From Myxococcota bacterium (GTDB taxonomy: Bacteria; Myxococcota_A; UBA9160; UBA4427): a stretch of 64,000 nucleotides of DNA. The notes beneath the pieces are model-generated. The model was not told the DNA's origin and did not search any database. It was given only the letters and a program-made list of their open reading frames with translations. The translations under genes were made by a program, and so were the position numbers. Positions within the stretch are counted from its first letter, which is position 1. Each line of letters opens with the position of its first letter. Shown here in pieces: positions 1 to 64,000 of the stretch. The DNA lies in contig OZ252299.1 in the NCBI GenBank assembly GCA_965250285.1, positions 3,232,001 to 3,296,000 on the forward strand, in the 5' to 3' direction.

Positions 1-1019
1 CGATCGGCAACACGCCGTGCATCCGGATCAACCGGCTCGCGCCCGAGGGCGTCGACATCTACGTGAAGGCCGAGTTCTTCAACCCCGCCGCGTCGGTGAA
101 GGACCGCCTCGCCGTCAGCATCATCGAGGAGGCCGAACGCAGCGGCGATCTCAAGCCCGGTCAGACCGTCGTCGAGGCGACGAGCGGCAATACCGGTATC
201 GGTCTCGCCATGGTCTGCGCGGCCAAGGGCTACCCCCTCGTCGTCACCATGGCCGACAGCTTTTCGATCGAACGCCGCAAGCTGATGCGCTTCCTCGGCG
301 CGCAGGTCGTGCTCACGCCCCGCGCCGAGAAAGGCATGGGCATGTACAACAAGGCGGTCGAGCTCGCGGAGAAGAACGGCTGGTTCCTGGCGCGGCAGTT
401 CGAAACCGACGCGAATGCGCTGATTCACGAGAACACGACCGGCCCCGAGATCCTCGCCGACTTCGAAGGCGAACGACTCGACTACTACGTCACGGGCTAC
501 GGCACCGGAGGCACGGTCACGGGGGTCGCGCGCGCGCTGCGCAAGCACCGACCCGATACGAAGATCATCCTCACCGAGCCGGCCAACGCCGCGATCGTAT
601 CGAGTGGCGAGGCCCAGGCGCGTCGCGACAGCGGCGCACCAGCCGGCAGCCATGGCCAGTGGGAGCCCCACCCCATTCAAGGCTGGACACCCGACTTCAT
701 CCCGCTCGTCTTGCAGGAGTCGATCGACCAGAAGTTCTTCGACGAGCTGGTGCCGATCGCCGGGCCCGTGGGCATGGAGTGGTCGCGCAAGCTCGCTCAG
801 AGCGAAGGCATCTTCACGGGCATCTCGGGCGGCTCGACGTTCGCCGTGGCGATGGACATCGCCGAGCGCGCCGAGAAGGGTTCGACGATCCTCGCGATGC
901 TGCCCGACACGGGCGAGCGCTATCTCTCTTCCCCGCTGTTCGAAGGCATCGCAGAGGAGATGACCGACGAAGAGGTCGCCCTGTCGAAATCGACACCGGG
1001 CTACCAGATGCCCGCCTAG
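1..1019 (+). CDS. cysK: Cysteine synthase / O-acetylserine sulfhydrylase (PLP-dependent), 5' end outside window
   Basis: Frame is open from the window start (IGNTPCIRINRLAPEGVDIYVKAEFFNP). Contains SVKDR PLP-lysine motif, EATSGNTG, GYGTGGT and PDTGERYLS. Confidence 0.92.
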   Translation, partial: IGNTPCIRINRLAPEGVDIYVKAEFFNPAASVKDRLAVSIIEEAERSGDLKPGQTVVEATSGNTGIGLAMVCAAKGYPLVVTMADSFSIERRKLMRFLGAQVVLTPRAEKGMGMYNKAVELAEKNGWFLARQFETDANALIHENTTGPEILADFEGERLDYYVTGYGTGGTVTGVARALRKHRPDTKIILTEPANAAIVSSGEAQARRDSGAPAGSHGQWEPHPIQGWTPDFIPLVLQESIDQKFFDELVPIAGPVGMEWSRKLAQSEGIFTGISGGSTFAVAMDIAERAEKGSTILAMLPDTGERYLSSPLFEGIAEEMTDEEVALSKSTPGYQMPA

Positions 1020-1130
1020 ACGGGCTCGACCGGGCGGGGGCGCGCGCACCGCGCGCACCGCCCCGGCATCCGACACCACTGATCCGCTCCCACACGACCC
1101 GCGCGGGGGCCTGACAACCGGGGATTCCGA

Positions 1131-2129
1131 ATGCTGCGACGCCGGCTGCTGACGATCCCCGGCTACTTCATCGCTACCGCCCTCTGGCTCGGCCTGCTCC
1201 CGGTCACGCTCGTCGCCGCCGCGATCACCGATGCGGTGCGCCGGCGTGGCGCGGTGTTGCTGCGCGGCCTGGCCGCCATCACGGCCTACCTGCTCTGCGA
1301 GTCGATGGGGCTGCTCGCAGCCGCCGCGCTGTGGCTTCGCCGGGCCGTGCTGCCGATGTCGGACGAGGCCTGGGTCGACATCCACTTCAGGCTCGAGGCG
1401 TTGTGGGGCTCGACGCTCTTCACGGCGCTGAAGCACTGCTTCTCGCTCGAGTTCGAAGTGCACGGCGCGGACACCGCCGAGATCGCTCGCGGGCCGTACG
1501 TGTTGGCGCTTCGCCACTGCAGCACGGCCGACACGCTGCTTGCCTCGAAGCTCATCTCGTGGCCGCACGGCATGCGCCTGCGGTACGTCCTCAAGCGCGA
1601 GCTCTTGTGGGATCCTTGCCTCGACGTCGTGGGGCATCGCGTGCCGAACGTCTTCGTCGATCGTTTCACGGACGACACCATCGGTGAGGTGAATCGCGTA
1701 CAGGGGCTGACCCGCAATCTCGGCGAGCACGACGGGGTGCTGATCTATCCCGAGGGCACTCGGTTCACCGAGAAGAAGCGCAATCGCGTGCTCGCGAGCC
1801 TGCGCGAACGAGGGGATGCAGCGATGCTCGAGTACGCTGAGTCACTGAGCGTGCTCTTGCCGCCCAGGCCGGGCGGGCTGCTCGGCCTGCTCGATGCGGC
1901 GCCCACGGCCGACGTCGTGCTCTGCACCCACACCGGCTTCGAAGACGCCGAAACGTTGGGCGCGATCTGGCGCGGCGGCCTCATCGGCCGCAAGGTGCAC
2001 GTGCGCTTCGACCGCATCGCGCGCCCCGACATCCCCAAGGAGCCCGACGGAGCGAAGCAGTGGCTGCGCGACGAGTGGCGGCGGATGAACGGCTGGATCG
2101 AGGCGAATCGAACCCACGACACCGCCTGA
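1131..2129 (+). CDS. PlsC-family (lysophospholipid) acyltransferase
   Basis: N-terminal TM helices, HxxxxD motif (RHCSTAD), LKREL and IYPEGTRFT motif. Confidence 0.85.
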   Translation: MLRRRLLTIPGYFIATALWLGLLPVTLVAAAITDAVRRRGAVLLRGLAAITAYLLCESMGLLAAAALWLRRAVLPMSDEAWVDIHFRLEALWGSTLFTALKHCFSLEFEVHGADTAEIARGPYVLALRHCSTADTLLASKLISWPHGMRLRYVLKRELLWDPCLDVVGHRVPNVFVDRFTDDTIGEVNRVQGLTRNLGEHDGVLIYPEGTRFTEKKRNRVLASLRERGDAAMLEYAESLSVLLPPRPGGLLGLLDAAPTADVVLCTHTGFEDAETLGAIWRGGLIGRKVHVRFDRIARPDIPKEPDGAKQWLRDEWRRMNGWIEANRTHDTA

Positions 2130-2150
2130 GCTTCGAGGCCCGGCCTGCCC

Positions 2151-3038
2151 TCAGGCGCGTTCGGGCAGGCCGAGAAGCGCAGCCGCCTCGGTCGGCGTCG
2201 CAACCGCGCGTCCGCACGCCGCGGCCAGCTCGCCCGCCCGCGCGACGGCCACCGCGTTGCTCTCGGCATCGGGGTCGTCTTCGAGTCCGACGCGCAGATG
2301 CCCACCTCGTTCGATCGCGCGCTTCGCGATCGGCGTGTTGAAGACGTCACCCCCGAGCACGGCGATCGCCCAGGGCAGGCCCGTGCCTTCGAGCATCGCG
2401 CAGTACATGTCGAGCGCCTCGGGGATCGGGGGCGCGCCGAAGATCGGCGGCCCCGAGCCGAGGAACCCGCCGAGACTGAAGTAGAGCTTCACGAGCGTGC
2501 CCGGCGGCAGCGCACCAGCCTGCTGGGCCGCGACGATCACGCGCAGAAAGCCCGGCTCGAAGATGGCGACCGACGGCCCGAGCCGATGTTCGCGGCAGAG
2601 CTCACCCATCACGCGAATCTCGTTCGGCGAGTTCGTGTAGACGTAGTCCATCGGGATCGGCCAGCCGTCTTCGCCCACCGAACCCAGGTTCACCGAACCG
2701 GGGTCGAGAATGCCGCACCGAATCACGCCCTCGCCCGCGAGCACGCGTTGGTGGCCGAGCTTCGCCTCGACACCACCCGGCCCCGCGGCCACGGTGGGAT
2801 AGAGCAGCGCGTCGGGCCGTGCGTCGATGATCGGTCGGTACGCCTCGAGATAGCGCGCCGCGCCCTCGTCGGGTGGCGCCATCGGCGTATCGCTGTGCGT
2901 GTGCACGATCGCGGCGCCGGCGTCGATGCAGGCGAGTGCGTCGCGCACCATCGACTCAGGATCTCGGGGGGCGGCCGGATTGCGCTCAGGGGTCGTGATG
3001 CCGTTCGAAGCCACCTCGATCACGACGGGATCGGACAT
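2151..3038 (-). CDS. Beta-keto acid cleavage enzyme (3-keto-5-aminohexanoate cleavage, Kce/DUF849 family)
   Basis: AGAAIVHTH metal motif, GSVNLG, GGHLRVGLED and C-terminal VATPTEAAALLGL. Confidence 0.88.
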   Translation of the reverse strand: MSDPVVIEVASNGITTPERNPAAPRDPESMVRDALACIDAGAAIVHTHSDTPMAPPDEGAARYLEAYRPIIDARPDALLYPTVAAGPGGVEAKLGHQRVLAGEGVIRCGILDPGSVNLGSVGEDGWPIPMDYVYTNSPNEIRVMGELCREHRLGPSVAIFEPGFLRVIVAAQQAGALPPGTLVKLYFSLGGFLGSGPPIFGAPPIPEALDMYCAMLEGTGLPWAIAVLGGDVFNTPIAKRAIERGGHLRVGLEDDPDAESNAVAVARAGELAAACGRAVATPTEAAALLGLPERA

Positions 3039-3124
3039 GTCGACTCCTCCACTTCGACCGCGCAGACTATCACGGCGCGAGATGCGCGGCGGCGTGCGGG
3101 GTGATCTGCGAGACTCGCCCCCTC

Positions 3125-5563
3125 ATGGGGCCGCTCTCGACCGACAACGCTTGGGGCGCTCCGGGCCGACTCGCAACAGCGGCGCTGTGCGCGGGCTCGC
3201 TCGCGATCACGCTCGTCACCTCGGGCGCGGCGGCCGCAAACGAGGCGACCCGAGCGCCCGAGATCTTCTCGAAGCGAGCGTGGGACGACCCGCCGCGCGA
3301 CGCCCGGCCGGTGGCGCGCTGGTGGTGGCCGGGCGGCAGCGTCGACCGCGACGCGATCGACGCACAGCTCGAAGCGATCGCGGCGGCCGGCTTCGGCGGT
3401 GTCGAGCTTCAGCCCCTGCTGCTCGGCATCGGCGAAGACGATCTCGCGGCTGACCCGCGCCTGCGAAGCGTCGGCACGCCGGGCTATCGCGCGCTCGTCG
3501 CGTACGCCGCCCAGGCGGCGGGCCAGCATGGCCTGGCCTTCGACCTGACCCTCGGCAGCGGCTGGCCCGGTGGGCTGCCCACGGCCCGCGCCAACGCCGA
3601 GCGCCAGCTGCTGATGACGCATGTCGATGTCGAAGGCCCCGACCTGGTCGACGTCGCCGTACCCGCCGCCCCCGATCAGAGCTATCGGCGCAGCGTCGAG
3701 TGGGTGCTCGACGTGCTCGGCCCGATGGATGAAGAGGCCGAACTCGTGGCTGTCGTGGCCGCGCGCGTCGGCCCGAACCGCGAGGGCGTGCCGACCCTCT
3801 CACACGCGCGAGCGCTCGAAGGCGCGGTCGCAAACGGACGCCTGCGCTGGACACCCCCGTCCGGAACGTGGCGCGTCTTCATCTTCTTCAGCAACTCGAC
3901 CGAACACTTCGTGATGGGCGGCGCCTTCCCCGGCGCCGAGGCCGACGCGCGCGTCGTCGACCACCTCGCCGCACGGGGGGCCGACGCGCTGCTCGAAGGC
4001 TACGCCGATCCGCTGCTCGCCGAGGTCGGCGCTCGACACGTGCGAGACGTCTTCGTCGACAGCTTCGAGCTGATGGGCGAGCTGCCCTTCACCGCGGCGT
4101 TCTTCGATGCGTTCGAGTCGCGCGCCGGCTACGACGTGACGCCCGACCTGCCGCTGCTCTTCCGGCGCGGCGGCGAGTCGAAGTACGCCGAGATGATGGA
4201 TCTCTTCGGCCGGCTCGGCGGCCCGGTCTACGTCGACGCCGATTCGGGCCGGGCCGAACGCGTGCGCGAAGACTACGAGCGCGTCCGAAGCGGCCTCTTC
4301 GAGGAGGCCTTCGTCGCCCGCTTTGCAGGATGGTCGCATGCACGAGGGCTGGGCCTTCGCCTGCAGGCCCACGGCGGCTACGGCGACATTCTCGACACGT
4401 ACGCACTGGCCGACGTGCCCGAGAGCGAGGGGCTCTTCGCGGGCGGCGCGTTCGACTTCTTGAAGCTCGCGTCGTCGGCCGCCCACGTCGCCGGGCGCCG
4501 GTGGGCCTCATCGGAGTCGTTCATCACGTTGCGGCTGTTCGGAAGATCGATCGCGAACGAAGAGATGCAGCTGCTCGCGGGCCGGGCGTTCGCAGCGGGC
4601 ATCAACCGCATCGTCTACCACGGCGTCGCGCAGCCCTACGTGCGCGCGGACGGCGCACGCTGGTTTCCGTTCTCGGGCGGCTTCGGACGCATCCTCGCGG
4701 GCCCTCTGCCGATGTCACTCGACGTCGACGCCGCGCGGCTCGCCGCGATTGTGCCCTTCAATCGAGCGCTGGCGCGGTCGGCGGTCGCGATGAGCAGCGG
4801 CGACCCGGCGAGCGACGTCGCGTGGCTGCATCCCGACGCGACCTACCCCGACGCGGCGAGTCTGCAGCTCGGCCGCATCGAAGCCCATGCCGGCGAGTCG
4901 ACCCCGACTGCGGCACTCCGTGCGCGCGGTCTGACCCACGATCGCGTGAGTCGGCGCATGCTCACAGGCGCCCAGCCCGACGGCGACGGCTTCAGAGTCG
5001 GGGCGATGCGCTATCGCGCGCTCCTGGTCGACCCGCTCGACGTCGCCGAGCCCGAGCTCGTCGAAGCGATGGCTCGGATCGCCGAGCACGGCGTGCCCGT
5101 GTTCACGCTCGGGCAGCTGCCCGCGCGCGCCCCGGGGCTGCACGACGCCGACGGGCGCGACGCGCGCGTGCGCTCGGCGCGCAAGCGCCTCGAGGCCCAC
5201 GCGCAGCGCGTGGCCCCCGAGGCGCTCGAAGCGGCGCTCGCGCGCCGCGTTCGCGGCGATCTCGTTGCGCCAGCAGGGAACGAGCAGCTCACGGTCTCTC
5301 TCGCTCGGCGCACCCACCCGCACGGCGACACGCTGCTCGTCTTCAACGAGTCGTGGTCGCCCACTTCGGCACAGCTGCGCTTCGTTCGCAGCGGCCACGA
5401 TCTCACCCGCTGGAACCCCGAAACCGGTGCCCCCACACAGTTGCGTGCCCGGGTCGAATCGGGCGACGTCGTTTCCGTCCCACTCGAGCCGGCCGCGTGG
5501 ACGATCCTCACCCTCGGTCGCACGACCAACCCGGCCGGTCGGGGCCGCGACGACAGCCCGTAG
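3125..5563 (+). CDS. Secreted glycoside hydrolase, GH106 (alpha-L-rhamnosidase-like)
   Basis: Signal-like N-terminus, RPVARWWWPGG, GFGGVE, DLTLGSGWP, FVDSFE, DVPESE, KLASSAAHVAG and GINRIVYHG. Start uncertain (3101 or 3125). Confidence 0.8.
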   Translation: MGPLSTDNAWGAPGRLATAALCAGSLAITLVTSGAAAANEATRAPEIFSKRAWDDPPRDARPVARWWWPGGSVDRDAIDAQLEAIAAAGFGGVELQPLLLGIGEDDLAADPRLRSVGTPGYRALVAYAAQAAGQHGLAFDLTLGSGWPGGLPTARANAERQLLMTHVDVEGPDLVDVAVPAAPDQSYRRSVEWVLDVLGPMDEEAELVAVVAARVGPNREGVPTLSHARALEGAVANGRLRWTPPSGTWRVFIFFSNSTEHFVMGGAFPGAEADARVVDHLAARGADALLEGYADPLLAEVGARHVRDVFVDSFELMGELPFTAAFFDAFESRAGYDVTPDLPLLFRRGGESKYAEMMDLFGRLGGPVYVDADSGRAERVREDYERVRSGLFEEAFVARFAGWSHARGLGLRLQAHGGYGDILDTYALADVPESEGLFAGGAFDFLKLASSAAHVAGRRWASSESFITLRLFGRSIANEEMQLLAGRAFAAGINRIVYHGVAQPYVRADGARWFPFSGGFGRILAGPLPMSLDVDAARLAAIVPFNRALARSAVAMSSGDPASDVAWLHPDATYPDAASLQLGRIEAHAGESTPTAALRARGLTHDRVSRRMLTGAQPDGDGFRVGAMRYRALLVDPLDVAEPELVEAMARIAEHGVPVFTLGQLPARAPGLHDADGRDARVRSARKRLEAHAQRVAPEALEAALARRVRGDLVAPAGNEQLTVSLARRTHPHGDTLLVFNESWSPTSAQLRFVRSGHDLTRWNPETGAPTQLRARVESGDVVSVPLEPAAWTILTLGRTTNPAGRGRDDSP

Positions 5564-5730
5564 CGACCCGCTCGCGCCCTGATCGAAGGCCTTGCACGGG
5601 TCGGACGGAACGACTTGCCACCGGCGCGCGCAAGCTCGAAGCTCCGGCCGCGCACCCCAACGGAGAACGTCCCTTCGATGCACCCCGAGCCGAGGCACCC
5701 TGGCGCGCATCCGCGCGGCGGCGTGCGCCG

Positions 5731-7431
5731 ATGAGCCGCTCGACCCCCGCGCCCGGGCCGCGCCTTCGCGGCGCACGAACGCACCGGTGGGCTCGCGCTG
5801 CCGCGAGCCTGTTCGTGCTCGCTTCACTCGCCTGCGCCCAGAAGGGTGGACCGGTCGATCCGATCGGTCCCGACCTGATGCAGGAGCTGCCCTCGGACGC
5901 TGAAGACATCGAGATCTTCGGCGGCATCCCGCTGAACGGCCTGCGCTTCATCGGCACGCACAACTCGTACCACCTGTGGCCGCGCCTGTTCGGCCTGCCG
6001 TTTCTGCCGATCGCGTTCTCGGCGAAGCATCGCTACGCGCAGCCGCCGCTCGGTGAGCAGCTCGACGGTGTGCCGGGTGGCCCGGGCGCCGTGCGACAGA
6101 TCGAGCTCGACCTGCACATGCGCCGCTTCGACGACTCGATCCGGGTGCTGCACGTGCCGTGGATCGACAACCACACGAGCTGCAAGACCCTGCAGATCTG
6201 CCTCGAGCAGGTCATGGACTGGTCCGAGAAACGCGGCGGGGTGCACGCCCCGGTTCTCATCTGGCTCGAGCCCAAGGACAAGACGCCCATCGACCGCTGG
6301 ATGTCGCTCGGCTTCTACGAGCGCGTCGACCTGATGCGCGTCGAAGAGGCGGTGTTCGAGGTCATCCCACGAGAACGCATCCTCATGCCGGATGACCTTC
6401 GGCGCGGCGAGCGCACGCTGCCCGACGCCATCACTCATCATGGCTGGCCCACACTCGATGCGCTCGAAGGCAAGTTCATCTTCGCGCTGCTCGACGAGAG
6501 CGAGCATCGACAGGAGTACGTCGGGCTGAGCCCGCTGCGCAATCTCGAAGGCCGGCTCATGTTCGTGCGCTCGAGCGCACCGACCGAGCCCTGGGCCGCG
6601 ACGTTCAAGATCGACAACTCGGTGCCGACCCTCGAAGACATGCAGGTCTTCGGGCAAGAGGCCCTCGCCGATCCCGAGCTCGCGGCCCTGCAGGTGTACC
6701 CCGAGCCCCCGACGACCGACAACGCGTTCGTCGCCTGGTGGAAGAACCTGTGGCTGATCGCGCAAGGCCAAGGCGACGAGACGGGGTCGAGCGAGAACGA
6801 AGACGAGGACGCAGCCCGACAGAACCGGTCGAAGGGCGATACCGAGCCCTCGCCCGACAGGCAGAGCGTGGTCAACGGCGAGCCCTCAGCCGATGCTGAT
6901 GCCGGCGCAGAGAAAGACCTCACGAGCGAAGCCAAGGCGCCGACGCCCGAGGTCGATTGGCGGCTGCGTCGCGAGCTGCGCTCGGTCTCGTTCGACACGC
7001 GCGACGAGGCGCGCCAGCGTCACCTCGAAGCCGTCGATGCGCTCGAAGAGCGGATGCGCGCCGAGGTCGCGCCCGAGAGCGAGGATCTCGCCATCGTGCT
7101 CGAGAACGCGCGGCGATCGCGCGACTACCGGGACGTGCTGCGCGAGCGCCTGCGCGGCTTCATCGGCGACCACCGTCGCGCGCGAATCCTCGCGCTCGTG
7201 CGCGACGGTTTCCTCGTCACGACGACCGCCGACGACCCCCACCGCGACGCCGACACCAACCGCCGCGTCGCGCTCTCGTCGCTGCTCTCGGGCGCTCAGT
7301 ACGTGAGCACGAACGCGCTGACGCCGAGCGCGCGAGATGGCTATCTGCTCGAGGTGCCCGGCGCTTCGATCCGCTGCAACGTGCTCGTCGACCCCGACGG
7401 CTGCGCCAACGCCGTCGACGACGAGCGCTGA
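5731..7431 (+). CDS. Ca2+-dependent PI-PLC-like phosphodiesterase, probable lipoprotein, with a large internal insertion
   Basis: Lipobox-like SLAC, IGTHNSYH, VRQIELDLH, HAPVLIWLEPKD, GWPTLDALEGK and SGAQYVST. The true start is the ATG at 5731 inside the long 3868 ORF. Confidence 0.8.
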   Translation: MSRSTPAPGPRLRGARTHRWARAAASLFVLASLACAQKGGPVDPIGPDLMQELPSDAEDIEIFGGIPLNGLRFIGTHNSYHLWPRLFGLPFLPIAFSAKHRYAQPPLGEQLDGVPGGPGAVRQIELDLHMRRFDDSIRVLHVPWIDNHTSCKTLQICLEQVMDWSEKRGGVHAPVLIWLEPKDKTPIDRWMSLGFYERVDLMRVEEAVFEVIPRERILMPDDLRRGERTLPDAITHHGWPTLDALEGKFIFALLDESEHRQEYVGLSPLRNLEGRLMFVRSSAPTEPWAATFKIDNSVPTLEDMQVFGQEALADPELAALQVYPEPPTTDNAFVAWWKNLWLIAQGQGDETGSSENEDEDAARQNRSKGDTEPSPDRQSVVNGEPSADADAGAEKDLTSEAKAPTPEVDWRLRRELRSVSFDTRDEARQRHLEAVDALEERMRAEVAPESEDLAIVLENARRSRDYRDVLRERLRGFIGDHRRARILALVRDGFLVTTTADDPHRDADTNRRVALSSLLSGAQYVSTNALTPSARDGYLLEVPGASIRCNVLVDPDGCANAVDDER

Positions 7432-7688
7432 GCGCCCGCCCGGCCGCGCGGCCACGAAGTCGAGCCAGACCGGCGAGTTGCGACTCGGCCTGCGCCGTCG
7501 CGACGACTCGGGCAGCGCGCTTTGCCCCCCATCCATCCACACCCGTGCCATTCGGCCCATGGGTGGCTGCGCCGAACCACCCGATGATGCGACCCGACGC
7601 TGCCAACCGGCAGCTCGATCGATCGGCAGCCCGCCGATCGCCGCGGCCGATGGTGGGCGCGATCCAAGTGAAACGGAGTGGTTGGAAC

Positions 7689-8708
7689 ATGCTGGGGTTC
7701 GACGTGCGCAACGGCTGGGCGGTCCTGGGTCTTCTGCTGGTGAGCTTCTTCGGCATTGCATGCGGCGAAGAAGGAGGCGAAGCCGGCGCCGTCCCGCAGG
7801 CCGACTTTGCCGCGATCTTCGAAGGCGAAGCGGTCGAGATCGAAACGCAGGGCACCGAGACGCGGCTGACGTTCCAGGACATCCGCTACGACTTCGGCAC
7901 GGCGTTCGGCCTCGACCCTGTCTCGCACCCGACGCTCGACAAGTTCGCCATGGTCTTCGCGACGATGCCCGCGGCCCGGTACATGGTCGTGGGGCACACC
8001 GACGACCGCGGTGACGCCGATGGTCGAGTCGAAGAATCGAAGCAACAGGCCGGCGCCGTCGCCAGCTATCTGATCGGGATCGTGGGCGGCGAACGGCTCG
8101 CGTTCGACTCCGACGGCGTCGGCGGCGCTTTCCCGATCGCGACCAATGCCACCAAGAACGGCCGAGCGCTCAACCGTCGCATCGAGATCATCGTCGAGGC
8201 CGATCCGCCCGGCCGTACATATCGTCTGACGATGGCGGCCGACGTGCTCGACGTCATCGAAGACTGCGACGATTTCACGGGCTCGCCGTCTGCGGCCGCC
8301 GGCGACTTCTTCATCCAGACCGAGTTCGCGTTCTTCAGGAGCACACGGATCACCAACTCGCCGAACGTCGAGGTCCCCGCCAACGCCGGCGAGACCATCG
8401 ATCTCGACATCGCAGCCGAGACGCTCTACTGGACGTCTCGTAGCGGGAGCCTCGACTACCGCGTCGACTGGTCCGAGGCCGATACCGAGGGCCCGCAGTT
8501 CGAGTTGTCGGCGGGGAGCGACATCCGGTGGTCCGAGTCGGACGGATGCTGGCTCGTCAACGTGGGACCGCCCGGCGGAAGGTGTCTCTCGCGCACCGAG
8601 GGCGTGATCGACTCCGGCACGTCGATCGTCGCGATGCCCGGCACCGCGACCCAGGATGCATGCTTCGTCGAGCTCGACTGGTCGCTGACCGCTGAGCGGG
8701 TTCAGTAG
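7689..8708 (+). CDS. OmpA-like peptidoglycan-binding lipoprotein with an unknown C-terminal domain
   Basis: Lipobox GIAC, VVGHTDDRG and GRALNRRIEI OmpA_C motifs. Confidence 0.8.
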   Translation: MLGFDVRNGWAVLGLLLVSFFGIACGEEGGEAGAVPQADFAAIFEGEAVEIETQGTETRLTFQDIRYDFGTAFGLDPVSHPTLDKFAMVFATMPAARYMVVGHTDDRGDADGRVEESKQQAGAVASYLIGIVGGERLAFDSDGVGGAFPIATNATKNGRALNRRIEIIVEADPPGRTYRLTMAADVLDVIEDCDDFTGSPSAAAGDFFIQTEFAFFRSTRITNSPNVEVPANAGETIDLDIAAETLYWTSRSGSLDYRVDWSEADTEGPQFELSAGSDIRWSESDGCWLVNVGPPGGRCLSRTEGVIDSGTSIVAMPGTATQDACFVELDWSLTAERVQ

Positions 8709-8877
8709 GTGGCGGTCGACCGACCGCGTGTGGCTGCCGATCGTTTGCGCAAGAGCTGCCGGTCGCGCGCCCGCGCAGCGATCTAGGGGCACACGATCAC
8801 AAGGTCGACCGCGCTCCAACCGATGAGGTGTGGGTGCAGCCCGGCCGCGGCGTGCACCTGCGACGTCTCTGGAGCCC

Positions 8878-9438
8878 ATGTTGCACGCCCCCGCCCCGCC
8901 CTCCCCCGATACGCGACCGACGCCTCCCTTCTTCGGCGCGCTTCGACGCGCGACGGCGCGTGTCGGCTCACCCGAAGCGCGAAGCCTCTCGGCGGAGCTC
9001 GCCGCCGACGTGGTCGAGGGGGGATGGCGGGTCGTGCAGTCGATCCGTTGGCCGACCTGGGGCGGCGCCGTCGACTTCTTCACGCACCAGGTGGTCGTGA
9101 ACTTGGTCGGCTGGATGGCGGGCTTCGCGACCGCGCACCTCGTCACGCGCTGGTTCGAGGTGCGCGGGCTCCGCAATCTCTGGGGCCTCGTCGCATCGGG
9201 CGACCGCACGCTCGTGAGTGCCGATCACCATCGCTTGATCATGACGTTCACCGGCTTCACCGTCGGGCTGCTCATGATGCTCTTCGTTCGGCACTGCTTG
9301 ATGCGCTGGATCGCCGAGACGCGCTCGCTCCGCGCCGACCGACGCGGCGGCCACGTGGCGACGCGCGAAGAGCACGCTCCTTCGAGTGGCGTGCCCCTCG
9401 CGCACTTCGAAGCACTCGAAGCCGAGCCCGAGCAGTAG
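8878..9438 (+). CDS. Hypothetical membrane protein
   Basis: Host-like codon usage and two hydrophobic segments; GGAG upstream of ATG 8878. Confidence 0.55.
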   Translation: MLHAPAPPSPDTRPTPPFFGALRRATARVGSPEARSLSAELAADVVEGGWRVVQSIRWPTWGGAVDFFTHQVVVNLVGWMAGFATAHLVTRWFEVRGLRNLWGLVASGDRTLVSADHHRLIMTFTGFTVGLLMMLFVRHCLMRWIAETRSLRADRRGGHVATREEHAPSSGVPLAHFEALEAEPEQ

Positions 9439-10020
9439 CGAGCCCACACCGCGGTCCACGCCCTTTCGTCGCGCGCTCAGCCCAACGACGCGAAGGGATC
9501 GATACGTCTCGCACACGCACGAAGCTGTTTGTCGAACCAACGCAGCGTGGGTCGGCATCCGTCGTCGTTCGCGCCACGATTTCGATGCGCGCGTATCGCC
9601 CCGCGAACGGGTCGTAGCGCGAGCAAGCCGTCCGGTCGACATCTCGGTGTCGCCAGCGCGTTCGATTGACGGCTTGCACCGATCGATGACGTTGTAAAGA
9701 AGCGAAACAACATCACCACAGCATGTCTCGAGCGCATGATGTCACGAAACCCGCACACCTCAGGGGTCGTCATGCGTCGAGCGCAACCTATGCCACAAAC
9801 AATCTTTGCACTGACTCGGCGTCCACGCGCTCAACGCGATCATGACGATTGGACCGATGGAACTGAAAGATTTCGGCTGCACACTGTGTGCACGTCGAAG
9901 CGAACCGAGCTCGTTCGGCGCTTCGACGTCAATTGCGCTGTGTGCGGCGTGGTAGGATCCACGAGCGACGCGCAGTCGAAGCGACTCTGTTGAATCGAGT
10001 CTGTCCTGGAGACACCGTCG

Positions 10021-10512
10021 ATGAAGCCCTGCGCGTTGATCCTGTCGATCCTGCTCACGATCGCGAGCAACCCGGCCTGGGCCGATGACGAGATCGTCTC
10101 GGGCCCCGACCGGCGCCACGAACTGGACCTTCGGATCAAAGAGATCGAAACCGAGCGAGATCAGATCTCGGTCGCGGCACCGGCGGTCTACACCTTCATT
10201 GGGCTCGGCATCGCCGCGGTCGGGGCTTTGGTTCTCGGAGGCGGGATCGCCCGCAACAACGATCCCGACGGCTCGCCTTCAGGCACCGCTGCCATTGGCG
10301 GCGGCGCGGCGCTCATCGCCATTGGCGGTGTGACCAGCTTCATCAGCGGCACCGTATGGAGTCGCCGCTCCGACAAGCGCAATGCGCTCGATGCCGAGCG
10401 CGAGTCGCTCATCAAAGAGCGCGGGACGCTCAGCGAAACGCTCTCCCGCGTCGAGATCCGAAGCCCACACCGTGACGGCACCCAGTTCGTGACGCTCGGC
10501 GTTCGCTTCTGA
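10021..10512 (+). CDS. Tandem paralog 1: secreted protein with Gly-rich hydrophobic hairpin and C-terminal beta-signal-like FVTLGVRF
   Basis: Signal peptide MKPCALILS...PAWA, GGAGA RBS, clear homology to the next four ORFs. Confidence 0.85.
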   Translation: MKPCALILSILLTIASNPAWADDEIVSGPDRRHELDLRIKEIETERDQISVAAPAVYTFIGLGIAAVGALVLGGGIARNNDPDGSPSGTAAIGGGAALIAIGGVTSFISGTVWSRRSDKRNALDAERESLIKERGTLSETLSRVEIRSPHRDGTQFVTLGVRF

Positions 10513-10666
10513 GACAGCGCGCTCTTGGGGCTGCACGATGCGAGGGCCGCACCCGCCCCATCAGCTCACCAGAGACACGCCTTCGCGGCATTCATTCTTG
10601 ATCGGCATGCGACGATCGACATCGAATCGACCCTCGAACGCCGATTCGGTCTGGGAGGAAAGCTCG

Positions 10667-11149
10667 ATGAAGCCCTGCGCGTTGATCCTGTCGATCGTCG
10701 TGACTCTGACCGGCAGCCCTGCTTGGGCCAACGACGAAGTGCTCCTACCGACCGACGTTCGCAGGTACATCGACCTCCGCGTAGAGGAGCTCGATGCCGA
10801 GCGCGATCAGATCTCGACGACAGGACCGCAGCTGGCCACGATCTTCGGCGTTCTGGGGGTCGTGGGCGGCACGGTGGCGCTGCTCGCTGCGCCACAGGCC
10901 ACGAACGACGAGAACGCTCCAGTCGGCGCCATCACAGCGGGCTTGATGCTCATGACGGCGGGCGGCGCCTCGACGGTCGTCGGCGCGATCTTGTGGGGAA
11001 AGCGTGCGAAACGGCGCCGAACGATCGACGCCGAGCGCGAGCTGCTGATCAAGGAGCGCAACGCCATCACCGAGTCGCTCTCGCGGATCGAGCTGAGCGC
11101 CCCGTTCCGCGACGGCACCCATTTCGTCACGCTCGGCGTTCGATTCTGA
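10667..11149 (+). CDS. Tandem paralog 2
   Basis: MKPCALILS start after GGAGG; ends RDGTHFVTLGVRF. Confidence 0.85.
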   Translation: MKPCALILSIVVTLTGSPAWANDEVLLPTDVRRYIDLRVEELDAERDQISTTGPQLATIFGVLGVVGGTVALLAAPQATNDENAPVGAITAGLMLMTAGGASTVVGAILWGKRAKRRRTIDAERELLIKERNAITESLSRIELSAPFRDGTHFVTLGVRF

Positions 11150-11304
11150 GACCGAATGGCGTCTGACTTTCGAACATCGAAGCGGTCCATCCGCGCCACG
11201 CCTTCAAGGGCGATGAGGTTTCGGATCACACATCCACATTCGGCCGCAACGAACGACATCGAAACCGCCCTCGGGCATCGACTTCGTTCAGGGAGAGAAC
11301 CTCG

Positions 11305-11799
11305 ATGAAGACCTGCGCGTTGATGTTGTCGCTCATTTTTTCCCTCGCCAGCTGCCCGGCATGGGCGAACGACGAAGCGCTGGCGCCGACGGACGTTCGC
11401 AGGCACATCGACCTGCGCCTCAAGCTGCTCGATTACAAGCGCGAGCAGATCTCGACGACGGCGCCAAAGGTGGCGACGTTCGCGGGCATCGGAGGGTTGC
11501 TGGGCGGTGCGATCGCGATCGTCGTCGCAACGCAGGGGTGCCGAAGCGCCGACCGCTCTTGCGGAGACCGCTGGGGTGCATCCATTGCAGGGATCACCTT
11601 GCTCTCGGTCGGCGGCGTCACGACGCTCATCAGCGGCATCGTGTGGGGCACGCGGGTCAAGCAACGCAACAAGATCGATGCCGAGCGAGAGCTGCTGATC
11701 AAGGAGCGCAACGCCATCACCGAGTCGCTCTCGCGCATCGAGCTGAACACCCCTTTCCGCGACGGCACCCAGTTCGTGACGCTCGGCGTCCGGTTCTGA
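11305..11799 (+). CDS. Tandem paralog 3
   Basis: MKTCALMLS start; Cys-pair loop; ends RDGTQFVTLGVRF. Confidence 0.85.
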   Translation: MKTCALMLSLIFSLASCPAWANDEALAPTDVRRHIDLRLKLLDYKREQISTTAPKVATFAGIGGLLGGAIAIVVATQGCRSADRSCGDRWGASIAGITLLSVGGVTTLISGIVWGTRVKQRNKIDAERELLIKERNAITESLSRIELNTPFRDGTQFVTLGVRF

Positions 11800-11952
11800 G
11801 ACCGCCTCGCGCCTGATCGACGCGCGTCGAAGCGGGCCATCGACCCAATGACCTCACCCACGAAACGGCTTCAAGTCACGCATCCATCTTCGGCCCTACA
11901 GAATGACATCGAGCCCGGCTCGGGCACCGACTTCATTCAGGAGGCAACACCG

Positions 11953-12447
11953 ATGAAGACCTGCGCCCTCATTCTCTCGATCGTGATGACCCTCGCAAGC
12001 GCCCCAGCTTGGGCGCTCGACGACGTCGCAACCCGACCCGACCGCCGCCATGAGATCGACCTGCGCATCGAGGCCCTCGAGGCCGAGCGCGAGGAGATCT
12101 CGACCAAAGGCCCCAAGGTGGCCACGATCTTCGGGATCACATCCCTCCTGAGTGGCGTGGGTGCGTTGGCTTCGCTCGCCCGACCGTGTCGCGAGGCATT
12201 CGATGAATGCGCACCCCGCGTGGGCGCAGGCGTCACCGGGATCACATTGTTCGGCGTCGGCGGCATCTCGACCATCGTCGGCGGCCTCCTCTGGAACAAG
12301 CGCGCGAAACGTCGCCGCGCCATCGAGGCGGAGCGTGAAGCGCTGATGCACGAGCGCGAGGCGCTCGCCGAGGCGCTGTCGCGCATCGAGCTGAGCACCC
12401 CGTTCCGCGACGGTGCCCGGTTCGTGACGCTCGGCTTCACCTTCTGA
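11953..12447 (+). CDS. Tandem paralog 4
   Basis: MKTCALILS start after AGGAGG; Cys-pair loop; ends RDGARFVTLGFTF. Confidence 0.85.
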   Translation: MKTCALILSIVMTLASAPAWALDDVATRPDRRHEIDLRIEALEAEREEISTKGPKVATIFGITSLLSGVGALASLARPCREAFDECAPRVGAGVTGITLFGVGGISTIVGGLLWNKRAKRRRAIEAEREALMHEREALAEALSRIELSTPFRDGARFVTLGFTF

Positions 12448-12510
12448 AACGCGTCGATCGATCAGCCGAAACCCGAATCACCGAACGGAACTGTCTTGGA
12501 GAATCGAATC

Positions 12511-13023
12511 GTGAAGTCGTGCGCCCTGCTCTTGTCGCTCCTCCTGACCTTCATCAGCGGCCCCGCCTGGGCGGAGGAATCGCTGGTCACCGGGCCCGAT
12601 CGTCGCCAAGAGATCGATCTGCGCCTCGAGTCGCTCGACGCCGAACGCGCGAAGATCTCGACGCGCGGGCCTGCGATCGGAACGGCCGTCGGGCTGGGCA
12701 CGGTCGCCCTGGGCGGGGTCTTGCTCGGCGTCGGGGTCGCTCAGTGCGACGGGCGAGCGAGCGAATACGGACCGTGTACCGGCCCAGGCTCGGGGATCGG
12801 CGCACAGGTCGGCGGCGTCGTCATGATGATCGCGGGCGGCTCGATCACGCTCATCAGCGGCATCGTCTTGGGCCGTCGCGCCAGCCGCCGCGACAAGATC
12901 GACGCCGAGATCGAGTCGCTCATCGACGAACGAAAGGGCCTCAAGGCCACGCTCTCACGGCTCGAGCTGAAGAGCCCCCACCGCAACGGCACTCAGTTCG
13001 TGACGCTCGGGTTCGACTTCTAG
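12511..13023 (+). CDS. Tandem paralog 5
   Basis: GTG start (MKSCALLLS) after GGAGA; Cys-pair loop; ends RNGTQFVTLGFDF. Confidence 0.85.
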   Translation: MKSCALLLSLLLTFISGPAWAEESLVTGPDRRQEIDLRLESLDAERAKISTRGPAIGTAVGLGTVALGGVLLGVGVAQCDGRASEYGPCTGPGSGIGAQVGGVVMMIAGGSITLISGIVLGRRASRRDKIDAEIESLIDERKGLKATLSRLELKSPHRNGTQFVTLGFDF

Positions 13024-13083
13024 GCGGCGTCGGGTGACTCACCCGCGCACGTACCAGATCGAACCAACATGGAGACGGGCATC

Positions 13084-13146
13084 GTGAAGCTCCTTGCGTT
13101 GATCTCATCGCTCCTCCTGACCTTCATCAGCGGCGGCGCCTGGTGA
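13084..13146 (+). pseudogene. Truncated tandem paralog 6 (signal peptide only, MKLLALISSLLLTFISGGAW*)
   Basis: 27 bp (13108-13134) identical to paralog 5 (12535-12561); homology ends abruptly at TGG-TGA. Confidence 0.8.
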
Positions 13147-13637
13147 ATGACGGAGACCCCACCCCGATCATCGTGATACTGAAGGTCATGTCCGGAGTTC
13201 GTATCGACGCTTCGGACCCGATGCATGAACGGCTCCAAGCCGTCGTCCAGTTTCCGGGCGTCGACCTCGACGATCTCGACGACTCGGAGCCGCCCTTCTT
13301 CACGTATCTCCCAGAAGTCGTTGCTCACACGTCCGACGAGGACTTCTGTGCGGCGCGCGACGAGCTGCGAGAGCTTCTGAGGCTCGCCGATCCGGTGGCC
13401 GAGAAGATCGGCGATCGGCTGCATCCGCTCGCTGCCAGGGTCGCCCTCAGCTACCGCGAGGACTTCGACCCGTTCATGTGCAAGCTGCTCGTGATCACCT
13501 GGGCGGGGTTCAGGCAGGTCGAGCATGGACGCGAGCAATACACTCGCGCGCGCGACTGGCTCGTGACGACGAATGCGCTCACGGAGCGACCGCAGCTATC
13601 GACCGAGGAGAGAAGCGATGCCCGTCATTCTCGATGA
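13143..13637 (+). CDS. Hypothetical protein, possibly a 5'-truncated fragment of an element gene
   Basis: Open frame begins right at the junction with truncated paralog 6, with no clear RBS; overlaps the cas1 start. Confidence 0.5.
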   Translation: MNDGDPTPIIVILKVMSGVRIDASDPMHERLQAVVQFPGVDLDDLDDSEPPFFTYLPEVVAHTSDEDFCAARDELRELLRLADPVAEKIGDRLHPLAARVALSYREDFDPFMCKLLVITWAGFRQVEHGREQYTRARDWLVTTNALTERPQLSTEERSDARHSR

Positions 13638-14844
13638 ATCACCCGTCAAGTCCGGCACACTGATGCTCCGCGGCTACGGAATCCGCATCGCGGTCGAGCG
13701 TGGATATCTCGTTGCGGAGGACGGCGTCGGCCGCGATCGACGCCGGATCCGCATTCCCCGGCCATCTCGCAACCTCGACCGCGTGATTGTCATCGGGCAC
13801 ACCGGCGAGATCACGTTCGACGCTCTGCGCTGGCTCTCGGACATCGGTGTGGGGTTCTCTCAGATCGACAACGACGGGAACGTGATCGCGGCAGTTGGCC
13901 CTCTGGGCCTTCGCGACCCCAGGCTGCGGCGTGCTCAGGCGATGGCAGCCGATACGGGTCGTGGCCTGGAGATTGCGCGGGATTTGATCCTCACAAAGCT
14001 GGAGTCACAGGCATCTGTTGTGTCTCGTCTCTGCCGAGCGCCCGCAAATGATGTAGGTGAAGCCTTCGAGAAGGCGCGGGGCGCGGAGTCGATCAAAGCC
14101 TTGCGTTCGCATGAGGCGACCGGAGCGCTGTCCTACTGGTCGGCCTGGTCGGATCTGCCGATGCGGTTTATCGGCAAGGATGAGAAGCGCGTACCCGAGC
14201 ACTGGAAGGCCTTCGTGCAGCGCACTTCGTACGTGACGAAGAGTCCGCGCAAAGCGATGAATCCGATCAATGCGATTCTGAACTACCTCTACGCGATCCT
14301 CGAAACAGAGGCCCGGATCGCCTGCCTGGGAGTAGGCCTCGACCCCGGCATCGGGCTCATGCACGCGGACCTGCAGTCGCGGGACTCACTGGCCGCAGAT
14401 CTCATGGAGCCGATCCGTCCTGAGGTCGATGCATGGGTGCTCGACCTCGTCCAGAGCAACATCTTCCGGAAGGCTGACTTCTTCGAGACTCGCGACGGGG
14501 TCTGCCGTCTCATGCCACCGCTCACCGAACAGCTCATGAAGACCGAGAATCATTGGCGGAGGCTGATCGCGCCAATCGCGGAGTACGTCGCGAAGCGGCT
14601 ACTAGTCGATCCCACCGCGGGGAGTCGCCGCACCGACAAGATCAAGCTCAAGACACCTCTCACGCAGGAGAATCGGAGCCGAGCGCGGGATGGGGTTCGC
14701 CGGCGACGAAGGCCCTCCAGCAAGCGACCGAGGCATCTGCTCGATCGCATCTGCGCCGACTGCGGGGCCAGCGTGGGACCGAGTACCGAACGCTGTCCGT
14801 CCTGCAGGCCTCCGTGTCGATCCAGCCAGACGGTGCGCGGCTAG
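13618..14844 (+). CDS. cas1: Solo Cas1 endonuclease/integrase, casposase-like, with C-terminal CxxC-x10-CxxC Zn ribbon
   Basis: GAGGAG RBS. N-terminal beta domain (GYGIRIAVERGYLV, ITFDALRWL). Catalytic motifs HEATGALSYW (E), NAILNYLY, GLDPGIGLMH (H) and DLMEPIRP. C-terminal CADC...CPSC. Confidence 0.9.
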   Translation: MPVILDESPVKSGTLMLRGYGIRIAVERGYLVAEDGVGRDRRRIRIPRPSRNLDRVIVIGHTGEITFDALRWLSDIGVGFSQIDNDGNVIAAVGPLGLRDPRLRRAQAMAADTGRGLEIARDLILTKLESQASVVSRLCRAPANDVGEAFEKARGAESIKALRSHEATGALSYWSAWSDLPMRFIGKDEKRVPEHWKAFVQRTSYVTKSPRKAMNPINAILNYLYAILETEARIACLGVGLDPGIGLMHADLQSRDSLAADLMEPIRPEVDAWVLDLVQSNIFRKADFFETRDGVCRLMPPLTEQLMKTENHWRRLIAPIAEYVAKRLLVDPTAGSRRTDKIKLKTPLTQENRSRARDGVRRRRRPSSKRPRHLLDRICADCGASVGPSTERCPSCRPPCRSSQTVRG

Positions 14845-14870
14845 ACAAGGGGGCCGAAAACCCCGCATTC
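14842..14870 (+). repeat. TIR-like motif copy C (TAGACAAGGGGGCCGAAAA...), beginning at the cas1 stop codon
   Basis: 17/19 match to the reverse complement of 15987-16005. Confidence 0.65.
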
Positions 14871-14975
14871 ACACCGAACCCAATACCGGGACGAGTCGAG
14901 GGCGAGGCGCCACATCAGCGCTAGGCCGAACGATCGCCGCACCAGAGCCAAGACGAGAGAGCGGGGCTGTGGATC

Positions 14976-15022
14976 CCCGCAAGACCGAAAGCGGCTTTGT
15001 TGGACCCCCTACCTACTATTCC
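14976..15022 (-). repeat. TIR-like motif copy A
   Basis: About 36/48 identity by hand alignment to 15965-16012 (direct); inverted relative to copy C. Confidence 0.6.
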
Positions 15023-15153
15023 AGCTGACGGCGGAAACGATCAGCGACTGCCTCGCGCTCAGCGCTAGGATCCCGCGGCATTCACTTGCTCGACCGATAC
15101 AACTGGCGATTCACCAGGTACTCGAGCAGCCAGATTTCCACAGGAGTCGATCC

Positions 15154-15684
15154 ATGATTCGCTTCGTTGCGGCCACGGTTTCCCTGATCACCTCACTCTC
15201 GATGGTCGCCCCCGTGCGGGCCGAGAGCGCAAAGAAGGTCGACGACCCGACCGGCTGGTCAGTGGGCGGGGGCATCGGCGCCGCCGCCAGCCCCGGACAG
15301 TTCGTGCTCCAGCTGGATGCGCCGTACCGCTTCTCCGAGTTGTTCTCAGCGGCTCCGACCTTCCAGCTGCTGGCGGGCAGCAGCTTCACGCGAATCTCGA
15401 TGTCACTCGACGGAGTGGTGCACCTGAACCTCTTCGACGAGAGCGACAACGTCGTCCTCGCGAATCTGACGCCTCACGTCGGCCTCGGTGCAGGCTTCAC
15501 TCACTTCAGTGCGTTCGGCTTCAACGAAACGAATTTCCTCCTCCCTATCATCATGGGGCTCGAGTTCGATCTCACGGAGGAGATCGCGCTGACGAACGAG
15601 ATGCGGTTCAACATCGTAGTCACCAGCGATTTCGACACCTTCTACTGGTCATGGCAGCTGATCGGGGTCCGGTACCGGTTTTGA
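15154..15684 (+). CDS. Small outer-membrane beta-barrel protein (8-stranded OmpA/OmpW-like fold)
   Basis: AGGAG RBS, signal peptide ending VRA, alternating beta strands, PHVGLGAGF and C-terminal GVRYRF. Confidence 0.8.
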   Translation: MIRFVAATVSLITSLSMVAPVRAESAKKVDDPTGWSVGGGIGAAASPGQFVLQLDAPYRFSELFSAAPTFQLLAGSSFTRISMSLDGVVHLNLFDESDNVVLANLTPHVGLGAGFTHFSAFGFNETNFLLPIIMGLEFDLTEEIALTNEMRFNIVVTSDFDTFYWSWQLIGVRYRF

Positions 15685-15964
15685 GTCGAGAGCCCGAATC
15701 TCGCGCCGGTTACACAGCACGATCCCTCAGAGTACAGCCGGAGATCTAGTCCTCGAATGCGTGAATGGGGTTACTCACGTCTGCGTGAGCCAGCCTGGCT
15801 GCTCGGTCGACTTCTTCTCAGGCCACGGCCTCTCGAATACGTATGGCTACTACATTGGCCGTATCGCTACATCCTGATCTGAGCCGCGATTGAGGAGCGA
15901 TCCGCCTGCCTCTCTACCTGCTGACCTAACTAGAATCAAGATTCGAACGGATTGAGTTCAGTTT

Positions 15965-16012
15965 CCCGCAGGAGCCAAGGCGGCCCTTTTCGACCCCCTT
16001 ATCTACTAACCC
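15965..16012 (-). repeat. TIR-like motif copy B, probable right end of the element
   Basis: Reverse complement begins GGGTTAGTAGATAAGGGGGTCGAAAA; related to copies A and C. Confidence 0.65.
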
Positions 16013-16021
16013 TCAGGCGAG

Positions 16022-16056
16022 TTGACCGGAACCGACTTTCGTCTTATTTTCGCCTC
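16022..16056 (+). promoter_or_regulatory. Sigma70-like promoter TTGACC-N17-TATTTT (leaderless) overlapped by a TTCG-N7-TTCG direct repeat
   Basis: -35 at 16022-16027, -10 at 16045-16050, ATG at 16057; TTCG at 16038 and 16049. Confidence 0.6.
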
Positions 16057-17244
16057 ATGTCGACGATCCCGAAGCCCACCCTGCCTCTCTCGCAGACGCC
16101 CGCCCCACGCGTGGCCCAGACCGCTCCGGCGGGCGCCCTGCGCGGCCGTGGGGCGCTCGACAACCCCACGAATCGCTTCGAGCGGTACCACTACGACCGC
16201 GATGAAGAGGCGCTCGCGGCGATCCGCCTGGCGGATCACGTCGACGACGCGCCCGAGGCGGCGGGGCTCGACGGCGAAGACGAAGCGGCGCTGCGCCCCC
16301 ACCCCGACACCCTCTTTCTGCGCGACCCGACGCGCAAGATCCTCAGCCGCAACGCGAGCCCCGACGTGCCGTTCGACGTCAGCATCAATCCGTATCGCGG
16401 CTGCGAGCACGGTTGCATCTACTGCTACGCCCGGCCTGGCCACGAGTTTCTCGGCTTTTCGGCCGGGCTCGACTTCGAGACCCGCATCCTCGTGAAAGAG
16501 GACGCACCCGAGCTGCTGCGCGACGAGCTGCTGAAGCCGAAGTATCGGCCGAAGCTGATCGGGCTCTCGGGCGTGACCGACCCGTACCAGCCGATCGAGC
16601 GAAAGACTCGGCTCACCCGGCGCTGCCTCGAGGTGCTCGCCGAGTTTCGCAACCCAGTCGGGCTCATCACGAAGAACGCGCTGGTGCGACGCGACGTCGA
16701 CGTGCTGCGCGAGCTGACCGATCACGGGGCGCTGGCGGTCAGCCTGTCGATCACGACGCTCGACGACGAGCTGCACCGGGTGCTCGAGCCCCGCACGTCG
16801 TCGCCCCGCATGCGACTCGAAGCGGTTCGGGTGCTGGCCGACGCGGGGATCCCCGTCGGCGTGAACGTGGCCCCGGTGATCCCGGGGCTCAACTGTCACG
16901 AGATCCCGTCGATCCTCGAGGCGGCCGCGGCGGCCGGGGCTCGCACGGCGGGGCACATCGTGCTGCGGCTGCCCCATGGCGTGAAAGAGCTCTTCGAGGC
17001 CTGGCTGCGCGAGCACCGCCCCGAGCGCGCCGACAAGGTGCTCAACCGGCTGCGCTCGATGCGCGGCGGCGCGCTCGACGATTCACGCTTCGGGACGCGC
17101 ATGAAGGGCGAAGGCATCTTCGCGCAACAGATCCACGATCTGTTCGATGTGTCTTTGCGGCGCGCGGGCCTCGCGCGCGAACGCACGACGCCGACGACCG
17201 AACACTTTCGCCGCCCGCCCGCGCCGCAGCTCGAGCTCTTCTGA
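16057..17244 (+). CDS. PA0069/Rv2578c-family radical SAM protein (spore photoproduct lyase-like, DNA repair)
   Basis: GRGALDNPTNRFE, SINPYRGCEHGCIYCYAR (CxxxCxxC), SGVTDPYQPIE and C-terminal QLELF (beta-clamp-like motif). Confidence 0.9.
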   Translation: MSTIPKPTLPLSQTPAPRVAQTAPAGALRGRGALDNPTNRFERYHYDRDEEALAAIRLADHVDDAPEAAGLDGEDEAALRPHPDTLFLRDPTRKILSRNASPDVPFDVSINPYRGCEHGCIYCYARPGHEFLGFSAGLDFETRILVKEDAPELLRDELLKPKYRPKLIGLSGVTDPYQPIERKTRLTRRCLEVLAEFRNPVGLITKNALVRRDVDVLRELTDHGALAVSLSITTLDDELHRVLEPRTSSPRMRLEAVRVLADAGIPVGVNVAPVIPGLNCHEIPSILEAAAAAGARTAGHIVLRLPHGVKELFEAWLREHRPERADKVLNRLRSMRGGALDDSRFGTRMKGEGIFAQQIHDLFDVSLRRAGLARERTTPTTEHFRRPPAPQLELF

Positions 17245-17282
17245 GCCGGGTCGTTGGCGGCGCCCGCGCGGGCAGCGCGGCT

Positions 17283-17777
17283 ATGCTCTCGCCACCTCGT
17301 TCGCGTACGCCACGAAGCAGCGTGCGCCTGCACCCGGGAGCGCACGTCATCGCCTTTCTGCCGCCGACCTGGCCTCGCGTCGTCGTGCTGCTGCTCGTCT
17401 CGGTGCTGTTCACCGTGACGGGCATCATGCACTTCACCAACACCGCGTTCTTCTCGGCGATCGTGCCACCGTACCTTCCAGCGCCCGACATGCTCGTCTA
17501 TGTGAGCGGCGTGTTCGAGATTCTCGGCGGCATCGGCGTGCTTGTGCCGGCCACCCGGCGCTTCTCGGGCTACGGCCTGCTCGCGCTGCTCGTCGCCGTG
17601 TATCCGGCGAACATCCACATGGCACTGAACCCCGAGCTTTTCCCCGACGCGTCGGCGGGCGCACTCTACGCCCGCCTGCCCTTCCAGTTCGTCTTCGCGG
17701 CGCTCGTCTGGTACGGCGCCTGCTCGCCCAAGAGCGCCGCGCGCGGCGAAGTCGCCGAAGCGCCGAGCGCCGCCTGA
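17283..17777 (+). CDS. DoxX-like membrane protein
   Basis: GIMHF, IVPPYLP, SGVFEILGG, VYPANIHMA and RLPFQ; start uncertain. Confidence 0.8.
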   Translation: MLSPPRSRTPRSSVRLHPGAHVIAFLPPTWPRVVVLLLVSVLFTVTGIMHFTNTAFFSAIVPPYLPAPDMLVYVSGVFEILGGIGVLVPATRRFSGYGLLALLVAVYPANIHMALNPELFPDASAGALYARLPFQFVFAALVWYGACSPKSAARGEVAEAPSAA

Positions 17778-19574
17778 GTGGCGGCCGCTCGCCCCGAAGG
17801 CGAACTCGGCCGCACGCTGCGTCGACTCGACGGCGGCTCGTACAAGGCGTACAGAGATCTGCGCGGGGCCTGGGCGGTCGACGGCGCCACCCTCTTCGTC
17901 GATCGCGTTCAGGGCGACCCGTTCGCGGCCCCGTCTCGTGTGCGTCTGCGCGTGGCGCTCGAAGACGCGGCGATCCCCGGCGAACTCCACGCGAACCGCA
18001 CGCGCGCCGTCGCGCTTCGCGATGCGCTCGCCCGATCGGTGGCCGACGCGATCGCACTGCGCGGCTGGAGCCGTCAGGGCAGCGGCAAGAGCGGCCTGCT
18101 CGAGATCGACGACGGTGCACAGACGGTGCTCGAGCGCAGCGCGGTGGTGCTGGGCGACGACTTCGTCGAAGCGCGCCTCGAGGTCGGCCTGCCCGCCGCC
18201 GGGCGTCGCATTCTCGGCGGCGCCGCCGAGACGCTCCTCTGCGAGACGCTCCCCCACCTCGCCGACTCGGCGCTTCGCTGGGGCGCCCTGCCCCAGGCAT
18301 CGATTCGCCGCTTCGTCGCGTGTGTCGAGAGTCAGGCGCACCTGCGAGATCAGCTCGCGGCGCGCGATCTCGTGGCGTTCGTCGCGAACGGATCGGTGCT
18401 GCCGCGACGCGCGGGCGACAGCGATCAACCGATGCGTGCGGGCGACGCGATCGCGTTCGAGAGCCCGCCGTCGCTCGAGGTCGAGCTCGAGCTGCTGCAC
18501 CCGGTCGACGGCGATGTCGAAGACGGGCCGAGCACGATCCGCGGCATGGGCATCTCGCGCGGCGTCACGTTGATCGTCGGCGGCGGCTATCACGGCAAGT
18601 CGACGCTGCTGCAGGCGCTCGAGTGCGGGGTCTTTCCGCACGTGCCGGGCGATGGCCGCGAGTGGGTCGTATCAGCGCCCGATCTCGTCAAGGTGCGCGC
18701 CGAAGACGGCCGGCCGGTGACCGGCGTCGATCTGCGCGCGTTCATCGACCACCTGCCGGCGCCCGCGAGCGGCGAGCCGCGATCGACCGAGCACTTCACG
18801 ACGCCGGACGCGAGCGGCTCGACGAGCCAGGCGGCGGGGATCATCGAAGCCATCGAATCGGGGGCGACGGGCCTGCTGCTCGACGAAGACACCTGTGCCA
18901 CCAACTTCATGCTGCGCGACGCACGCATGCAGGCGCTCATCGCCGACGGCGACGAGCCGATCACACCGTTTCTCGATCGCGTGCGCGCACTCTTCGAAGA
19001 GCGCGGCATCTCGACCGTGCTCGTCATGGGCGGCAGCGGCGACTACTTCGATGTTGCGGACACCGTGATCGCGATGAAGGCGTACCGGGCGAGTGATGCC
19101 ACCGAGCGGGCGAAAGCAATCGCCCAGTCGGAAGAGACGGGCCGACGGCCGGCCGCCAGCGCGGCGACCGGCTGGGGCTCTGAGCGCAAGCCCCGCGCCG
19201 AGAGCCTCGACGCTCGCAGCGGGCGGCGCGAGACCGCCATCAAGGTGCGCGGGCGCGACGTCATCGCCTGGGGCGAGCGCGAGATCGACCTGCGCGGCGT
19301 GGCCCAGATCGCCGATGCGAGCCAGGCGCGCGCGATGGCCGGGGCACTGCTTCGCATCAGCCAGTCATTGCGCGCGCGCCGGCGCGGCGCGTCGGTCGCC
19401 GACTTGCTCGACGAGGTCGAGTCGCTGGTCGAGCGCGCCGGTCTCGACGCACTCGCGCTCGATCCGCGCGACCGCGACGGCCCACATCCTGGTGCGCTGG
19501 CGCGCCCGCGGCGACACGAGATCGCGGCGGCGCTCGCGCGACTGCGCGACCTCGAGATCGAGCCGGCGAGCTGA
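17778..19574 (+). CDS. ABC-class ATPase domain protein (ABC_ATPase/DUF family)
   Basis: YKAYRDL, VQGDPFAAPS, GGGYHGKSTLL Walker A, ASGSTSQAA and LLLDEDTCATNFM. Confidence 0.85.
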   Translation: MAAARPEGELGRTLRRLDGGSYKAYRDLRGAWAVDGATLFVDRVQGDPFAAPSRVRLRVALEDAAIPGELHANRTRAVALRDALARSVADAIALRGWSRQGSGKSGLLEIDDGAQTVLERSAVVLGDDFVEARLEVGLPAAGRRILGGAAETLLCETLPHLADSALRWGALPQASIRRFVACVESQAHLRDQLAARDLVAFVANGSVLPRRAGDSDQPMRAGDAIAFESPPSLEVELELLHPVDGDVEDGPSTIRGMGISRGVTLIVGGGYHGKSTLLQALECGVFPHVPGDGREWVVSAPDLVKVRAEDGRPVTGVDLRAFIDHLPAPASGEPRSTEHFTTPDASGSTSQAAGIIEAIESGATGLLLDEDTCATNFMLRDARMQALIADGDEPITPFLDRVRALFEERGISTVLVMGGSGDYFDVADTVIAMKAYRASDATERAKAIAQSEETGRRPAASAATGWGSERKPRAESLDARSGRRETAIKVRGRDVIAWGEREIDLRGVAQIADASQARAMAGALLRISQSLRARRRGASVADLLDEVESLVERAGLDALALDPRDRDGPHPGALARPRRHEIAAALARLRDLEIEPAS

Positions 19575-19818
19575 CGGTTTCGACCGCCCCTCCCGAGTGA
19601 TGCTGACCAGCGACGCGACTTGTCCGGAGCGAGCAGCGGGCGCGCACTCGACCGGCAGATGGACGGGATTGCCCGCTCACCTCCACGCATTCGAGTTGTT
19701 CGGCGTCGAGGAATGCGAGATGATGAACGCGGACCGCAACGCACCTTACACCGCCGATCCACGCCGCGGGTCGTTCTGCGACCCCCGCTCGTCTCATGCC
19801 GCCACTGGAGACCCGATC

Positions 19819-20385
19819 ATGAAGCGCTCGCTCAAGTACGCCCTTCCCGCCGTCGCCCTCATTGCCCAGGGCATCGATGAGCCCGCCCACGCCGACGACC
19901 TGTTCCTCCAGATCGATCCCGCCGAGGGCGAGTCGGTCACGCAGGGGTACGAGGGCCAGATCGACGTGCTCGCCTGGTCGTGGGCTGCAGAGAACTCGGG
20001 CGACGCCATCGGGATCGGGGGCGGGGGTGGCGGCGGAAAGGCCAACCTCTCGAGCCTCAAGATCATCAAGAGCGTCGACGCGGCCACGCCCGTGCTGGTG
20101 ACGTACGCGACCGAGGGCACCTTCTTCGACGAAGCGATCCTGACGGCGACGCGCCAGACGAGCAAGGGCAATGCGGAGTTCATGAAGATGACGCTCACGA
20201 CAGTGCTCGTCTCGAAGGTGGCTCATGGCGGGCGAGCGGGCGACGGCGACGACGGCGTAGCCGAGACACTCACCCTCGACTACGTGAAGGTCTGCCTCGA
20301 GTACCGCAAGTTCAACACGAAGACGGCGGAGTTCGATCTGTGGCAAGAGTCGTGCTGGGATCGCGCCAAGAACGCCTCCTTCTAG
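19819..20385 (+). CDS. hcp: Hcp/TssD-family tube protein with an N-terminal Sec signal peptide
   Basis: GGAG RBS. MKRSLKYALPAVALIAQGIDEPAHA is followed by DLFLQID..EGES, IDVLAWSW, GGGGGKA, KSVDAATPVL, ETLTLDY and WDRAKN. Confidence 0.85.
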   Translation: MKRSLKYALPAVALIAQGIDEPAHADDLFLQIDPAEGESVTQGYEGQIDVLAWSWAAENSGDAIGIGGGGGGGKANLSSLKIIKSVDAATPVLVTYATEGTFFDEAILTATRQTSKGNAEFMKMTLTTVLVSKVAHGGRAGDGDDGVAETLTLDYVKVCLEYRKFNTKTAEFDLWQESCWDRAKNASF

Positions 20386-20412
20386 ACCGACCGTCCCGAA
20401 ACGGGTTCGTTC

Positions 20413-21384
20413 ATGCTGCGCGCGCTCTGCTCTCGCCCCGTGTTCTCGCGATCGCTCCGTCGATCGCCGATCGGCCTCATCAGCCTCGTCGGTTGCGTGA
20501 GCGTCTTGGCGCTGACGAGCGTGCCCGCTCAGGCGGAGTACGTGCTGGTCAGCGGTGAGACCTGGCGGGCCCACACGCTGGCCGGCGTGATCCTGCTGCC
20601 CTCGGGTTCGGTGTTCGACGTCGAGGCCGAGCAGCTCGCGCTGATCACGACGTCGGTCGAGCCCGCCGACACGATCGTCTTCGACGTGTCGGGCGGAACC
20701 GCGCGACTCGAGAGCGACCCGCCCTCGGTGCTGCTCGACGACGATCCCTTCTTCGCGCCCTTCGCACCCGAGAGCGAAGTGCAGACGCTGACGTCGGCGG
20801 CCGGGCTCTTCGAGCCCGGGCCCTCAGCCGCCGCGGTGGACGCGGCCGGAAGCCTCACCTGGGTCGGCGAGATCACCGCCCCGGCCCCAGCCGGCGGCGG
20901 AGGCGGCGGGGGGCCCACCGACAGCGATGGCGACGGTGTGCCCGACGCGAGTGACAACTGCCCGAACGTCGCCAACGCCTCACAGACCGATACCGACGGC
21001 GACGGCCTCGGGGACGCGTGCGATCTCGACGACGACGACGACGGCGTGCCCGATGCCAGCGACAACTGCCCGACGACGCCGAACCCGTCGCAGGCGAACT
21101 TCGATGGCGACGCGCTCGGCGACGCCTGCGATCCCGACGACGACGGCGACGGCCTGTCGGACGTGCTCGAGATCGGCACCTACGCCACCAACCCGCTCGA
21201 CCCGGACAGCGACGACGACGGCTTCGACGACCTCGAAGAGGTGCAGGCGGGCACCGATCCCAACGACGAGAACTCGTTCCCGAGCCCGCCGGTGCCGGTG
21301 CTCGGCACAGTGGGCGGGCTGCTCGTAGGCGCGGCCCTCGCGACGCTCGGCGCGCGCCGGGCGCGGCGACTCGGCCGACGCTGA
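20413..21384 (+). CDS. Secreted thrombospondin type-3 (Ca-binding DxDxDG) repeat protein with IPTL/PEP-CTERM-like C-terminal anchor
   Basis: Signal ending PAQA, DSDGDGVPDASDNCP repeats, and VPVLG + TM helix + RRARRLGRR tail. Confidence 0.85.
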   Translation: MLRALCSRPVFSRSLRRSPIGLISLVGCVSVLALTSVPAQAEYVLVSGETWRAHTLAGVILLPSGSVFDVEAEQLALITTSVEPADTIVFDVSGGTARLESDPPSVLLDDDPFFAPFAPESEVQTLTSAAGLFEPGPSAAAVDAAGSLTWVGEITAPAPAGGGGGGGPTDSDGDGVPDASDNCPNVANASQTDTDGDGLGDACDLDDDDDGVPDASDNCPTTPNPSQANFDGDALGDACDPDDDGDGLSDVLEIGTYATNPLDPDSDDDGFDDLEEVQAGTDPNDENSFPSPPVPVLGTVGGLLVGAALATLGARRARRLGRR

Positions 21385-21391
21385 TCGGCTC

Positions 21392-22711
21392 TCAGCCCGC
21401 TTCGCCGGGCTTCCTCGCCACGACGATCCAGCTGGCAACGTCTTCGCCAAGCTCCTTGCGCAGCGTAGCCCGTTCGATCTCGAGCACTTCGAGGCCGGCT
21501 TCGGCGAGAACACGCTCGATGTAGAGCCGCGCGTGCGCGAAGCGGCCGCTCGGGCGCAGCTCGTAGCCCGACCCTTCTTCGGGCTCGCACGCCTCGGCCG
21601 AGAACGCGACGACCCCACCGGGCGCGAGCCGCGCAGCAATGCCGCCGAAGACGGCGTCGAGCCGGCCGAGATAGATGAGGACGTCGGCCGACACCATCAC
21701 ATCGAACGCACCCACGTCGCCGCGCAGGTAGTCGCCGAGTTCGGCCACGACGAGCTCGGCGTACACCTCGCGACGCGACGCCTTCTTGAGCATCTCGGGC
21801 GAGAGGTCGACGCCGATCAGCTCCCGCGTGCGCGATGCCAGGAGCGGACCGCAGAGCCCCGTGCCGGCGCCGAGATCGAGACCGCGCAGGTCGCCTCGGT
21901 CGCCCGGCACGTGTCGAAGCGCTGCGTTCACGACCAGCTCGGGCCCGGCGTAGTCGAGCTGCGCGAGCTTCTGATCGAAGGTCTCCGCGAAGTCGTCGAA
22001 CGTACTCGTCACGTACTCGGGCGGGCAGCGCTCGGTGGCCGTGTCGCCTGTCACCGCGGCGATCATGTGCGGGGCGACCGGGTTCTCGGGGTCGAAGTCG
22101 AGCAGCCGCCGAAAGATCATCTCGGCGCGCTCGAGATCGCCGCGAGCGTAGTAGGCGAGGCCGAGCATGCGATACGCCTCGTCGAGCCGCGGGTTGGCCT
22201 CGACGGCTCGGTTGTAGGCACCGATCGCCTTCTCGTGGTTGCCGCTCTGCGCGAATGCGTTGCCCAGATTCAGCTGGGCCGTCGCCCAATCGGGGGCGAC
22301 CTCGGTGGCGACCAGCAGATGGGCGATCGATCCAGCGAGATCCCCCGCGTAGCGCAGCAACACGCCGAGGTTGTTCTGCGCCTCGGCGTGGCTCGCGTCA
22401 ACGGCCACCGCGTTCTCGTACGATCGCCGGGCGTCGTCGCGCTCGCCCAGCTCGACGAGCGCGGTGCCGAGGTTGCAGTGGGCGCCCGCGTACTCGGGCG
22501 CGACCTGCGTCGCGCGCATGATCAGCTGCGCGCCGACCTTCCGGTCACCGAACTGCACGTGCAGCATGCCGAGCAGGTTGAGCGCCGTGGGCTCATCGGC
22601 GTTCGCCTGCAGCACCTGGGCGTAGCCCTGCAGTGCCGCTTCGATGCGACCGTTTCGGTGATGGTCGATGGCTTCTGCGAGCGCGGTGTCGGTTGACGCG
22701 GGAGGAGGCAA
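21392..22711 (-). CDS. TPR-repeat protein fused to a SAM-dependent methyltransferase
   Basis: Multiple TPR repeats (AHCNLG, AQNNLG), FDDFAETFD, LDLGAGTGLCG, ADVLIYLG and SGRFAH. Confidence 0.88.
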   Translation of the reverse strand: MPPPASTDTALAEAIDHHRNGRIEAALQGYAQVLQANADEPTALNLLGMLHVQFGDRKVGAQLIMRATQVAPEYAGAHCNLGTALVELGERDDARRSYENAVAVDASHAEAQNNLGVLLRYAGDLAGSIAHLLVATEVAPDWATAQLNLGNAFAQSGNHEKAIGAYNRAVEANPRLDEAYRMLGLAYYARGDLERAEMIFRRLLDFDPENPVAPHMIAAVTGDTATERCPPEYVTSTFDDFAETFDQKLAQLDYAGPELVVNAALRHVPGDRGDLRGLDLGAGTGLCGPLLASRTRELIGVDLSPEMLKKASRREVYAELVVAELGDYLRGDVGAFDVMVSADVLIYLGRLDAVFGGIAARLAPGGVVAFSAEACEPEEGSGYELRPSGRFAHARLYIERVLAEAGLEVLEIERATLRKELGEDVASWIVVARKPGEAG

Positions 22712-22893
22712 CGCGATTCCTGCTTGGGGAGGCCGCGGATCGTACTGCGCACCGCACAGGTTGCCAGCGCTGGGCGCATCGCGCGCCGGGCTCGGTCAGG
22801 GCCCTCCGACCCCGGGCCGAGGCGAGTCGCCGCGCTGGGCGCGCGACGAGGTCGCGGCGACCGGAACGAGCCCGGTCGCCGCGACGAAGCCCC

Positions 22894-23970
22894 CTACCAG
22901 CCGGCCATCTGGGCCTGACGCTCGCGGTGCACCGACGGCGAGCCCAGCCAGGCGCGGTCGAACATCGCGCGCTTGAACCAGATCTGCACGTCGCACTCCC
23001 ACGTGAAGCCGATGCCGCCGTGCGCCTCGACCGCATCACGCGAGATCTGCATCGACCGATCGGTGATGTGCGCCTTGGCGACGGCGGCCACCCGCGCCGC
23101 CTCGTCGTCGACGTGATCCTGCGCGTGCGCGGCGTACCAGAAGAGGCCGCGGCTCGGCTCGTTCGCCAACGCCATGTCGGCCAGCTGATGCTTCAGCCCC
23201 TGGAAGTGGCCGATGGTCACGCCGAACTGCTCGCGCGTCTTCGCGTACTCGACCGAGTCGCGCACGAGGCGGTCGGCTGCGCCGAACGCGTCGGCGGCGA
23301 GCAGCACGAGCGCGATGTCGCGCACCTTGCCCGAAGCCGCTTCGCCGTTCGCCAGCACCTCGGCCGGCGTGTTCGAGAGCGCGAGCTCCGAGAGGCGCCG
23401 GGTGCGGTCGGCTCCGGCCTCTTCCTTGATCTCGATGCCGGCTGCGCTCTTCTCGACGACCGCGAGCCCGCCGCCGGCGAGCCCGACGATGATCAGGTCG
23501 GCCTCGGCGAGATGCGGCACGTGGGCCTTGGTGCCCGAGAGAGCCTCACCCGACGCGACCGTCCACTGATCGGGCTGCCAGGCGCCGCCCGCTTCGGCGA
23601 ACGCCACGGTGCCGATCTTCTCGCCCGCGGCGAGGGCCGGCAGCCACTTCTCCTTCTGGGCATCGCTGCCGCCGAGCAGGATCGCCTGGCTGGCGAGCGC
23701 ATGCCCGAAGAAGGGGCCGGGCGTCGCGTGGAAGCCCAGGGTCTCGGCCGCAACCGCGAGATCGAGGATCTCGAGACCCGCGCCGCCGTACTGCTCGGGC
23801 AGCGCGAGACCGGTCATGCCCATCTCGGCCAGGTTGCCCCAGAGCGCGGGGTCGTGGCCCTCGTCGCCCTCGAAGATCTCGCGCACGCGCGTGATCGGGC
23901 ACTCGTTTTCGAGGAGCTGACCGAGGGTCTCGGCCAGCAGCTGCTGTTCTTCGGTGAGATCGAAATTCAC
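22894..23970 (-). CDS. Acyl-CoA dehydrogenase (short partner subunit)
   Basis: NFDLTEEQ, REQFGVTIGHFQGLKHQLADM and HGGIGFTWE; GTGA overlap with the upstream gene. Confidence 0.9.
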   Translation of the reverse strand: MNFDLTEEQQLLAETLGQLLENECPITRVREIFEGDEGHDPALWGNLAEMGMTGLALPEQYGGAGLEILDLAVAAETLGFHATPGPFFGHALASQAILLGGSDAQKEKWLPALAAGEKIGTVAFAEAGGAWQPDQWTVASGEALSGTKAHVPHLAEADLIIVGLAGGGLAVVEKSAAGIEIKEEAGADRTRRLSELALSNTPAEVLANGEAASGKVRDIALVLLAADAFGAADRLVRDSVEYAKTREQFGVTIGHFQGLKHQLADMALANEPSRGLFWYAAHAQDHVDDEAARVAAVAKAHITDRSMQISRDAVEAHGGIGFTWECDVQIWFKRAMFDRAWLGSPSVHRERQAQMAGW

Positions 23971-25175
23971 TTCTGCTTGCTCCGATCGGCAGCGGCGTCG
24001 CGGGGCAGCCCGAGGCCGCGCTCGGCGATGACGTTGCGCTGGATGTTGGCGGTGCCGCCTGCGACGGCGATGCCCAGCGACCACATGTACTGACTGATCC
24101 AGGCCGACGAGCCCGAGGGCATCATGCCCGCAGCGCGGTCGCCGCCACCCATCAGGCCGTCGTCTTCGAGCAGGTCGAGGGCGAGCTTCGACATCTCGTG
24201 CCCGAGGTTGGTCGAGTTCAGCTTGTTCATCATCTGGATGATGCCCGGGTTCTCGTCGCGCGCGTTCTTCGTCAGCTGGTAGTAGCCGGCGTACTTGTGC
24301 GCGGCGATGGCGCCCTCGATCTCGGCGAGCTTCTGGCGCACCGCCGGGTTCTCGATGGCCGGGGCACCGTCGCGCGTGCTGTTCTTCGCGAGCCCGACGA
24401 GCCCCTTGAACATCATCTCGCTCTGCTGCGCCGAGCCGATCGAGTTGCGCTCGTGCTTGAGCGTGGTGCGCGAGACGTTCCAGCCCTCGCCGCGCTTGCC
24501 GACGATCCAATCCTTCGGCGTGCGCACGTCGTTGAGGAACACCTCGTTGAAGTCGGCCTGGCCGTCCATCTGCTTGAGCGGACGCACGTCGATGCCGGGC
24601 TGCTTCATGTCGATCAGGATGTACGAGATGCCGGCATGCTTCGACGCGTCGGGCTCGGTGCGCACGAGGCAGAACATGTAGTCGGCCGCCTGGGCGCCGC
24701 TGGTCCAGATCTTCTGGCCGTTGATCACCCACTCGTCGCCGTCGAGCTCGCCCTTCGTCTTGAGCGACGCGAGATCGCTGCCCGAGCCGGGCTCGCTGTA
24801 GCCCTGACACCAGACGGTCTCGCCGTCGATGGTCGACTGGACCCACTTCTCCTTCATCCACTCTTCACCGCGCTCGAGGAGCGTGGGCACGAGCATCATC
24901 GTACCGATGCCGCGCGCCTCCATCGGAGCGCGTACGCGCGTGAACTCTTCGCGGATGATCGCCGCCTTCAGCACGTCGGGCGCCTGCTCGCTGCCGCCGT
25001 ACTGCTTGGGGATGTTGCGGTTCAGATAGCCAGCTTCGGTGGCCTTGCGTCGAAACTGGCGCGCCTGCGCTTCTCGGTTCGCGCCCTCGTCCTTCTTGGG
25101 CGGCCAGTTGTCGTTCAGGAAGCCGGCGACTTCGGTGCGAAAGGCCTCGAGCTCGGGCCCGTATTCGAGATCCAT
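23967..25175 (-). CDS. Acyl-CoA dehydrogenase
   Basis: WCQGYSEPGSGSDLASL, INGQKIWTS, FNEVFL and GGTANIQRNVIAERGLGLPR. Confidence 0.92.
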   Translation of the reverse strand: MDLEYGPELEAFRTEVAGFLNDNWPPKKDEGANREAQARQFRRKATEAGYLNRNIPKQYGGSEQAPDVLKAAIIREEFTRVRAPMEARGIGTMMLVPTLLERGEEWMKEKWVQSTIDGETVWCQGYSEPGSGSDLASLKTKGELDGDEWVINGQKIWTSGAQAADYMFCLVRTEPDASKHAGISYILIDMKQPGIDVRPLKQMDGQADFNEVFLNDVRTPKDWIVGKRGEGWNVSRTTLKHERNSIGSAQQSEMMFKGLVGLAKNSTRDGAPAIENPAVRQKLAEIEGAIAAHKYAGYYQLTKNARDENPGIIQMMNKLNSTNLGHEMSKLALDLLEDDGLMGGGDRAAGMMPSGSSAWISQYMWSLGIAVAGGTANIQRNVIAERGLGLPRDAAADRSKQK

Positions 25176-25389
25176 GGATTGCCCCTGTCTGGGATTCAGT
25201 GATTGGAACAATGATTCCAACCTCCGAGTAGAACGGCAAGCGCTCGAATCTGCACGGGATTCTTTCGTCTGCCTCGACGCCCGCGGGCGTCCGGACCGCT
25301 GACACGCCGCACGGCGCGTGGCACCTTGTGCGGCCCTTCTGACCCATCTCGGCGCGACCCAGCGCCCCCCAACGCCATGGAGTCGTCCG

Positions 25390-26850
25390 TTGAATGCTCC
25401 CTCCGAACTCCGCGTCGCGGTGATCGGCGCCGGTCCGGCCGGCCTCGCCGCCGGTCACGAGCTGCTGGCGCGCGGCTTCACGACGTTCACGATCTTTGAA
25501 GCGACCGACGCCGTCGGCGGCACGTGGCACATCCACACCTACCCGGGGCTCGCCTGCGACGTCTGGGCGCACTCGTACAGCTTCTCGTACCGCCCGAACC
25601 CCGATTGGAGCGCGAGCTTCGTCGAGCAGCCCGAGATCGAAGCGTATCTGCAGCAGTGCGCGAAAGAGTTCGGGCTCGAGCCGCACATCCGGCTGAACAC
25701 GCGCATCGCGAAGGCCCACTATCAGGCGGGCGGGACGTGGCGACTCGAGAGCGATTCGGGCGAACGCTTCGAGTTCGACGTCGTCATCAACGCGATGGGC
25801 AACCAGCACACGCCGCTCTACCCCGACGTGCCGGGCATCGACACGTTCGAAGGCGACCAGTTCCACGCCACGCGCTGGAACCACGACGTCGATCTCACGG
25901 GCAAGCGCGTCGTCGTCGTGGGCTCGGCAGCGAGCGCCGTCCAGGTCGTGCCCGAGATCGCGAAAGAGGTCGGGCATCTCACGGTGCTGCAGCGCACGGC
26001 GAACTGGATCATGCCCCGCGGCCGCAAGCCCTACTCGGCGACGCGGCGCTGGCTCTTCAAGCACTTCCCAGCGACGATCCGCTGGACGAAGAACTTCCAG
26101 CGCTTCCTGATGAGCTTCGTGCACCAGGCCGCCACGATGGGGCACAAGCGCATGGACGACTTCGAGAAGCGCGCGCGCGGCTTCATCGACAAGGCCGTCG
26201 ACGACCCGGTGCTGCGCGAAGCCCTGACTCCCGACAGCCACTACGCCTGCAAGCGCGGCCTCGTGAGCGACGACTTCTACCCGGCCCTCTGCCAGGAGCA
26301 CGTCGAGCTCGTCGCCGAGGGGCTCGCCTCGGTTCGCCCGACCGGCATCACGACCGCGAGCGGTCGTGAGATCGACGTCGACGTGATCGTGTACTGCACG
26401 GGCTACCGCATTCAGGATTTCGATCGCATCGAGGTGACCGGCGAAGACGGCCAGTCGCTGGCCGGTGTGATGGAGAAGGCGCCCGAGTCACACAAGGGCA
26501 TCGCCACGCCCGGGTTCCCCAACTACTTCTTTGCCGTCGGCCCGAACGGCCTGGTGCTGAACGTCTCGTACTTCATCACCGCCGAGCGCAACGTGAAGAG
26601 CATCGTGCGGCGGCTCGAGGAGAAGCAGCGCGCGGGTCTCGGGGCCATCGCGGTCAAACCCGACGTCCACCGCGAGTACAACGACTGGATGGGCGAGCGC
26701 TTCCCGCTCTTCTCGTGGGGGCACGAGAGCTGCAACAGCTACTACCGCGATGCGTCGGGCCGCGCGCCCTTCCTCTTCCCGGGCTCGTTCGACGAGTACG
26801 AGGCCCTGCACGAGGCGGGCGGGCTGCACGAGTACGAAGCGCGTCCCTAG
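25390..26850 (+). CDS. Flavin-containing monooxygenase (Baeyer-Villiger type)
   Basis: GAGPAG, GGTW..HTYPG, FEGDQFHATRW fingerprint and GSAASA. Confidence 0.9.
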   Translation: MNAPSELRVAVIGAGPAGLAAGHELLARGFTTFTIFEATDAVGGTWHIHTYPGLACDVWAHSYSFSYRPNPDWSASFVEQPEIEAYLQQCAKEFGLEPHIRLNTRIAKAHYQAGGTWRLESDSGERFEFDVVINAMGNQHTPLYPDVPGIDTFEGDQFHATRWNHDVDLTGKRVVVVGSAASAVQVVPEIAKEVGHLTVLQRTANWIMPRGRKPYSATRRWLFKHFPATIRWTKNFQRFLMSFVHQAATMGHKRMDDFEKRARGFIDKAVDDPVLREALTPDSHYACKRGLVSDDFYPALCQEHVELVAEGLASVRPTGITTASGREIDVDVIVYCTGYRIQDFDRIEVTGEDGQSLAGVMEKAPESHKGIATPGFPNYFFAVGPNGLVLNVSYFITAERNVKSIVRRLEEKQRAGLGAIAVKPDVHREYNDWMGERFPLFSWGHESCNSYYRDASGRAPFLFPGSFDEYEALHEAGGLHEYEARP

Positions 26851-26889
26851 CGTAGAGGGGCTCCGGCGCGATGGCGCTTCGCTCGACCG

Positions 26890-29988
<3,099 letters not shown>

Positions 29989-30158
29989 GTCCGTCCTCCC
30001 GGTGCAAGCGGGGAAAGCCCTGCACCCGACCACCCGCCGGCGCAGTCCGAGGCCGTGGGCGGCGGAATCATAACGGCCCATCGGCGGGCCTGCGGTCTGA
30101 CTCGAGCCGATTTCACCGCCTTCGTTGGATGGCGGCCGGGCTCGCGTAGATTCACGGC

Positions 30159-30830
30159 ATGCGACTCGGACGCCCCCTGCCCCGCGCCTTCTTCGCTCGC
30201 CCCTGCCTCGACGTCGCGCACGACCTGATCGGCTGCACGCTCGTTCGCCGCACGGCCGCGGGCGCGCGGCTCGCCGGCCGCCTCGTCGAGGTCGAGGCCT
30301 ACCTCGGCGACGGCACCGACCCGGGCTCTCACGCCCACCGAGGAGAGACCCCGCGAAATCGCACCATGTTCGGCCCACCCGGGCACCTGTACGTCTACCT
30401 CTCGTATGGGATGCACGTGTGCGCAAACCTCGTCGCCGAGCCCGAGGGCCGGGCGGGCGGCATCCTGCTGCGCGCCGTCGAGCCGATCCTGGGCATCGAG
30501 GCGATGCAACGCCGGCGCGGCCTCGAGCGCCAGAAGGTCGACCGCCGCCTCGCCGGCGGCCCCGGGCGCCTGGGCCAGGCCTTCGGCATCGAGCTCGCGC
30601 ACGACGGCCTCTCGGCGGTCGCAGGTGAATGGACGGTGCGCGCGCCGGCGGTGGGCGCGGCAGACGGCGTGTCGGTCGAGCGCGACACCCGCATCGGCCT
30701 CACGCACGGCGCCGAGCTGCCCTACCGATTCGTGGCGTCGAAGAGCCCGTGGCTCAGCCGCCCGGTGAGCGGCGGGCGACCCAAAAGCGGCGGAACGAAG
30801 ACGAAGCGGAAGCCCGAGCGGCGGCGATGA
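30159..30830 (+). CDS. mpg: DNA-3-methyladenine glycosylase
   Basis: EVEAY, MFGPPGHLYVYLSYGMH, LLRAVEP, GPGRL and RIGL. Confidence 0.92.
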   Translation: MRLGRPLPRAFFARPCLDVAHDLIGCTLVRRTAAGARLAGRLVEVEAYLGDGTDPGSHAHRGETPRNRTMFGPPGHLYVYLSYGMHVCANLVAEPEGRAGGILLRAVEPILGIEAMQRRRGLERQKVDRRLAGGPGRLGQAFGIELAHDGLSAVAGEWTVRAPAVGAADGVSVERDTRIGLTHGAELPYRFVASKSPWLSRPVSGGRPKSGGTKTKRKPERRR

Positions 30831-30840
30831 TCCCGTCCGG

Positions 30841-31791
30841 TCACGCGTTGGACGAGCGCCCGGCTTCGAGCGCACGTTCGATCAGCCCCATCACGAGGTC
30901 GGGCGACTGCATCAGCATCAGGTGCCCGGCGTCGGTCTCATCGAGCCAGCCGCGCGGGATCTCGTTCACGACCCGAGCGTGCATCTCGATGGGGAAGTTG
31001 CCGTGCAGCGCGTGCGCTACGACGACGCTCGCCTCGACCCGCTTCGCCTCTTCGGCGATGTCGAAGGCGACCCCCGACTCGAACACGGTGGCCTCGACCA
31101 TCCGCGGACAGCGCAGGGTGACGTGCCCCGCCGGCGTGTCGCCGAGCCCGTAGGTGCAGTAGAGATCGAGGGCGCGGTCGGTCCAGCCTTCGAAGAGGGG
31201 CTTGCCCTCGAAGCTGGCCCGGGCCTCGGCCCGACTGCCGAACACGTCCCGCCGACGGCGGGTGCGCGCCGCCAGCTCGTTGCCGCGGCCGGCCCCTTCG
31301 ACCAGAGGCGGCAGAAAGACCGGATCGAGGGCGAGCACGTGCGCGTATCGCGTCGGCGCCCGCGCCGCCGCGAGCAGGCTCAGCGTGCCGCCGAAGCTGT
31401 GGCCGACCGCGAGCGCGATCTGATCGCGGCCGAGCTCGTCGCACAGCCGCTCGCCGAGGTCGGCGAGATCGTCGCGCAGCTCGAGCCAGCCGAACGCTTC
31501 GGGCACGATGCCGGCCGGGGGGATCGGCGCATGACCATGCCCCCGTGCATCGATCGCCACGACGCGAAAGCGCTCGGCGAGCCGCTCGGCCACCTCGGCC
31601 CACTGCGCCGCGCAGAAGCCGTTCGCGTGGTGCAGCACGGCGAGGGGATTCGCCGGGTCGCCCCACTCGAGCACCGAGGTCGAGATGCCCCGGGCTTCGA
31701 GCGCGACCTCACGACGGGTCGAGCCAGGCGGCGCGGCGGGCTCGCGGTCGAGCTCGGCCTTCGGCGGGGCAGCAGGGAGCGACTGAGACAT
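30841..31791 (-). CDS. Alpha/beta hydrolase
   Basis: HANGF, DARGHG, GHSFGG nucleophile elbow and GHL. Confidence 0.88.
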   Translation of the reverse strand: MSQSLPAAPPKAELDREPAAPPGSTRREVALEARGISTSVLEWGDPANPLAVLHHANGFCAAQWAEVAERLAERFRVVAIDARGHGHAPIPPAGIVPEAFGWLELRDDLADLGERLCDELGRDQIALAVGHSFGGTLSLLAAARAPTRYAHVLALDPVFLPPLVEGAGRGNELAARTRRRRDVFGSRAEARASFEGKPLFEGWTDRALDLYCTYGLGDTPAGHVTLRCPRMVEATVFESGVAFDIAEEAKRVEASVVVAHALHGNFPIEMHARVVNEIPRGWLDETDAGHLMLMQSPDLVMGLIERALEAGRSSNA

Positions 31792-31927
31792 GGTTCTCCG
31801 GCGAGGGCATACGGGGCGCGAGCGCCCCGGAGAGTGCAGAACCCCGAGCGCTCCAGCCACACGGCGTGCGCGCACGAACTCGCCTTTCGAGTCGGGGGCG
31901 TGCCGGCGCCTGGTGTAGTGTGATCCG

Positions 31928-32635
31928 ATGCCCGAGCCCGGCGATGCGATCCACCGGCACGAAGACGCCCTGCGCGAAGCCATTCGAGATCGCCTCGACG
32001 GCGTCGAGCGGCGGGTGATCCCACTCGACGGCCGCCGTGCCGCCGCGGTGACGATCCTCGTCGTCGAAGGGCGCGCCCCCGCCGAGAACTACGTGCGGGT
32101 GCACGAGGGCGAGGCCGAAGGGGTCCCCCACGACGTCGACCACGGCGAGGCCTGCTTCGTGCTGACGCGGCGCGCACCGCGACTCAGCGCCCACGCGGGC
32201 CAGTGGGCGCTGCCGGGCGGCCGCCTCGACGCCGGCGAGAATGCCACCGAGGCCGCGCTGCGCGAGAGCGACGAAGAGGTCGGCGCGACGCTCGGCGCCG
32301 GCGACGTCCTCGGCCTGATGGACGACTATGCCACGCGTTCGGGCTACGTGATCACGCCCGTCGTCGTCTGGGCACCGGCCGGCGCGCAGCTCGAGGCGAA
32401 CCCCGACGAGGTGACCGAGCTCTACCGCGTGCCGCTCGGGGCGCTCGAGGCCCCAGCCGTGCCTCGGCTGCGCACGATTCCCGAGAGCGATCGGCCGGTG
32501 ATCTCGGTCGAGATCGTCGGCACCCATGTGCACGCACCGACGGCGGCGATCCTCTACCAGTTCCGCGAGCTCGGCCTGCGCGGTCAGCACACCCGCGTCG
32601 ACCACTACGAGCAGCCGGTCTTCGCCTGGCGCTGA
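31928..32635 (+). CDS. Nudix hydrolase (CoA pyrophosphatase-like)
   Basis: HAGQWALPGGRLDAGE...AALRESDEEVG Nudix box. Confidence 0.9.
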   Translation: MPEPGDAIHRHEDALREAIRDRLDGVERRVIPLDGRRAAAVTILVVEGRAPAENYVRVHEGEAEGVPHDVDHGEACFVLTRRAPRLSAHAGQWALPGGRLDAGENATEAALRESDEEVGATLGAGDVLGLMDDYATRSGYVITPVVVWAPAGAQLEANPDEVTELYRVPLGALEAPAVPRLRTIPESDRPVISVEIVGTHVHAPTAAILYQFRELGLRGQHTRVDHYEQPVFAWR

Positions 32636-32751
32636 ACCACCCGACTGCGGCGAACACCCCATCGTTGCGCGGCGCGATGGCTCGCTATGGTAGGGATCGA
32701 CGCAGGCCGGTGTCGGCCGGCAAGCACCACGGCAGAAGCGGCAGCGCACGC

Positions 32752-33348
32752 ATGGACGAACAACTCGAAGAGGTCTCGAAGCGCCTGCGGGCGTGGCGGG
32801 ACGAGGCGGGGCTCACCCTGCAGCAGCTCGCCGAGCGCTGCGGCGTGGCCACGAGCACGATCCAGAAGATCGAGACGCGGCAGATGGTGCCGACGGTCGC
32901 GGTGCTGCTGAAGATCGCCAACGGCCTCGGTCGGCGCGCAAGTGACTTCGTGAAGAACGAAGATGCCCGCTTCGACGTGCACCACACGACGGCGTCCTCG
33001 CGTCGCAGCCTCGGCGACGGCGAGAAGCTCGAGATCGAGCGGCTCGCCGGCGATCTCCACGGCTCGGCGCTCGAGGTCTGGCGCGTGCGTCACGGCCCGG
33101 GCTCGGGCCTCTTCCAGGACGGCTTCCATTTTCGGGGCGAGCTTCTCATCGTCTGCGAATCGGGCGAGGTCGACGTAAGCGTCGAGGGCAAGGAATACGT
33201 GCTCGGCGCCGGCGACTCGCTGCACTTCAAGGCCGAGCTCCCGCACGGCTGGACGAACCGCGGCGACGAGAGCGCCGTGCTGACCGTGATCGGGCAGCTG
33301 CCACCGGCGCTCCGCGCGGTGCTCGAGGGCGACGCCGAGGCGCAGTGA
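32752..33348 (+). CDS. XRE-family HTH regulator with cupin domain
   Basis: LTLQQLAERCGV..STIQKIE, PTVAVLLKIANGLG and GDSLHFKAELPHGW. Confidence 0.9.
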   Translation: MDEQLEEVSKRLRAWRDEAGLTLQQLAERCGVATSTIQKIETRQMVPTVAVLLKIANGLGRRASDFVKNEDARFDVHHTTASSRRSLGDGEKLEIERLAGDLHGSALEVWRVRHGPGSGLFQDGFHFRGELLIVCESGEVDVSVEGKEYVLGAGDSLHFKAELPHGWTNRGDESAVLTVIGQLPPALRAVLEGDAEAQ

Positions 33349-33489
33349 GGCGGCGCAAGACCGCTGCGGCGCCTGCTACGCTGACCGCTTCCCGCACTCG
33401 ACCGACGCGACGTCGCAGGCCGGGCACCTCGTTGCCCGGGCCTTCGAGCGCGCCAACTCCTCGCCTCGACACGGCGCGGTGGAGCGCCC

Positions 33490-34962
33490 TTGAGCGACGA
33501 AGCCCCTGCATCCCGCAAGCCACAGCCCCCGAGCGACTCCCCGGCTTCGTCGTGGCTCGACCGGCTGCGCGCCCTGCGCGATCGCGATCACACCCAGGGC
33601 AGTCTGCTCGTCTCGCTCTTCGCCCTCGCTCTCCCCCTCATCGGCATGAGCCTGTTCGGCGGCGTCGTCTTCCAGATCGTCGACCTGAAGCTCGTGAGCG
33701 GGATCGGCGAGGACGCGACCACGGCCGTCGTCGTCACGAACCAGAGCATCCGCCAGGTCTTCTTCATGCTCGTCATGGGGGCGAGCTTCGGCGCGCAGGG
33801 CCTCGTCAGCCGCCACGTCGGCGAGGGGCGAGCCGACTCGGCCGACCACGTCACGGGCCAGACCCTGCTGCTCGGCGTCGGGGTCTCGCTCTTCGCGGCG
33901 ATGCTCGGCCTCGTCTTGGCTCGCCCGCTGCTGGGGGGCATGAACGTCTCGCCGACGGTGCTCGAGCAGGGCATCCCGTACCTGCGCTGGGTCCTGCTGC
34001 TCTCGGGCGGCTTCATCCTCACGAACCTCGCGAACGCCATTCTCAATGGCGCGGGCGACACGACGACGCCCTTTCTGATCGCCGTCGTGCAGACGACGGT
34101 GGGGCTGACCGCCGAGTGGATCCTGATCCAGGGGCATTTCGGTCTGCCGGCGCTCGGGATTCACGGCGTCGCGCTCGGCGCTGCATGCGGTCAGCTCGCC
34201 GGTCTGTTGCTCGTTGCGCGGGTCATCACGACCGGCAACGCCCGCGTGCACCTGCGCGCGCGACATCTGCGCCCCGACCCGCCCCTGCTGCGCCACCTGC
34301 TCGCGCTCTCATGGCCGCCGGCGCTGCAGCTGATCGGCGGATTCCTCGTGACGATCTTCTTCATCCGCTGGATGGGCGACTTCGGCCCGAAGGCCCAGGC
34401 GGCCTACTCGATCGGCCTGCGCCTCGGCATGACGACGCCGATGATCTGCTTTCCGCTGGCGGGCGCGATCGCGACGCTCGTCGGGCAGGCGATCGGCGCG
34501 GGCAACGTGAAGCGCGCCTGGCGCGCCATGGGGATCGGCATCCTCGTCCACGGCGGTCTGATGTGGAGCCTCGCCCTCTTCTTCTTCACGTTCCGCTACG
34601 AGGTGCTCGGCTTCTTCGCCGAAGATCCGGAGGTGATCGAGATCGGTGCTCGCCTGCTCGTGTGGCAGGCCGCGAGCTACGTGTTTCTCGCGTTCTACTT
34701 CGTGTTCTTCCGCGCGCTGCAGGGAGCGGGGGACGTCCGCGTCCCGATGCTGATCTCGATCGCGGGCAGCCTCGGCTTCACGCTACCGCTGGGCTGGGTT
34801 CTGTCGCGCAACTTCGAGATGGGCCCCGACGGCCTGTTCATCGCGAGCTTCGTCGGCGCGGTCGTCTCGACCACGTCGACCGGCCTGTGGGTCGCCACAG
34901 GCAACTGGACGAACGCACGCGCCCGCGCCCTCGAACGGCCGGCGGCCGAGTCGCGCGGCTGA
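33490..34962 (+). CDS. MATE efflux transporter
   Basis: About 12 TM helices, GAGDTTTP, LVGQAIGAG and GAGDVRVP. Confidence 0.9.
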   Translation: MSDEAPASRKPQPPSDSPASSWLDRLRALRDRDHTQGSLLVSLFALALPLIGMSLFGGVVFQIVDLKLVSGIGEDATTAVVVTNQSIRQVFFMLVMGASFGAQGLVSRHVGEGRADSADHVTGQTLLLGVGVSLFAAMLGLVLARPLLGGMNVSPTVLEQGIPYLRWVLLLSGGFILTNLANAILNGAGDTTTPFLIAVVQTTVGLTAEWILIQGHFGLPALGIHGVALGAACGQLAGLLLVARVITTGNARVHLRARHLRPDPPLLRHLLALSWPPALQLIGGFLVTIFFIRWMGDFGPKAQAAYSIGLRLGMTTPMICFPLAGAIATLVGQAIGAGNVKRAWRAMGIGILVHGGLMWSLALFFFTFRYEVLGFFAEDPEVIEIGARLLVWQAASYVFLAFYFVFFRALQGAGDVRVPMLISIAGSLGFTLPLGWVLSRNFEMGPDGLFIASFVGAVVSTTSTGLWVATGNWTNARARALERPAAESRG

Positions 34963-35232
34963 GTTCGCAAGAACGGCGGGACGGGCGGGGTGCCCGGGTC
35001 GGGGGGTGATCGTTCTTGCGAGGGGGGGCGATTGGGTCGGGGGTGTTCGAGCGGGCCCGCGCTGTACAGAAAGCGAGGCGCTCGAGCGATCTCACACGAT
35101 CGATCCCGTTGCCAACCTCTCGACCGACCCAACGCCGCGGCGAAGCCGCGCGCAGACCCGCGCACGCCCCTTCACCCAAGCATCCGCTGCACCCAATCGG
35201 CTCGAACACAACGGCCTCGCAAGACGGACCGA

Positions 35233-35418
35233 GTCAGGGGCACGTGTTCCAGCGGAGCGACCGCCGCCCCTGCCCCGCAAGCCCGTCGCCCACGGCGCCC
35301 CGCCACAGCGGGCGGCGCAAGATCGCTCGAAGCTGAAGCGACCGGGGACATGCACGCGCCGCCACCGGAACGCCAAGCAGGACCGGAGGGAGTCGCAGTC
35401 GGAACACGTGCCCCTGAC
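35233..35418 (+). repeat. 186-bp structured intergenic repeat, copy 1 (18-bp perfect terminal inverted repeat)
   Basis: GTCAGGGGCACGTGTTCC (35233-35250) pairs with GGAACACGTGCCCCTGAC (35401-35418); core shared with copies 2 and 3. Confidence 0.85.
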
Positions 35419-35462
35419 CTGGCACCCAACCCACCCGACCAAGATCGAAACGACCCGAGGGT

Positions 35463-36350
35463 TCAGCGGGCCCCCCCCTCCCCCATGTGCATGAGGGGCA
35501 GCGGGTTCGGGCTGTCCGACGACAGGAAGTAGAGCTTCGCCGCCGGATCCTTCGACATCGCCTTCAGCGCGTCGATCGCCTGCAGCTGGATGTAGGCCGG
35601 ATTCTTCTGAATCGCCTCGTTGATGACGCTGATCTGATACGCCTCGGCATCGGCGAGGATGCGCTTGCGCTTGGCCTCCTCTTCGGCCGCCTGCCGCGCC
35701 GCCTCGGCGGCCGCGACCTGCTGCTGCTGCTCGGTGCGGAACCGCTCGAGCTCGGCCTTCTGGCGCTCGACCGCCTGCTCGCGCTCCTTCTTGCGCTCGA
35801 TCGCCTCGGCCAGCACGGGCGGCAGGTTGATCGCGCGCACGAGCACCGTCTCGACGATGATGCCCTTGTCGGCAACGTACTCGCTGATGCCCTTCTGCAG
35901 CTCCATGGCGAGCCAGTCTCGGGTCTCCTCCTTGAAGAAATCCTCGGCCCGCTCGACCTTCGTGCCCAGCTCGCGCACCAGCGAGCGGATCTTCGGCATG
36001 AGATGCACGGCCACCACGCGCTCCTCGTCACCCGTCTCCTTGTACATCATGGGCGCCTTCGAGCCATCGAGGCGGTACTGCACCGAGAGATCCATCCGCG
36101 TCAGCAGCTGATCGCGCGTCGGCACCTCGACCTGCGTGATCTTCTGCGTCTGCTCCCGCACGTCGAAGTTCTTCCAGCGATACATCGGGTTGACGGGAAA
36201 GTAGGGGCCCTCGGGATACGACCGATCGATCACGTCGCCGAAGAAGCTGGCCACACCCACGTGGCCCACTGGGACCTGGTGGAAGAACTGTCGACCGAAG
36301 AGCAGGACGAGGAGCACGGCGACGACGGGAATGGTGACCCTGAGATTCAA
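35463..36350 (-). CDS. SPFH/prohibitin (band 7) family protein
   Basis: N-terminal TM, VPVGHVGV, VPTRDQL and coiled-coil AIERK...AEAEA. Confidence 0.9.
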   Translation of the reverse strand: MNLRVTIPVVAVLLVLLFGRQFFHQVPVGHVGVASFFGDVIDRSYPEGPYFPVNPMYRWKNFDVREQTQKITQVEVPTRDQLLTRMDLSVQYRLDGSKAPMMYKETGDEERVVAVHLMPKIRSLVRELGTKVERAEDFFKEETRDWLAMELQKGISEYVADKGIIVETVLVRAINLPPVLAEAIERKKEREQAVERQKAELERFRTEQQQQVAAAEAARQAAEEEAKRKRILADAEAYQISVINEAIQKNPAYIQLQAIDALKAMSKDPAAKLYFLSSDSPNPLPLMHMGEGGAR

Positions 36351-36535
36351 GGGAGATCCTCCTGGGTGCGGGCACGCAGTGATTGGATGACACGAGTTCG
36401 ACCGGCGGATCGGCCCGCGCGGGCGCGTTGGATGGTACCCTCCCCGCCGTCGACTCGAATGTCTCCCCTTTCACACGCGCTCCGGCCCCCACCGCACGCG
36501 ACCCGGCCGACCGAGCCGGCCCGAGAACACGACGC

Positions 36536-37369
36536 ATGCCGCGACCCCGACTCCTCGCCCTCGATCTGGACGGCACCCTGCTGCTGCCCGGCGGCGGGAT
36601 CAGCGAACGCAACGCCGAGGCCGTGCGGCGCGCCCGCGCGGCGGGGGTCGAGGTGGTCATCTGCACCGGCCGGCGTTTTCGCACGACGGCGTGGATCATC
36701 GAGGCGCTCGAGCTGGGTGGGCCCGTCGTGGTCCACAACGGCGTGCTCACCAAATCGGGGGAGACCGGAGAGACCCTGGCGGCGCACTACCTGACGGCCG
36801 ACCTCTTCGAGCACGCGCTCGAGCAGCTGCGGAGCGTGGCCGCGCCGATCGTCTACGTCGATCGCTACCACGACGGCCTCGACATGATGGTCGAGCACCC
36901 GAGCGACGCCCATGCGTACCAGGCGGCGTATCTCGCCGACTACGAAGACGTGCATCGCGTCGTGCCCCGGCTCGACGACCAGGGCCACCACGACGTCGTC
37001 ATGATGAGCCTGATGGCCGATCACGCGGCGCTCGCGGCCCTCCGCGCCCGCCTCGAGAAGACCCTCGACCCGGCCGCGCACACGAACTTCATCGAGAACA
37101 AGAACTACGAGGGCTACATCCTCGAGGTCACCTCGAGCCGCGCGAGCAAGTGGTCGGCGCTGGCCGAAGTAGCGGCGGGGATGGGGATCGGCCCCGACGA
37201 GATCATGGCCATCGGCGACGACCGCAACGACGCCTCGATGATCGAAGGGGCTGGGCTCGGCGTCGCGATGGCGAACGCGGTCGACGCCGTGAAGGCGGTG
37301 GCTGAGACCACGACCGCGAGCAACGCCGAGGACGGCGTCGCAGCCGCGATCGAGCGGCACCTGCTCTGA
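36536..37369 (+). CDS. Cof-type HAD-IIB hydrolase
   Basis: LDLDGTLL, CTGRR, SKWSAL, IGDDRNDASMI and GVAMANA. Confidence 0.9.
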   Translation: MPRPRLLALDLDGTLLLPGGGISERNAEAVRRARAAGVEVVICTGRRFRTTAWIIEALELGGPVVVHNGVLTKSGETGETLAAHYLTADLFEHALEQLRSVAAPIVYVDRYHDGLDMMVEHPSDAHAYQAAYLADYEDVHRVVPRLDDQGHHDVVMMSLMADHAALAALRARLEKTLDPAAHTNFIENKNYEGYILEVTSSRASKWSALAEVAAGMGIGPDEIMAIGDDRNDASMIEGAGLGVAMANAVDAVKAVAETTTASNAEDGVAAAIERHLL

Positions 37370-37408
37370 ACGGCGTGCGGCCGACCACGGAACGCTCAGC
37401 CGACCCCG

Positions 37409-37449
37409 AAAAAAGAAGAGCGGGGCCGAGCATACGCTCGACCCCGCTC
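37409..37449 (-). terminator. Rho-independent terminator of pilA
   Basis: Minus strand reads GAGCGGGGTCGAGC-GTAT-GCTCGGCCCCGCTC followed by TTCTTTTTT. Confidence 0.85.
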
Positions 37450-37474
37450 GAACTCACAACGATCGGGTCGGTTC

Positions 37475-38056
37475 TTAGAACTCCGACTGACCGAAGTTGG
37501 CGGCGCAGGGACCCACGGTCTTCAGCAGGTTGTTACCGAGGTTCGCGGGATCCGAGTTCCACGTACCGGTCGCGGGGCAACCCTGGGTGCCGGCGATGGT
37601 CGGGCCGGGGACACCACCGACGGGCGGCTGGTTGGCGACGTAGCCCCAGACCTGCGGCGTACCGTTGGCGTCGATGTCGGCCACGGCGTCGGCGGTGAAG
37701 CCCGTGAAGGCCGGCGTCACGGCGACGGAGTAGGTGAAGAAGACGTCACCCTCGGGCGACCAGCCGATCACGTCGAAGTCCGTGCCCGGACCACCGGCGT
37801 TCACGAAGGCAACCTTCTGGTTCTGGTTACCGACGGGCGGCGAGATGTTCGCCGGCACGTACGAACCGTACTCAGCGAGGTAGCTCTCCTCAGCCGTGCG
37901 GATGGCGGCGATGTTGACCTTGCCTTCCGAGGTCTTCGACTTCAGCTGGAAGCGAAGGAAGTTCGGGATGGCGATGGCCGCCAGGATGCCGATGATCGCG
38001 ACCACGATCATCAGCTCGATCAGGGTGAAACCCTTCGTGCTCTTGTTGCGCATCAT
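37475..38056 (-). CDS. pilA: Type IVa major pilin
   Basis: KG|FTLIELMIVVAIIGILAAIAIPNF prepilin site, C-terminal Cys pair, GGAGA RBS, sigma54 promoter and terminator. Confidence 0.93.
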   Translation of the reverse strand: MMRNKSTKGFTLIELMIVVAIIGILAAIAIPNFLRFQLKSKTSEGKVNIAAIRTAEESYLAEYGSYVPANISPPVGNQNQKVAFVNAGGPGTDFDVIGWSPEGDVFFTYSVAVTPAFTGFTADAVADIDANGTPQVWGYVANQPPVGGVPGPTIAGTQGCPATGTWNSDPANLGNNLLKTVGPCAANFGQSEF

Positions 38057-38128
38057 AGTTTCGGTTCTCCAGATGGTGGGGAGTGCGACCACGCCCCGAC
38101 TCGAATGACTCAACTGGGTGGTTCCTAG

Positions 38129-38144
38129 AGCAACCCTGATGCCA
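38129..38144 (-). promoter_or_regulatory. Sigma54 (-24/-12) promoter of pilA
   Basis: Minus strand TGGCATCAGGGTTGCT matches TGGCAC-N5-TTGCW. Confidence 0.8.
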
Positions 38145-38405
38145 AATGGCAACGCGCCATCTCCAGGAGGTGCAACTCCTTCGTCAACCCGAGTCTCTGT
38201 CCGAAGAACTTTTTTCGAATCGAGCACCTGCGCCGATTCAGAGGTCCGAAACCGACGCTCGAAAGTGACGGATCCCGACACCCCGACCCGCGCGCGACGT
38301 CACCCGACGTCCATCCCCAACGGATTCATCCAACGCCACCAAAACGACGCCCCTCCCGCCGCCGCACCGCGCGGCGAAAACGCGAACCACCCCCCAAAAG
38401 ACCGA

Positions 38406-38591
38406 GGGCCGGGGTCGTGTTCCAGCGGAGCGACCGCCGCCCTGGCCACGGCCTCCACGCCTCCACCGCCAGCCGTCACGGCGGGCGGCGCAAGCCCGCC
38501 CATACCCAAAACGACCGGGGACGAGCACGCGCCGCCAGCGCAACGCCAAGCAAGCCAGGAGGGAGTCGAAGTCGGAACACGACCCCGGCCC
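38406..38591 (+). repeat. 186-bp structured intergenic repeat, copy 2
   Basis: GGGCCGGGGTCGTGTTCC (38406-38423) pairs with GGAACACGACCCCGGCCC (38574-38591); 150-nt core homologous to copy 1. Confidence 0.85.
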
Positions 38592-38625
38592 CGAGCACCC
38601 TCACCCGCTCTGCAAGATTCAAGCT

Positions 38626-39084
38626 CTAGTCGAAATCGAGATCGTCGAAGATCCCGCCGAGCCCTTCGTCGTCGTCCCCGAACTCTTCTTCGAAGCCATG
38701 CGCCCCGAGGTCGTCGTCTTCGAACTCATCGTCGAAGTCGTCCTCGCTCGCGACTTCGGCGCGGCGACCGTATTCGGGCGGCTCGGGATGGTCGAGCTCG
38801 CCGGCCTCGATCGACGCGCCCACGTCGTCGGGCAGCGCTTCGGCGAGGCGCTCCTGCTGCGCCTCCCACGCGACGCTGAGGGCGCCCTCTTCGGTGTTGC
38901 CGATGAACTCCGACACGGCGTCGACGTCGGGGAAGTGGCCGGGATCTTGAAAGAACCGGATCAGCTCACCGAAGGCCTTGTACGCGAAGAGCAGATCGCG
39001 CACCGGCACTTCGACGACGCGATCCTCGTCGATGTCGTCGATGCCGTACTCGACGACCTCCTGCACGGTCGTGTAGCGGGCCAT
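38626..39084 (-). CDS. Hypothetical protein with a highly acidic C-terminal tail
   Basis: Host-like codon usage; MARYTTVQEVV start; Asp/Glu-rich tail. Confidence 0.7.
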   Translation of the reverse strand: MARYTTVQEVVEYGIDDIDEDRVVEVPVRDLLFAYKAFGELIRFFQDPGHFPDVDAVSEFIGNTEEGALSVAWEAQQERLAEALPDDVGASIEAGELDHPEPPEYGRRAEVASEDDFDDEFEDDDLGAHGFEEEFGDDDEGLGGIFDDLDFD

Positions 39085-39248
39085 GGCTTGACTCCGGGAA
39101 CCCGAGCACGCGGCTCTTCGATGCGGACGCCCGCGAAGTGTGCGCGGCCGACCCACACGATTCAAGAGGAAACGCGACGTCGGTGCACACCGTCCGTGTC
39201 ATGCACGGACCGTTCCAACTCGCGGGCGGCTTGAAACTGAGGCGTGCG

Positions 39249-40397
39249 CTACGCGATCGCCTTGCCATCGCGCAGCGCCTGAATCTCGTCTCCCGACAGG
39301 CCGAAGTCGGCCAGCACGTCGTCGGTGTGCTGACCCGCGTGGGCCGGCGGGCGATCGAGGGTCGAGACCGTGCGGTCGAAGCGCGGCGACGGCGCCGGCT
39401 GAACGATCCCGTGGCGCTCGACGTAGGTATCCCGCGCCGCGACGTGCGGGTGATCCTTCGCCTCCATCATGCCGAGCACCGGCGCGAAGCAGACGTCGGT
39501 GCCCTCCATGATCTCGCACCACTCGGCTCGGGTCTTCTGCTTGAAGATCTCGGTGAGCCGATCCTTGAGACCGGGCCAGGCGCCCTTGTCCATCTGGTGC
39601 GGAAGCTCCTCATCGGCGAGGCCCGTGTGCTCGAGCAGCAACGCGTAGAACTGGGGCTCGATCGAACCGACCGAAACGAACTTTCCATCCTTCGTCTCGT
39701 AGGTGTCGTAGAAGTGCGCGCCGGTATCGAGCAGGTTGTTGCCCCGATCGGTCTCGTCCCACGCACCCATCGCGCGCATGCCGTGAAAGAACGCCATCAA
39801 CGTCGACGCACCGTCGACCATCGCCGCGTCGACCACCTGGCCCTGACCCGACTGCTGTCGCTCGACGAGCGCCGCGAGCACCCCGATCACGAGCAGCATG
39901 CCGCCGCCCCCGAAGTCGCCCACGAGGTTGAGCGGCGGAACGGGCTTCTCACCCTTGCGACCGATGCCGTCCAGAGCACCGGCCAGCGCGATGTAGTTGA
40001 TGTCGTGGCCGGCGGCCTGGGCCATCGGCCCTTCCTGCCCCCAGCCGGTCATGCGGCCGTAGACGATCCCCGCGTTGCGCGCGTGGCAGACCTCGGGGCC
40101 CAGGCCGAGTCGCTCCATCACGCCGGGTCGAAAGCCCTCGAGCACCACGTCGGCCTGTTCGACGAGCTTCAGCACCGTCTCGATGGCCTCGGGATTCTTC
40201 AGATCGACGGCCAGGCTGCGCCGACCCCGGTTGAGGATGTCTTTCGGCGGATCGTTCGGATCGCCGCCGCGCACGCGATCGGCGCGGTCGATTCGCACGA
40301 CGTCGGCGCCCATGTCGGCGAGCATCATCGCCGCAAAGGGGCCCGGGCCGATGCCCGCAAACTCGAGAACCTTCACACCCTGGAGGGGGCCGCTCAT
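39249..40397 (-). CDS. CaiB/BaiF family III CoA-transferase (alpha-methylacyl-CoA racemase-like)
   Basis: [37 protein letters not shown] and DFGGGG. Confidence 0.92.
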
Positions 40398-40461
40398 CGC
40401 ATGTCTCCGATCTGGTTGTTGGGCGCCGGGGCGGCGGGGGGGAGCAGCATATCAAAGCGGC

Positions 40462-40600
40462 GGGTGCATGGGCCGGGGGTGGGGATTCCGACTGCGACTC
40501 CCTCGGGTCTTGCTGTTCGTCGGCGTGGCGGCGCGTGCTTGGCCCCGGTCGCTTCTCTTTCAGGCGGGCGGGCGCCGCCCGCCGTGACGGGGCGCGGTGG
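40462..40600 (-). repeat. Structured intergenic repeat, copy 3 (partial; lacks the 5' arm)
   Basis: Reverse complement contains CCGTCACGGCGGGCGGCGC...GCGACCGGGG...GCACGCGCCGCCA...GAGGGAGTCGCAGTCGGAA. Confidence 0.8.
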
Positions 40601-40610
40601 GGGCTCTGGA

Positions 40611-42752
40611 TCAGTCGTAGAGCTGCTGGTAGAGCCAGTAGCTGCGCAGGACGCGGCGGGTGTACGACCGGGTCTGGCCGTAGGGGATGTCCTCGACGAA
40701 GACATCGTCCTCGATGCCGGGGCCGGCCTTCGAAAGCCAGCCGGCCACGGCGCGGGGCCCGGCGTTGTAGCTGGCGATCATGGCCGAGATGCGGCCGTCC
40801 ATGCGCTCACTGAGCTCGGCCAGGTAGCGCGTGCCCAGCGCGATGTTCGTCTCGGGCGTTTCGAGACCGGCTTCGTCGGGCTCAGGCAGCCCGGTGCGGC
40901 CCGCCACGCGCGACGCGGTGCCGGGCATGAGCTGCATCAGACCGATCGCGCCCGCGCTCGAATGAACGCGCGGCCGAAAGCTCGACTCCTCGCGCATGAT
41001 CGCCCACACGAGCTCGCGCTCGACGCCCAGGTCGGGTGCCTGATCGACGACCGTTTCGTAGGCGCGCGGCCAGGCCAGCCACCACAGTCGCTCGACCCCC
41101 GGCCGCAGCCCCTCGGCCAGGCGGGCGAGGTACGCGTCGACGACGATGCGTTCGGCACCGGCGTAGTCGCCTGCGGCCGCCATCACGCGCCCGATCGCCA
41201 TGCGATCACCGACATCGAGAACCGCCGCGCCGTCGCCGCCGGCCGCGTCGACGATCTCGCGCAGCTCGAGCGCCGCCAGCTCGGCCCGATCCGACTCGAT
41301 CAGGAGCGCGGCGCGCTGGAGCCGCCAGTACGGCACCACGGCCTCGGCGTCGTTCGGGGGCGCCATCGCGCGCGCCGTCGGCGCCGCGGTTCGGAACGAC
41401 CGGCCGAGACGCTGCTGCGCGCGCAGGCCGTAGTAGGTAAAGGGGGCCTCCCGGGCGAGCGCCTCGAACTCGGCGCGGGCCTCACTCGCCTGCCCCCCCT
41501 GCTCGGCGGCCCGCGCGGCCCAGTACCGCGCCTGGCGCGTCTTCGCCGGGCCCAGCCCCTCTGCCTCGGCCGAGGCCACGATCGCCCGAAAGTCGGCGCG
41601 GGCGTCGGCGAAGTGCCCGGCCTCGAAGTCGGACCAGCCGAGGCGCCAGAGCGCCTCGCGCACCCGCGACGGGAAGGCGGTGTAGCCGGCGACCTCGCGA
41701 AAGCGTTGCCGCGCGGCGTCCGGCTGGTTACGCCCTTCGAGCAGCGTGCCGAGCAGAAAGAGCGAGCGACTCGCCCACTCGTCGTTCTTCGACTCGCCGA
41801 GCTCGGCGAAGATCTGCATCGCGTCGGGGACCGCGCCGTGGCGCGCCGCCGCGCGAGCCGTCCAGAAGCGAGCCTCGTCGCCATCGCCAGCGGCCTCGAA
41901 CGACTGACGGGCCTCGGCGTAGCGGCGGATGCGGAAGAGCGCGACGCCCTTGCGCTGGTGCAGCAGCTGCCGCTCGGTCTCGTCGACGAGCTGCGCGAGG
42001 GCCTCGGTGTAGGCCTCGGCCGCCTCGGCGCTGCGGCCGCGGGCGAGCAAGGCGTCGCCGGCCGCCGCGGCCTCTTCGGGGGTGCGATCTTCGGGCGCCT
42101 TCTCTTCGGGGCGCGACGCCGCCTGCAGCACCTCGCCAAGCAGCTGCTCGGGTGGCTGATCAGCGGGGAGATGCCCCGCTCGCTGGAGAGACTCGACCAT
42201 CTCGAGCTTCACGGCTCGGCGACGGTGCGTGAGCGACTCGGCCTCGAAGGCCGTGCGCCAGGCCGCCCGCGCGCCGGCCTCGTCGCCGCGCTCGAGCAGC
42301 GTGCGGGCGCGCAGGCGATCGAGCCCGGGCTGCACCCGCGGTGGCGCACCGCGGCGCTCGAGCCGTCCCAGGGCCGCGAGCGCCCCGGCGGTGTCGCCTG
42401 CAGCGCCCAGCGCCTCCGCCTCGACGAGCACGATCTGATCGTTCAGCAGCTCGGCTGCGCGGGCACGCTCGAGCAGGGGCGCGACGGCGTCGATCTGCCC
42501 CGCATCGAGTGCTCGGGTCGCCGCGGCCAGGGCCTCCGCCCCTTCGTGGTGGCGAACGCCGAGGGCGATGCCGTGGCCGCCGGGCAGATAGACGAGCGGT
42601 GTCGGTGCCCGGCGGGCGGCGAGGCCGGCCTCGCCGGGAATCAGCGCGACGATCATCCACAGTGCGCTGAGCCCGGTGGCGCGGGCGCGACTGAAGCGAC
42701 GACGACGCGAAGCGGCGGGAGAATCGGCAGCGCCGAGGCGACGTTGGCGCAC
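40611..42752 (-). CDS. slt: Soluble lytic murein transglycosylase with TPR-like repeats
   Basis: AIMREESSF, SSAGAIGLMQLMP, ASYNAGP and IPYGQTRSY; GTG start after GGGGAGG. Confidence 0.88.
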   Translation of the reverse strand: MRQRRLGAADSPAASRRRRFSRARATGLSALWMIVALIPGEAGLAARRAPTPLVYLPGGHGIALGVRHHEGAEALAAATRALDAGQIDAVAPLLERARAAELLNDQIVLVEAEALGAAGDTAGALAALGRLERRGAPPRVQPGLDRLRARTLLERGDEAGARAAWRTAFEAESLTHRRRAVKLEMVESLQRAGHLPADQPPEQLLGEVLQAASRPEEKAPEDRTPEEAAAAGDALLARGRSAEAAEAYTEALAQLVDETERQLLHQRKGVALFRIRRYAEARQSFEAAGDGDEARFWTARAAARHGAVPDAMQIFAELGESKNDEWASRSLFLLGTLLEGRNQPDAARQRFREVAGYTAFPSRVREALWRLGWSDFEAGHFADARADFRAIVASAEAEGLGPAKTRQARYWAARAAEQGGQASEARAEFEALAREAPFTYYGLRAQQRLGRSFRTAAPTARAMAPPNDAEAVVPYWRLQRAALLIESDRAELAALELREIVDAAGGDGAAVLDVGDRMAIGRVMAAAGDYAGAERIVVDAYLARLAEGLRPGVERLWWLAWPRAYETVVDQAPDLGVERELVWAIMREESSFRPRVHSSAGAIGLMQLMPGTASRVAGRTGLPEPDEAGLETPETNIALGTRYLAELSERMDGRISAMIASYNAGPRAVAGWLSKAGPGIEDDVFVEDIPYGQTRSYTRRVLRSYWLYQQLYD

Positions 42753-43036
42753 GCTGGCTCCTCCCCTGCTCCGGGCGCCGAGGCGAGTCGGCACCGGGTG
42801 GGTGGCACGCTCCTGGCTGGCGCGTGCGCCGACGTCATGGGAACGCCGATCGATCGAAGGGGGGAGGCGAAACGGTACAGCGCCGCCCTGCCCTTGTCCG
42901 CGACACACGTCACTTCGGACGCGCGCCGGGCATGTCGCGTTCCCTCCGCGCGGCGCGGGTCGGATCGCCGACGGCCCCTTCGCCGCGCCCGTGATCCGGG
43001 CGCCGCCGCGCTCGGCGCCCCCTATGCTCGGGCCCG

Positions 43037-44110
43037 ATGTCGAGACGCACTGCGCACGCACGATCGAGTGGTGGCACCGGCCGGCAAGCGGCGCCGCGGC
43101 GGGTCGCGATCGTCGGCGCCGGCGCGCTCGGCGTCGGCCTGGCGACGGCACTTCACTCGAGCGGCGTCGAAGTGCATCTGATTGCGCGCGCTGCGAGCGG
43201 CCGGGCGAGCGAGCTGAAGCACGGCTATCGGCGCAGCGGCCTCTTCGGCGACGCCGAGGTGCCGGCCCGCGACGCCCACGTGAGCGAGTCGCTCGAGGCG
43301 CTGTCCTCCATCGACGCCGACTTCACTCTGGTCTGCACGAAGACGACGGCGACCGAGACGCTGGCGCCCGAGCTCGGCGCGGCGCTCGCGGCCACACCGA
43401 GCCCGTCGCCCCTGGTCGTCTGCCACAACGGCTGGGGCAGCGCCGAACGCTTCGCGGCGTTCGTGCCCGCCGAGCGCGTGTTCAGCGGTCGGGTGATCAC
43501 GGGCTTCCACCCGGTCTCGCCCGATCACGTCGCGGTGACCGCCCACGCGCAGCCGATCCATCTCGGCAGCCTGTTCGGTGCGGATCCGGGCCGGCTCGCA
43601 CCGCTCGCAGCAGCGATCGACCGAGGCGGCCTGCCCTGCGCGGTCACCCGCGACGTCCGCGCCGACCTGCTTGCAAAGCTGCTCTACAACGGCCTGCTGA
43701 ATCCACTCGGTGCGCTGGTCGGGGCCCGCTACGGCGTGCTCGCCGAGCGGCCGGCCACGCGCGCGATCCTGGTCGCCCTCGCCCACGAGATCTTCGCCGT
43801 CTTCGACGGGGCCGGGCTAGGCACCCACTGGCCCGACGCCGATGCCTATCTCGAGACCTTCTTCGAAGAGCTGCTGCCGCCGACGGCCCAGCACGCGTCG
43901 TCGATGCTGCAGGATCTCCGAGCCGGTCGTCCCACCGAGATCGACGCGATCAGCGGCGCGGTGTGCGAGCTGGGCGCGCGCCACGGGGTCGCCACGCCGC
44001 TCGACGCCGCGCTGCTCGAGCTGGTGCACGGGGCCGAGTCGCGGGCGCGCACACCGCGAGATGCGGCCCCGCGCCCGGGCGAAACCACCGCCGAGCCCGA
44101 GGCCCTCTGA
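43037..44110 (+). CDS. panE: Ketopantoate reductase family protein
   Basis: GAGALG, CTKT, HNGWG, KLLYN..LNPL and SSMLQDL..GRPTEIDAISG. Confidence 0.85.
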   Translation: MSRRTAHARSSGGTGRQAAPRRVAIVGAGALGVGLATALHSSGVEVHLIARAASGRASELKHGYRRSGLFGDAEVPARDAHVSESLEALSSIDADFTLVCTKTTATETLAPELGAALAATPSPSPLVVCHNGWGSAERFAAFVPAERVFSGRVITGFHPVSPDHVAVTAHAQPIHLGSLFGADPGRLAPLAAAIDRGGLPCAVTRDVRADLLAKLLYNGLLNPLGALVGARYGVLAERPATRAILVALAHEIFAVFDGAGLGTHWPDADAYLETFFEELLPPTAQHASSMLQDLRAGRPTEIDAISGAVCELGARHGVATPLDAALLELVHGAESRARTPRDAAPRPGETTAEPEAL

Positions 44111-45765
44111 TGAGCGAACGCATCGACGCATTGCCGGAGGGCCTGGTCGACGACCTTGCGCGACCCGCCGGCTATCCGCTCGATGAAGATGCCGGAGCCG
44201 GCATCGAGCACATCCAGACGCACCTCTCGCACGTCTTCCTGCTGGCGCGGCGCGTCTACAAGCTGCACAAGGCCGCGGCCCTCGGGTTCGTCGACTTCGG
44301 GCTCCGCGAAGCGCGCAACACCGACTGCGTCGACGAGGTCCGGCTCAACCGCCGACTCGCGTCGGACGTGTACCTCGGAGTCGCCCCGATCGAAGTCGGC
44401 GCCGATGGCCGCTATCGCGTGGGCGAGCGCATCGATGCGCCGACACGCCTCGACCCGATGCGCGAACACTGCGTCGTCATGCAGCGGCTCGAACCCGACC
44501 GGGACGCCCTCAGCCTGCTCGAACGCGGTGAGCTGACGCGCGACCAGCTCGAGCGCGTGAGCGCAAAGATCGCGCGGTTCCATGCGGGGCTCGAACCGAT
44601 CGACACCGGCGCGGCCGGCGACGTCGTGGCGCCCGCCCAGGCGAACCTGGCGGCCATTGACGCGGCCGGCGACGACGTGGTGCCCACGACCGAGGCCGTC
44701 GCCCTCCGACGCGCGACCGAAGCGAGACTCAGCGACCTGGCGGGCACGTTCGAGCGACGTCGCCGGGCCGGCCGAATCGTCGAGGGGCACGGCGACCTTC
44801 ATCTCCAGCACGTGTGGCTTCCCAGTGACGCGCGCGGTGCGGAAGACCCGCCCATCATCGACTGCCTCGAGTTCAGCGAGGCACTGCGCGTCACCGACGT
44901 CGCCGCCGAGATCGCGTTTCTCGCAATGGACCTCGCCTACCGCGGCGCGGGCGCGCTCGCCGAGCTGTTCGTGCGCCGGTACGCCGAAGCGACGGGCGAC
45001 TTCGACCTCTATTCGACGATCGATCTCTACGTCGCCCACCGCGCGACCGTACGGGCCAAGGTCGCGGCGCTCGCCGCAAGCGACCCCGAGATCGAAGCGA
45101 CCCAGCGTGCGGCCTCGCGGCGCAGCGCGCGCCGCCACGTCGCGTTCGCCCGGCGTGCGCTGGCACCGCGCACACCCGGCCACGTCGTGCTGGTCGGGGG
45201 CGTAATCGCGACGGGCAAGAGCACCGCCGCGCGCGCCCTCGGCGACCGCATCGGCGCGGTGGTCGTCTCGAGCGACCGCGTGCGCAAGGCGCGGCTTGGC
45301 CTGCGCCCCACCGATCGCCTCACTGCGGAGCCGGGGGCGGGCGCGTACACGCCCGAGGCGCGCGCGGCCGTCTACGACGCGATGCTCGAGGCAGCGGCCC
45401 CGATCATCGCCTCCGGACGCACGGTCGTGCTCGACGCGACCTGGTCGTCGCGCGACCAGCGCGAACGCGCGCGCGCTTTCGCGAACCGGGCTGGCGCGGC
45501 GCGCTGCCTGTTCATCGAGACGCGGTGTGACGTCGACGTCCTGCGCGCGCGGCTCGCCGAGCGGCGGGCACGCAACGACGATGCGTCCGACGCCGGCCCC
45601 GAGCTGCTCGACGCGAGCCTCGACGCGTTCGACGCGCTCGACGAGCACGACCCCTGGCCCCGCGCCGACCGAGCCGTCATCGATACTGGCCGGGTCTCGA
45701 TCGACACGGCCATCGCAGCCACCGCTCACGATCTCGGCCTCGACGACGCAACCGTCTGGGATTGA
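44110..45765 (+). CDS. Aminoglycoside phosphotransferase-like kinase fused to an AAA_33 P-loop kinase
   Basis: QTHLSHV, EVRLNRRLA, GHGDLHL, IDCLEF and GGVIATGKST. Confidence 0.88.
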   Translation: MSERIDALPEGLVDDLARPAGYPLDEDAGAGIEHIQTHLSHVFLLARRVYKLHKAAALGFVDFGLREARNTDCVDEVRLNRRLASDVYLGVAPIEVGADGRYRVGERIDAPTRLDPMREHCVVMQRLEPDRDALSLLERGELTRDQLERVSAKIARFHAGLEPIDTGAAGDVVAPAQANLAAIDAAGDDVVPTTEAVALRRATEARLSDLAGTFERRRRAGRIVEGHGDLHLQHVWLPSDARGAEDPPIIDCLEFSEALRVTDVAAEIAFLAMDLAYRGAGALAELFVRRYAEATGDFDLYSTIDLYVAHRATVRAKVAALAASDPEIEATQRAASRRSARRHVAFARRALAPRTPGHVVLVGGVIATGKSTAARALGDRIGAVVVSSDRVRKARLGLRPTDRLTAEPGAGAYTPEARAAVYDAMLEAAAPIIASGRTVVLDATWSSRDQRERARAFANRAGAARCLFIETRCDVDVLRARLAERRARNDDASDAGPELLDASLDAFDALDEHDPWPRADRAVIDTGRVSIDTAIAATAHDLGLDDATVWD

Positions 45766-45774
45766 CGGGCGCCG

Positions 45775-46557
45775 TCAGCGCCCCTCGAACCGCGGCGCGC
45801 GCTTCTCGAGGAACGCGGCGACGCCCTCGCGATAGTCGTCGCTCGCGTAGCAGCGGCGGATCGCCTCGGCGATCGCCTCGGGGTCGCGCTGGGCCTCGGG
45901 GCGCGCGAGGTCGCGGAGCACCCGCTTGGCAGCGGCGAGCGTGAGGGGCGCATTCGACGCCATGCCGGCCACGAGGTCGTTCGTCGCCGAGGCGAGCGCG
46001 GGCTTCGGGTGCACGCTCGACACCAACCCGAGCCGCAGCGCCTCATCGGCCTTGACCCGCCGCGCCGTCAGGAAGAGGTCGCGCGCGGAGGCGTCGCCCA
46101 CCACGCGCACCAGCGTCGCGAGCCCCGATGCGCTGTAGCCGAGCCCGAGTCGGCCGGCCGGGATCGCGAACACCGCGTCTTCGTCGGCGATGCGAATGTC
46201 GGCGCAGAGCGCGAGCGCACAGCCGCCCCCGACGCAGAAGCCATGGATCATCGCGACCAGCGGTTTCGACATCGACTGCAAGGCGCCGAACGCGTCCCCA
46301 TTCACGGCGTCATACGCCTGCGCTGCTTCGCCCACGCGATTCTCGCTGAACTCGGAGATGTCGGCGCCCGAGACGAACGCGACGTCGCCCGCGCCCCGCA
46401 TCACGACGACCCGCACCGCATCGTCCGCCTCGAAGCGGGCCACGGCCTCGGGGATCGCGGCCCACATCGCGTGGTTCAGCGCGTTTCGCCGCGCCTCGTG
46501 ATCGAAGATCAACCAGCCGATCGGCCCCTCGACGCGGGTCTCGACGTGTCCGCTCAT
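45775..46557 (-). CDS. Enoyl-CoA hydratase/isomerase
   Basis: RRNAL, FVSGADISEF, GFCVGGG and DYREGVAAFLEKR. Confidence 0.92.
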   Translation of the reverse strand: MSGHVETRVEGPIGWLIFDHEARRNALNHAMWAAIPEAVARFEADDAVRVVVMRGAGDVAFVSGADISEFSENRVGEAAQAYDAVNGDAFGALQSMSKPLVAMIHGFCVGGGCALALCADIRIADEDAVFAIPAGRLGLGYSASGLATLVRVVGDASARDLFLTARRVKADEALRLGLVSSVHPKPALASATNDLVAGMASNAPLTLAAAKRVLRDLARPEAQRDPEAIAEAIRRCYASDDYREGVAAFLEKRAPRFEGR

Positions 46558-46611
46558 GCGATTCTCCTCGGCGCGCGCTTCGCGTTCGCCCTGGCTCGAT
46601 CGCTCGTGCCC

Positions 46612-47250
46612 TCAAGAGGGCACGAGCGCGTCGGTCATGGCGCGATCGATCTCGTGCCAGTCGTGACAGCGTACGATGCGCCGCGCGACGTCCGCGGGCA
46701 GTTCGGGCAGCGCCCGATTCCACGGGCGGTCGACCAGCGCGACGTGCCAACCCGCCTCACTCGCGAGCCGAAGCGCCATCTCCAGCGAATCCTCGACGGC
46801 GAAGCCGAAGGGCATCTCGAGCATCCGCTCGACCGGCTCGTAGGGGACGCCGGCCACGACCTCGGTCGGCCGGCCGTACTTGTCGACGAAGTGAAGCCCA
46901 TCGTGGGCCATCTGGTGCGCATCGAGCCACGCCTTCGAGGCCTCGGCGCACACGGGGGGGCGTCCGGTGACGATGTGCACGCGCCATCCCCTCGAGCGCC
47001 AGCCTGCGAGCGCCGCACGCGCGCCGGCGCGCGGTGCGAGCGCACCGAGCTCTTCGGGCGAGTGCGCACGCTCGAAGAAACGTTCGAGCTCGACGCCCTC
47101 GAGCGCGAACGATCGACCGAGATCGAAGTGCGCGACGTCTTCGACGTCGACCCGGCGACCGTGCGCTCGCCCGAGCAGATCGATCAGGCCCTCGATGGTG
47201 TGCGAGAGCACGTCGTCGAGATCGACGTACACCGCGTCGGCTGCGCTCAC
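46612..47250 (-). CDS. HAD-superfamily 5'(3')-nucleotidase-like protein
   Basis: YVDLDDVL, IVTGRP, VEDS and DRPWNR. Confidence 0.8.
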   Translation of the reverse strand: MSAADAVYVDLDDVLSHTIEGLIDLLGRAHGRRVDVEDVAHFDLGRSFALEGVELERFFERAHSPEELGALAPRAGARAALAGWRSRGWRVHIVTGRPPVCAEASKAWLDAHQMAHDGLHFVDKYGRPTEVVAGVPYEPVERMLEMPFGFAVEDSLEMALRLASEAGWHVALVDRPWNRALPELPADVARRIVRCHDWHEIDRAMTDALVPS

Positions 47251-48764
47251 GCATCGCCCTCGCTGGCCCGGTCGAGCGCGGCCTCGAGCGCCCGGGCCTT
47301 GTCGAGGGTCTCGTCGTACTCGGCATCGGGGTCACTGTCGGCCACGACGGCGCCGCCGACGTGCAGATACGCACGCTCCTTCTTCACGAGCCAGGTGCGA
47401 ATCACCACCGAGAGATCGAGCCCACCCCGCACGTCGAGGTAGCCGAGCGCCCCCGAGTAGATGCCACGACGCACGGGCTCGAGCGCACCGGCGATGCGCA
47501 TCGCCGCGATCTTCGGTGCGCCGGTCATCGAGCCGGGCGGGAAGCACGCGCGCACGAGATCGACGGCATCGCAGTCTTCGCGCAGGCGACCGACGACCGT
47601 CGATACGAGCTGGAACACGGTCGCGTAAGCCTCGACCTGCATCAGCTCGGGCACCCGCACGCTGCCCGGCCGGCAAACACGACCGAGATCGTTGCGGACG
47701 AGGTCGACGATCATCAGGTTCTCGGCTCGATCCTTGGGCGACGTCAGCAGGTCTTCTGCGAGCGCCGCGTCGGTATCGGCGTCGGCACCGCGCGGCCGCG
47801 TGCCCTTGATCGGCCGACTCTCGACGTGCCCGTCCGCCTCGGCTTTGAGGAAGCGCTCGGGCGAGCTCCCGACGATGCACACGTCGGGGAGCTCGATGTA
47901 CGCAGCGAACGGCGCCGGGCTCTCCCGTCGCAAGGCGGCGTAGAGCGCGGCGGGCTTGCCTTCCCACGGCGTGCTCATGCGCTGGGTCAGGTTCACCTCG
48001 TAGACACCGCCCTGGCCGATCTCGTCGAGCACATGTCGCACTCGCGCGGCATAGAGATCGCGCCCCGGGCCGGGATCGACCGGGTCCGACGGCGCGAGCG
48101 GTGCCGGCGCAGCCGTACGGGCCGGGCGCCGCTCCGTCGCTTCGAGACCGGCTTCGACGCTGCGCAGCCAATCGCGCAGCGCTTCGTCGGCGCTGTGCGA
48201 CGCCTCGTCTCCGCTCTCACCGAACCCGAGCGCGATCGCCCACGCGTCGCCCGACATGTGATCGAGGGCGACCAGTCGGTCGACGAGCAGCAGCGTGAGA
48301 TCGGGCGTGTCGAGATCGCTCGTCTGATCGAGCTCGAGCGATTCGATGCAGCTCGCGAGCTCATAGCCGAAGACCGCGATGGCGCCGCCCACGAAGGGCA
48401 GATCTTCGACGTCGGCGAACGCCTCGGGCGTCGATCGTGGCCAGAGCGCGCGAACCGCTTCGAACGCGTCGCCCTGACCGACGTGCTGGCCCGGCACCCA
48501 GCCCGGTCGCACCGCGCGCCTGACCTCGAGCGCGAGCGCCTCGCCGCGCGCGGTCAAGATGGCGAATGGATCGACCCCGAACAGGGAGTACCGACCGAGA
48601 CGGCGATCGACGAGCGCACTCTCGAGCAGCCAGGGCAGCCCGTCCCCGCGCATCGACTCGACGAGTGCGAGCGGATCGGGGCAGGCGCGCAGCGGGGCGC
48701 GCGTCAGCGCAATGTGCGCTTGGGCCGAGCCCGACCGGGGCGCGTCGAAAGGGAAGAACGACAT
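47247..48764 (-). CDS. pabB: Aminodeoxychorismate synthase component I (chorismate-binding)
   Basis: LLES, SSPERF, SRPIKGTRPR, KDRAENLMIVDLVRNDLGR and FPPGSMTGAPK. Confidence 0.88.
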   Translation of the reverse strand: MSFFPFDAPRSGSAQAHIALTRAPLRACPDPLALVESMRGDGLPWLLESALVDRRLGRYSLFGVDPFAILTARGEALALEVRRAVRPGWVPGQHVGQGDAFEAVRALWPRSTPEAFADVEDLPFVGGAIAVFGYELASCIESLELDQTSDLDTPDLTLLLVDRLVALDHMSGDAWAIALGFGESGDEASHSADEALRDWLRSVEAGLEATERRPARTAAPAPLAPSDPVDPGPGRDLYAARVRHVLDEIGQGGVYEVNLTQRMSTPWEGKPAALYAALRRESPAPFAAYIELPDVCIVGSSPERFLKAEADGHVESRPIKGTRPRGADADTDAALAEDLLTSPKDRAENLMIVDLVRNDLGRVCRPGSVRVPELMQVEAYATVFQLVSTVVGRLREDCDAVDLVRACFPPGSMTGAPKIAAMRIAGALEPVRRGIYSGALGYLDVRGGLDLSVVIRTWLVKKERAYLHVGGAVVADSDPDAEYDETLDKARALEAALDRASEGDA

Positions 48765-48888
48765 GAGGCACTCGACGAGGTAGCGGGGCGCGAGAAGCGC
48801 GGAAGCTACCCCACACAGCCGGCAGCGTCAGTGCGGCCACGTGCGTCGGCCGTAGCCCAGCCGCATTCGACCCTGATAGACTGCCGCG

Positions 48889-49899
48889 ATGCCTGACATG
48901 CCCACGCCGCGACGCATCGAGCTGCCGCCCCAGACCCACGCAGGCGGCGCCGAGCCGCCGATCGCCCTCTCGGTGCACGACGCCGGCGCGGGCCCGGCCG
49001 TCGTGCTCTCCCACGGCTTCCCCGAGACGGCCTACAGCTGGCGCCACCAGATCGCGCCCCTGGTCGAGGCGGGCTACCGCGTCATCGCCCCCGACCAGCG
49101 TGGCTATGGCTCGAGCGATGCGCCCGAAGGCATCGAGACGTACGACATGGATCACCTGACCGGCGATCTCGTCGGGCTGCTCGACGCGCTCGAGATCGAG
49201 CGCGCGGTGTTCGTGGGCCACGACTGGGGCGGGTTCGTCTGCTGGGCCATGCCGCTGCTGCACCCCGATCGCACGGCCGGCGTGATCGGCGTCAACACGC
49301 CGTACACGCCTCGCACGCCGACGAAGCCCACCGAGATGATGAAGATGCTCGTGAACGGCGACGTCGAGCGCATGTACGTGCTGTGGTTCCAGGAGCCCGG
49401 CGTGGCCGAGGCGGTGCTCGACGCCCAGCCACGGCTCGTCTTCGAGAAGCTGCTGCGTCAGCCCGTGCCGCCCGAGGAGGCCGCTGCTCGCATGATGGCC
49501 TCGGGCGAGCTCGACATGAACCCGTTTCGTCGGCTCGCCGAGCTCGAGACGATGAGCGAGCCGCTCGTGAGCGACGCCGAAATCGACGCCTACGCCGACG
49601 CGTTCGAGCGCTCGGGCTTCCGCGGTGGCATCTCGTGGTATCGCAACTTCGATCGCAACTGGGAACGCCACCCCGAGATCGGTGTCCAGAAGATCGATCA
49701 TCCCTCGCTGATGGTGACGGCCGCCTGGGACGCGGCCCTGCCCCCGACCATGGCCGCGGGGATGCCGGCGCTCTGCAACGATCTCGAGATGAAGCAGATC
49801 GAAGCGTGCGGGCACTGGACGATGCAGGAGAAGCCCGACGAGCTGAACGCGATCCTGATCGACTGGCTGGGGCGCCGCTTCCCCGCCGGCCGCGGCTGA
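48889..49899 (+). CDS. Epoxide hydrolase (alpha/beta fold)
   Basis: HGFPE, YSWRHQ, GHDWGG, WYRN and GHWT. Confidence 0.9.
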   Translation: MPDMPTPRRIELPPQTHAGGAEPPIALSVHDAGAGPAVVLSHGFPETAYSWRHQIAPLVEAGYRVIAPDQRGYGSSDAPEGIETYDMDHLTGDLVGLLDALEIERAVFVGHDWGGFVCWAMPLLHPDRTAGVIGVNTPYTPRTPTKPTEMMKMLVNGDVERMYVLWFQEPGVAEAVLDAQPRLVFEKLLRQPVPPEEAAARMMASGELDMNPFRRLAELETMSEPLVSDAEIDAYADAFERSGFRGGISWYRNFDRNWERHPEIGVQKIDHPSLMVTAAWDAALPPTMAAGMPALCNDLEMKQIEACGHWTMQEKPDELNAILIDWLGRRFPAGRG

Positions 49900-49920
49900 T
49901 CGCGAGAGGGCGCAACCAAG

Positions 49921-50793
49921 ATGACCGAGAACAACGCTGCGCGCCGCGTATGCTTCTATCACGCGGGCTGCCCCGACGGCATGGGCGCCGCCTGGAGCGT
50001 CTATGACGCCTGGCAGGGCGTGGGCGAGTTCGTGCCGCGCGGGCACGACGACGTCGCGCGAGCACGCGACTGGAAGGGCGCCGACGTCGTCTACGTCGAC
50101 ATCGCGCCGCAGCTCGCCGAGGCCCGGGCGCTCGGCGAAGCCGCCTCGAAGCTCACCGTGCTCGACCACCACGTGACGGCGCGCGCCCGCTTCGAGACCG
50201 ACCCCGACCTGTGCCGCACGCTCGAGCAGGCCGGTCACGAGCTGCACTTCGACATGGATCGCTCGGGTGCCATGATGGCGTGGATGCACTTCCACCCCGA
50301 TACGCCGCCGCCCGACCTGTTGCGCTACGTGCAGGACCAGGATCTCTGGCACTGGGCGCTGCCCGACTCGTCCGAGGTCAATGCGGCGATCGCGTCGTAC
50401 CCGTACACGCTCGACGCGTGGAGCGCCCTGGCGAAGAAGTCGGCGGCCACGCTCGCCGACGAGGGTCGCCCGATCCTGCGCGCGAACCGCATGGAGGTCG
50501 AGCGCGTGCTCAAGAACGCCGCGCCGGTCATCGTCGATGGCCAGAAGGTCGAGGCCGTGAACTCGACGGTGCATCGCGCGCAGGTCGGTCACGAGCTCGC
50601 CGATCGAGCGCGGTTCGGCAAGCCCTGGGGCTGTGTCTATCGCATCCAAGGCTCCAAGGTGCATGCGACGCTCTACTCGATCGGCGACTTCCACGTCTCG
50701 CCGATGGCCCAACGACTCGGCGGCGGCGGGCACCCGAACGCGGCTGGCTTCACGGTCAGCGTCGCCGACTGGGTCGAACGCTTCATGACCTGA
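49921..50793 (+). CDS. DHH/DHHA1-family phosphoesterase
   Basis: YH.GCPDG, LDHH, DQDLW and GGGGHPNAAGF. Confidence 0.88.
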   Translation: MTENNAARRVCFYHAGCPDGMGAAWSVYDAWQGVGEFVPRGHDDVARARDWKGADVVYVDIAPQLAEARALGEAASKLTVLDHHVTARARFETDPDLCRTLEQAGHELHFDMDRSGAMMAWMHFHPDTPPPDLLRYVQDQDLWHWALPDSSEVNAAIASYPYTLDAWSALAKKSAATLADEGRPILRANRMEVERVLKNAAPVIVDGQKVEAVNSTVHRAQVGHELADRARFGKPWGCVYRIQGSKVHATLYSIGDFHVSPMAQRLGGGGHPNAAGFTVSVADWVERFMT

Positions 50794-50816
50794 GGCGATC
50801 GATTCGGGAGGACCGC

Positions 50817-51395
50817 GTGACGCATCACCCCACCGAGCGCCCGGCCACGCTCGCGCTCGGCCCTTTCGGCTGGATGCATCCCGAACGGGTCGGCGCCGCG
50901 CTCGCCGTGCTCTCGGCGCTCGCCCTCGCGCTCTCGGTCTGGCTCGCCGTGCTGGGGGCGCCGCTGCACACCGATGTGGCGCCGACGGGCATCGTGGCAT
51001 TCGAGCTTGCGCGCACCGCGGCCGGGGCCGGGGCGATCCTCGACTCATGGGATGCGCCGGCCCGCGAGGCCGCGATGCTCGTGCAGGGCGTCGACTTTCT
51101 CTATCTGCTGGTCTATCCCGCCGCGTTCTCGATCGGGGCCGTCTGGCTCGGTCGGCGCCTCGGTGGGCGCTGGCAGCGCTTAGCGCTCCCGCTCGCCTGG
51201 GCGATGTGGCTGGCGGCGCCGCTCGACGCGGTCGAGAACCTCGCCTTGATCGAACAGATCCAGTCCGGGCCGAGTGAGGCGGCGGCCTGGCTGGCTTGGG
51301 CCTGCGCGATCCCCAAGTTCGCGCTGGTCATCGTGCTGGCGGGCTTCGTGATCGCCGGCTTCGCCGCGCTCGGTGTGCGTCGTGCGCGCGCGTGA
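50817..51395 (+). CDS. Hypothetical membrane protein
   Basis: GTG after GGGAGG; 4 TM helices; GIVAFELA, DAVEN and KFAL. Confidence 0.75.
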   Translation: MTHHPTERPATLALGPFGWMHPERVGAALAVLSALALALSVWLAVLGAPLHTDVAPTGIVAFELARTAAGAGAILDSWDAPAREAAMLVQGVDFLYLLVYPAAFSIGAVWLGRRLGGRWQRLALPLAWAMWLAAPLDAVENLALIEQIQSGPSEAAAWLAWACAIPKFALVIVLAGFVIAGFAALGVRRARA

Positions 51396-51700
51396 AGCCC
51401 TGACGGCCATCTGGCGCTCGCAGTCATGAAGCACGACGACGTGGCCCGACGCCCCGAGCACACCGATGCCGCCTGAGCCGAAACCGCACTCTTTTCGGCA
51501 TCTTGCGCCGCTCGTCGCACACGAGTGAGTCCGCTCTGGGTGCCGACGACGGCGCTGTCCAGGTTGCCGAGCCGAGCCGTCTCGGGGACGATTCGGGGTG
51601 GCGCCGTGCACCGTGGTGCCCGCGCCGAACCCCTACTCACCGCCGGTATCCGCCCGCTGCCCGCAGCGGCTGCGCGCCGGCCAGGCAGGAAGGATCCCCC

Positions 51701-53434
51701 ATGCACGATCTCGTGATTCGCGGTGGCACCGTCGTCGACGGCACCGGTGCACCGAAGCGTCGGGCCGACATCGCCATCGATGGCGACCGGATCACGGCCG
51801 TGGGCGAAGCGGTCGGCGAGGGTCGGCGCGAGATCGACGCGACGGGCAAGCTCGTGACGCCCGGTTGGGTCGACATCCACACCCACTACGACGGGCAGGT
51901 CACCTGGGATCCGCACCTGACGCCCTCGGGCTGGAACGGCGTGACGACGCTGGTGATGGGCAACTGCGGCGTGGGCTTCGCGCCGGTCAAGCCCGGCGAA
52001 GAAGAGTTCCTGATCCAGCTGATGGAAGGCGTCGAGGACATCCCCGGTACGGCGCTCAGCGAGGGCATCGAGTGGAAGTGGGAGAGCTTCCCCGAGTACC
52101 TCGACGCGCTCGAGAAGATGCCGCGCTCGGTCGACGTCGGCGCGCAGATCCCGCACGGCGCCGTGCGCGCCTACGTGATGGGCGAACGGGGCGCGAAGAA
52201 CGAGAAGGCGACCGACGAAGACATCGAGCAGATGGCCGCCATCGTGAAGGAAGGCCTCGAGGCCGGCGCGCTCGGCTTCTCGACGTCGCGCACGATCCTG
52301 CACCGCGCGAAGGACGGCGAGGTGGTGCCCGGCACCTATGCCGAAGACGCCGAGGTGCTCGGCATCGGTCGCATGCTCGGCGAGGTCGGCCACGGCGTCT
52401 TCGAGGTCGCGAGCGATCTCGCGCCCGAGGGCGACGAGCTCGCCTGGATGAAGCGCCTCGGCAAGGAGACCGGCCGCCCGGTCGCGTTCGCCTGCCTGCA
52501 GTCGCCGGCCGATCCCGAGCAGTACAAGCGTCTGCTGAAGGAGGTCGACGCCGACATGGCCGATGGCGGGCGCCTGACGCCCCAGGTCGCCCAGCGGCCG
52601 GCCGGTCTGCTGCTCGGCTGGGAGACGACGGCCCATCCGTTCATGTTCAGCGCCGCCTGGGGGCAGCTCGCCCTGCTCTCGCCCGACGAGCGTCGCGCGA
52701 AGCTGGCCGAGCCCGAGACGCGCAAGGCCGTGCTCGAAGGCATGCCCGACCTCAGCAACTCACCGCTGCCGGGGCCGGCGCTGATGATCGTGAACGGGTT
52801 CTCGATGATGTTCCCGCTCGGCGACCCGCCCGACTACGAGCCGGGCCCCGAGAAGAGCCTGCAGGCGATCGCCGAGCGCGAAGGCCTTGATCCGCGTGAG
52901 CTGGCCTACGACATCATGATGGAGCGCGACGGACGCGGGCTGATCTACCTGCCGCTGCTCGGCTACGCGCACGGCTCGCTCGACTCGATCGGCGAGATGA
53001 TGCAGCACCCGCGCGCCGTGTTCGGCCTGTCGGACGGTGGGGCGCACTGCGGTCTCATCTGCGACGCGAGCATGCCGACGTTCCTGCTGACGCACTGGGT
53101 GCGCGACCGCGCACGCGGCGAGAAGCTGCCACTCGAGATGGTGGTCGAGAGCCAGACGAAGCGAACCGCCGAGCTCTACGGCATGGCCGATCGGGGCGTG
53201 CTCGCCCCCGGCATGAAGGCCGATCTCAACGTGATCGACTTCGAGGCGCTGCACATCCACGCGCCCGAGATGATCTACGACCTGCCGGCCGAGGGCCGAC
53301 GCTTCGTGCAGAAGATCGACGGCTACGACTACACCGTGCAGAGCGGTGAGGTCACGTACGAGGGCGGCGAGCCGACGGGTGTCCTCCCCGGCAAGCTCGT
53401 GCGCGGGCCGCAGGCGGCCCCTGCCCAGGCCTGA
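51701..53434 (+). CDS. N-acyl-D-amino-acid deacylase family amidohydrolase
   Basis: [26 protein letters not shown] and SDGGAH. Confidence 0.9.
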
Positions 53435-53463
53435 ACGCAGGGCCCGACTTCGAGTGAGATCCG

Positions 53464-53500
53464 AGACCCGGGCGCTTCGGCGCCCGGGTCTTCTGCTTTC
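53464..53500 (+). terminator. Intrinsic terminator hairpin (possibly bidirectional)
   Basis: AGACCCGGGCGC-TTCG-GCGCCCGGGTCT followed by TCTGCTTTC, between convergent genes. Confidence 0.75.
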
Positions 53501-53509
53501 GGGGCGCGC

Positions 53510-54616
53510 CTACTCGAGGCGCTGATGAAAGCGCCGCACCGCGAGCACCATCGTCACCACGAAGAACGCGAACAAGAAGCCGATGTCGAGCGAGAGCCCG
53601 GCGAAGCTCGCGTCGCGCAGCACGACGCCTCGCACGATGCGCATGAAGTGCGTCATCGGCAGGATCTCGGCCAACCACTGAGCGGGGACCGGCATCGCGA
53701 CGTAGGGGAACATGAAGCCCGAGAGCAGGATCGACGGGATCAGGTAGAAGATCATGATCTGCATCGCCGCGAGCTGCGATGGGACGACGGTCGAGATCAG
53801 GAGCCCGAGCGACAGATTCGTGAAGATGAAGAGCAGGCTCACGAGCATCAGCTTCGTCCAGCCGCCGACGACCGGGACGGTGAACATCGCGTGTCCCAGC
53901 CAGACGATGATGCACGCCTGCAGCAAGCCGATCAGCACATAGGGCACGATCTTACCCGTCATCAGCTCGACGGTCGTCACCGGCGTCGCGATCAAGAGCT
54001 CGACGTTGCCCCGCTCGCGCTCGCGCACGATCGAGATCGAAGTGAAGATCGTCATCGTCATCGTCAGGATCACCCCGAGCAGACCCGGCACCGTGAACAG
54101 CGCGGCGCGCTGGCTCGGGTTGTAGAGCAGCGTGACCGACAGCAGCGACTTCGATTCCGTCGGTGGTTTGGTGTCGCCGGGATAGAAGGGCATCGCGCCG
54201 AGGGCCTGCAGAGCCGCCGCCATGATCGTGTCGGAGCCATCGACGATCAGCTGCGCGATCGGCTCGCCCGCCTCGGCGTAGAAGCGCCGCTCGGTGTCGC
54301 GCGGGATGTACACCCCGGCCGACACGCGCCCGTCGCGGATCGCCCGCTGCAGTTCGTCGGGGTTCGTGTACGTGACGGTCGGCACGACGACCTCGGTCGC
54401 CTCGAGGTCCATCACCAGCTGCCTCGAGAACGAGGTCTGCGCGTGGTCGACCACGCCGATCGGGACGTCGCGCACCTTCGTATTGATCGTGTAGCCGAAC
54501 AGCAGGAGCTGGATCAGCGGGATCATCACGACCATGCCGAACGTCAGACGATCCCGGCGAAGGTGGGTGAACTCTTTCGCGCAGACCGCGTAGACCCGGA
54601 GCAGCGCCTCCTTCAC
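53510..54616 (-). CDS. ABC-2 type transporter permease
   Basis: KEF..LRRDR, RERERG.VE.L..TP and LSGFMFP. Confidence 0.9.
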   Translation of the reverse strand: MKEALLRVYAVCAKEFTHLRRDRLTFGMVVMIPLIQLLLFGYTINTKVRDVPIGVVDHAQTSFSRQLVMDLEATEVVVPTVTYTNPDELQRAIRDGRVSAGVYIPRDTERRFYAEAGEPIAQLIVDGSDTIMAAALQALGAMPFYPGDTKPPTESKSLLSVTLLYNPSQRAALFTVPGLLGVILTMTMTIFTSISIVRERERGNVELLIATPVTTVELMTGKIVPYVLIGLLQACIIVWLGHAMFTVPVVGGWTKLMLVSLLFIFTNLSLGLLISTVVPSQLAAMQIMIFYLIPSILLSGFMFPYVAMPVPAQWLAEILPMTHFMRIVRGVVLRDASFAGLSLDIGFLFAFFVVTMVLAVRRFHQRLE

Positions 54617-55533
54617 GTCTGGCCACCCCCGGTGGAAATCACGAAGACGTCCTCGATCGAGGCCTCGGCGGGCTCGATCACCGCATCGGCAGGCAGCTTC
54701 TCGCGCACGGCGCGCTCGGGATCGCCGACGTCGCGACTCACCAGCACGCGCAGCGCGAGACCGACCTGGGTGACCGATACGATGCCCGGCTGGCCGCGCA
54801 GCGGAGCGATCCAGTCGGAGGGCTCCCCGCCGCTCACGCGCAGCACCGACGCGGGCAGATTCGACTCGAGCTCTTCGACGGTGCCGTCGGCCACCTTCAC
54901 GCCCATGTCGAGGATCGTGAGCCGGTGGCAGCGCTCGGCCTCGTCCATCAGGTGGGTCGACACCATGATCGTCGTGCCGTCTCGCGCGAGCTCGAAGAAG
55001 CGCGACCACATGTCGCGACGCGTATTCGGATCGACCTCCGACGTCGGCTCGTCGAGGATCAGCAGCTCGGGCTTCGTCAGCACGGCCGCGGCCAGCGCGA
55101 TCCGGCGCTTCTGGCCGCCACTCATCGGCCCCACGCGGCGATTCGCGATCTTCTCGAGGTTGTACAGCTCGAGCAGCTCTTCGGTGCGCGTCTTGATCTG
55201 CGCGGCCGACATGCCGTGAATCCGCCCGAGGAATCGGAAGTTCTCGAAGACATCGAGGTCTTCGTACAGCGAGAACCGCTGGGTCATGTAACCGACGCGC
55301 TTGCGAATCTCCTCGGCGTCGTGTGCGACGTCCATCCCGAGCACGTCGACGCGGCCCGAGGTCGGCTCGAGCAGGCCGCAGATCATGCGGATCGCGGTCG
55401 TCTTGCCCGAACCGTTCGGGCCGATGAACCCGTGTACGCGGCCTCGCTCGATGTTCATCGAGAGCGAGTCGACGGCGAGGTGGTCCCCGAAGCGCTTCGA
55501 GAGGTCATGGACCTCGATCGCGTGTTCAGGCAT
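54613..55533 (-). CDS. ABC transporter ATP-binding protein
   Basis: GPNGSGKTT, MSGGQKRR and LILDEPT. Confidence 0.93.
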   Translation of the reverse strand: MPEHAIEVHDLSKRFGDHLAVDSLSMNIERGRVHGFIGPNGSGKTTAIRMICGLLEPTSGRVDVLGMDVAHDAEEIRKRVGYMTQRFSLYEDLDVFENFRFLGRIHGMSAAQIKTRTEELLELYNLEKIANRRVGPMSGGQKRRIALAAAVLTKPELLILDEPTSEVDPNTRRDMWSRFFELARDGTTIMVSTHLMDEAERCHRLTILDMGVKVADGTVEELESNLPASVLRVSGGEPSDWIAPLRGQPGIVSVTQVGLALRVLVSRDVGDPERAVREKLPADAVIEPAEASIEDVFVISTGGGQT

Positions 55534-55537
55534 GCAG

Positions 55538-56512
55538 CTAGTCCGAGCTCGGCAGCACGCGCACGGGGATCCCCACCCGAAGTTCGAGCGCGGACTCTTC
55601 GATCAGATCGACCTGGGTGACGTACGAGAGCCGCGTTCGATCCTCCTCGGACAGTGCGTAGTACGGCGTGTAGGCCGGGCTGCTCTCGATGTGGCGCACA
55701 CGTCCGACGTAGGGCTGTGCGCGTCCATCGACCCGCACGTCGACGCGATCTCCGACGTTGATCTTGCTGAGCCACGGCTCGGGGAGATAGACCCGGGCCC
55801 ACGGCCGATCGCCGGCGAGCACGGTGGTCACGACCGCCTGGGCGGGCGGCTTGTCGCCGATCTTGAACGGAAGCGAGTCGACCAGGCCCGCGCGTTCGGC
55901 CTGCACCGTGTACCGCGCGAGCTCGGCCTCCTCGTACGCGAGCTCGGCCATGGCGGCCGCGAGCTGGGCGGCCGCCTGCTCGATCTCCTCGATCCGGAAG
56001 CCCGCGGTCAGGAGCGTGAGCTGCTCGACGGCTCGCTCCTCGCGCGCCTCCGCCTGCGCCATGCGATTCTCGTACGCATCGAGCTGGCGCGCACTGACGA
56101 CGTCCTGCTCGAGCAGTGCCTGCTCGCGCTCGAGCTCGAGCTTGGCCGTCGCGAGGTTGATGCGCGCCGCTTCGAGCTCGGCCCGGGCCTTGGCCACCTC
56201 TTCTTCGCGGAAGCCGCGCTTGCGCTCGGCGAGTCGCGCCTCGGCCTGGCTGACCTGCCCTCGACTCTGCGCGACGCGCGCCTCCTGAAGCCGCGGATCG
56301 AGCCGCAACAGCGGCGCGCCGGCTTCGACGCGATCTCCTTCGCGGACGAAGATCTCGATGATGGGCTCGGACACGACGGCGCGACCGTTCACGCGATCCC
56401 ACTCGAGCGTGCCGAGCGCGGCCTCGCGGCGCTCGGAGCAGCCGAGCGATTGAACGAGCAGGATCGCGGCGGCGAAGACGCACACGCCGTGGCGCAGCGG
56501 TGTTGCGATCAA
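55538..56512 (-). CDS. HlyD-family membrane fusion protein
   Basis: Lipobox-like SLGC, VREGDRVEAG lipoyl half-motif, coiled coil and YTPYY. Confidence 0.88.
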   Translation of the reverse strand: MIATPLRHGVCVFAAAILLVQSLGCSERREAALGTLEWDRVNGRAVVSEPIIEIFVREGDRVEAGAPLLRLDPRLQEARVAQSRGQVSQAEARLAERKRGFREEEVAKARAELEAARINLATAKLELEREQALLEQDVVSARQLDAYENRMAQAEAREERAVEQLTLLTAGFRIEEIEQAAAQLAAAMAELAYEEAELARYTVQAERAGLVDSLPFKIGDKPPAQAVVTTVLAGDRPWARVYLPEPWLSKINVGDRVDVRVDGRAQPYVGRVRHIESSPAYTPYYALSEEDRTRLSYVTQVDLIEESALELRVGIPVRVLPSSD

Positions 56513-56940
56513 GGGGACGACCTCCCGACGTCGACGATGCTCGCGTCGGGTGCGGGGCACGGCATGGGTCTCGACACCGCGCGATCCCGGCGACGCGCAG
56601 ACTCGCAGCGCGACGCGACCTCGCGCACGGGCTGCCTTGCGCGCGATGCTATCTCGGTGTGTCGCGGCCGACACGCTCGATGCGAAGGTCGGCGGCGGGT
56701 TGCCTGCGCGCGGGGCCGTTCGAAAACGGCGCGCGGGAAGGCGGGCGCCGGCGAGCCAACCCAGCGAGTGCCTTCGTGATTCAAGCACCGCGCGCCCCGA
56801 GGCATGCTCGGTCGGGGCACGCGACGAGATCGGCCCGGGCAACGGGGCGCCCGGGCCGCGCTGTCGATGCTCGGCGGTGGCATCAGAGCGCGGCGCCCCG
56901 AGTCACGCCGCGGCGCTTGACTCCGGCTGCGGGGCTCGGA

Positions 56941-58512
56941 TCAGGCCGCCCGTGCGCGGCCCGACGCCATGGGCACCACCCCCGGCTGCCGAAACCGCGC
57001 CTCGAGGCCCTCCCAGTCGACCGAGAGGCGGCCACCCGAGCCCGCGTTCTGCTTCTCCCAGCTCATCAGCAGGTCGATGCAGGCATGGTCGATGTAGCCG
57101 AGGCGATCGAGGTGCACGTGCAGATCCGCATCGCGCGGGATCGACTCGAGCGCCTGCACGAGCTTCGGCAGCCGCATGACGGTGGCGGCGCCGGTCAGAT
57201 CGAGATCCCAGCGATCGCTGGCCTCGTCGTGCTGCACGTCGACGCGCAGGGTCGAGACATCGAACAGGATCCGCAGCAGCGAGAGGGCGATGCCGAGCAC
57301 GACGCCAGTCAGCAGATCGACCGTCACGATCGCCACCAGGGTCGACGCGTAGATCGCGAGCTCGATGCGACCGAAGCGCGCGAGCTCTTTGATCGCGGCC
57401 ACGTCGACGAGCCGGTAGCCCGTGAAGACGAGCACCGCAGCGAGCACCGAGGTCGGGATCGCGCGCAGCACGAAGGGCAGCGCGGCACAGAAGACGAGCA
57501 GCCAGACCCCGTGCAGGATCGCCGAGCCGCGCGTGCGCGCGCCGGCGGCCACGTTCGCGCTGCTGCGCACGATGACGCCGGTCATCGGCAGTGCGCCGAC
57601 GAGACCGCAGAGCACGTTGCCCAGCCCCTGGGCGCTCAGCTCGCGGTCGAAGCGGGCCCGCGGCCCGTCGTGGAGCTTGTCGACGGCGGTCGCGCAGAGC
57701 AGCGTCTCGGCGCTCGCGACGAACGCCAGCGCGAAGCCCGACACGAGCACGCCCCAACCGAGCGAGCCGAGGTCGGCGACGGTCGGGAACGTCACCGCCT
57801 CCATCATGTTCTCGGGGATGTCGACGCGATTGACGCCGAGCCCCGCAATCGAAGCGAACGCGGTCGCGCCCACCACGGCGACGAGGGGCGCGGGCACGGC
57901 CTTGAGCGCCTTCGGCGCGAGGGGCTTCCACGCGACCATCAAGCCGAGTGTCAAGAGGCCGACCATCGCGGCCTGAAAGTGGATCGATCCGTCGGCGGGG
58001 GTCACGCCCTTCATGATCGCCTCGGGGATCGCGACCAGGTTCTCGAGCCCGGTCGTGCGCGGCGTGTCGTCGACCATCACGTGAAACTGGCTCACGAAGA
58101 TCAACACGCCGATGCCCGCGAGCATCGCGTGGATCACCGCCGGCGAGACGGCGCGAAACCACTGCCCGAGACCGGCGACGCCCGCGATCAGCTGGATCGC
58201 GCCCGCGGCGAGCACGATCCACCCGAGCGCTCCGTAGCCGTGCGTTTGCACGAGCTGATAGACGATGACGCTCAGGCCCGCCGCCGGGCCACTGACCTGC
58301 AGCGGAGCACCGGCAAAGACGCCGACGATCAGACCGCCGATGATGCCCGTGATGAGACCGGCGGCCGGCGGCGCGCCCGACGCGATCGCGATGCCCATGC
58401 AGAGGGGCAACGCCACGAGGAACACCACCACCGAGGCGAGCATCTCGTTTCGCCACGACCCCTTGAAGACCGAGAGCTCGGAGAGCACGTCAGAAGCCCA
58501 CGCCCCCATCAC
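56941..58512 (-). CDS. SulP/SLC26 anion (bicarbonate) transporter
   Basis: VVFLVALPLCMGIAIASG, QVSGPAAGL, AETLL and VIVRSSAN. Confidence 0.92.
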   Translation of the reverse strand: MMGAWASDVLSELSVFKGSWRNEMLASVVVFLVALPLCMGIAIASGAPPAAGLITGIIGGLIVGVFAGAPLQVSGPAAGLSVIVYQLVQTHGYGALGWIVLAAGAIQLIAGVAGLGQWFRAVSPAVIHAMLAGIGVLIFVSQFHVMVDDTPRTTGLENLVAIPEAIMKGVTPADGSIHFQAAMVGLLTLGLMVAWKPLAPKALKAVPAPLVAVVGATAFASIAGLGVNRVDIPENMMEAVTFPTVADLGSLGWGVLVSGFALAFVASAETLLCATAVDKLHDGPRARFDRELSAQGLGNVLCGLVGALPMTGVIVRSSANVAAGARTRGSAILHGVWLLVFCAALPFVLRAIPTSVLAAVLVFTGYRLVDVAAIKELARFGRIELAIYASTLVAIVTVDLLTGVVLGIALSLLRILFDVSTLRVDVQHDEASDRWDLDLTGAATVMRLPKLVQALESIPRDADLHVHLDRLGYIDHACIDLLMSWEKQNAGSGGRLSVDWEGLEARFRQPGVVPMASGRARAA

Positions 58513-59129
58513 GCTGCCCTCGTCGCGGCGATGTCGATACGCTCGAAGCGCGCATCCTTGTCGCCGACGAAGACTTCACCGCTCACGAAGTCGTAGACCC
58601 AGGCGTGCAGCTCGAGCTCGCCCCGCGCCTCGGCCGCAACGACGCTCGGGTGCGTGCGGAGGTGATCGATCTGTGTGACCACGTTGGCCGCGACGGCCTC
58701 GACGAGGCGCTCGCCGCCCGAGTCGATCTCGACCGGGCGATCGATCGCCTGCTTCGCGTGTTCGATCCAAGACGACACGGCCGGCAACGACGCGGCCGAA
58801 GCGGGATCGAGCGCGGCCGCCATCGCGCCGCAGTGCGTGTGGCCGCAGACCGCGATGTGACGAATGCCGAGGGCCTCGATGCCGTACTCGATCGTGGCCG
58901 CCTCGCCGCCGTTCGCGTCCCCCCACGGCGGGACGAAGTTGCCGGCGTTGCGGATGACGAAGACCTCACCCGGGCCCGACTGGGTCAGCAGTGAAGGAAC
59001 GATGCGCGAATCCGCGCAGGTGATGAGCAGAAGTTCCGGCTTCTGCCCGCCCTCGAGCGCTTCGAACGCGCTCTCGTGCCCGGCGTGCACGCCACGCTGG
59101 TAGCGGAGAATTCCGTCGACAGCCTTCAT
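58509..59129 (-). CDS. Beta-class carbonic anhydrase
   Basis: ITCADSRI, RNAGN and CGHTHCGAM. Confidence 0.93.
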   Translation of the reverse strand: MKAVDGILRYQRGVHAGHESAFEALEGGQKPELLLITCADSRIVPSLLTQSGPGEVFVIRNAGNFVPPWGDANGGEAATIEYGIEALGIRHIAVCGHTHCGAMAAALDPASAASLPAVSSWIEHAKQAIDRPVEIDSGGERLVEAVAANVVTQIDHLRTHPSVVAAEARGELELHAWVYDFVSGEVFVGDKDARFERIDIAATRAA

Positions 59130-59257
59130 GATGTCCGAGTACCTCCTCGATCGAGCGACTGGCTCACTCGGCTGCGAATCGGCGCCGCGATCCCTGAGGA
59201 GATGTCGAAATATCGAAAGGTTCGTTAGCGAAATCCGAATAGGCAGATGGAGGCCGA

Positions 59258-60163
59258 ATGTCCCTCGAAACGCTCAACTTCCATCACCTGCTCTACTTCC
59301 GAGCGGCCGCGCGCGAAGGCGGGGTGAGTCGCGCCGCCGAACGCCTGCACGTGTCGGCGCCGACCATCAGCACACAGATCAAGCAGCTCGAGGATCAGGT
59401 GGGCGAAGCGCTCTTCCTTCGCACCGGCCGGCGACTCGTGCTGACCGATCTCGGGCGCACCGTGCTGCGATACGCCGACGGCATCTTCGACATGGGAGAG
59501 GAGCTGAAGGCCGCCGTGCGCCGCGGCGAGATGGCCCATCCCGAGCGACTCACCGTCGGACTGCCCATGGTCGTACCGAAGCTCATCGCTCACCGGCTGC
59601 TCCAGCCGGCGCTCGAGCTCGATCGGCCGATCGAGCTCGTCTGCATCGAAGACAAGCCCGAGCGATTGCTGGGCGAGCTCGCGACCTACTCGATCGATCT
59701 GATGCTGAGCGACGCTCCGCGCGGCAGCGAGGTCGCAGTTCGCGCGTTCAACCACCTGTTGGGCGACTGCGGCGTCACGTTCTTCGCGGCCCGCGATGTG
59801 GCGCGCGCTCACCGTCGTCGCTTCCCGGCGAGCCTCGACGGCGCACCGATGCTCTGGCCGACGCCGATCGCGGCTCTGCACGCCGGGCTCGAGCACTGGT
59901 TTCAAGACCTCGGGATCCGACCTCGCACGATCGCGAGTTTCGATGACTCGGCACTGATGAAGGTCTTCGGCTCGACCGGCGCCGGCATCTTCCCGACGCC
60001 GTCGGTGATCGAAGACGAGGTGCGCGCCCAATACGGCGTCGAGATCGTCGGGCGCACCGATGACGTGCGCGAACGCTTCTACGCCATTTCGGTCGAGCGG
60101 CGGCTGAAGCACCCCGCCGTGTTGGCGATCAGCGAGGGCGCTCGCTCGCAGATCTTCGCATGA
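59258..60163 (+). CDS. nhaR: NhaR-like LysR transcriptional activator
   Basis: LNFHHLLYF, PTISTQIKQLE, FDDSALMKVFG and YAISVERRLKHPAV. Confidence 0.85.
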   Translation: MSLETLNFHHLLYFRAAAREGGVSRAAERLHVSAPTISTQIKQLEDQVGEALFLRTGRRLVLTDLGRTVLRYADGIFDMGEELKAAVRRGEMAHPERLTVGLPMVVPKLIAHRLLQPALELDRPIELVCIEDKPERLLGELATYSIDLMLSDAPRGSEVAVRAFNHLLGDCGVTFFAARDVARAHRRRFPASLDGAPMLWPTPIAALHAGLEHWFQDLGIRPRTIASFDDSALMKVFGSTGAGIFPTPSVIEDEVRAQYGVEIVGRTDDVRERFYAISVERRLKHPAVLAISEGARSQIFA

Positions 60164-60211
60164 GCTCGGCTCGCGGCAGGCGACCCGGGCGGGCGCGCCC
60201 ATCGAATCGCT

Positions 60212-60490
60212 TCACGCCTTCGACGACCACTCGCCCGGCGTGAGCGTCTGCATCGAGAGCGCGTGGATCTCGGGCCCCATCATGTCTTCGAGCAAGCCGT
60301 AGACGAGCTGCTGGCGCTTTACCCGCGAGAGCCCGTCGAACCGGTCGCTCACCAGGATCGCGCGATAGTGCCCCGCGCCGTCTCGCGCACCTGCGTGACC
60401 TGCATGCAGGTGACTCTCGTCGATCACTTCGATGTGGGTCGCGGCGAGCCCTTCGCTGAGCTTCGCCTCGATTCGCGCGCGACGATCCAT
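60212..60490 (-). CDS. bolA: BolA family protein
   Basis: DESHLHAGH, F.GLSRVKRQQLVY and IHALS. Confidence 0.92.
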   Translation of the reverse strand: MDRRARIEAKLSEGLAATHIEVIDESHLHAGHAGARDGAGHYRAILVSDRFDGLSRVKRQQLVYGLLEDMMGPEIHALSMQTLTPGEWSSKA

Positions 60491-60516
60491 CGCACCGTGC
60501 CCCCGCCAAACGTGCG

Positions 60517-61674
60517 TCAGTCCTTCGGCAGGCCGAGGATGCGCTCGCCGATGATGTTCTTCTGGATGTTCGGCGTGCCGCCGCCGATCACCACCTCGGG
60601 CCAGCCGAGCGCGAAGCGCGCCCACTTGCCGCCCTCGGGCGCATCGTCGCACTCCATCAGCGGACCGCGGCTGCCGAGGATCTCCATGGCGAGTTCGCCG
60701 AACTCGACCTCGAGCTCGGCCCGGGTCAGCTTGTTGATCGATGTCTCGCTGCCGAGCTCCTCGCCCTTGAGCTGCTTGGTGAGAAATCGCTGGCCGTTCA
60801 GGCGCATGGCCTCGATCTTCACGTCGGCCCGGGCGAGGCGACGCCGGATCGTCGGGATCTCGCTCGCCTTCTGCCCGCCGCGCACCGTCTCGTTCGCCAA
60901 CGTGTGCAGCTCGGCGAGCTTCGCCTGCAGGCCGTAGACCTCGGCGATGCTCGAGCGCTCACTCGCGAGCGCCGACACCGTCACGTCCCAGCCGCCCCCT
61001 TCGGGACCGAGCCGATTCTCGACGGGCACCCGCACGTCGTCGAAGAAAACCTCGGCGAACATCGCGCCACCGCCCATATTCTTGATCGGCCGCACCTCGA
61101 GGCCCTTCGAATCCATCGGGACGAGCAGGCAGGTGATGCCGTCGTGCTTGGTCTCGACATCGAACTGGGTGCGAACCAGCAGGATCATCATCTTCGACCA
61201 CATGGCGATCGAGGTCCAGATCTTCTGGCCGTTCACGACGTACTCGTCGCCCTCCCGCACGCCCTTGCACTTGAGGCTCGCGAGGTCGCTGCCCGAATCG
61301 GGCTCGCTGTAGCCGGTGCACCAGTGGTACTTGCCGTCGAGGATGTCGGGGATCCACTTCTGCTTCTGCTCGTCAGTGCCGTACTTGATGAGGGCCGGAC
61401 CGACCCACGCGAGGCCCATGAAGCAGGTGCCGAGCGAAGGCGCCTTCCGCTTGGCCATCTCTTCCTTGAGGATCACCTGCTCCATGACGCTGCCACCGCC
61501 GCCGGTGACCTCCTTCGGCCAGTTGAAACCGACCCAGCGCTTTTCGCGCACCTGGGCGTACCAGTTGGCCATCAGCTCCGGCGTGCGCTCGGCGCCCTCG
61601 GGCATGTGCTCATCGAGAAAGCCGCGGACCTCGTCGCGAAACGCCTGCTCTTCGGAGGAGAGATTGAAATCCAT
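60517..61674 (-). CDS. Acyl-CoA dehydrogenase
   Basis: WCTGYSEPDSGSDLASL, NGQKIWTS and GGTPNIQKNIIGERILGLPK. Confidence 0.92.
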   Translation of the reverse strand: MDFNLSSEEQAFRDEVRGFLDEHMPEGAERTPELMANWYAQVREKRWVGFNWPKEVTGGGGSVMEQVILKEEMAKRKAPSLGTCFMGLAWVGPALIKYGTDEQKQKWIPDILDGKYHWCTGYSEPDSGSDLASLKCKGVREGDEYVVNGQKIWTSIAMWSKMMILLVRTQFDVETKHDGITCLLVPMDSKGLEVRPIKNMGGGAMFAEVFFDDVRVPVENRLGPEGGGWDVTVSALASERSSIAEVYGLQAKLAELHTLANETVRGGQKASEIPTIRRRLARADVKIEAMRLNGQRFLTKQLKGEELGSETSINKLTRAELEVEFGELAMEILGSRGPLMECDDAPEGGKWARFALGWPEVVIGGGTPNIQKNIIGERILGLPKD

Positions 61675-61677
61675 GAC

Positions 61678-62805
61678 CTAGAGACCTCCCAGTCGCGCAA
61701 CGCGCTCGTAGTGCCAGTCGGCATCGCCGAAGAGCGGGCGCATCCACTTGCCCCGCTTCAGATAGAGCTGAATGTCGTACTCCCAGGTGTATCCGACCCC
61801 GCCGTGCAGCTGCACGCCGTCGATGCCCTGCCCCGGGAAGACGTCGCTCGCGAGCGACTTCGCCCGCGACACCGCGAGCGACGCAGCCGCGTCGCCCTGA
61901 TCGATGGCCCAGATCGCGTAGTAGACGAGTGACTTCACGTTCTCGACATCGACATACATCTCGGCGAGCGGATGCTTGACGCCCTGGAAGCGACCGATCG
62001 GCTCGCCGAACTGGATGCGCTCCTGCGCGAACTTCGTCGTGATCGCCAGCGCGTTCTCGGCGGCGCCAGCGCTCTCGGCCGTGACCAGCGCCGCGCCCAG
62101 ATCGACGAGCCACTGGATCGCGGGCCAGGCGTCGCCGGTTTCGCCGAGCACAGCCGATTGCGGGATGCGCACGCCCGCGAAGTCGAGCCGCGCGGTGCGC
62201 TTCGTGAGATCCATCGTGGTGAGCGTCGTCGCCGTCAAACCCGTGGCCGACGCTTCGACGACGGCGAGCGAGAGCGCGTCGGGCGCGTCGCCGCTGCGAA
62301 AGGCGACGACATGCAGGTCGGCGACGCCCGCGTCGGGCACCAGCGTCTTGGTCCCGGTCAGCACGATGTCGTCGCCTTCGGCCTGGCCGCGCAGGGCCAC
62401 ACCCTCCGGCGACAGATCGTCCGTCGCTTCGATCAGCGCGAAGCTGCCGACCTTCGTGCCGTCAGCCAGCCCGGGCAGCCATCTCTCCTGCTGCGCCTCG
62501 TTGCCAAAGCGCGCGATCGCCTGGCCCGCGAGCACGGTCGACAGGAGCGGCGACGGGAAGAGGCTGCGGCCCGTCTCTTCGAGCACGACGACGAGCGTCT
62601 CGAGATCGAGGCCGACGCCGCCGTGGGCCTCGGGCAGACACAGACCGACCCAGCCGAGTTCGGCCATACGCGCCCACAGCGCGCGGTCGAAACCGTCGTC
62701 GCTCTCGACGATCTTGCGCACCTGCTCGAGGGGCGCGTTCTGTTCGAGGAACTTGCGCACCTCGGCCCGGAGCAGCTCCTGCTCCTCGGTGAATCCGAAA
62801 TTCAT
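61678..62805 (-). CDS. Acyl-CoA dehydrogenase (partner subunit)
   Basis: MNFGFTEEQ, RIQFGEPIGRFQGVKH and HGGVGYTWE. Confidence 0.92.
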   Translation of the reverse strand: MNFGFTEEQELLRAEVRKFLEQNAPLEQVRKIVESDDGFDRALWARMAELGWVGLCLPEAHGGVGLDLETLVVVLEETGRSLFPSPLLSTVLAGQAIARFGNEAQQERWLPGLADGTKVGSFALIEATDDLSPEGVALRGQAEGDDIVLTGTKTLVPDAGVADLHVVAFRSGDAPDALSLAVVEASATGLTATTLTTMDLTKRTARLDFAGVRIPQSAVLGETGDAWPAIQWLVDLGAALVTAESAGAAENALAITTKFAQERIQFGEPIGRFQGVKHPLAEMYVDVENVKSLVYYAIWAIDQGDAAASLAVSRAKSLASDVFPGQGIDGVQLHGGVGYTWEYDIQLYLKRGKWMRPLFGDADWHYERVARLGGL

Positions 62806-62963
62806 GCGTGGCTCTCCGGCATGCTCGATGGAACGCTCGTCAGCGGTCAGGCCGCGTTCGACGGGCGGATGCGGAGACTACCACGAAGCCGAGCGATTCC
62901 GCGGGGACCGGGGGGAGGCGCCCGGCGCCATGCGTCGTTTCCGGCGCTCGAAGTCGAGCCGCC

Positions 62964-63779
62964 ATGGACCGAGACGCGGCGCTTCGCTTCCATGGCCGCA
63001 TGGTGCAGCCGACCCGCGACGCAGATCTGTCCGACGCAGCCCGCCTGGCGCGGCGCATCGGTCGATTCGACTGGGCCCGCATCGAGGCGGATCTGGACGC
63101 GGTGGGCTTTGCCCGACTGTCCAGGTTGGTGACGGCACGCGAAGCGCTCGGCCTGCGGCGGCTGTTCGACCACGGCGAGCGGTTTCGAAAGACCGTCGAC
63201 ATGGATCATCACGCCTACGGCTCGGGCGACTACCGGTACTTCGCAGCGCCCCTGCCGCCCCTCGTTCAGACGCTGCGCGAGGCCCTCTATCCGCCCCTCG
63301 CTCAGGTCGCCCGAGGGTGGGCCGAGCGGCTCGGCGCATCGAGCGCCTGGCCCGATCGCCTCGACGGGTACCTGGCCGAGTGTGCGTCGTTCGGTCAGAC
63401 CGAGCCCACGCCGCTGCTGCTTCGCTACGGCCCGGGCGGCTACAACCGCATGCACCAGGACCGCTACGGCGAGCGGATGTTCCCGTTTCAGGTGGTGTGC
63501 CTGCTGTCTCGCCGGGCGCACGCGCCGGGGGGCGAGCTCGAACCCGGCGCCGAGTTCAGCGGAGGACCGGTCTTGATCTCGGAGCACCGGCCGCGCATGC
63601 AGGCGCGCGTCGATGCCGTGGATCTCGAGCTCGGCGAAGCGCTGGTCTTCGCCGCAAGCGAGCGACCCGTGCCTTCGAAGCGCGGCTGGGCGCGGGCCAC
63701 GATGCGTCACGGCGTCGGGACGGTCCACGCTGGCCAGCGCACGACGCTGGGCCTCATCTTCCACGACGCGGCTTCGTAG
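62964..63779 (+). CDS. 2OG-Fe(II) oxygenase (DUF2086/prolyl-4-hydroxylase-like)
   Basis: GDYRYF, PTPLLLRY, HQD, RPRMQ, MRHGV and LGLIFHDA; start 62964 or 63000. Confidence 0.85.
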   Translation: MDRDAALRFHGRMVQPTRDADLSDAARLARRIGRFDWARIEADLDAVGFARLSRLVTAREALGLRRLFDHGERFRKTVDMDHHAYGSGDYRYFAAPLPPLVQTLREALYPPLAQVARGWAERLGASSAWPDRLDGYLAECASFGQTEPTPLLLRYGPGGYNRMHQDRYGERMFPFQVVCLLSRRAHAPGGELEPGAEFSGGPVLISEHRPRMQARVDAVDLELGEALVFAASERPVPSKRGWARATMRHGVGTVHAGQRTTLGLIFHDAAS

Positions 63780-63849
63780 CAGCAGCGCGCGACGCAGCTT
63801 CATCGAAGCACCGCGTGACGCGGCTTCATCGAAGCGCCGCGCGATGCGG
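63765..63849 (+). repeat. 26-bp tandem repeat, ~3.3 copies, palindromic core GCTTC-ATC-GAAGC
   Basis: Units start at 63765, 63791, 63817 and 63843 with no spacers. Confidence 0.75.
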
Positions 63850-63929
63850 AGCGCCCCGAAATGAGAGCGGCGAGCCGACTCACGTCGACTCGCCGCTGCA
63901 TCGATCACCCCGCTCCTCGCGGGTCGGTC

Positions 63930-64000
63930 TCAGCCGACCTCGACGGGGATCGTTCGAACCTCGGGCTCGGGCGGCGTCGCCTTGGGGACGTGCACCTCGA
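63930..64000 (-). CDS. 3' end of a probable Hsp20/alpha-crystallin protein (rest outside window)
   Basis: Minus strand reads EVHVPKATPPEPEVRTIPVEVG*, matching the ..VPK...RxIxV small heat-shock protein C-terminus. Confidence 0.6.
   Translation of the reverse strand, partial: EVHVPKATPPEPEVRTIPVEVG

Follow-up and report, generated by a model that had tools for sequence, protein, structure and literature searches.

The window, by which we mean the whole 64,000-nucleotide stretch that was analysed, contains a cas1 gene flanked on one side by an array of paralogous genes and on the other by casposon-like end motifs that lead up to the promoter of a host radical-SAM gene. The features are as follows, with positions counted along the window.

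1..10020, no strand: upstream portion of the 19-kb insert, with host-like genes; search for element ends negative
10021..10512, +: array unit 1; signal peptide, long helical hairpin, hydrophobic Gly-rich centre and C-terminal ...TLGxxF tail; no known family
10667..11149, +: array unit 2
11305..11799, +: array unit 3
11953..12447, +: array unit 4
12511..13023, +: array unit 5
13084..13146, +: unit 6 stub, open for 20 signal-peptide codons (13084-13143) up to a stop; rearrangement junction at 13143; repeat family D6
13143..13637, +: hypothetical ORF; possibly, on a weak match, the 3' remnant of the gene preceding cas1 in related casposons
13618..14844, +: cas1, casposase of family-3 type, 408 aa; E166/H249/D261/E264 conserved and zinc finger retained; about 110 aa of HTH-like tail lost at the C-terminus
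14842..14869, +: motif A, partial casposon end in opposite orientation to B and C; terminal bases absent; the stop codon of cas1 comes from it
14976..15022, -: motif B, degenerate casposon end pointing the same way as C; a target-like stretch follows
15154..15684, +: gene for a small protein like outer-membrane beta-barrels, likely cargo, lying between B and C; sub-threshold PF13505 match (E 0.0013)
15965..16012, -: motif C, casposon terminal inverted repeat (TIR), intact; starts GGGTTAGTAGATAAGGGG at 16012
16013..16026, +: promoter-side copy of the 14-bp target site; ends in TTGAC
16022..16050, +: host promoter-like site (TTGACC, 17 nt, TATTTT); conserved before the radical-SAM gene in element-free relatives
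16057..17244, +: host radical-SAM gene (PF04055), right flank outside the element; in 26/41 genomes

The five array genes at 10021-13023 are the sole copies recovered by a search of the 6.25-Mb genome. They share 43-59% identity, with a mean of 30% in the centre versus 50-67% at the ends, which bears out the variable centres and conserved ends described in an earlier note on this DNA; of its phrase 'hypervariable surface proteins', the variability stands, the prefix is an overstatement and 'surface' is a prediction. From the signal peptide, hydrophobic hairpin and C-terminal Phe, the products are predicted to be exported membrane proteins. The AlphaFold model reached a pLDDT of 77 and a pTM of 0.52 with the tail unresolved; Foldseek returned no match at E 0.001, its top rows being generic helical hairpins, and the Atlas neighbours were unnamed, with Borrelia P13 (0.85) as a lead only. 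The five paralogues are old and do not form one clade, their centre types reappear in other samples as supported clades, and no sequence variants were found in three runs of one study. The sixth copy is indeed cut at its signal peptide, and the junction at 13143, for which mis-assembly had been a concern, is spanned without differences by contigs from 3/3 runs, all of one study and one of them possibly the source. For the hypothetical ORF that follows, the best non-self match among 5303 ORFs was the gene upstream of cas1 in a related element, L019 (E 0.04); hhalign and a longer-homologue search found nothing, and we did not accept the ORF as a casposon gene on this weak match.

Cas1 and its casposon relatives

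The cas1 product scores above the cut-offs of Pfam PF01867 and TIGR00287, in keeping with its earlier annotation, and its best PDB matches include the M. mazei casposase 6opm. Residues E166, H249, D261 and E264 are invariant in 23 alignment rows. In the tree, the protein falls among polB-linked Cas1 proteins, apart from six CRISPR-type outgroup rows, and pairs with the polB-bearing element L019 (support 0.999) on a branch about twice as long (0.59 versus 0.32). Judged from its sequence, it nests among bacterial (family 3) casposases, the family label being a by-eye match to a published alignment, in which about 35/63 residues agree over the visible stretch with the row taken as AceAut-C1. Among the relatives, an ORF of the polB cluster occurs in 42/80 loci and in 36/52 where the upstream flank is at least 6 kb; the call is motif-based, the cluster consensus carrying family-B motifs with no match in Pfam and no significant PDB match (best polymerase E 0.26). 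The nearest relative with DNA has polB, HNH and HTH genes; an HTH cluster was found in 32 relative loci and HNH-like clusters in 14 plus 5. The whole genome studied here yielded no homologue of polB, HNH or HTH and, since the clade mostly has PolB, its absence points to loss.

The lack of cas2 and PolB, reported earlier for the window, extends to the genome, where PF09827 gave 0 matches (positive control 6/14) and no second cas1 of the same clade was found. Rfam recovered no CRISPR array in the window, again as reported, and a crude genome scan for such arrays gave 11 three-copy candidates, none inside the 19-kb insert. A first genome scan with the single Cas1 as query found nothing, tRNA and Rfam searches of the window returned no match, and viral contigs had no match to Cas1, the array or the end pattern.

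Among 119 Cas1 relatives listed, 102 are at least 480 aa long, with a median of 522, and a profile of the tail missing from the 408-aa product matches nothing in the window or genome. In the M. mazei casposase, integration was abolished once the HTH was removed (PMC6977970), and the truncated protein would probably be inactive. Against inactivity, the cas1 frame is open and the catalytic residues are intact; the HTH is missing in some known casposases too, namely in some of families 1 and 3 according to the accessible text of PMC4046053.

The first option in the earlier note was a new Cas1 element, free of PolB, that diversifies genes for surface proteins, a reading that draws on the lack of polB in the genome, the open cas1 frame with its catalytic residues and the variable array centres. 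We hold this to be highly improbable: the nearest relative with DNA carries polB, HNH and HTH genes, the centre types recur elsewhere as supported clades, the three runs contain no variants, and no casposon ends or target copies were found between the units, whose spacers are paralogous to each other. With no ends between them, Cas1 therefore appears neither to insert nor to vary the units. That its Cas1 relatives sit in PolB casposons largely refutes the option in full; the part that endures is the array as likely cargo, close homologues being tied to ends elsewhere. The second option, a decayed casposon, is upheld by these same relatives and by a cas1 that is truncated and on a long branch.

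Casposon ends and target site

Three related TIR-like motifs had been recognized before, and A and B do match C better than 20000/20000 random 40-mers and 1500/1500 random 1.3-kb regions. All three lie downstream of cas1, an arrangement missed in the earlier note along with the co-orientation of B and C, the C-terminal truncation of cas1 and the target past 16012. With a TIR profile from other loci, motif C was the best match in the genome (E 6.5e-7) and B the second-best (E 0.13), A being weak (E 2.6 within the window). This end also occurs in loci G001, L157, L158, L138 and L172; plain host DNA was ruled out as the identity of C, as conservation in 24 other relatives is confined to the promoter and the match of C is to casposon ends. 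No left end was found in the genome, including upstream of the array. We also rejected A-to-B as a 190-bp mini-element in cas1: its flanking repeat is not significant (7.4% of random pairs), the cas1 frame is not resumed behind B (83% of the null as good) and the tail profile has no match. The gene between B and C is likely cargo; its earlier beta-barrel label has the weak PF13505 match in its favour and the cut-off against it, and homologues occur in 8/67 family genomes, none adjoining a clear end.

The 14 bp past motif C, 3 kb downstream of the array, contain the radical-SAM promoter's -35 box. As read from the DNA, this -35 box is the element's target, and the earlier proposal that the array locus served as target does not hold. 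No upstream copy of the site was found at 12/14 or better within 300 kb. Complete relatives (n = 12; 5 + 7 from two sets) have GGG ends and perfect 14-bp duplications; TTGAC is present in only 4/12, the rest lying at tRNA ends or other sites. Promoter targets in the subclade comprise the -35 boxes of radical-SAM, rrf2, sodN and lexA genes; promoter targeting by casposons is not described in the literature searched. Set against an intact family-3 casposon, the locus has a stand-alone Cas1 with catalytic residues and is devoid of polB, a pair of ends, a two-sided 14-bp duplication and HNH/HTH companions.

Array homologues and the wider insert

Because neither a left end nor an upstream copy of the target was found in this genome, the placement of the array inside an element is drawn from relatives. 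In 3/3 other loci with DNA, all of them short (G001, L157 and L158), a close homologue of the array genes is found 38-143 bp in from the same casposon end; this end faces the promoter in G001 and away from it in L157 and L158, and with both orientations to the target represented, the array is likely cargo. G001 and L157 both combine the array gene with a homologous spacer and the end, despite opposite target polarity and different 14-mers, that of L157 differing from the others. Close homologues occur in only 2/68 family genomes, both with the end. The 37 array homologues outside the window nearly all come without genomic context; array homologues were absent from 85 casposon loci, and cas1 from 24 array-homologue loci. 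Both absences count against the cargo reading.

Alternatively, as the second option of the earlier note would have it if taken strictly, the array may be a resident host locus, with ends beside it because the neighbouring promoter is the target and deletions brought them close. Such a locus would fit the lack of a left end upstream, the old paralogues that are not one clade, the distant homologues in 11/31 genomes of another genus with no end nearby, and the GC3, which is host-like in the array (0.82-0.88) versus 0.76 in cas1 and counts against the cargo reading. The co-occurrence of gene, spacer and end in G001 and L157, and the confinement of close homologues to two family genomes with the end, argue the other way, and we regard a resident array as very unlikely.

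The 19-kb insert runs from an aminopeptidase gene, whose end is about 3 kb ahead of the window, to the radical-SAM promoter; the two genes are at most 1.5 kb apart in 12/23 relatives with upstream DNA and 19 kb apart here. The congener G001, compared through two contigs that are not joined, has six insert genes in common, in a different order with strands kept, and its downstream 20 kb is collinear. GC drops towards the promoter across the insert, and the upstream genes have a host-like GC3 of 0.85-0.92. In 21 intergenic stretches from two genomes, no end or target remnants exceeded background, the best TIR score (24) and the best target score (18) both lying at the null's 99th percentile.

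In 9 loci, relatives are stacked in tandem at a single 14-bp site, as end-14bp-end junctions show. In L067, an autonomous element is adjoined by a cargo-only unit of 1775 bp, which carries two ends and a perfect 14-bp duplication but neither cas1 nor polB. Array units in L157 and L158 are joined end-to-end with other units, and the L158 neighbour shows similarity to the C-terminus of the OmpA-domain gene at 7689-8708 of the window (tblastx 1e-6). A complete element was not resolved in 8/15 extended regions of relatives. No alternative junctions at ends were found in three runs of one study, whose contigs drop rare variants; apparent joints in run contigs were rejected as paralogue cross-mapping.

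The insert, array included, might be seen as a gene-cassette stack, a gene-scale analogue of a CRISPR array, built up as a casposase acting in trans, perhaps the shortened one, inserted cargo-only, end-bounded units serially at the -35 box. Besides the L067 unit and the end-to-end units of L157 and L158, with their OmpA-domain likeness, such a stack would accommodate the reordered G001 genes beside a collinear flank, the intact end C and decayed end B with GC falling towards the promoter, and the in vivo tandem integration of an engineered mini-casposon in the accessible text of PMC10359463. We nonetheless judge it unlikely, given the remnant-free intergenic stretches, host-like upstream genes, unjoined G001 contigs and missing alternative junctions; the reordering could also arise through tandem duplication and random loss. 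A related proposal, in which promoter-targeting family-3 casposases stack cargo-only exported-protein units at one -35 box with the 14-bp repeat between, the insert being an aged product and natural casposon-CRISPR-array intermediate that works like an integron, is speculative and rather unlikely.

We favour as probable the reading in which the locus represents the promoter-side edge, now decayed, of family-3 casposon DNA at the radical-SAM -35 box, with a truncated, probably inactive cas1. It builds on the demonstrated Cas1 clade, tail loss, polB absence, single intact end, 14-bp TTGAC site and the array genes that three other loci carry at this same end; the array was likely brought as cargo at the end of such an element. 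A casposase tetramer would have joined GGG ends across the 14-bp site, and duplication of that site would have left the host promoter intact. Re-use of the regenerated site could then have produced stacked units, end B being the older and end C the newer. Deletions may have removed the polB side together with what followed in unit 6 (junction 13143) and, at motif A, the tail of cas1; after its arrival the array likely expanded by ordinary tandem duplication.

Significance and comparison with known systems

The locus itself is a relic, and its value lies in the bacterial casposon subclade that it exposes, in which the duplicated site carries host -35 boxes, elements stack in tandem and at least one natural cargo-only unit exists. 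With its defined target and ends, the subclade lends itself to tests of a family-3 casposase, and it offers a testable case in which repeated Cas1 integration at one leader-like site gives rise to repeat-unit-repeat arrays. Site-specific insertion that spares the promoter would be useful as an integration tool.

Unlike an integron-like cassette array, the insert has no repeated recombination site between cassettes, and unlike a CRISPR-Cas adaptation module, the genome has no cas2. The proposed family-5 casposases, as described in the accessible text of PMC9755687, likewise combine cas1 and TIRs with no polymerase nearby; by that description they stand near type I-A Cas1 and mostly lack PolB, whereas the clade studied here mostly has it. 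Tandem casposons and solo-TIRs of Methanosarcina (accessible text of PMC4779613) resemble the present loci in that one shared 14-bp duplication joins elements, copies are inactivated and lone ends remain from decay; they differ in being archaeal, of families 2/4 and with a CGCA-type target, and both their tandem copies keep casposon genes, whereas the L067 unit is cargo-only. In the engineered M. mazei mini-casposon (accessible text of PMC10359463), a chromosomal casposase mobilises end-bounded cargo, which comes to be stacked in tandem; that system is synthetic and archaeal, whereas the present units are natural, with mobility suggested by comparison.

With family-3 casposons such as AceAut-C1, as presented in the accessible text of PMC4046053, the locus has in common a zinc finger after the Cas1 domain, a GGG-TAGTAG-type TIR, a 14-15 bp direct repeat with GTCAA or its reverse complement TTGAC and an intergenic target. 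The Cas1 of AceAut-C1 has zinc and HTH domains at its C-terminus, whereas the locus is devoid of the Cas1 tail and of polB, HNH and HTH genes and keeps one intact end and one target copy. The AceAut-C1 target is given there as 'intergenic', whereas that of the present locus is a -35 box.

Island layout and the array proteins

The source genome spans 6.25 Mb in one contig, window included. The island contains five paralogous genes, a sixth cut to a 20-codon stub, a hypothetical ORF, cas1, three related motifs (A, B and C) and a small β-barrel-like gene, in that order. GC content is 62-66% across 9000-16500, versus 70-72% immediately downstream. A 580-bp low-GC (59%) intergenic stretch (9440-10020), 5' of unit 1, holds neither an end nor a target match. 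The junction at 13143, which the earlier note raised as a possible mis-assembly, is spanned with zero differences by contigs from three of three public runs (a single study, one run possibly being the source).

The array paralogues share 43-59% pairwise identity, with means of 30% in the centres and 50-67% at the ends. None reached the cut-off of a Pfam or NCBIfam family, and no further copies were found in the source genome. The predicted model combines a long helical hairpin with a signal helix; its tail is not resolved. Export is likely, as predicted from the signal peptide; a terminal Phe, a pointer to outer-membrane location, is the one feature suggesting that location here. Units 2-4 form one clade (99/95), with units 1 and 5 separate, and centre types reappear in different samples; on these sequence grounds we read the array as an old family rather than rapid variation made by Cas1. 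The spacers between units contain no ends or targets, which, with the recurring centres, speaks against the earlier proposal of Cas1-driven diversification.

Cas1 and the missing core genes

The window Cas1 scores above the cut-off of general Cas1 models; it reaches no type I or V subtype cut-off, and its type II score is under the cut-off. It is 47-58% identical to its best relatives. In a FastTree phylogeny (77 rows, 321 columns, six CRISPR-type rows as outgroup, loci with cas1 ORFs below 420 aa excluded), it clusters with L019 and six metagenome proteins (support 0.999), carrying the group's longest branch. The clade is rare, occurring in 5 of 193 genomes from the order and in 2 of a 401-genome sample of the phylum; genomes G530 and G531 hold five and three of its cas1 genes (L190-L200, L213-L216). 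Of the 119 relatives listed, 102 are at least 480 aa long (median 522). A profile covering the tail that follows their zinc finger had zero matches in either the window or the six-frame translation of the genome. The catalytic residues are kept. By analogy with the HTH deletion in the M. mazei casposase (PMC6977970), the window Cas1 may be inactive, a reading tempered by casposases reported to lack an HTH (PMC4046053; PMC8464041).

Among the 80 relative loci are two (L024, L025) from an unpublished genome, and no claim depends on these two alone. An ORF cluster of ~1000 aa (fragments counted) is present in 42 of the 80. Its consensus displays what we take to be family-B exonuclease and polymerase motifs, and it has no significant match in Pfam or PDB. 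The cluster occurs in 36/52 loci with at least 6 kb upstream, at odds with the suggestion of a PolB-less element type. Neither cas2 nor the relatives' core genes, this one included, were found in the source genome, extending genome-wide the absence of cas2 and PolB noted for the window.

At L138 (8561-8971), a casposon end that, like motif B, has AGCTG after it cuts a second cas1; in the same stretch, a polB fragment is broken by an IS21-like element. In L044 (5530-12509), the cas1 region encoding the tail is present several times and in both orientations; the enclosing 13.8-kb unit has a perfect duplication and lacks a polB-cluster ORF.

Casposon ends, targets and cargo

Twelve complete elements were resolved among relatives (5 from 81 loci, 7 from 15 extended regions), each with GGG ends and a perfect 14-bp duplication. 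With a profile built on 15 ends from other loci, motif C ranked first in the whole genome (E 6.5e-7) and motif B second (E 0.13); motif A is weak, yet its likeness to motif C exceeds chance. A lone weak match at 41427-41447 is within the genome's chance range. Of 193 genomes, four show the end pattern (the source, its congener G001 and two bearing the clade's cas1; control 0). At the source locus, no upstream target copy or left end was found.

The 14 bp beyond motif C finish with TTGAC; TATTTT lies 17 nt on and precedes the start of the radical-SAM gene. This promoter-like stretch is kept in relatives without a casposon end. Among host-side ends with TTGAC, 7/11 carry TAnnnT 16-18 nt away (1.7-1.8% in the background), covering just two orthologous promoters, those of the radical-SAM gene and, in five genomes, of rrf2. 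A relaxed box (background 7-9%) brings in the sodN and lexA promoters; two ends (L054, L061) have no box even then. TTGAC targeting is a trait of a subclade, seen in 4 of the 12 complete elements; three others lie, by eye, at tRNA-like 3' ends. G530/G531 have three resolved elements at such ends.

At the rrf2 promoter, five ends (L022, L044, L055, L071, L079) each have a different 14-mer, behind which lies a conserved inverted repeat resembling an operator. The casposon at the lexA promoter (L073, 1197-1905) has a palindrome resembling an SOS box just downstream. In the window, TTTCG-N-TTA-N-TTTCGCC (16028-16056), over the -10 box and conserved family-wide upstream of the radical-SAM gene, is probably an operator.

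End-14bp-end junctions were found at nine loci (L044, L067, L138, L157, L158, L172 and three extended regions). At L067, a natural cargo-only unit of 1775 bp (9547-11321) has a perfect 14-bp duplication and two casposon ends without cas1 or polB. Its two small ORFs lack Pfam matches, one being lipoprotein-like; after the unit, at 11336, comes a third end-like start.

Outside the window, profile searching identified 37 array homologues, almost all of them located on short contigs. A broader search returned 94 representatives, of which 7 reached E 1e-30 or better. Three loci had DNA for comparison, G001 (with L159, the same DNA, counted once), L157 and L158, and in 3/3 the array gene terminates 38-143 bp inside the same casposon end. 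Beyond this end, G001 has the target and radical-SAM promoter, and L157 and L158 have a reversed target and second end, so the array-bearing end occurs with both target orientations. The L158 14-mer is identical to that of G001; that of L157 differs. No cas1 was seen in 104 kb from 24 loci with array homologues (for the most part short or distant ones), and none of 85 casposon loci has an array gene, which argues against a tie to cas1 itself. Distant homologues occur in 11/31 genomes of another genus; a scan of 28 loci revealed no clear end close by (best E 0.19).

Upstream DNA was available for 23 relatives, 12 of which have an aminopeptidase gene at most 1.5 kb from the radical-SAM gene. In the source genome it ends ~3 kb ahead of the window, 19 kb from that gene, defining an insert that we compared with G001 contigs L133 and L009:

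Insert of 19 kb, genome 3228999-3248012 (roughly -3001 to 16012 in window numbering), from the aminopeptidase gene to the radical-SAM promoter

Six insert genes common to G001 differ in order and retain their strands, while downstream the two genomes are collinear over 20 kb. Across 21 intergenic stretches, no remnant of an end or target is conspicuous, and casposon origin is therefore shown solely for the promoter-side part. In L009, the stretch upstream of the array gene holds a truncated succinate-dehydrogenase iron-sulfur-like fragment (70% like the source genome's copy), from either a rearrangement or an assembly chimera.

Proposed formation of the locus and relation to known casposons

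A Cas1 of this clade, truncated and without polB, stands beside one intact end and a target at a -35 box; elsewhere, array genes adjoin the same end and relatives stack in tandem. Staggered integration would have duplicated 14 bp, leaving the promoter unharmed, and the target could then have been used again. Subsequent deletions may have occurred at 13143 and at motif A, with the array enlarged through tandem duplication.

The island features described in the earlier note are real and mostly explained by decay of a known element kind, Cas1-run variation being an unlikely reading. The nearest known system is AceAut-C1 of family 3 (PMC4046053). The locus departs from an intact family-3 casposon in four defining features and is thus a relic, probably derived from that family. 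In archaea, both tandem casposons and solo ends have been described (PMC4779613; PMC6563490; review PMC9939771), and stacking in vivo has been achieved with an engineered mini-casposon (PMC10359463). The open-access literature listings searched yielded no paper on promoter targeting by casposons, and none on natural cargo-only units; further family-3 targets are listed in the supplements of PMC4779613. Against this background, the new aspects are the promoter target, the cargo ends and the stacking.

Follow-up and report, generated by a model that had tools for sequence, protein, structure and literature searches.

A truncated casposase gene that stops in a TIR relic beside a host promoter: a likely family 3 casposon remnant in a Myxococcota bacterium

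Genes and features at the locus

The window, that is, the whole stretch of 64 000 nucleotides that was analysed from the genome of a Myxococcota bacterium (G000), holds a truncated casposase gene at 13618–14844 on the forward strand. The ORF has no internal stops and encodes a protein of 408 amino acids (P0001), the window's Cas1, with a Cas1 fold, a basic linker, and a predicted Zn ribbon; the C-terminal helix and the HTH are absent. The gene is present in a single copy in this genome. A purine-rich stretch resembling a ribosome site precedes its ATG, and a further in-frame ATG is located upstream at 13573. The start of cas1 is overlapped by an orphan ORF at 13143–13637 (+; ATG at 13188), for which neither sequence search nor the Atlas gave homologs, and which is likely an element gene, judging by its position. 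Immediately upstream, at 10021–13143 (+), is a tandem array of five predicted secreted paralogs of about 165 amino acids and a sixth that is broken at 13143, likely the cargo of an older element.

Three TIR-like copies, designated C, B, and A, lie between cas1 and a host gene. Copy C (14842–14870, +) is a left-facing TIR relic, covering TIR positions of about 8–36, in which the terminal 7 nucleotides are gone and the first three bases are the cas1 stop. Copy B (14971–15022, −) is an eroded right-end TIR with the terminus GGA, not GGG. An outer-membrane β-barrel-like gene is located between B and A at 15154–15684 (+), with a Pfam OMP_b-brl match (E = 0.0013) under the cut-off. Copy A (15961–16012, −) is an intact casposon right-end TIR, and it is followed by a single 14-bp target copy that ends in TTGAC (16013–16026, +), a sigma-70-type promoter, TTGACC-17-TATTTT (16022–16052, +), and a host radical SAM gene of the PA0069 family (16057–17244, +; NF033668 over cut-off, match in 26 of 41 genomes). 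Two other ORFs of the window, at 3868–7431 (Ca-dependent phosphoinositide phospholipase C domain) and 19093–20385 (Hcp domain), are outside the element as far as seen.

The catalytic motifs HEATG, GLMH, and DLMEP, which the initial annotation had picked out, are all confirmed in P0001. The codons for E166 (14113), H249 (14362), D261 (14398), and E264 (14407), within 14113–14409 (+), specify residues that align with those of the M. mazei casposase and are invariant in an alignment of 47 sequences. The Pfam Cas_Cas1 domain covers residues 17–302 (E = 9e-43). The cysteines of the predicted zinc domain, CADC-x10-CPSC (C379, C382, C393, and C396; 14752–14805, +), are invariant in a 47-sequence alignment as well, and the four-Cys motif is found in 158 of 165 full-length homologs. 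The ribbon spacer is 11 residues in the 12 close homologs listed and 10 in P0001, one residue short. The stop, TAG at 14842–14844, follows 12 codons past C396, and the translated ORF thus reads as had been claimed. The junction at the stop is spanned without a single difference by contigs of three runs (X1, X2, and X3) from one study, of which X1 may be the source; an assembly error at this point is ruled out by these contigs.

A casposase, not a CRISPR Cas1

P0001 is a casposase, as had been proposed, and not a CRISPR Cas1. In a sequence search of the PDB, 6OPM, the structure of the M. mazei casposase, came out on top (E = 1.3e-24), with the Cas1 of A. fulgidus narrowly behind (3.7e-23). A fold search with an AlphaFold2 model (mean pLDDT 85) also placed 6OPM at the top (E = 1.2e-18 against 9.8e-16; TM 0.63/0.74). 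The TIGR00287 cas1 model scores above its cut-off for P0001, and all eight CRISPR subtype and fusion Cas1 models are far under theirs. Cas2 was not found in the genome by a search whose control was positive in 6 of 14 genomes, and a search for CRISPR arrays gave seven periodic candidates, all of them plain tandem repeats.

In a quick maximum-likelihood tree of 53 rows, in which the AceAut-C1 Cas1 and other published casposases are not among the rows and the outgroup rows were taken without a check for adjacent CRISPR arrays, P0001 and 32 family members, which are PolB-linked casposases, form a group of 33 rows with SH-aLRT support of 92. This group, together with two more rows, is split with support of 100 from the remaining 18 rows, which are Cas1 proteins from related genomes. 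One row (L243), labelled CRISPR-type beforehand, falls beside the casposases. Thus, P0001 groups with PolB-linked casposases instead of clustering with standard CRISPR Cas1.

No relative of the element with more than 58% protein identity was found. A single-protein scan of genome contigs gave no relatives, a scan of viral sequences gave one distant locus, and plasmids gave distant Cas1 only, at about 24–32% identity and mostly annotated as CRISPR cas1.

Loss of the C-terminal tail

A homolog search found 2445 proteins, and the length counts rest on the 119 listed besides the query. At least 500 amino acids are present in 98 of these 119, compared with 408 in P0001. Six of the 21 shorter ones are short at the N terminus and still have the HTH motif at the end. 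P0003, which sits on a 1754-bp contig, is alone among the 119 matches listed in stopping near the end of P0001. One ORF runs through to the HTH end in 71 of 80 GTDB loci. Ribbon-bearing full-length homologs continue for a median of 119 residues (range 86–192) after the last ribbon Cys, versus 12 in P0001. What P0001 is missing is the final 107–110 or so amino acids present in nearly all relatives, consisting of a helical segment with a DPAHGG motif and an HTH-like end.

An HMM of this tail, run against the six frames of the whole genome, found nothing (best E = 0.34). A frameshift concealing the HTH is ruled out, since no downstream frame encodes it and the genome-wide search gave no match. 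The suggestion that a distal C-terminal domain has been clipped at the TIR-like motif therefore holds, and the homologs run on past the stop of P0001 instead of ending at the same position.

The Cas1 core of P0001 is no worse conserved than that of full-length homologs. None of the 67 columns conserved at ≥95% is missed by P0001, one is missed among the 90 conserved at ≥90%, and six among the 125 conserved at ≥80%; the averages for full-length homologs at these levels are 1.0, 2.7, and 8.0 columns. With the core undamaged, either the truncation is recent or the core is still selected, and the data fit both.

The cas1 genes of three related loci (L021, L042, and L067) are also without the HTH. 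They break at other places, with no TIR at the stop, and L021 and L067 thus argue against a recurring programmed cut. The element at L067:2069–14314 retains its two TIRs, a perfect duplication, and an intact PolB, yet its cas1 has lost the HTH tail.

Element ends and the target promoter

A TIR weight matrix was built from 20 TIRs of 10 relatives, with the window's copies excluded. A ranks first in the genome at 27.1 bits, with the next site at 19.2, and B, which agrees with A at 38 of 53 columns, ranks sixth. The second-ranked site, G000:C1:2458127 (19.2 bits), is outside the window and has no TTGAC in register; it is possibly an old end. C at full length scores −1.7 bits, with 1660 sites as good, and when it is scored without the first 7 columns, 87 genome sites score as well. 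Repeat C is nevertheless no chance resemblance: from the TAG, it agrees with the reverse strand of A in 17 of 19 bases, and a third site that matches as well is found on neither strand of the 6.25-Mb genome. A pattern count of 2 versus 0.05 expected is circular, the pattern having been built from the copies themselves.

The TAG does begin repeat C, as the initial annotation had stated, but it is not the beginning of the TIR. The family TIR, which opens with GGG-x-TAG, begins seven bases before it, and the TAG of the cas1 stop occupies TIR positions 8–10. C is preceded by neither the terminal seven bases nor a duplication, so the junction between cas1 and C looks like a deletion and not an insertion. 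The proposal that an insertion caused the clipping is therefore not borne out, a deletion being more likely. C as a casposase-made insertion end is ruled out, as there is no full GGG terminus and no TTGAC-ending duplication ahead of it. In the A. boonei work (PMC6614799), the five terminal bases are described as what integration by that casposase needs; by this standard, C would not be a working end, nor the product of a fresh insertion. Behind B, there is no intact 14-bp duplication, only a 7-base resemblance to the target. A second copy of the target was not found nearby, and a site with one mismatch is 1.4 Mb away.

The 14-bp target of A obeys the duplication rule of the family (see below) and runs into the −35 box of the radical-SAM promoter. 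The −10 box is overlapped by a direct repeat, TTTCG-N6-TTTCG (16037–16052), which is kept in 19 of 25 orthologous loci. We take this repeat to resemble direct-repeat LexA boxes, and from this resemblance the target promoter may be damage-inducible. It is unlikely that A is purely a host regulatory site, because among the 25 orthologous loci, it is convincingly present only in G000 and the sister species G001, a third A-like hit (L110) being a CT-rich run, and because the TIR type of A forms TIR–duplication–TIR junctions elsewhere.

Intact relatives of the element

In 59 related loci, 7 kb or more of sequence is available upstream of cas1. A PolB-like gene of about 1000 amino acids and a small HTH-like gene each occur in 53 of them, and a small conserved gene in 52; the six PolB-less loci include broken copies. 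This prevalence of PolB rules out a small IS-like family of Cas1 transposons without PolB. The PolB label is a putative one that comes from the DxxSxYP and DTDS motifs; the Pfam match of these proteins is under the cut-off, and a PDB search gave no match. The 'HNH' label for companion cluster 3 is likewise provisional, as it is borrowed from the literature and Pfam did not confirm it. A six-frame search of the window's genome did not find PolB (best E = 0.059), and profiles of the two conserved companion genes gave nothing significant there. The HTH-tail profile also matches the C-termini of PolB-like proteins (L065:5086–7008, L067:4558–7590, and L076:19606–19965); an HTH at the C terminus of PolB is described for family 2 casposons (PMC4046053).

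Inverted repeats were obtained for 42 loci, and the 25 with GGG-type ends were kept as paired-TIR elements. They are 7.6–19.6 kb long, with duplications of 13–16 bp (≤1 mismatch), mostly 14 bp, and the two TIRs of one element are near-identical. The duplication ends in TTGAC in 23 of the 25, and TAnnnT is found 17–19 nt further in 21, which makes the −35 box of host promoters the target of the family. Full-text literature searching, as far as result listings and the openings of abstracts show, found no published account of casposon targeting of −35 boxes, and the window extends this TTGAC rule to its host group. A motif scan gave GGG-type ends in 48 of 80 loci, whereas shuffling of the same 1.41 Mb left 12 ends by chance. 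Back-to-back TIR–duplication–TIR junctions, showing stacking at one site, are found in 11 of 80 loci.

Several loci of this family are damaged or reduced. L042 is a wreck parallel to that in the window, with a clipped cas1 and no polB, between two right ends that each have a duplication. L024:8636–11335 has two broken cas1 copies in inverted orientation, with no polB, and a TIR–duplication–TIR junction at 1770–1786. L052:18445–19984, in a Chloroflexia genome, is a casposon derivative of 1.54 kb that carries cargo alone, its single gene being nadE (NAD(+) synthase, NF001979 over cut-off). It has a TIR at each end, is flanked by two near-identical duplications that end in TTGAC, and abuts another end.

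The same end type elsewhere and the cargo genes

The TIR type of A is also found in G001, L133, L135, L143, and contig C8 of G018. In G001, the end is identical to A at 42 of 53 columns, has the same 14-base register at the orthologous promoter, and is preceded by one copy of the secreted paralog; cas1 was not found in this genome, which is 83% complete. On contig C33 of G001 (L115), about 200 bp before the cargo gene, there is a break in what we take to be a truncated succinate-dehydrogenase iron–sulfur-like frame. A metagenome scan for the end type gave 32 matches, most of them unrelated. L135 and L139, the latter apparently from the species of G001, carry the same end before the same radical-SAM promoter, and L158 carries it before a different promoter. 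An element end is thus present at this one promoter in no fewer than three distinct sequences (G000, G001/L139, and L135).

L133 and L143 have TIR–duplication–TIR junctions of the window's TIR type, with the paralog family directly inside the next end; in G001, L133, and L143, the paralog copy ends about 35–150 bp from the TIR terminus. L133 has a duplication identical to the 14 bases behind the G001 end, and the one at L143:409–458 differs, so the targets of this TIR type are not limited to one sequence. In G018, which belongs to the same host family, the contig that bears this TIR type also carries fragments of polB and cas1. A search with the family-wide TIR pattern matched 50 of 68 genomes, about the rate of the reversed control, and its usable hits are those in G000, G001, and G018.

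The secreted paralogs have a Pfam match below cut-off only and no NCBIfam match. Among 193 genomes of the order, strong matches (E = 1e-56 or better) are found only in G000 and G001, and weak matches in 13 further genomes; six of the latter loci were checked, and none has a TIR of this type. A cargo family with close homologs only beside these ends hints at gene delivery by stacked casposon ends. The β-barrel-like gene between B and A is possibly cargo as well, from its position. Its nearest representative is 50% identical, and a near-identical piece of 205 nt occurs in a run of another study, which is either a shared mobile gene or the same organism at low coverage.

Proposed history of the locus

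The locus is a decayed casposon remnant, with a TIR beside the family's target motif and with core genes missing or broken. The features of an intact family 3 element that it does not have are the HTH, PolB, the companion genes, and paired TIRs flanked by duplications; what is left in the window is the clipped cas1, a pair of eroded ends, and a single intact end beside its target copy. We suggest that P0001 probably derives from a family 3 casposon like AceAut-C1, that its HTH was likely lost by deletion, and that it is now a likely integration-dead remnant in a stack of element ends.

A casposase joins the 3′ ends of the TIRs to both strands of a target of fixed length, thereby duplicating it, as described for the enzymes in PMC6977970 and PMC6614799. 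At the radical-SAM promoter, related elements would have inserted more than once, and each insertion would have duplicated the 14-bp target and pushed the older copies away from the promoter. Later deletions may then have eroded the resulting stack of ends. One of them would have run from just past the Zn ribbon of cas1 into the left TIR of the next element, fusing the gene to TIR position 8. Lost with it would be the HTH together with the right arm, one TIR, the duplication, and 7 terminal bases, and in this way the internal TAG of the TIR would have become the stop codon of cas1. This deletion was presumably recent, because the core has not yet decayed. Another deletion may have removed the polymerase side and broken the sixth cargo paralog at 13143. 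Since a single target copy survives, the number and order of the insertions are reconstructed and not read directly, and the same holds for the exact breakpoint and the state before the deletion, since no relative is above 58% protein identity. The intact core counts against a remnant, as a long-dead gene would be expected to show damage.

Is the enzyme still active, as the initial annotation thought it might be? The intact core is in its favor. Against it count the missing HTH and the loss from the element of PolB, of its companion genes, and of a second end that could be used, so that at best this suggestion is weakly supported. In the experiments reported for the M. mazei casposase, which is from a different casposon lineage than P0001, the protein without its HTH gave no integration (PMC6977970). 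With the HTH gone, integrase activity of P0001 is accordingly unlikely in our estimation. Some residual activity is conceivable because family 1 casposases, as described, have no HTH yet integrate (PMC8464041, PMC6614799). Even if P0001 were active, it has one usable end nearby and no polymerase.

The cargo may have arrived by another route. Cargo-only cassettes could have been moved in trans by visiting casposons, as the nadE unit of L052 suggests, which we consider possible without expecting it.

A history without a stack has a small chance of being correct. Here, a single casposon would have A as its right end, and local rearrangement of its TIR would have produced B and C as internal duplicates or relics, for example, when a small inverted C–B piece recombined into cas1. 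This would explain why only one target copy is found, why C and B lie 181 bp apart and point toward each other as the ends of a miniature element would, and why A, B, and C share one TIR type. However, A and B disagree in 15 of 53 columns, while paired TIRs in relatives are near-identical; B resembles the G001 end (39 of 54) roughly as much as it resembles A; and elements of the family are commonly found stacked at a single site.

It is quite improbable that selection has maintained the HTH-less P0001 as a resident enzyme, an integrase or a nuclease, that acts on the stack of TIR-bounded cargo at this promoter, which would be a natural step on the proposed path from casposase to CRISPR Cas1. 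Such a role would fit the intact frame, the zero loss at the most conserved positions, the ribosome-site-like stretch before the ATG, the reported integration by HTH-less family 1 casposases (PMC8464041, PMC6614799), the conservation of end A in G001, and the existence of cargo-only units in the family, as in L052. However, G001 keeps an end and one cargo gene, and cas1 was not found in its 83% complete genome. The 408-residue form is known from one genome, with a similar end only in P0003 among the 119 matches listed; the other HTH-less loci break elsewhere, with no TIR at the stop; C and B have no usable termini; and deletion of the HTH abolished integration by the M. mazei enzyme in the published assays (PMC6977970). 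We are very doubtful of the stronger form of this idea, a cassette array built by Cas1, in which TIR-bounded cargo is added singly at a promoter-side target by the HTH-less, polymerase-free casposase as resident integrase. If true, the array would resemble spacers added at a CRISPR leader, and the locus would be a living intermediate between casposons and CRISPR adaptation.

An orphan CRISPR-type Cas1 from a lost CRISPR–Cas locus, or an assembly artefact at the stop, is already refuted and has next to no chance of being correct, even though TIGR00287 is above cut-off and databases name the homologs 'CRISPR-associated endonuclease Cas1', by the subtype models, the searches for Cas2 and arrays, the tree, and the junction-spanning contigs.

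The likely remnant is a fossil of a described class of element and by itself matters little. As a natural ΔHTH casposase beside its own target and TIR, it makes the function of the HTH in casposases approachable in a bacterial family 3 enzyme.

Comparison with known casposons

The closest described element is AceAut-C1 from Candidatus 'Acetothermum autotrophicum', a casposon that belongs to family 3 (Krupovic et al. 2014, PMC4046053). Its Cas1 is described as having C-terminal zinc-binding and HTH domains, and its TIR, given in the supplement as beginning GGGATAGTAG, starts with GGG-x-TAG, as in the family of P0001. The duplication given there, when reversed by hand, ends in TTGAC(G), like those of the relatives of P0001. 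The target is intergenic in both AceAut-C1 and the window, the paper naming it just 'intergenic'. The intact relatives of P0001 are like AceAut-C1, with the full Zn and HTH tail, PolB, and two companion genes. The window's copy, by contrast, is a remnant, lacking the HTH, PolB, companions, paired TIR, and second duplication. The TIRs of AceAut-C1 are reported to be 602 bp, whereas about 50 bp are common to the ends here. The putative link to family 3 comes from the order of domains and from the likeness of TIR and duplication to AceAut-C1.

The M. mazei casposase (PDB 6OPM; Hickman et al. 2020, PMC6977970) has catalytic residues that align with those of P0001, and it makes a 14-bp duplication. 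Its engineered ΔHTH form resembles the natural truncation of P0001. However, it is archaeal, is 26% identical to P0001, and has another target motif, given as CGCA; it has no Zn ribbon in the aligned stretch, which ends at residue 306.

Tandem casposon insertion and solo-TIRs have been published for Methanosarcina (Krupovic et al. 2016, PMC4779613). The likeness to the window is in the reuse of one target, the inactivation of older copies, and the lone TIRs beside the target. Unlike in Methanosarcina, the target here is a bacterial −35 box before a radical-SAM gene, and cargo survives between the eroded ends.

The family 1 casposase of Ca. Nitrosopumilus koreensis, as described in PMC8464041 and PMC6614799, has an intact active site and no C-terminal HTH, like P0001. 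There, the HTH is absent family-wide and the element is complete, whereas P0001 has a private truncation within an HTH-bearing family.

Follow-up and report, generated by a model that had tools for sequence, protein, structure and literature searches.

Organization of the locus

The window, a stretch of 64,000 nt from the genome of a Myxococcota bacterium (assembly GCA_965250285.1, contig OZ252299.1, positions 3,232,001 to 3,296,000 of the forward strand), harbors a solo cas1 gene situated between a family of tandem paralogues and three related repeats, here termed copies C, A, and B. Copy B adjoins a promoter predicted for a radical SAM gene. Positions refer to the window:

10021..13023, + strand: five tandem paralogous genes for predicted secreted or membrane proteins of ~165 aa (10021-10512, 10667-11149, 11305-11799, 11954-12447, and 12513-13023), either cargo or host genes
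13041..13144, + strand: remainder of a sixth paralogue, consisting of its upstream region and signal peptide and breaking off at 13144
13143..13637, + strand: open reading frame of 164 aa, no relatives of which were found in casposon loci
13618..14844, + strand: family-3-type casposase, a solo Cas1 of 408 aa with a Cys4 zinc ribbon
14842..14869, + strand: copy C, a truncated left-facing casposon end comprising repeat nt 8-36 without the terminal 7 nt
14975..15022, - strand: copy A, a degenerate full-length end of 48 nt (matrix rank 11)
15023..15031, + strand: putative relic of a target duplication, the final 7 nt of the 14-mer (6/7) followed by GG
15154..15684, + strand: intact gene for a predicted small outer-membrane beta-barrel (PF13505, E 0.0013, below the cut-off)
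15964..16012, - strand: copy B, an intact casposon end of ~49 nt starting with GGGTTAGTAGATAAG on the minus strand (matrix rank 1)
16013..16026, + strand: 14-bp target sequence ending in TTGAC, the surviving copy of the duplication
16022..16050, + strand: predicted sigma-70 promoter of the radical SAM gene (TTGACC, 17 nt, TATTTT)
16057..17244, + strand: host radical SAM gene of the PA0069 family (NF033668, 460.9 bits, cut-off 360)

From the paralogues to the radical SAM gene the GC content is 56-65%, as compared with ~70% on either side. One public run yielded a contig that spans 11706-17500 and agrees with the window throughout; this run may be the assembly's own source. Among the five paralogues (10021-13144), which are 43-59% identical, both termini are conserved while the hydrophobic central part varies, and GC3 declines from ~0.85 to 0.51 along the array. 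None of them reached the cut-off of a Pfam family, and an atlas search returned unnamed clusters only; one homologue adjoins a casposon end in the congener G001. The break of the sixth paralogue at 13144 would represent a deletion or rearrangement junction. No match to the 164-aa open reading frame was obtained in atlas searches.

At the other border of the locus, the radical SAM start codon lies 7 nt past the -10 box, so that the mRNA is predicted to be nearly leaderless. A direct repeat (TTTCG, 6 nt, TTTCG; 16037-16052) overlaps this -10 box and is similar in many family members (L002-L005, L007-L009, L011, and L013-L015). It may be a repressor site, possibly an SOS-type box; a genome scan for the repeat gave five loose matches and no clear regulon. 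Periodic 22-mer repeats are found near the start of the genome contig (G000:C1, ~3860-3900).

A truncated casposase

The Cas1 protein encoded in the window matches PF01867 (E 1e-42) and is the product of the sole cas1-like gene found in the genome. Its residues E166, H249, D261, and E264 are invariant in the homologue alignment. With 408 aa, however, it falls short of the homologue median of 521 aa (104 of the 119 matches listed measure at least 480 aa): the Cys4 motif is kept, whereas the ~110-aa C-terminal part of the homologues is absent. The cas1 stop codon is formed by the first three bases of copy C. The missing tail was sought in all six frames, frameshifts included, and not found (best E 0.12), and an extension of the Cas1 profile to 14949 was not supported. 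Identity of the protein to its relatives is only ~50%, and a tree of close homologues gave it no sister clade with good support (0.37), so that it is at most a candidate for the enzyme acting on the ends described below. Its placement in family 3 is based on architecture and end sequence. In two loci of close Cas1 homologues (L119:2639-3445 and L120:10515-11324), 132-bp tandem repeats occur which are probably coding.

A tblastn search with the PolB of the casposon in the related genome G018 yielded nothing in the genome analyzed here (G000), and a PF03175 search of the genome, run without a positive control, was empty. Since no PolB was found, the locus is classified as a remnant and not as a complete casposon; the target duplication, too, is present on one side only. 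What the window contains is a decayed remnant that derives from family 3 casposons and resembles them in its workings.

Three copies of a casposon end

Copies C and B had been reported in a preliminary description to agree at 17 of 19 positions (14842-14860 against the reverse complement of 15987-16005), and A (14976-15022) and B (15965-16012) to form imperfect direct repeats. Both likenesses were reproduced, the latter with matches in 36 of 48 aligned columns. Neither the A/B nor the C/B alignment was matched by any of 1000 shuffles or 1000 random genome segments, while the C/A alignment was reached by four of each. The likeness between C and B extends to ~14869 and thus comprises end nt 8-36, the terminal 7 nt being absent from C. 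Over 29 nt, C agrees slightly better with B (23/29) than with A (20/29), and A is about equally close to the end found in G001 and to B (scores 42 and 45). Inward of A, likeness to G001 or B is not significant, and the DNA inward of A and that inward of B are not alike. The 19-mer shared by C and B occurs, at up to three mismatches, at just these two sites in the 6.25-Mb genome, which contains no other copy of the motif at this threshold.

Reference ends were obtained from related elements. While a locus search with a single Cas1 protein as query gave no matches, an alignment of 34 Cas1 homologues led to 79 genome loci (from the best 80 of 431 matching stretches). A PolB match was present within the locus DNA covered in 61 of the 79, and a pair of inverted ends starting with GGG in 28; the other 51 loci, which are incomplete or without a visible end pair, were excluded from matrix training. 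The end matrix was hence trained solely on the ends of 28 foreign Cas1 and PolB elements, which are not independent of each other: they are mostly acidobacterial, several have a common target gene, and L139 repeats L034. Among 12,497,780 positions in the genome analyzed here, this matrix ranks B first, A 11th, and C 22,219th, the low rank of C arising from the loss of its first 7 nt. In addition, B aligns with an end in G018 over ~50 nt. The motif is thus present at the ends of related Cas1 elements, and the earlier reading of the TIR-like motifs as casposon terminal inverted repeats holds, with C as a partial copy. The core common to C and B is confined to a single locus, so that dispersed REP-like copies do not exist. 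The repeats are therefore casposon ends and not host repeats.

A degenerate end pattern gave no matches in metagenome contigs, and a looser one, applied to 68 family genomes, returned mostly chance matches, with control counts as high or higher; besides the window locus, only the match in G018 proved to be an end. An IS630-like element, its TA duplication flanking the 19-nt core, was considered and set aside, since B continues beyond this core until it reaches a GGG terminus next to its 14-bp target. A CRISPR array was likewise rejected, given three copies of which one is inverted, spaced ~130 and 990 bp apart.

Insertion at predicted promoter -35 boxes

Characterized casposases insert at one conserved gene (tRNA, aEF-2). 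In the 28 related elements, the target duplications measure 14 bp and end in TTGAC or TTGTC in 24 cases as first parsed, or in 26 after a 1-nt register correction of L059 and L060. The two exceptions are L081 and L091; the former sits 11 nt from a tRNA-Glu gene, and the latter has GTCAA ~5 nt out of register. A TAnnnT element follows at a spacing of 17-18 nt in 20 of the 24 targets; for control TTGAC sites, the figures are 44 of 1039 within these loci and 77 of 3914 in the genome analyzed here. The genes downstream differ among elements and, judged by eye, presumably include rnpA, valS, and nuoB. The rule was also seen in a held-out set of 80 loci from metagenomes (the top-ranking ones among at least 555, not all of them independent), where the motif stands in register at 26 of 35 end-like sites, compared with 1.1% of random positions. 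A -10 box accompanies nine of the 17 promoter-side sites in this set, and five of the remaining eight face another end.

Copy B fits the rule exactly, with 14 nt ending in TTGAC, a 17-nt spacer, and TATTTT; judged from its sequence, the TTGAC of this target is predicted to be the -35 box of the sigma-70 promoter of the radical SAM gene. Agreement with the rule is poorer at the G018 site (TTGCT, CATACT). Taken as a group, these casposons have insertions mostly exactly on predicted -35 promoter boxes, and the window locus constitutes a clear case in another host family. The literature searched, which included few subscription papers, yielded no description of promoter targeting and none of mini-casposons that occur naturally. 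The word 'promoter' is absent from the main text of one survey, the supplements of which may annotate family 3 targets (PMC4779613), and from the parts covered of two other papers (PMC9939771 and PMC10359463); its single use in PMC5137440 refers to a plasmid marker.

The congener G001 carries a homologous end at the same promoter, together with a 14-mer that also ends in TTGAC and differs from that of the window in its first eight bases. As the 14-mers differ while the ends are ~78% alike, the two species would have acquired separate or renewed insertions. A cas1 relative was not found in G001, an assembly that is 83% complete. In 13 other, more distant relatives, the radical SAM gene is present, mostly with a similar promoter, and no end lies near it. 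At ~1-300 on the reverse strand of L017 (G001:C33), a gene which we take to be succinate dehydrogenase iron-sulfur-like seems to break off before a G-rich stretch; the latter faintly resembles a casposon left end, with a low score.

Stacked elements and mini-casposons in relatives

A parallel to the arrangement in the window is provided by G018, where an 8.5-kb segment with B-type ends is positioned 14 bp from the end of a full casposon with cas1 and PolB, and where a cas1 fragment stops exactly at the far end of this segment. The stack (L225, G018:C8, 74-8971, and L016, G018:C48, 2508-11400) comprises, in order, the full casposon with a nucleotidyltransferase-like gene, the B-type element, and the cas1 cut at the end; the B-type element holds a polB fragment and an IS-like transposase pair. 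The stack lies upstream of what are presumably scpA and scpB. Among complete elements, which had been chosen for intact ends so that the count is biased, a further end-like sequence was detected on the promoter-distal side in 10 of 27 (11 with L060) and on the proximal side in one, a polarity that fits the arrival of new units beside the promoter.

Natural single-cargo mini-casposons exist in this group. In L076 (18445-19984), a cargo-only segment of 1540 bp with an NAD synthase gene is enclosed by duplicated targets, and in L048 (537-3417) the same holds true for a segment of 2881 bp, which contains genes for a BlaI repressor and an M56 peptidase/DUF3738 (BlaR1-like) protein. The mini-element idea put forward in the preliminary description, according to which C and A would delimit an element of ~180 bp and C and B one of ~1.2 kb, is thus borne out in relatives, although not at the locus for which it was proposed. 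There, C lacks its terminal bases and is flanked by no duplication, and the Cas1 is truncated, which speaks against either pair as a usable substrate. In an archaeal casposase, the five terminal nucleotides were, according to the part of the study covered, the portion required for integration (PMC6614799). By this analogy, mini-elements based on C are unlikely substrates now, and neither C with A nor C with B is likely to form a live mini-element. The ends are now likely immobile; no joint at C, A, or B was encountered in contigs, from which rare forms are dropped, of four runs of one study.

The beta-barrel gene has a host-like GC3 of 0.85, and homologues are present in 27 of 67 family genomes. 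At 24 other barrel loci examined, no end-like site scored above 11.8 bits, compared with 26 for B, and the barrel family is therefore not typical cargo. In the window, the gene, which lies between A and B, is likely to be cargo.

Origin of the locus

The claim that no convincing target-site duplication could be found has to be amended: one copy does exist (16013-16026), and it is the second that is missing. A search of the window and of 100 kb on each side of it, with up to two mismatches allowed, gave no second copy of the 14-mer, and neither a left end nor a left duplication was seen around 13144, in the gaps separating the five paralogues, or around 9670. Lacking a left copy, no complete element can be drawn. 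A further trace of the target may follow copy A, where 7 nt (6/7) plus GG resemble the end of the 14-mer; this pattern is encountered at 77 of 400,000 random positions, in a test that was defined after the match had been seen. The relic suggests that A once had the same duplication and hence is an older end at the same site. Past these first 9 nt, the DNA after A shows no left-end match (rank 151,254) and no promoter match that is significant against the genome background.

C, A, and B are worn ends of family-3-type casposons set against the predicted -35 box, and it seems probable to us that they are what erosion has left of two or three insertions made one after another at the same site. The casposase would recognize the promoter side of the target and make staggered cuts 14 bp apart, such that TTGAC closes the duplicated 14-mer and an unbroken promoter remains on one side. 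Each later element would then land between the promoter and the previous element. Following this scheme, B would stem from the most recent insertion, the barrel gene lying in a segment of ~1 kb that has lost its other end to decay. A, after which half of its duplication remains, would stem from an earlier insertion at the same site, and C would be a left-end remnant joined to the cas1 of a neighboring element by a deletion similar to that implied in G018. Successive insertions, with A and B as their right ends, had been mentioned previously as an alternative; with the relic that follows A, and with the parallel of the G018 stack, this reading now fits best.

Other histories have to be weighed against successive insertion. 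C and B might once have bounded a single non-autonomous element of 1.18 kb, with the barrel gene and the older end A inside, which landed against or within cas1. The better agreement of C with B than with A, in the 17/19 core as well as over 29 nt, weakly favors this pairing, and cargo-only mini-elements of 1.5 and 2.9 kb are known from the relatives. However, no copy of the 14-mer lies to the left of C, C is without its terminal 7 nt, an internal partial copy of an element's own end is found in none of the 28 complete elements, and the duplication-like 9 nt after A would be left unexplained; we thus regard such an element as improbable. Less probable still is a single insertion in which A and its flank are a segmental duplicate of the B junction, generated by the recombination that expanded the five-gene array, with C derived from the original left end by inversion or deletion. 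The region has been duplicated repeatedly, and the 18 nt after A resemble target plus promoter to a degree reached by 42 of 1000 shuffles; yet 209 of 1000 genomic segments reach the same resemblance, the DNA inward of A is unlike that inward of B, and the near-equal closeness of A to the G001 end and to B fits separate related elements.

A motif with no relation to casposons, be it a regulatory or REP-like repeat of the host or a CRISPR repeat in decay, would be in line with the conserved position of B in G001 and with the adjacency of a Cas1 gene. A repeat of this kind is hard to reconcile with a motif that is confined to one locus of the genome, is absent near the radical SAM gene in the 13 other relatives, is arranged in mixed orientation at irregular spacing, has no family match in Rfam, and corresponds to casposon ends together with their target register. 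Largely refuted by the matrix ranks and the G018 alignment, it is the least credible of these explanations and very unlikely.

Beyond the successive insertions at this one site, a broader proposal can be made more tentatively: a widespread bacterial casposon group may use active sigma-70 promoters as a 'leader' and build ordered arrays of full elements and single-gene mini-casposons. The window would then hold a decaying array in which the barrel, and perhaps the five-gene family, had been delivered as cassettes, and B might still serve as an end, should a full casposase become available.

Relation to known casposons and to CRISPR adaptation

Bacterial family 3 casposons, among them AceAut-C1, encode a Cas1 with zinc-binding and HTH tails, and their target is listed as intergenic in the part of the original survey covered (PMC4046053, Krupovic et al. 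2014). There, the AceAut-C1 end begins with GGGATAGTAG, and its 15-nt direct repeat begins with CGTCAA, which corresponds to TTGAC on the other strand. The covered part of a later study describes all family 3 casposons as intergenic (PMC4779613, Krupovic et al. 2016). The elements described here resemble AceAut-C1 and its family in the solo Cas1 with a C-terminal zinc-binding domain (with an HTH in homologues), in ends that start with GGG, and in the presence of PolB in relatives. In the window, by contrast, the cas1 has lost its C-terminal part, a PolB was not found, and a single end has stayed intact. Moreover, where the covered parts of these papers refer to 'intergenic' targets and name no promoter, the target here is a predicted promoter -35 box.

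Solo-TIRs and tandem casposon arrays occur in Methanosarcina (PMC4779613), for which tandem insertion in vivo has also been described (PMC10359463), in each case in the part of the paper covered. As in these arrays, one target is reused, a 14-bp duplication is shared between elements, and decayed copies and lone ends are present; in contrast, the elements in Methanosarcina belong to the archaeal families 2 and 4 and have tRNA or CGCA-motif targets. A resemblance also exists to the leader-repeat integration carried out by Cas1-Cas2 in CRISPR systems, since the polar, site-directed insertion we infer would duplicate a short target beside a fixed recognition region. Unlike in CRISPR systems, the units measure kilobases and have inverted ends, a host promoter takes the place of the fixed region, and neither an array nor another cas gene is present at the locus. 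If a Cas1 integrase indeed selects many promoters by their -35/-10 pattern and stacks its elements in order, it would constitute a close natural parallel to leader-directed spacer acquisition, and the promoter would record the history of the captured genes. An integrase choosing promoters in this way would spare the host gene. The locus in the window is itself probably a fossil, the value of which lies in extending the rule to another host family, with two species at one promoter, and in pointing to natural cargo-only mini-casposons. Whereas the mini-casposons in the covered part of PMC10359463 were engineered, those in L076 and L048 are natural.
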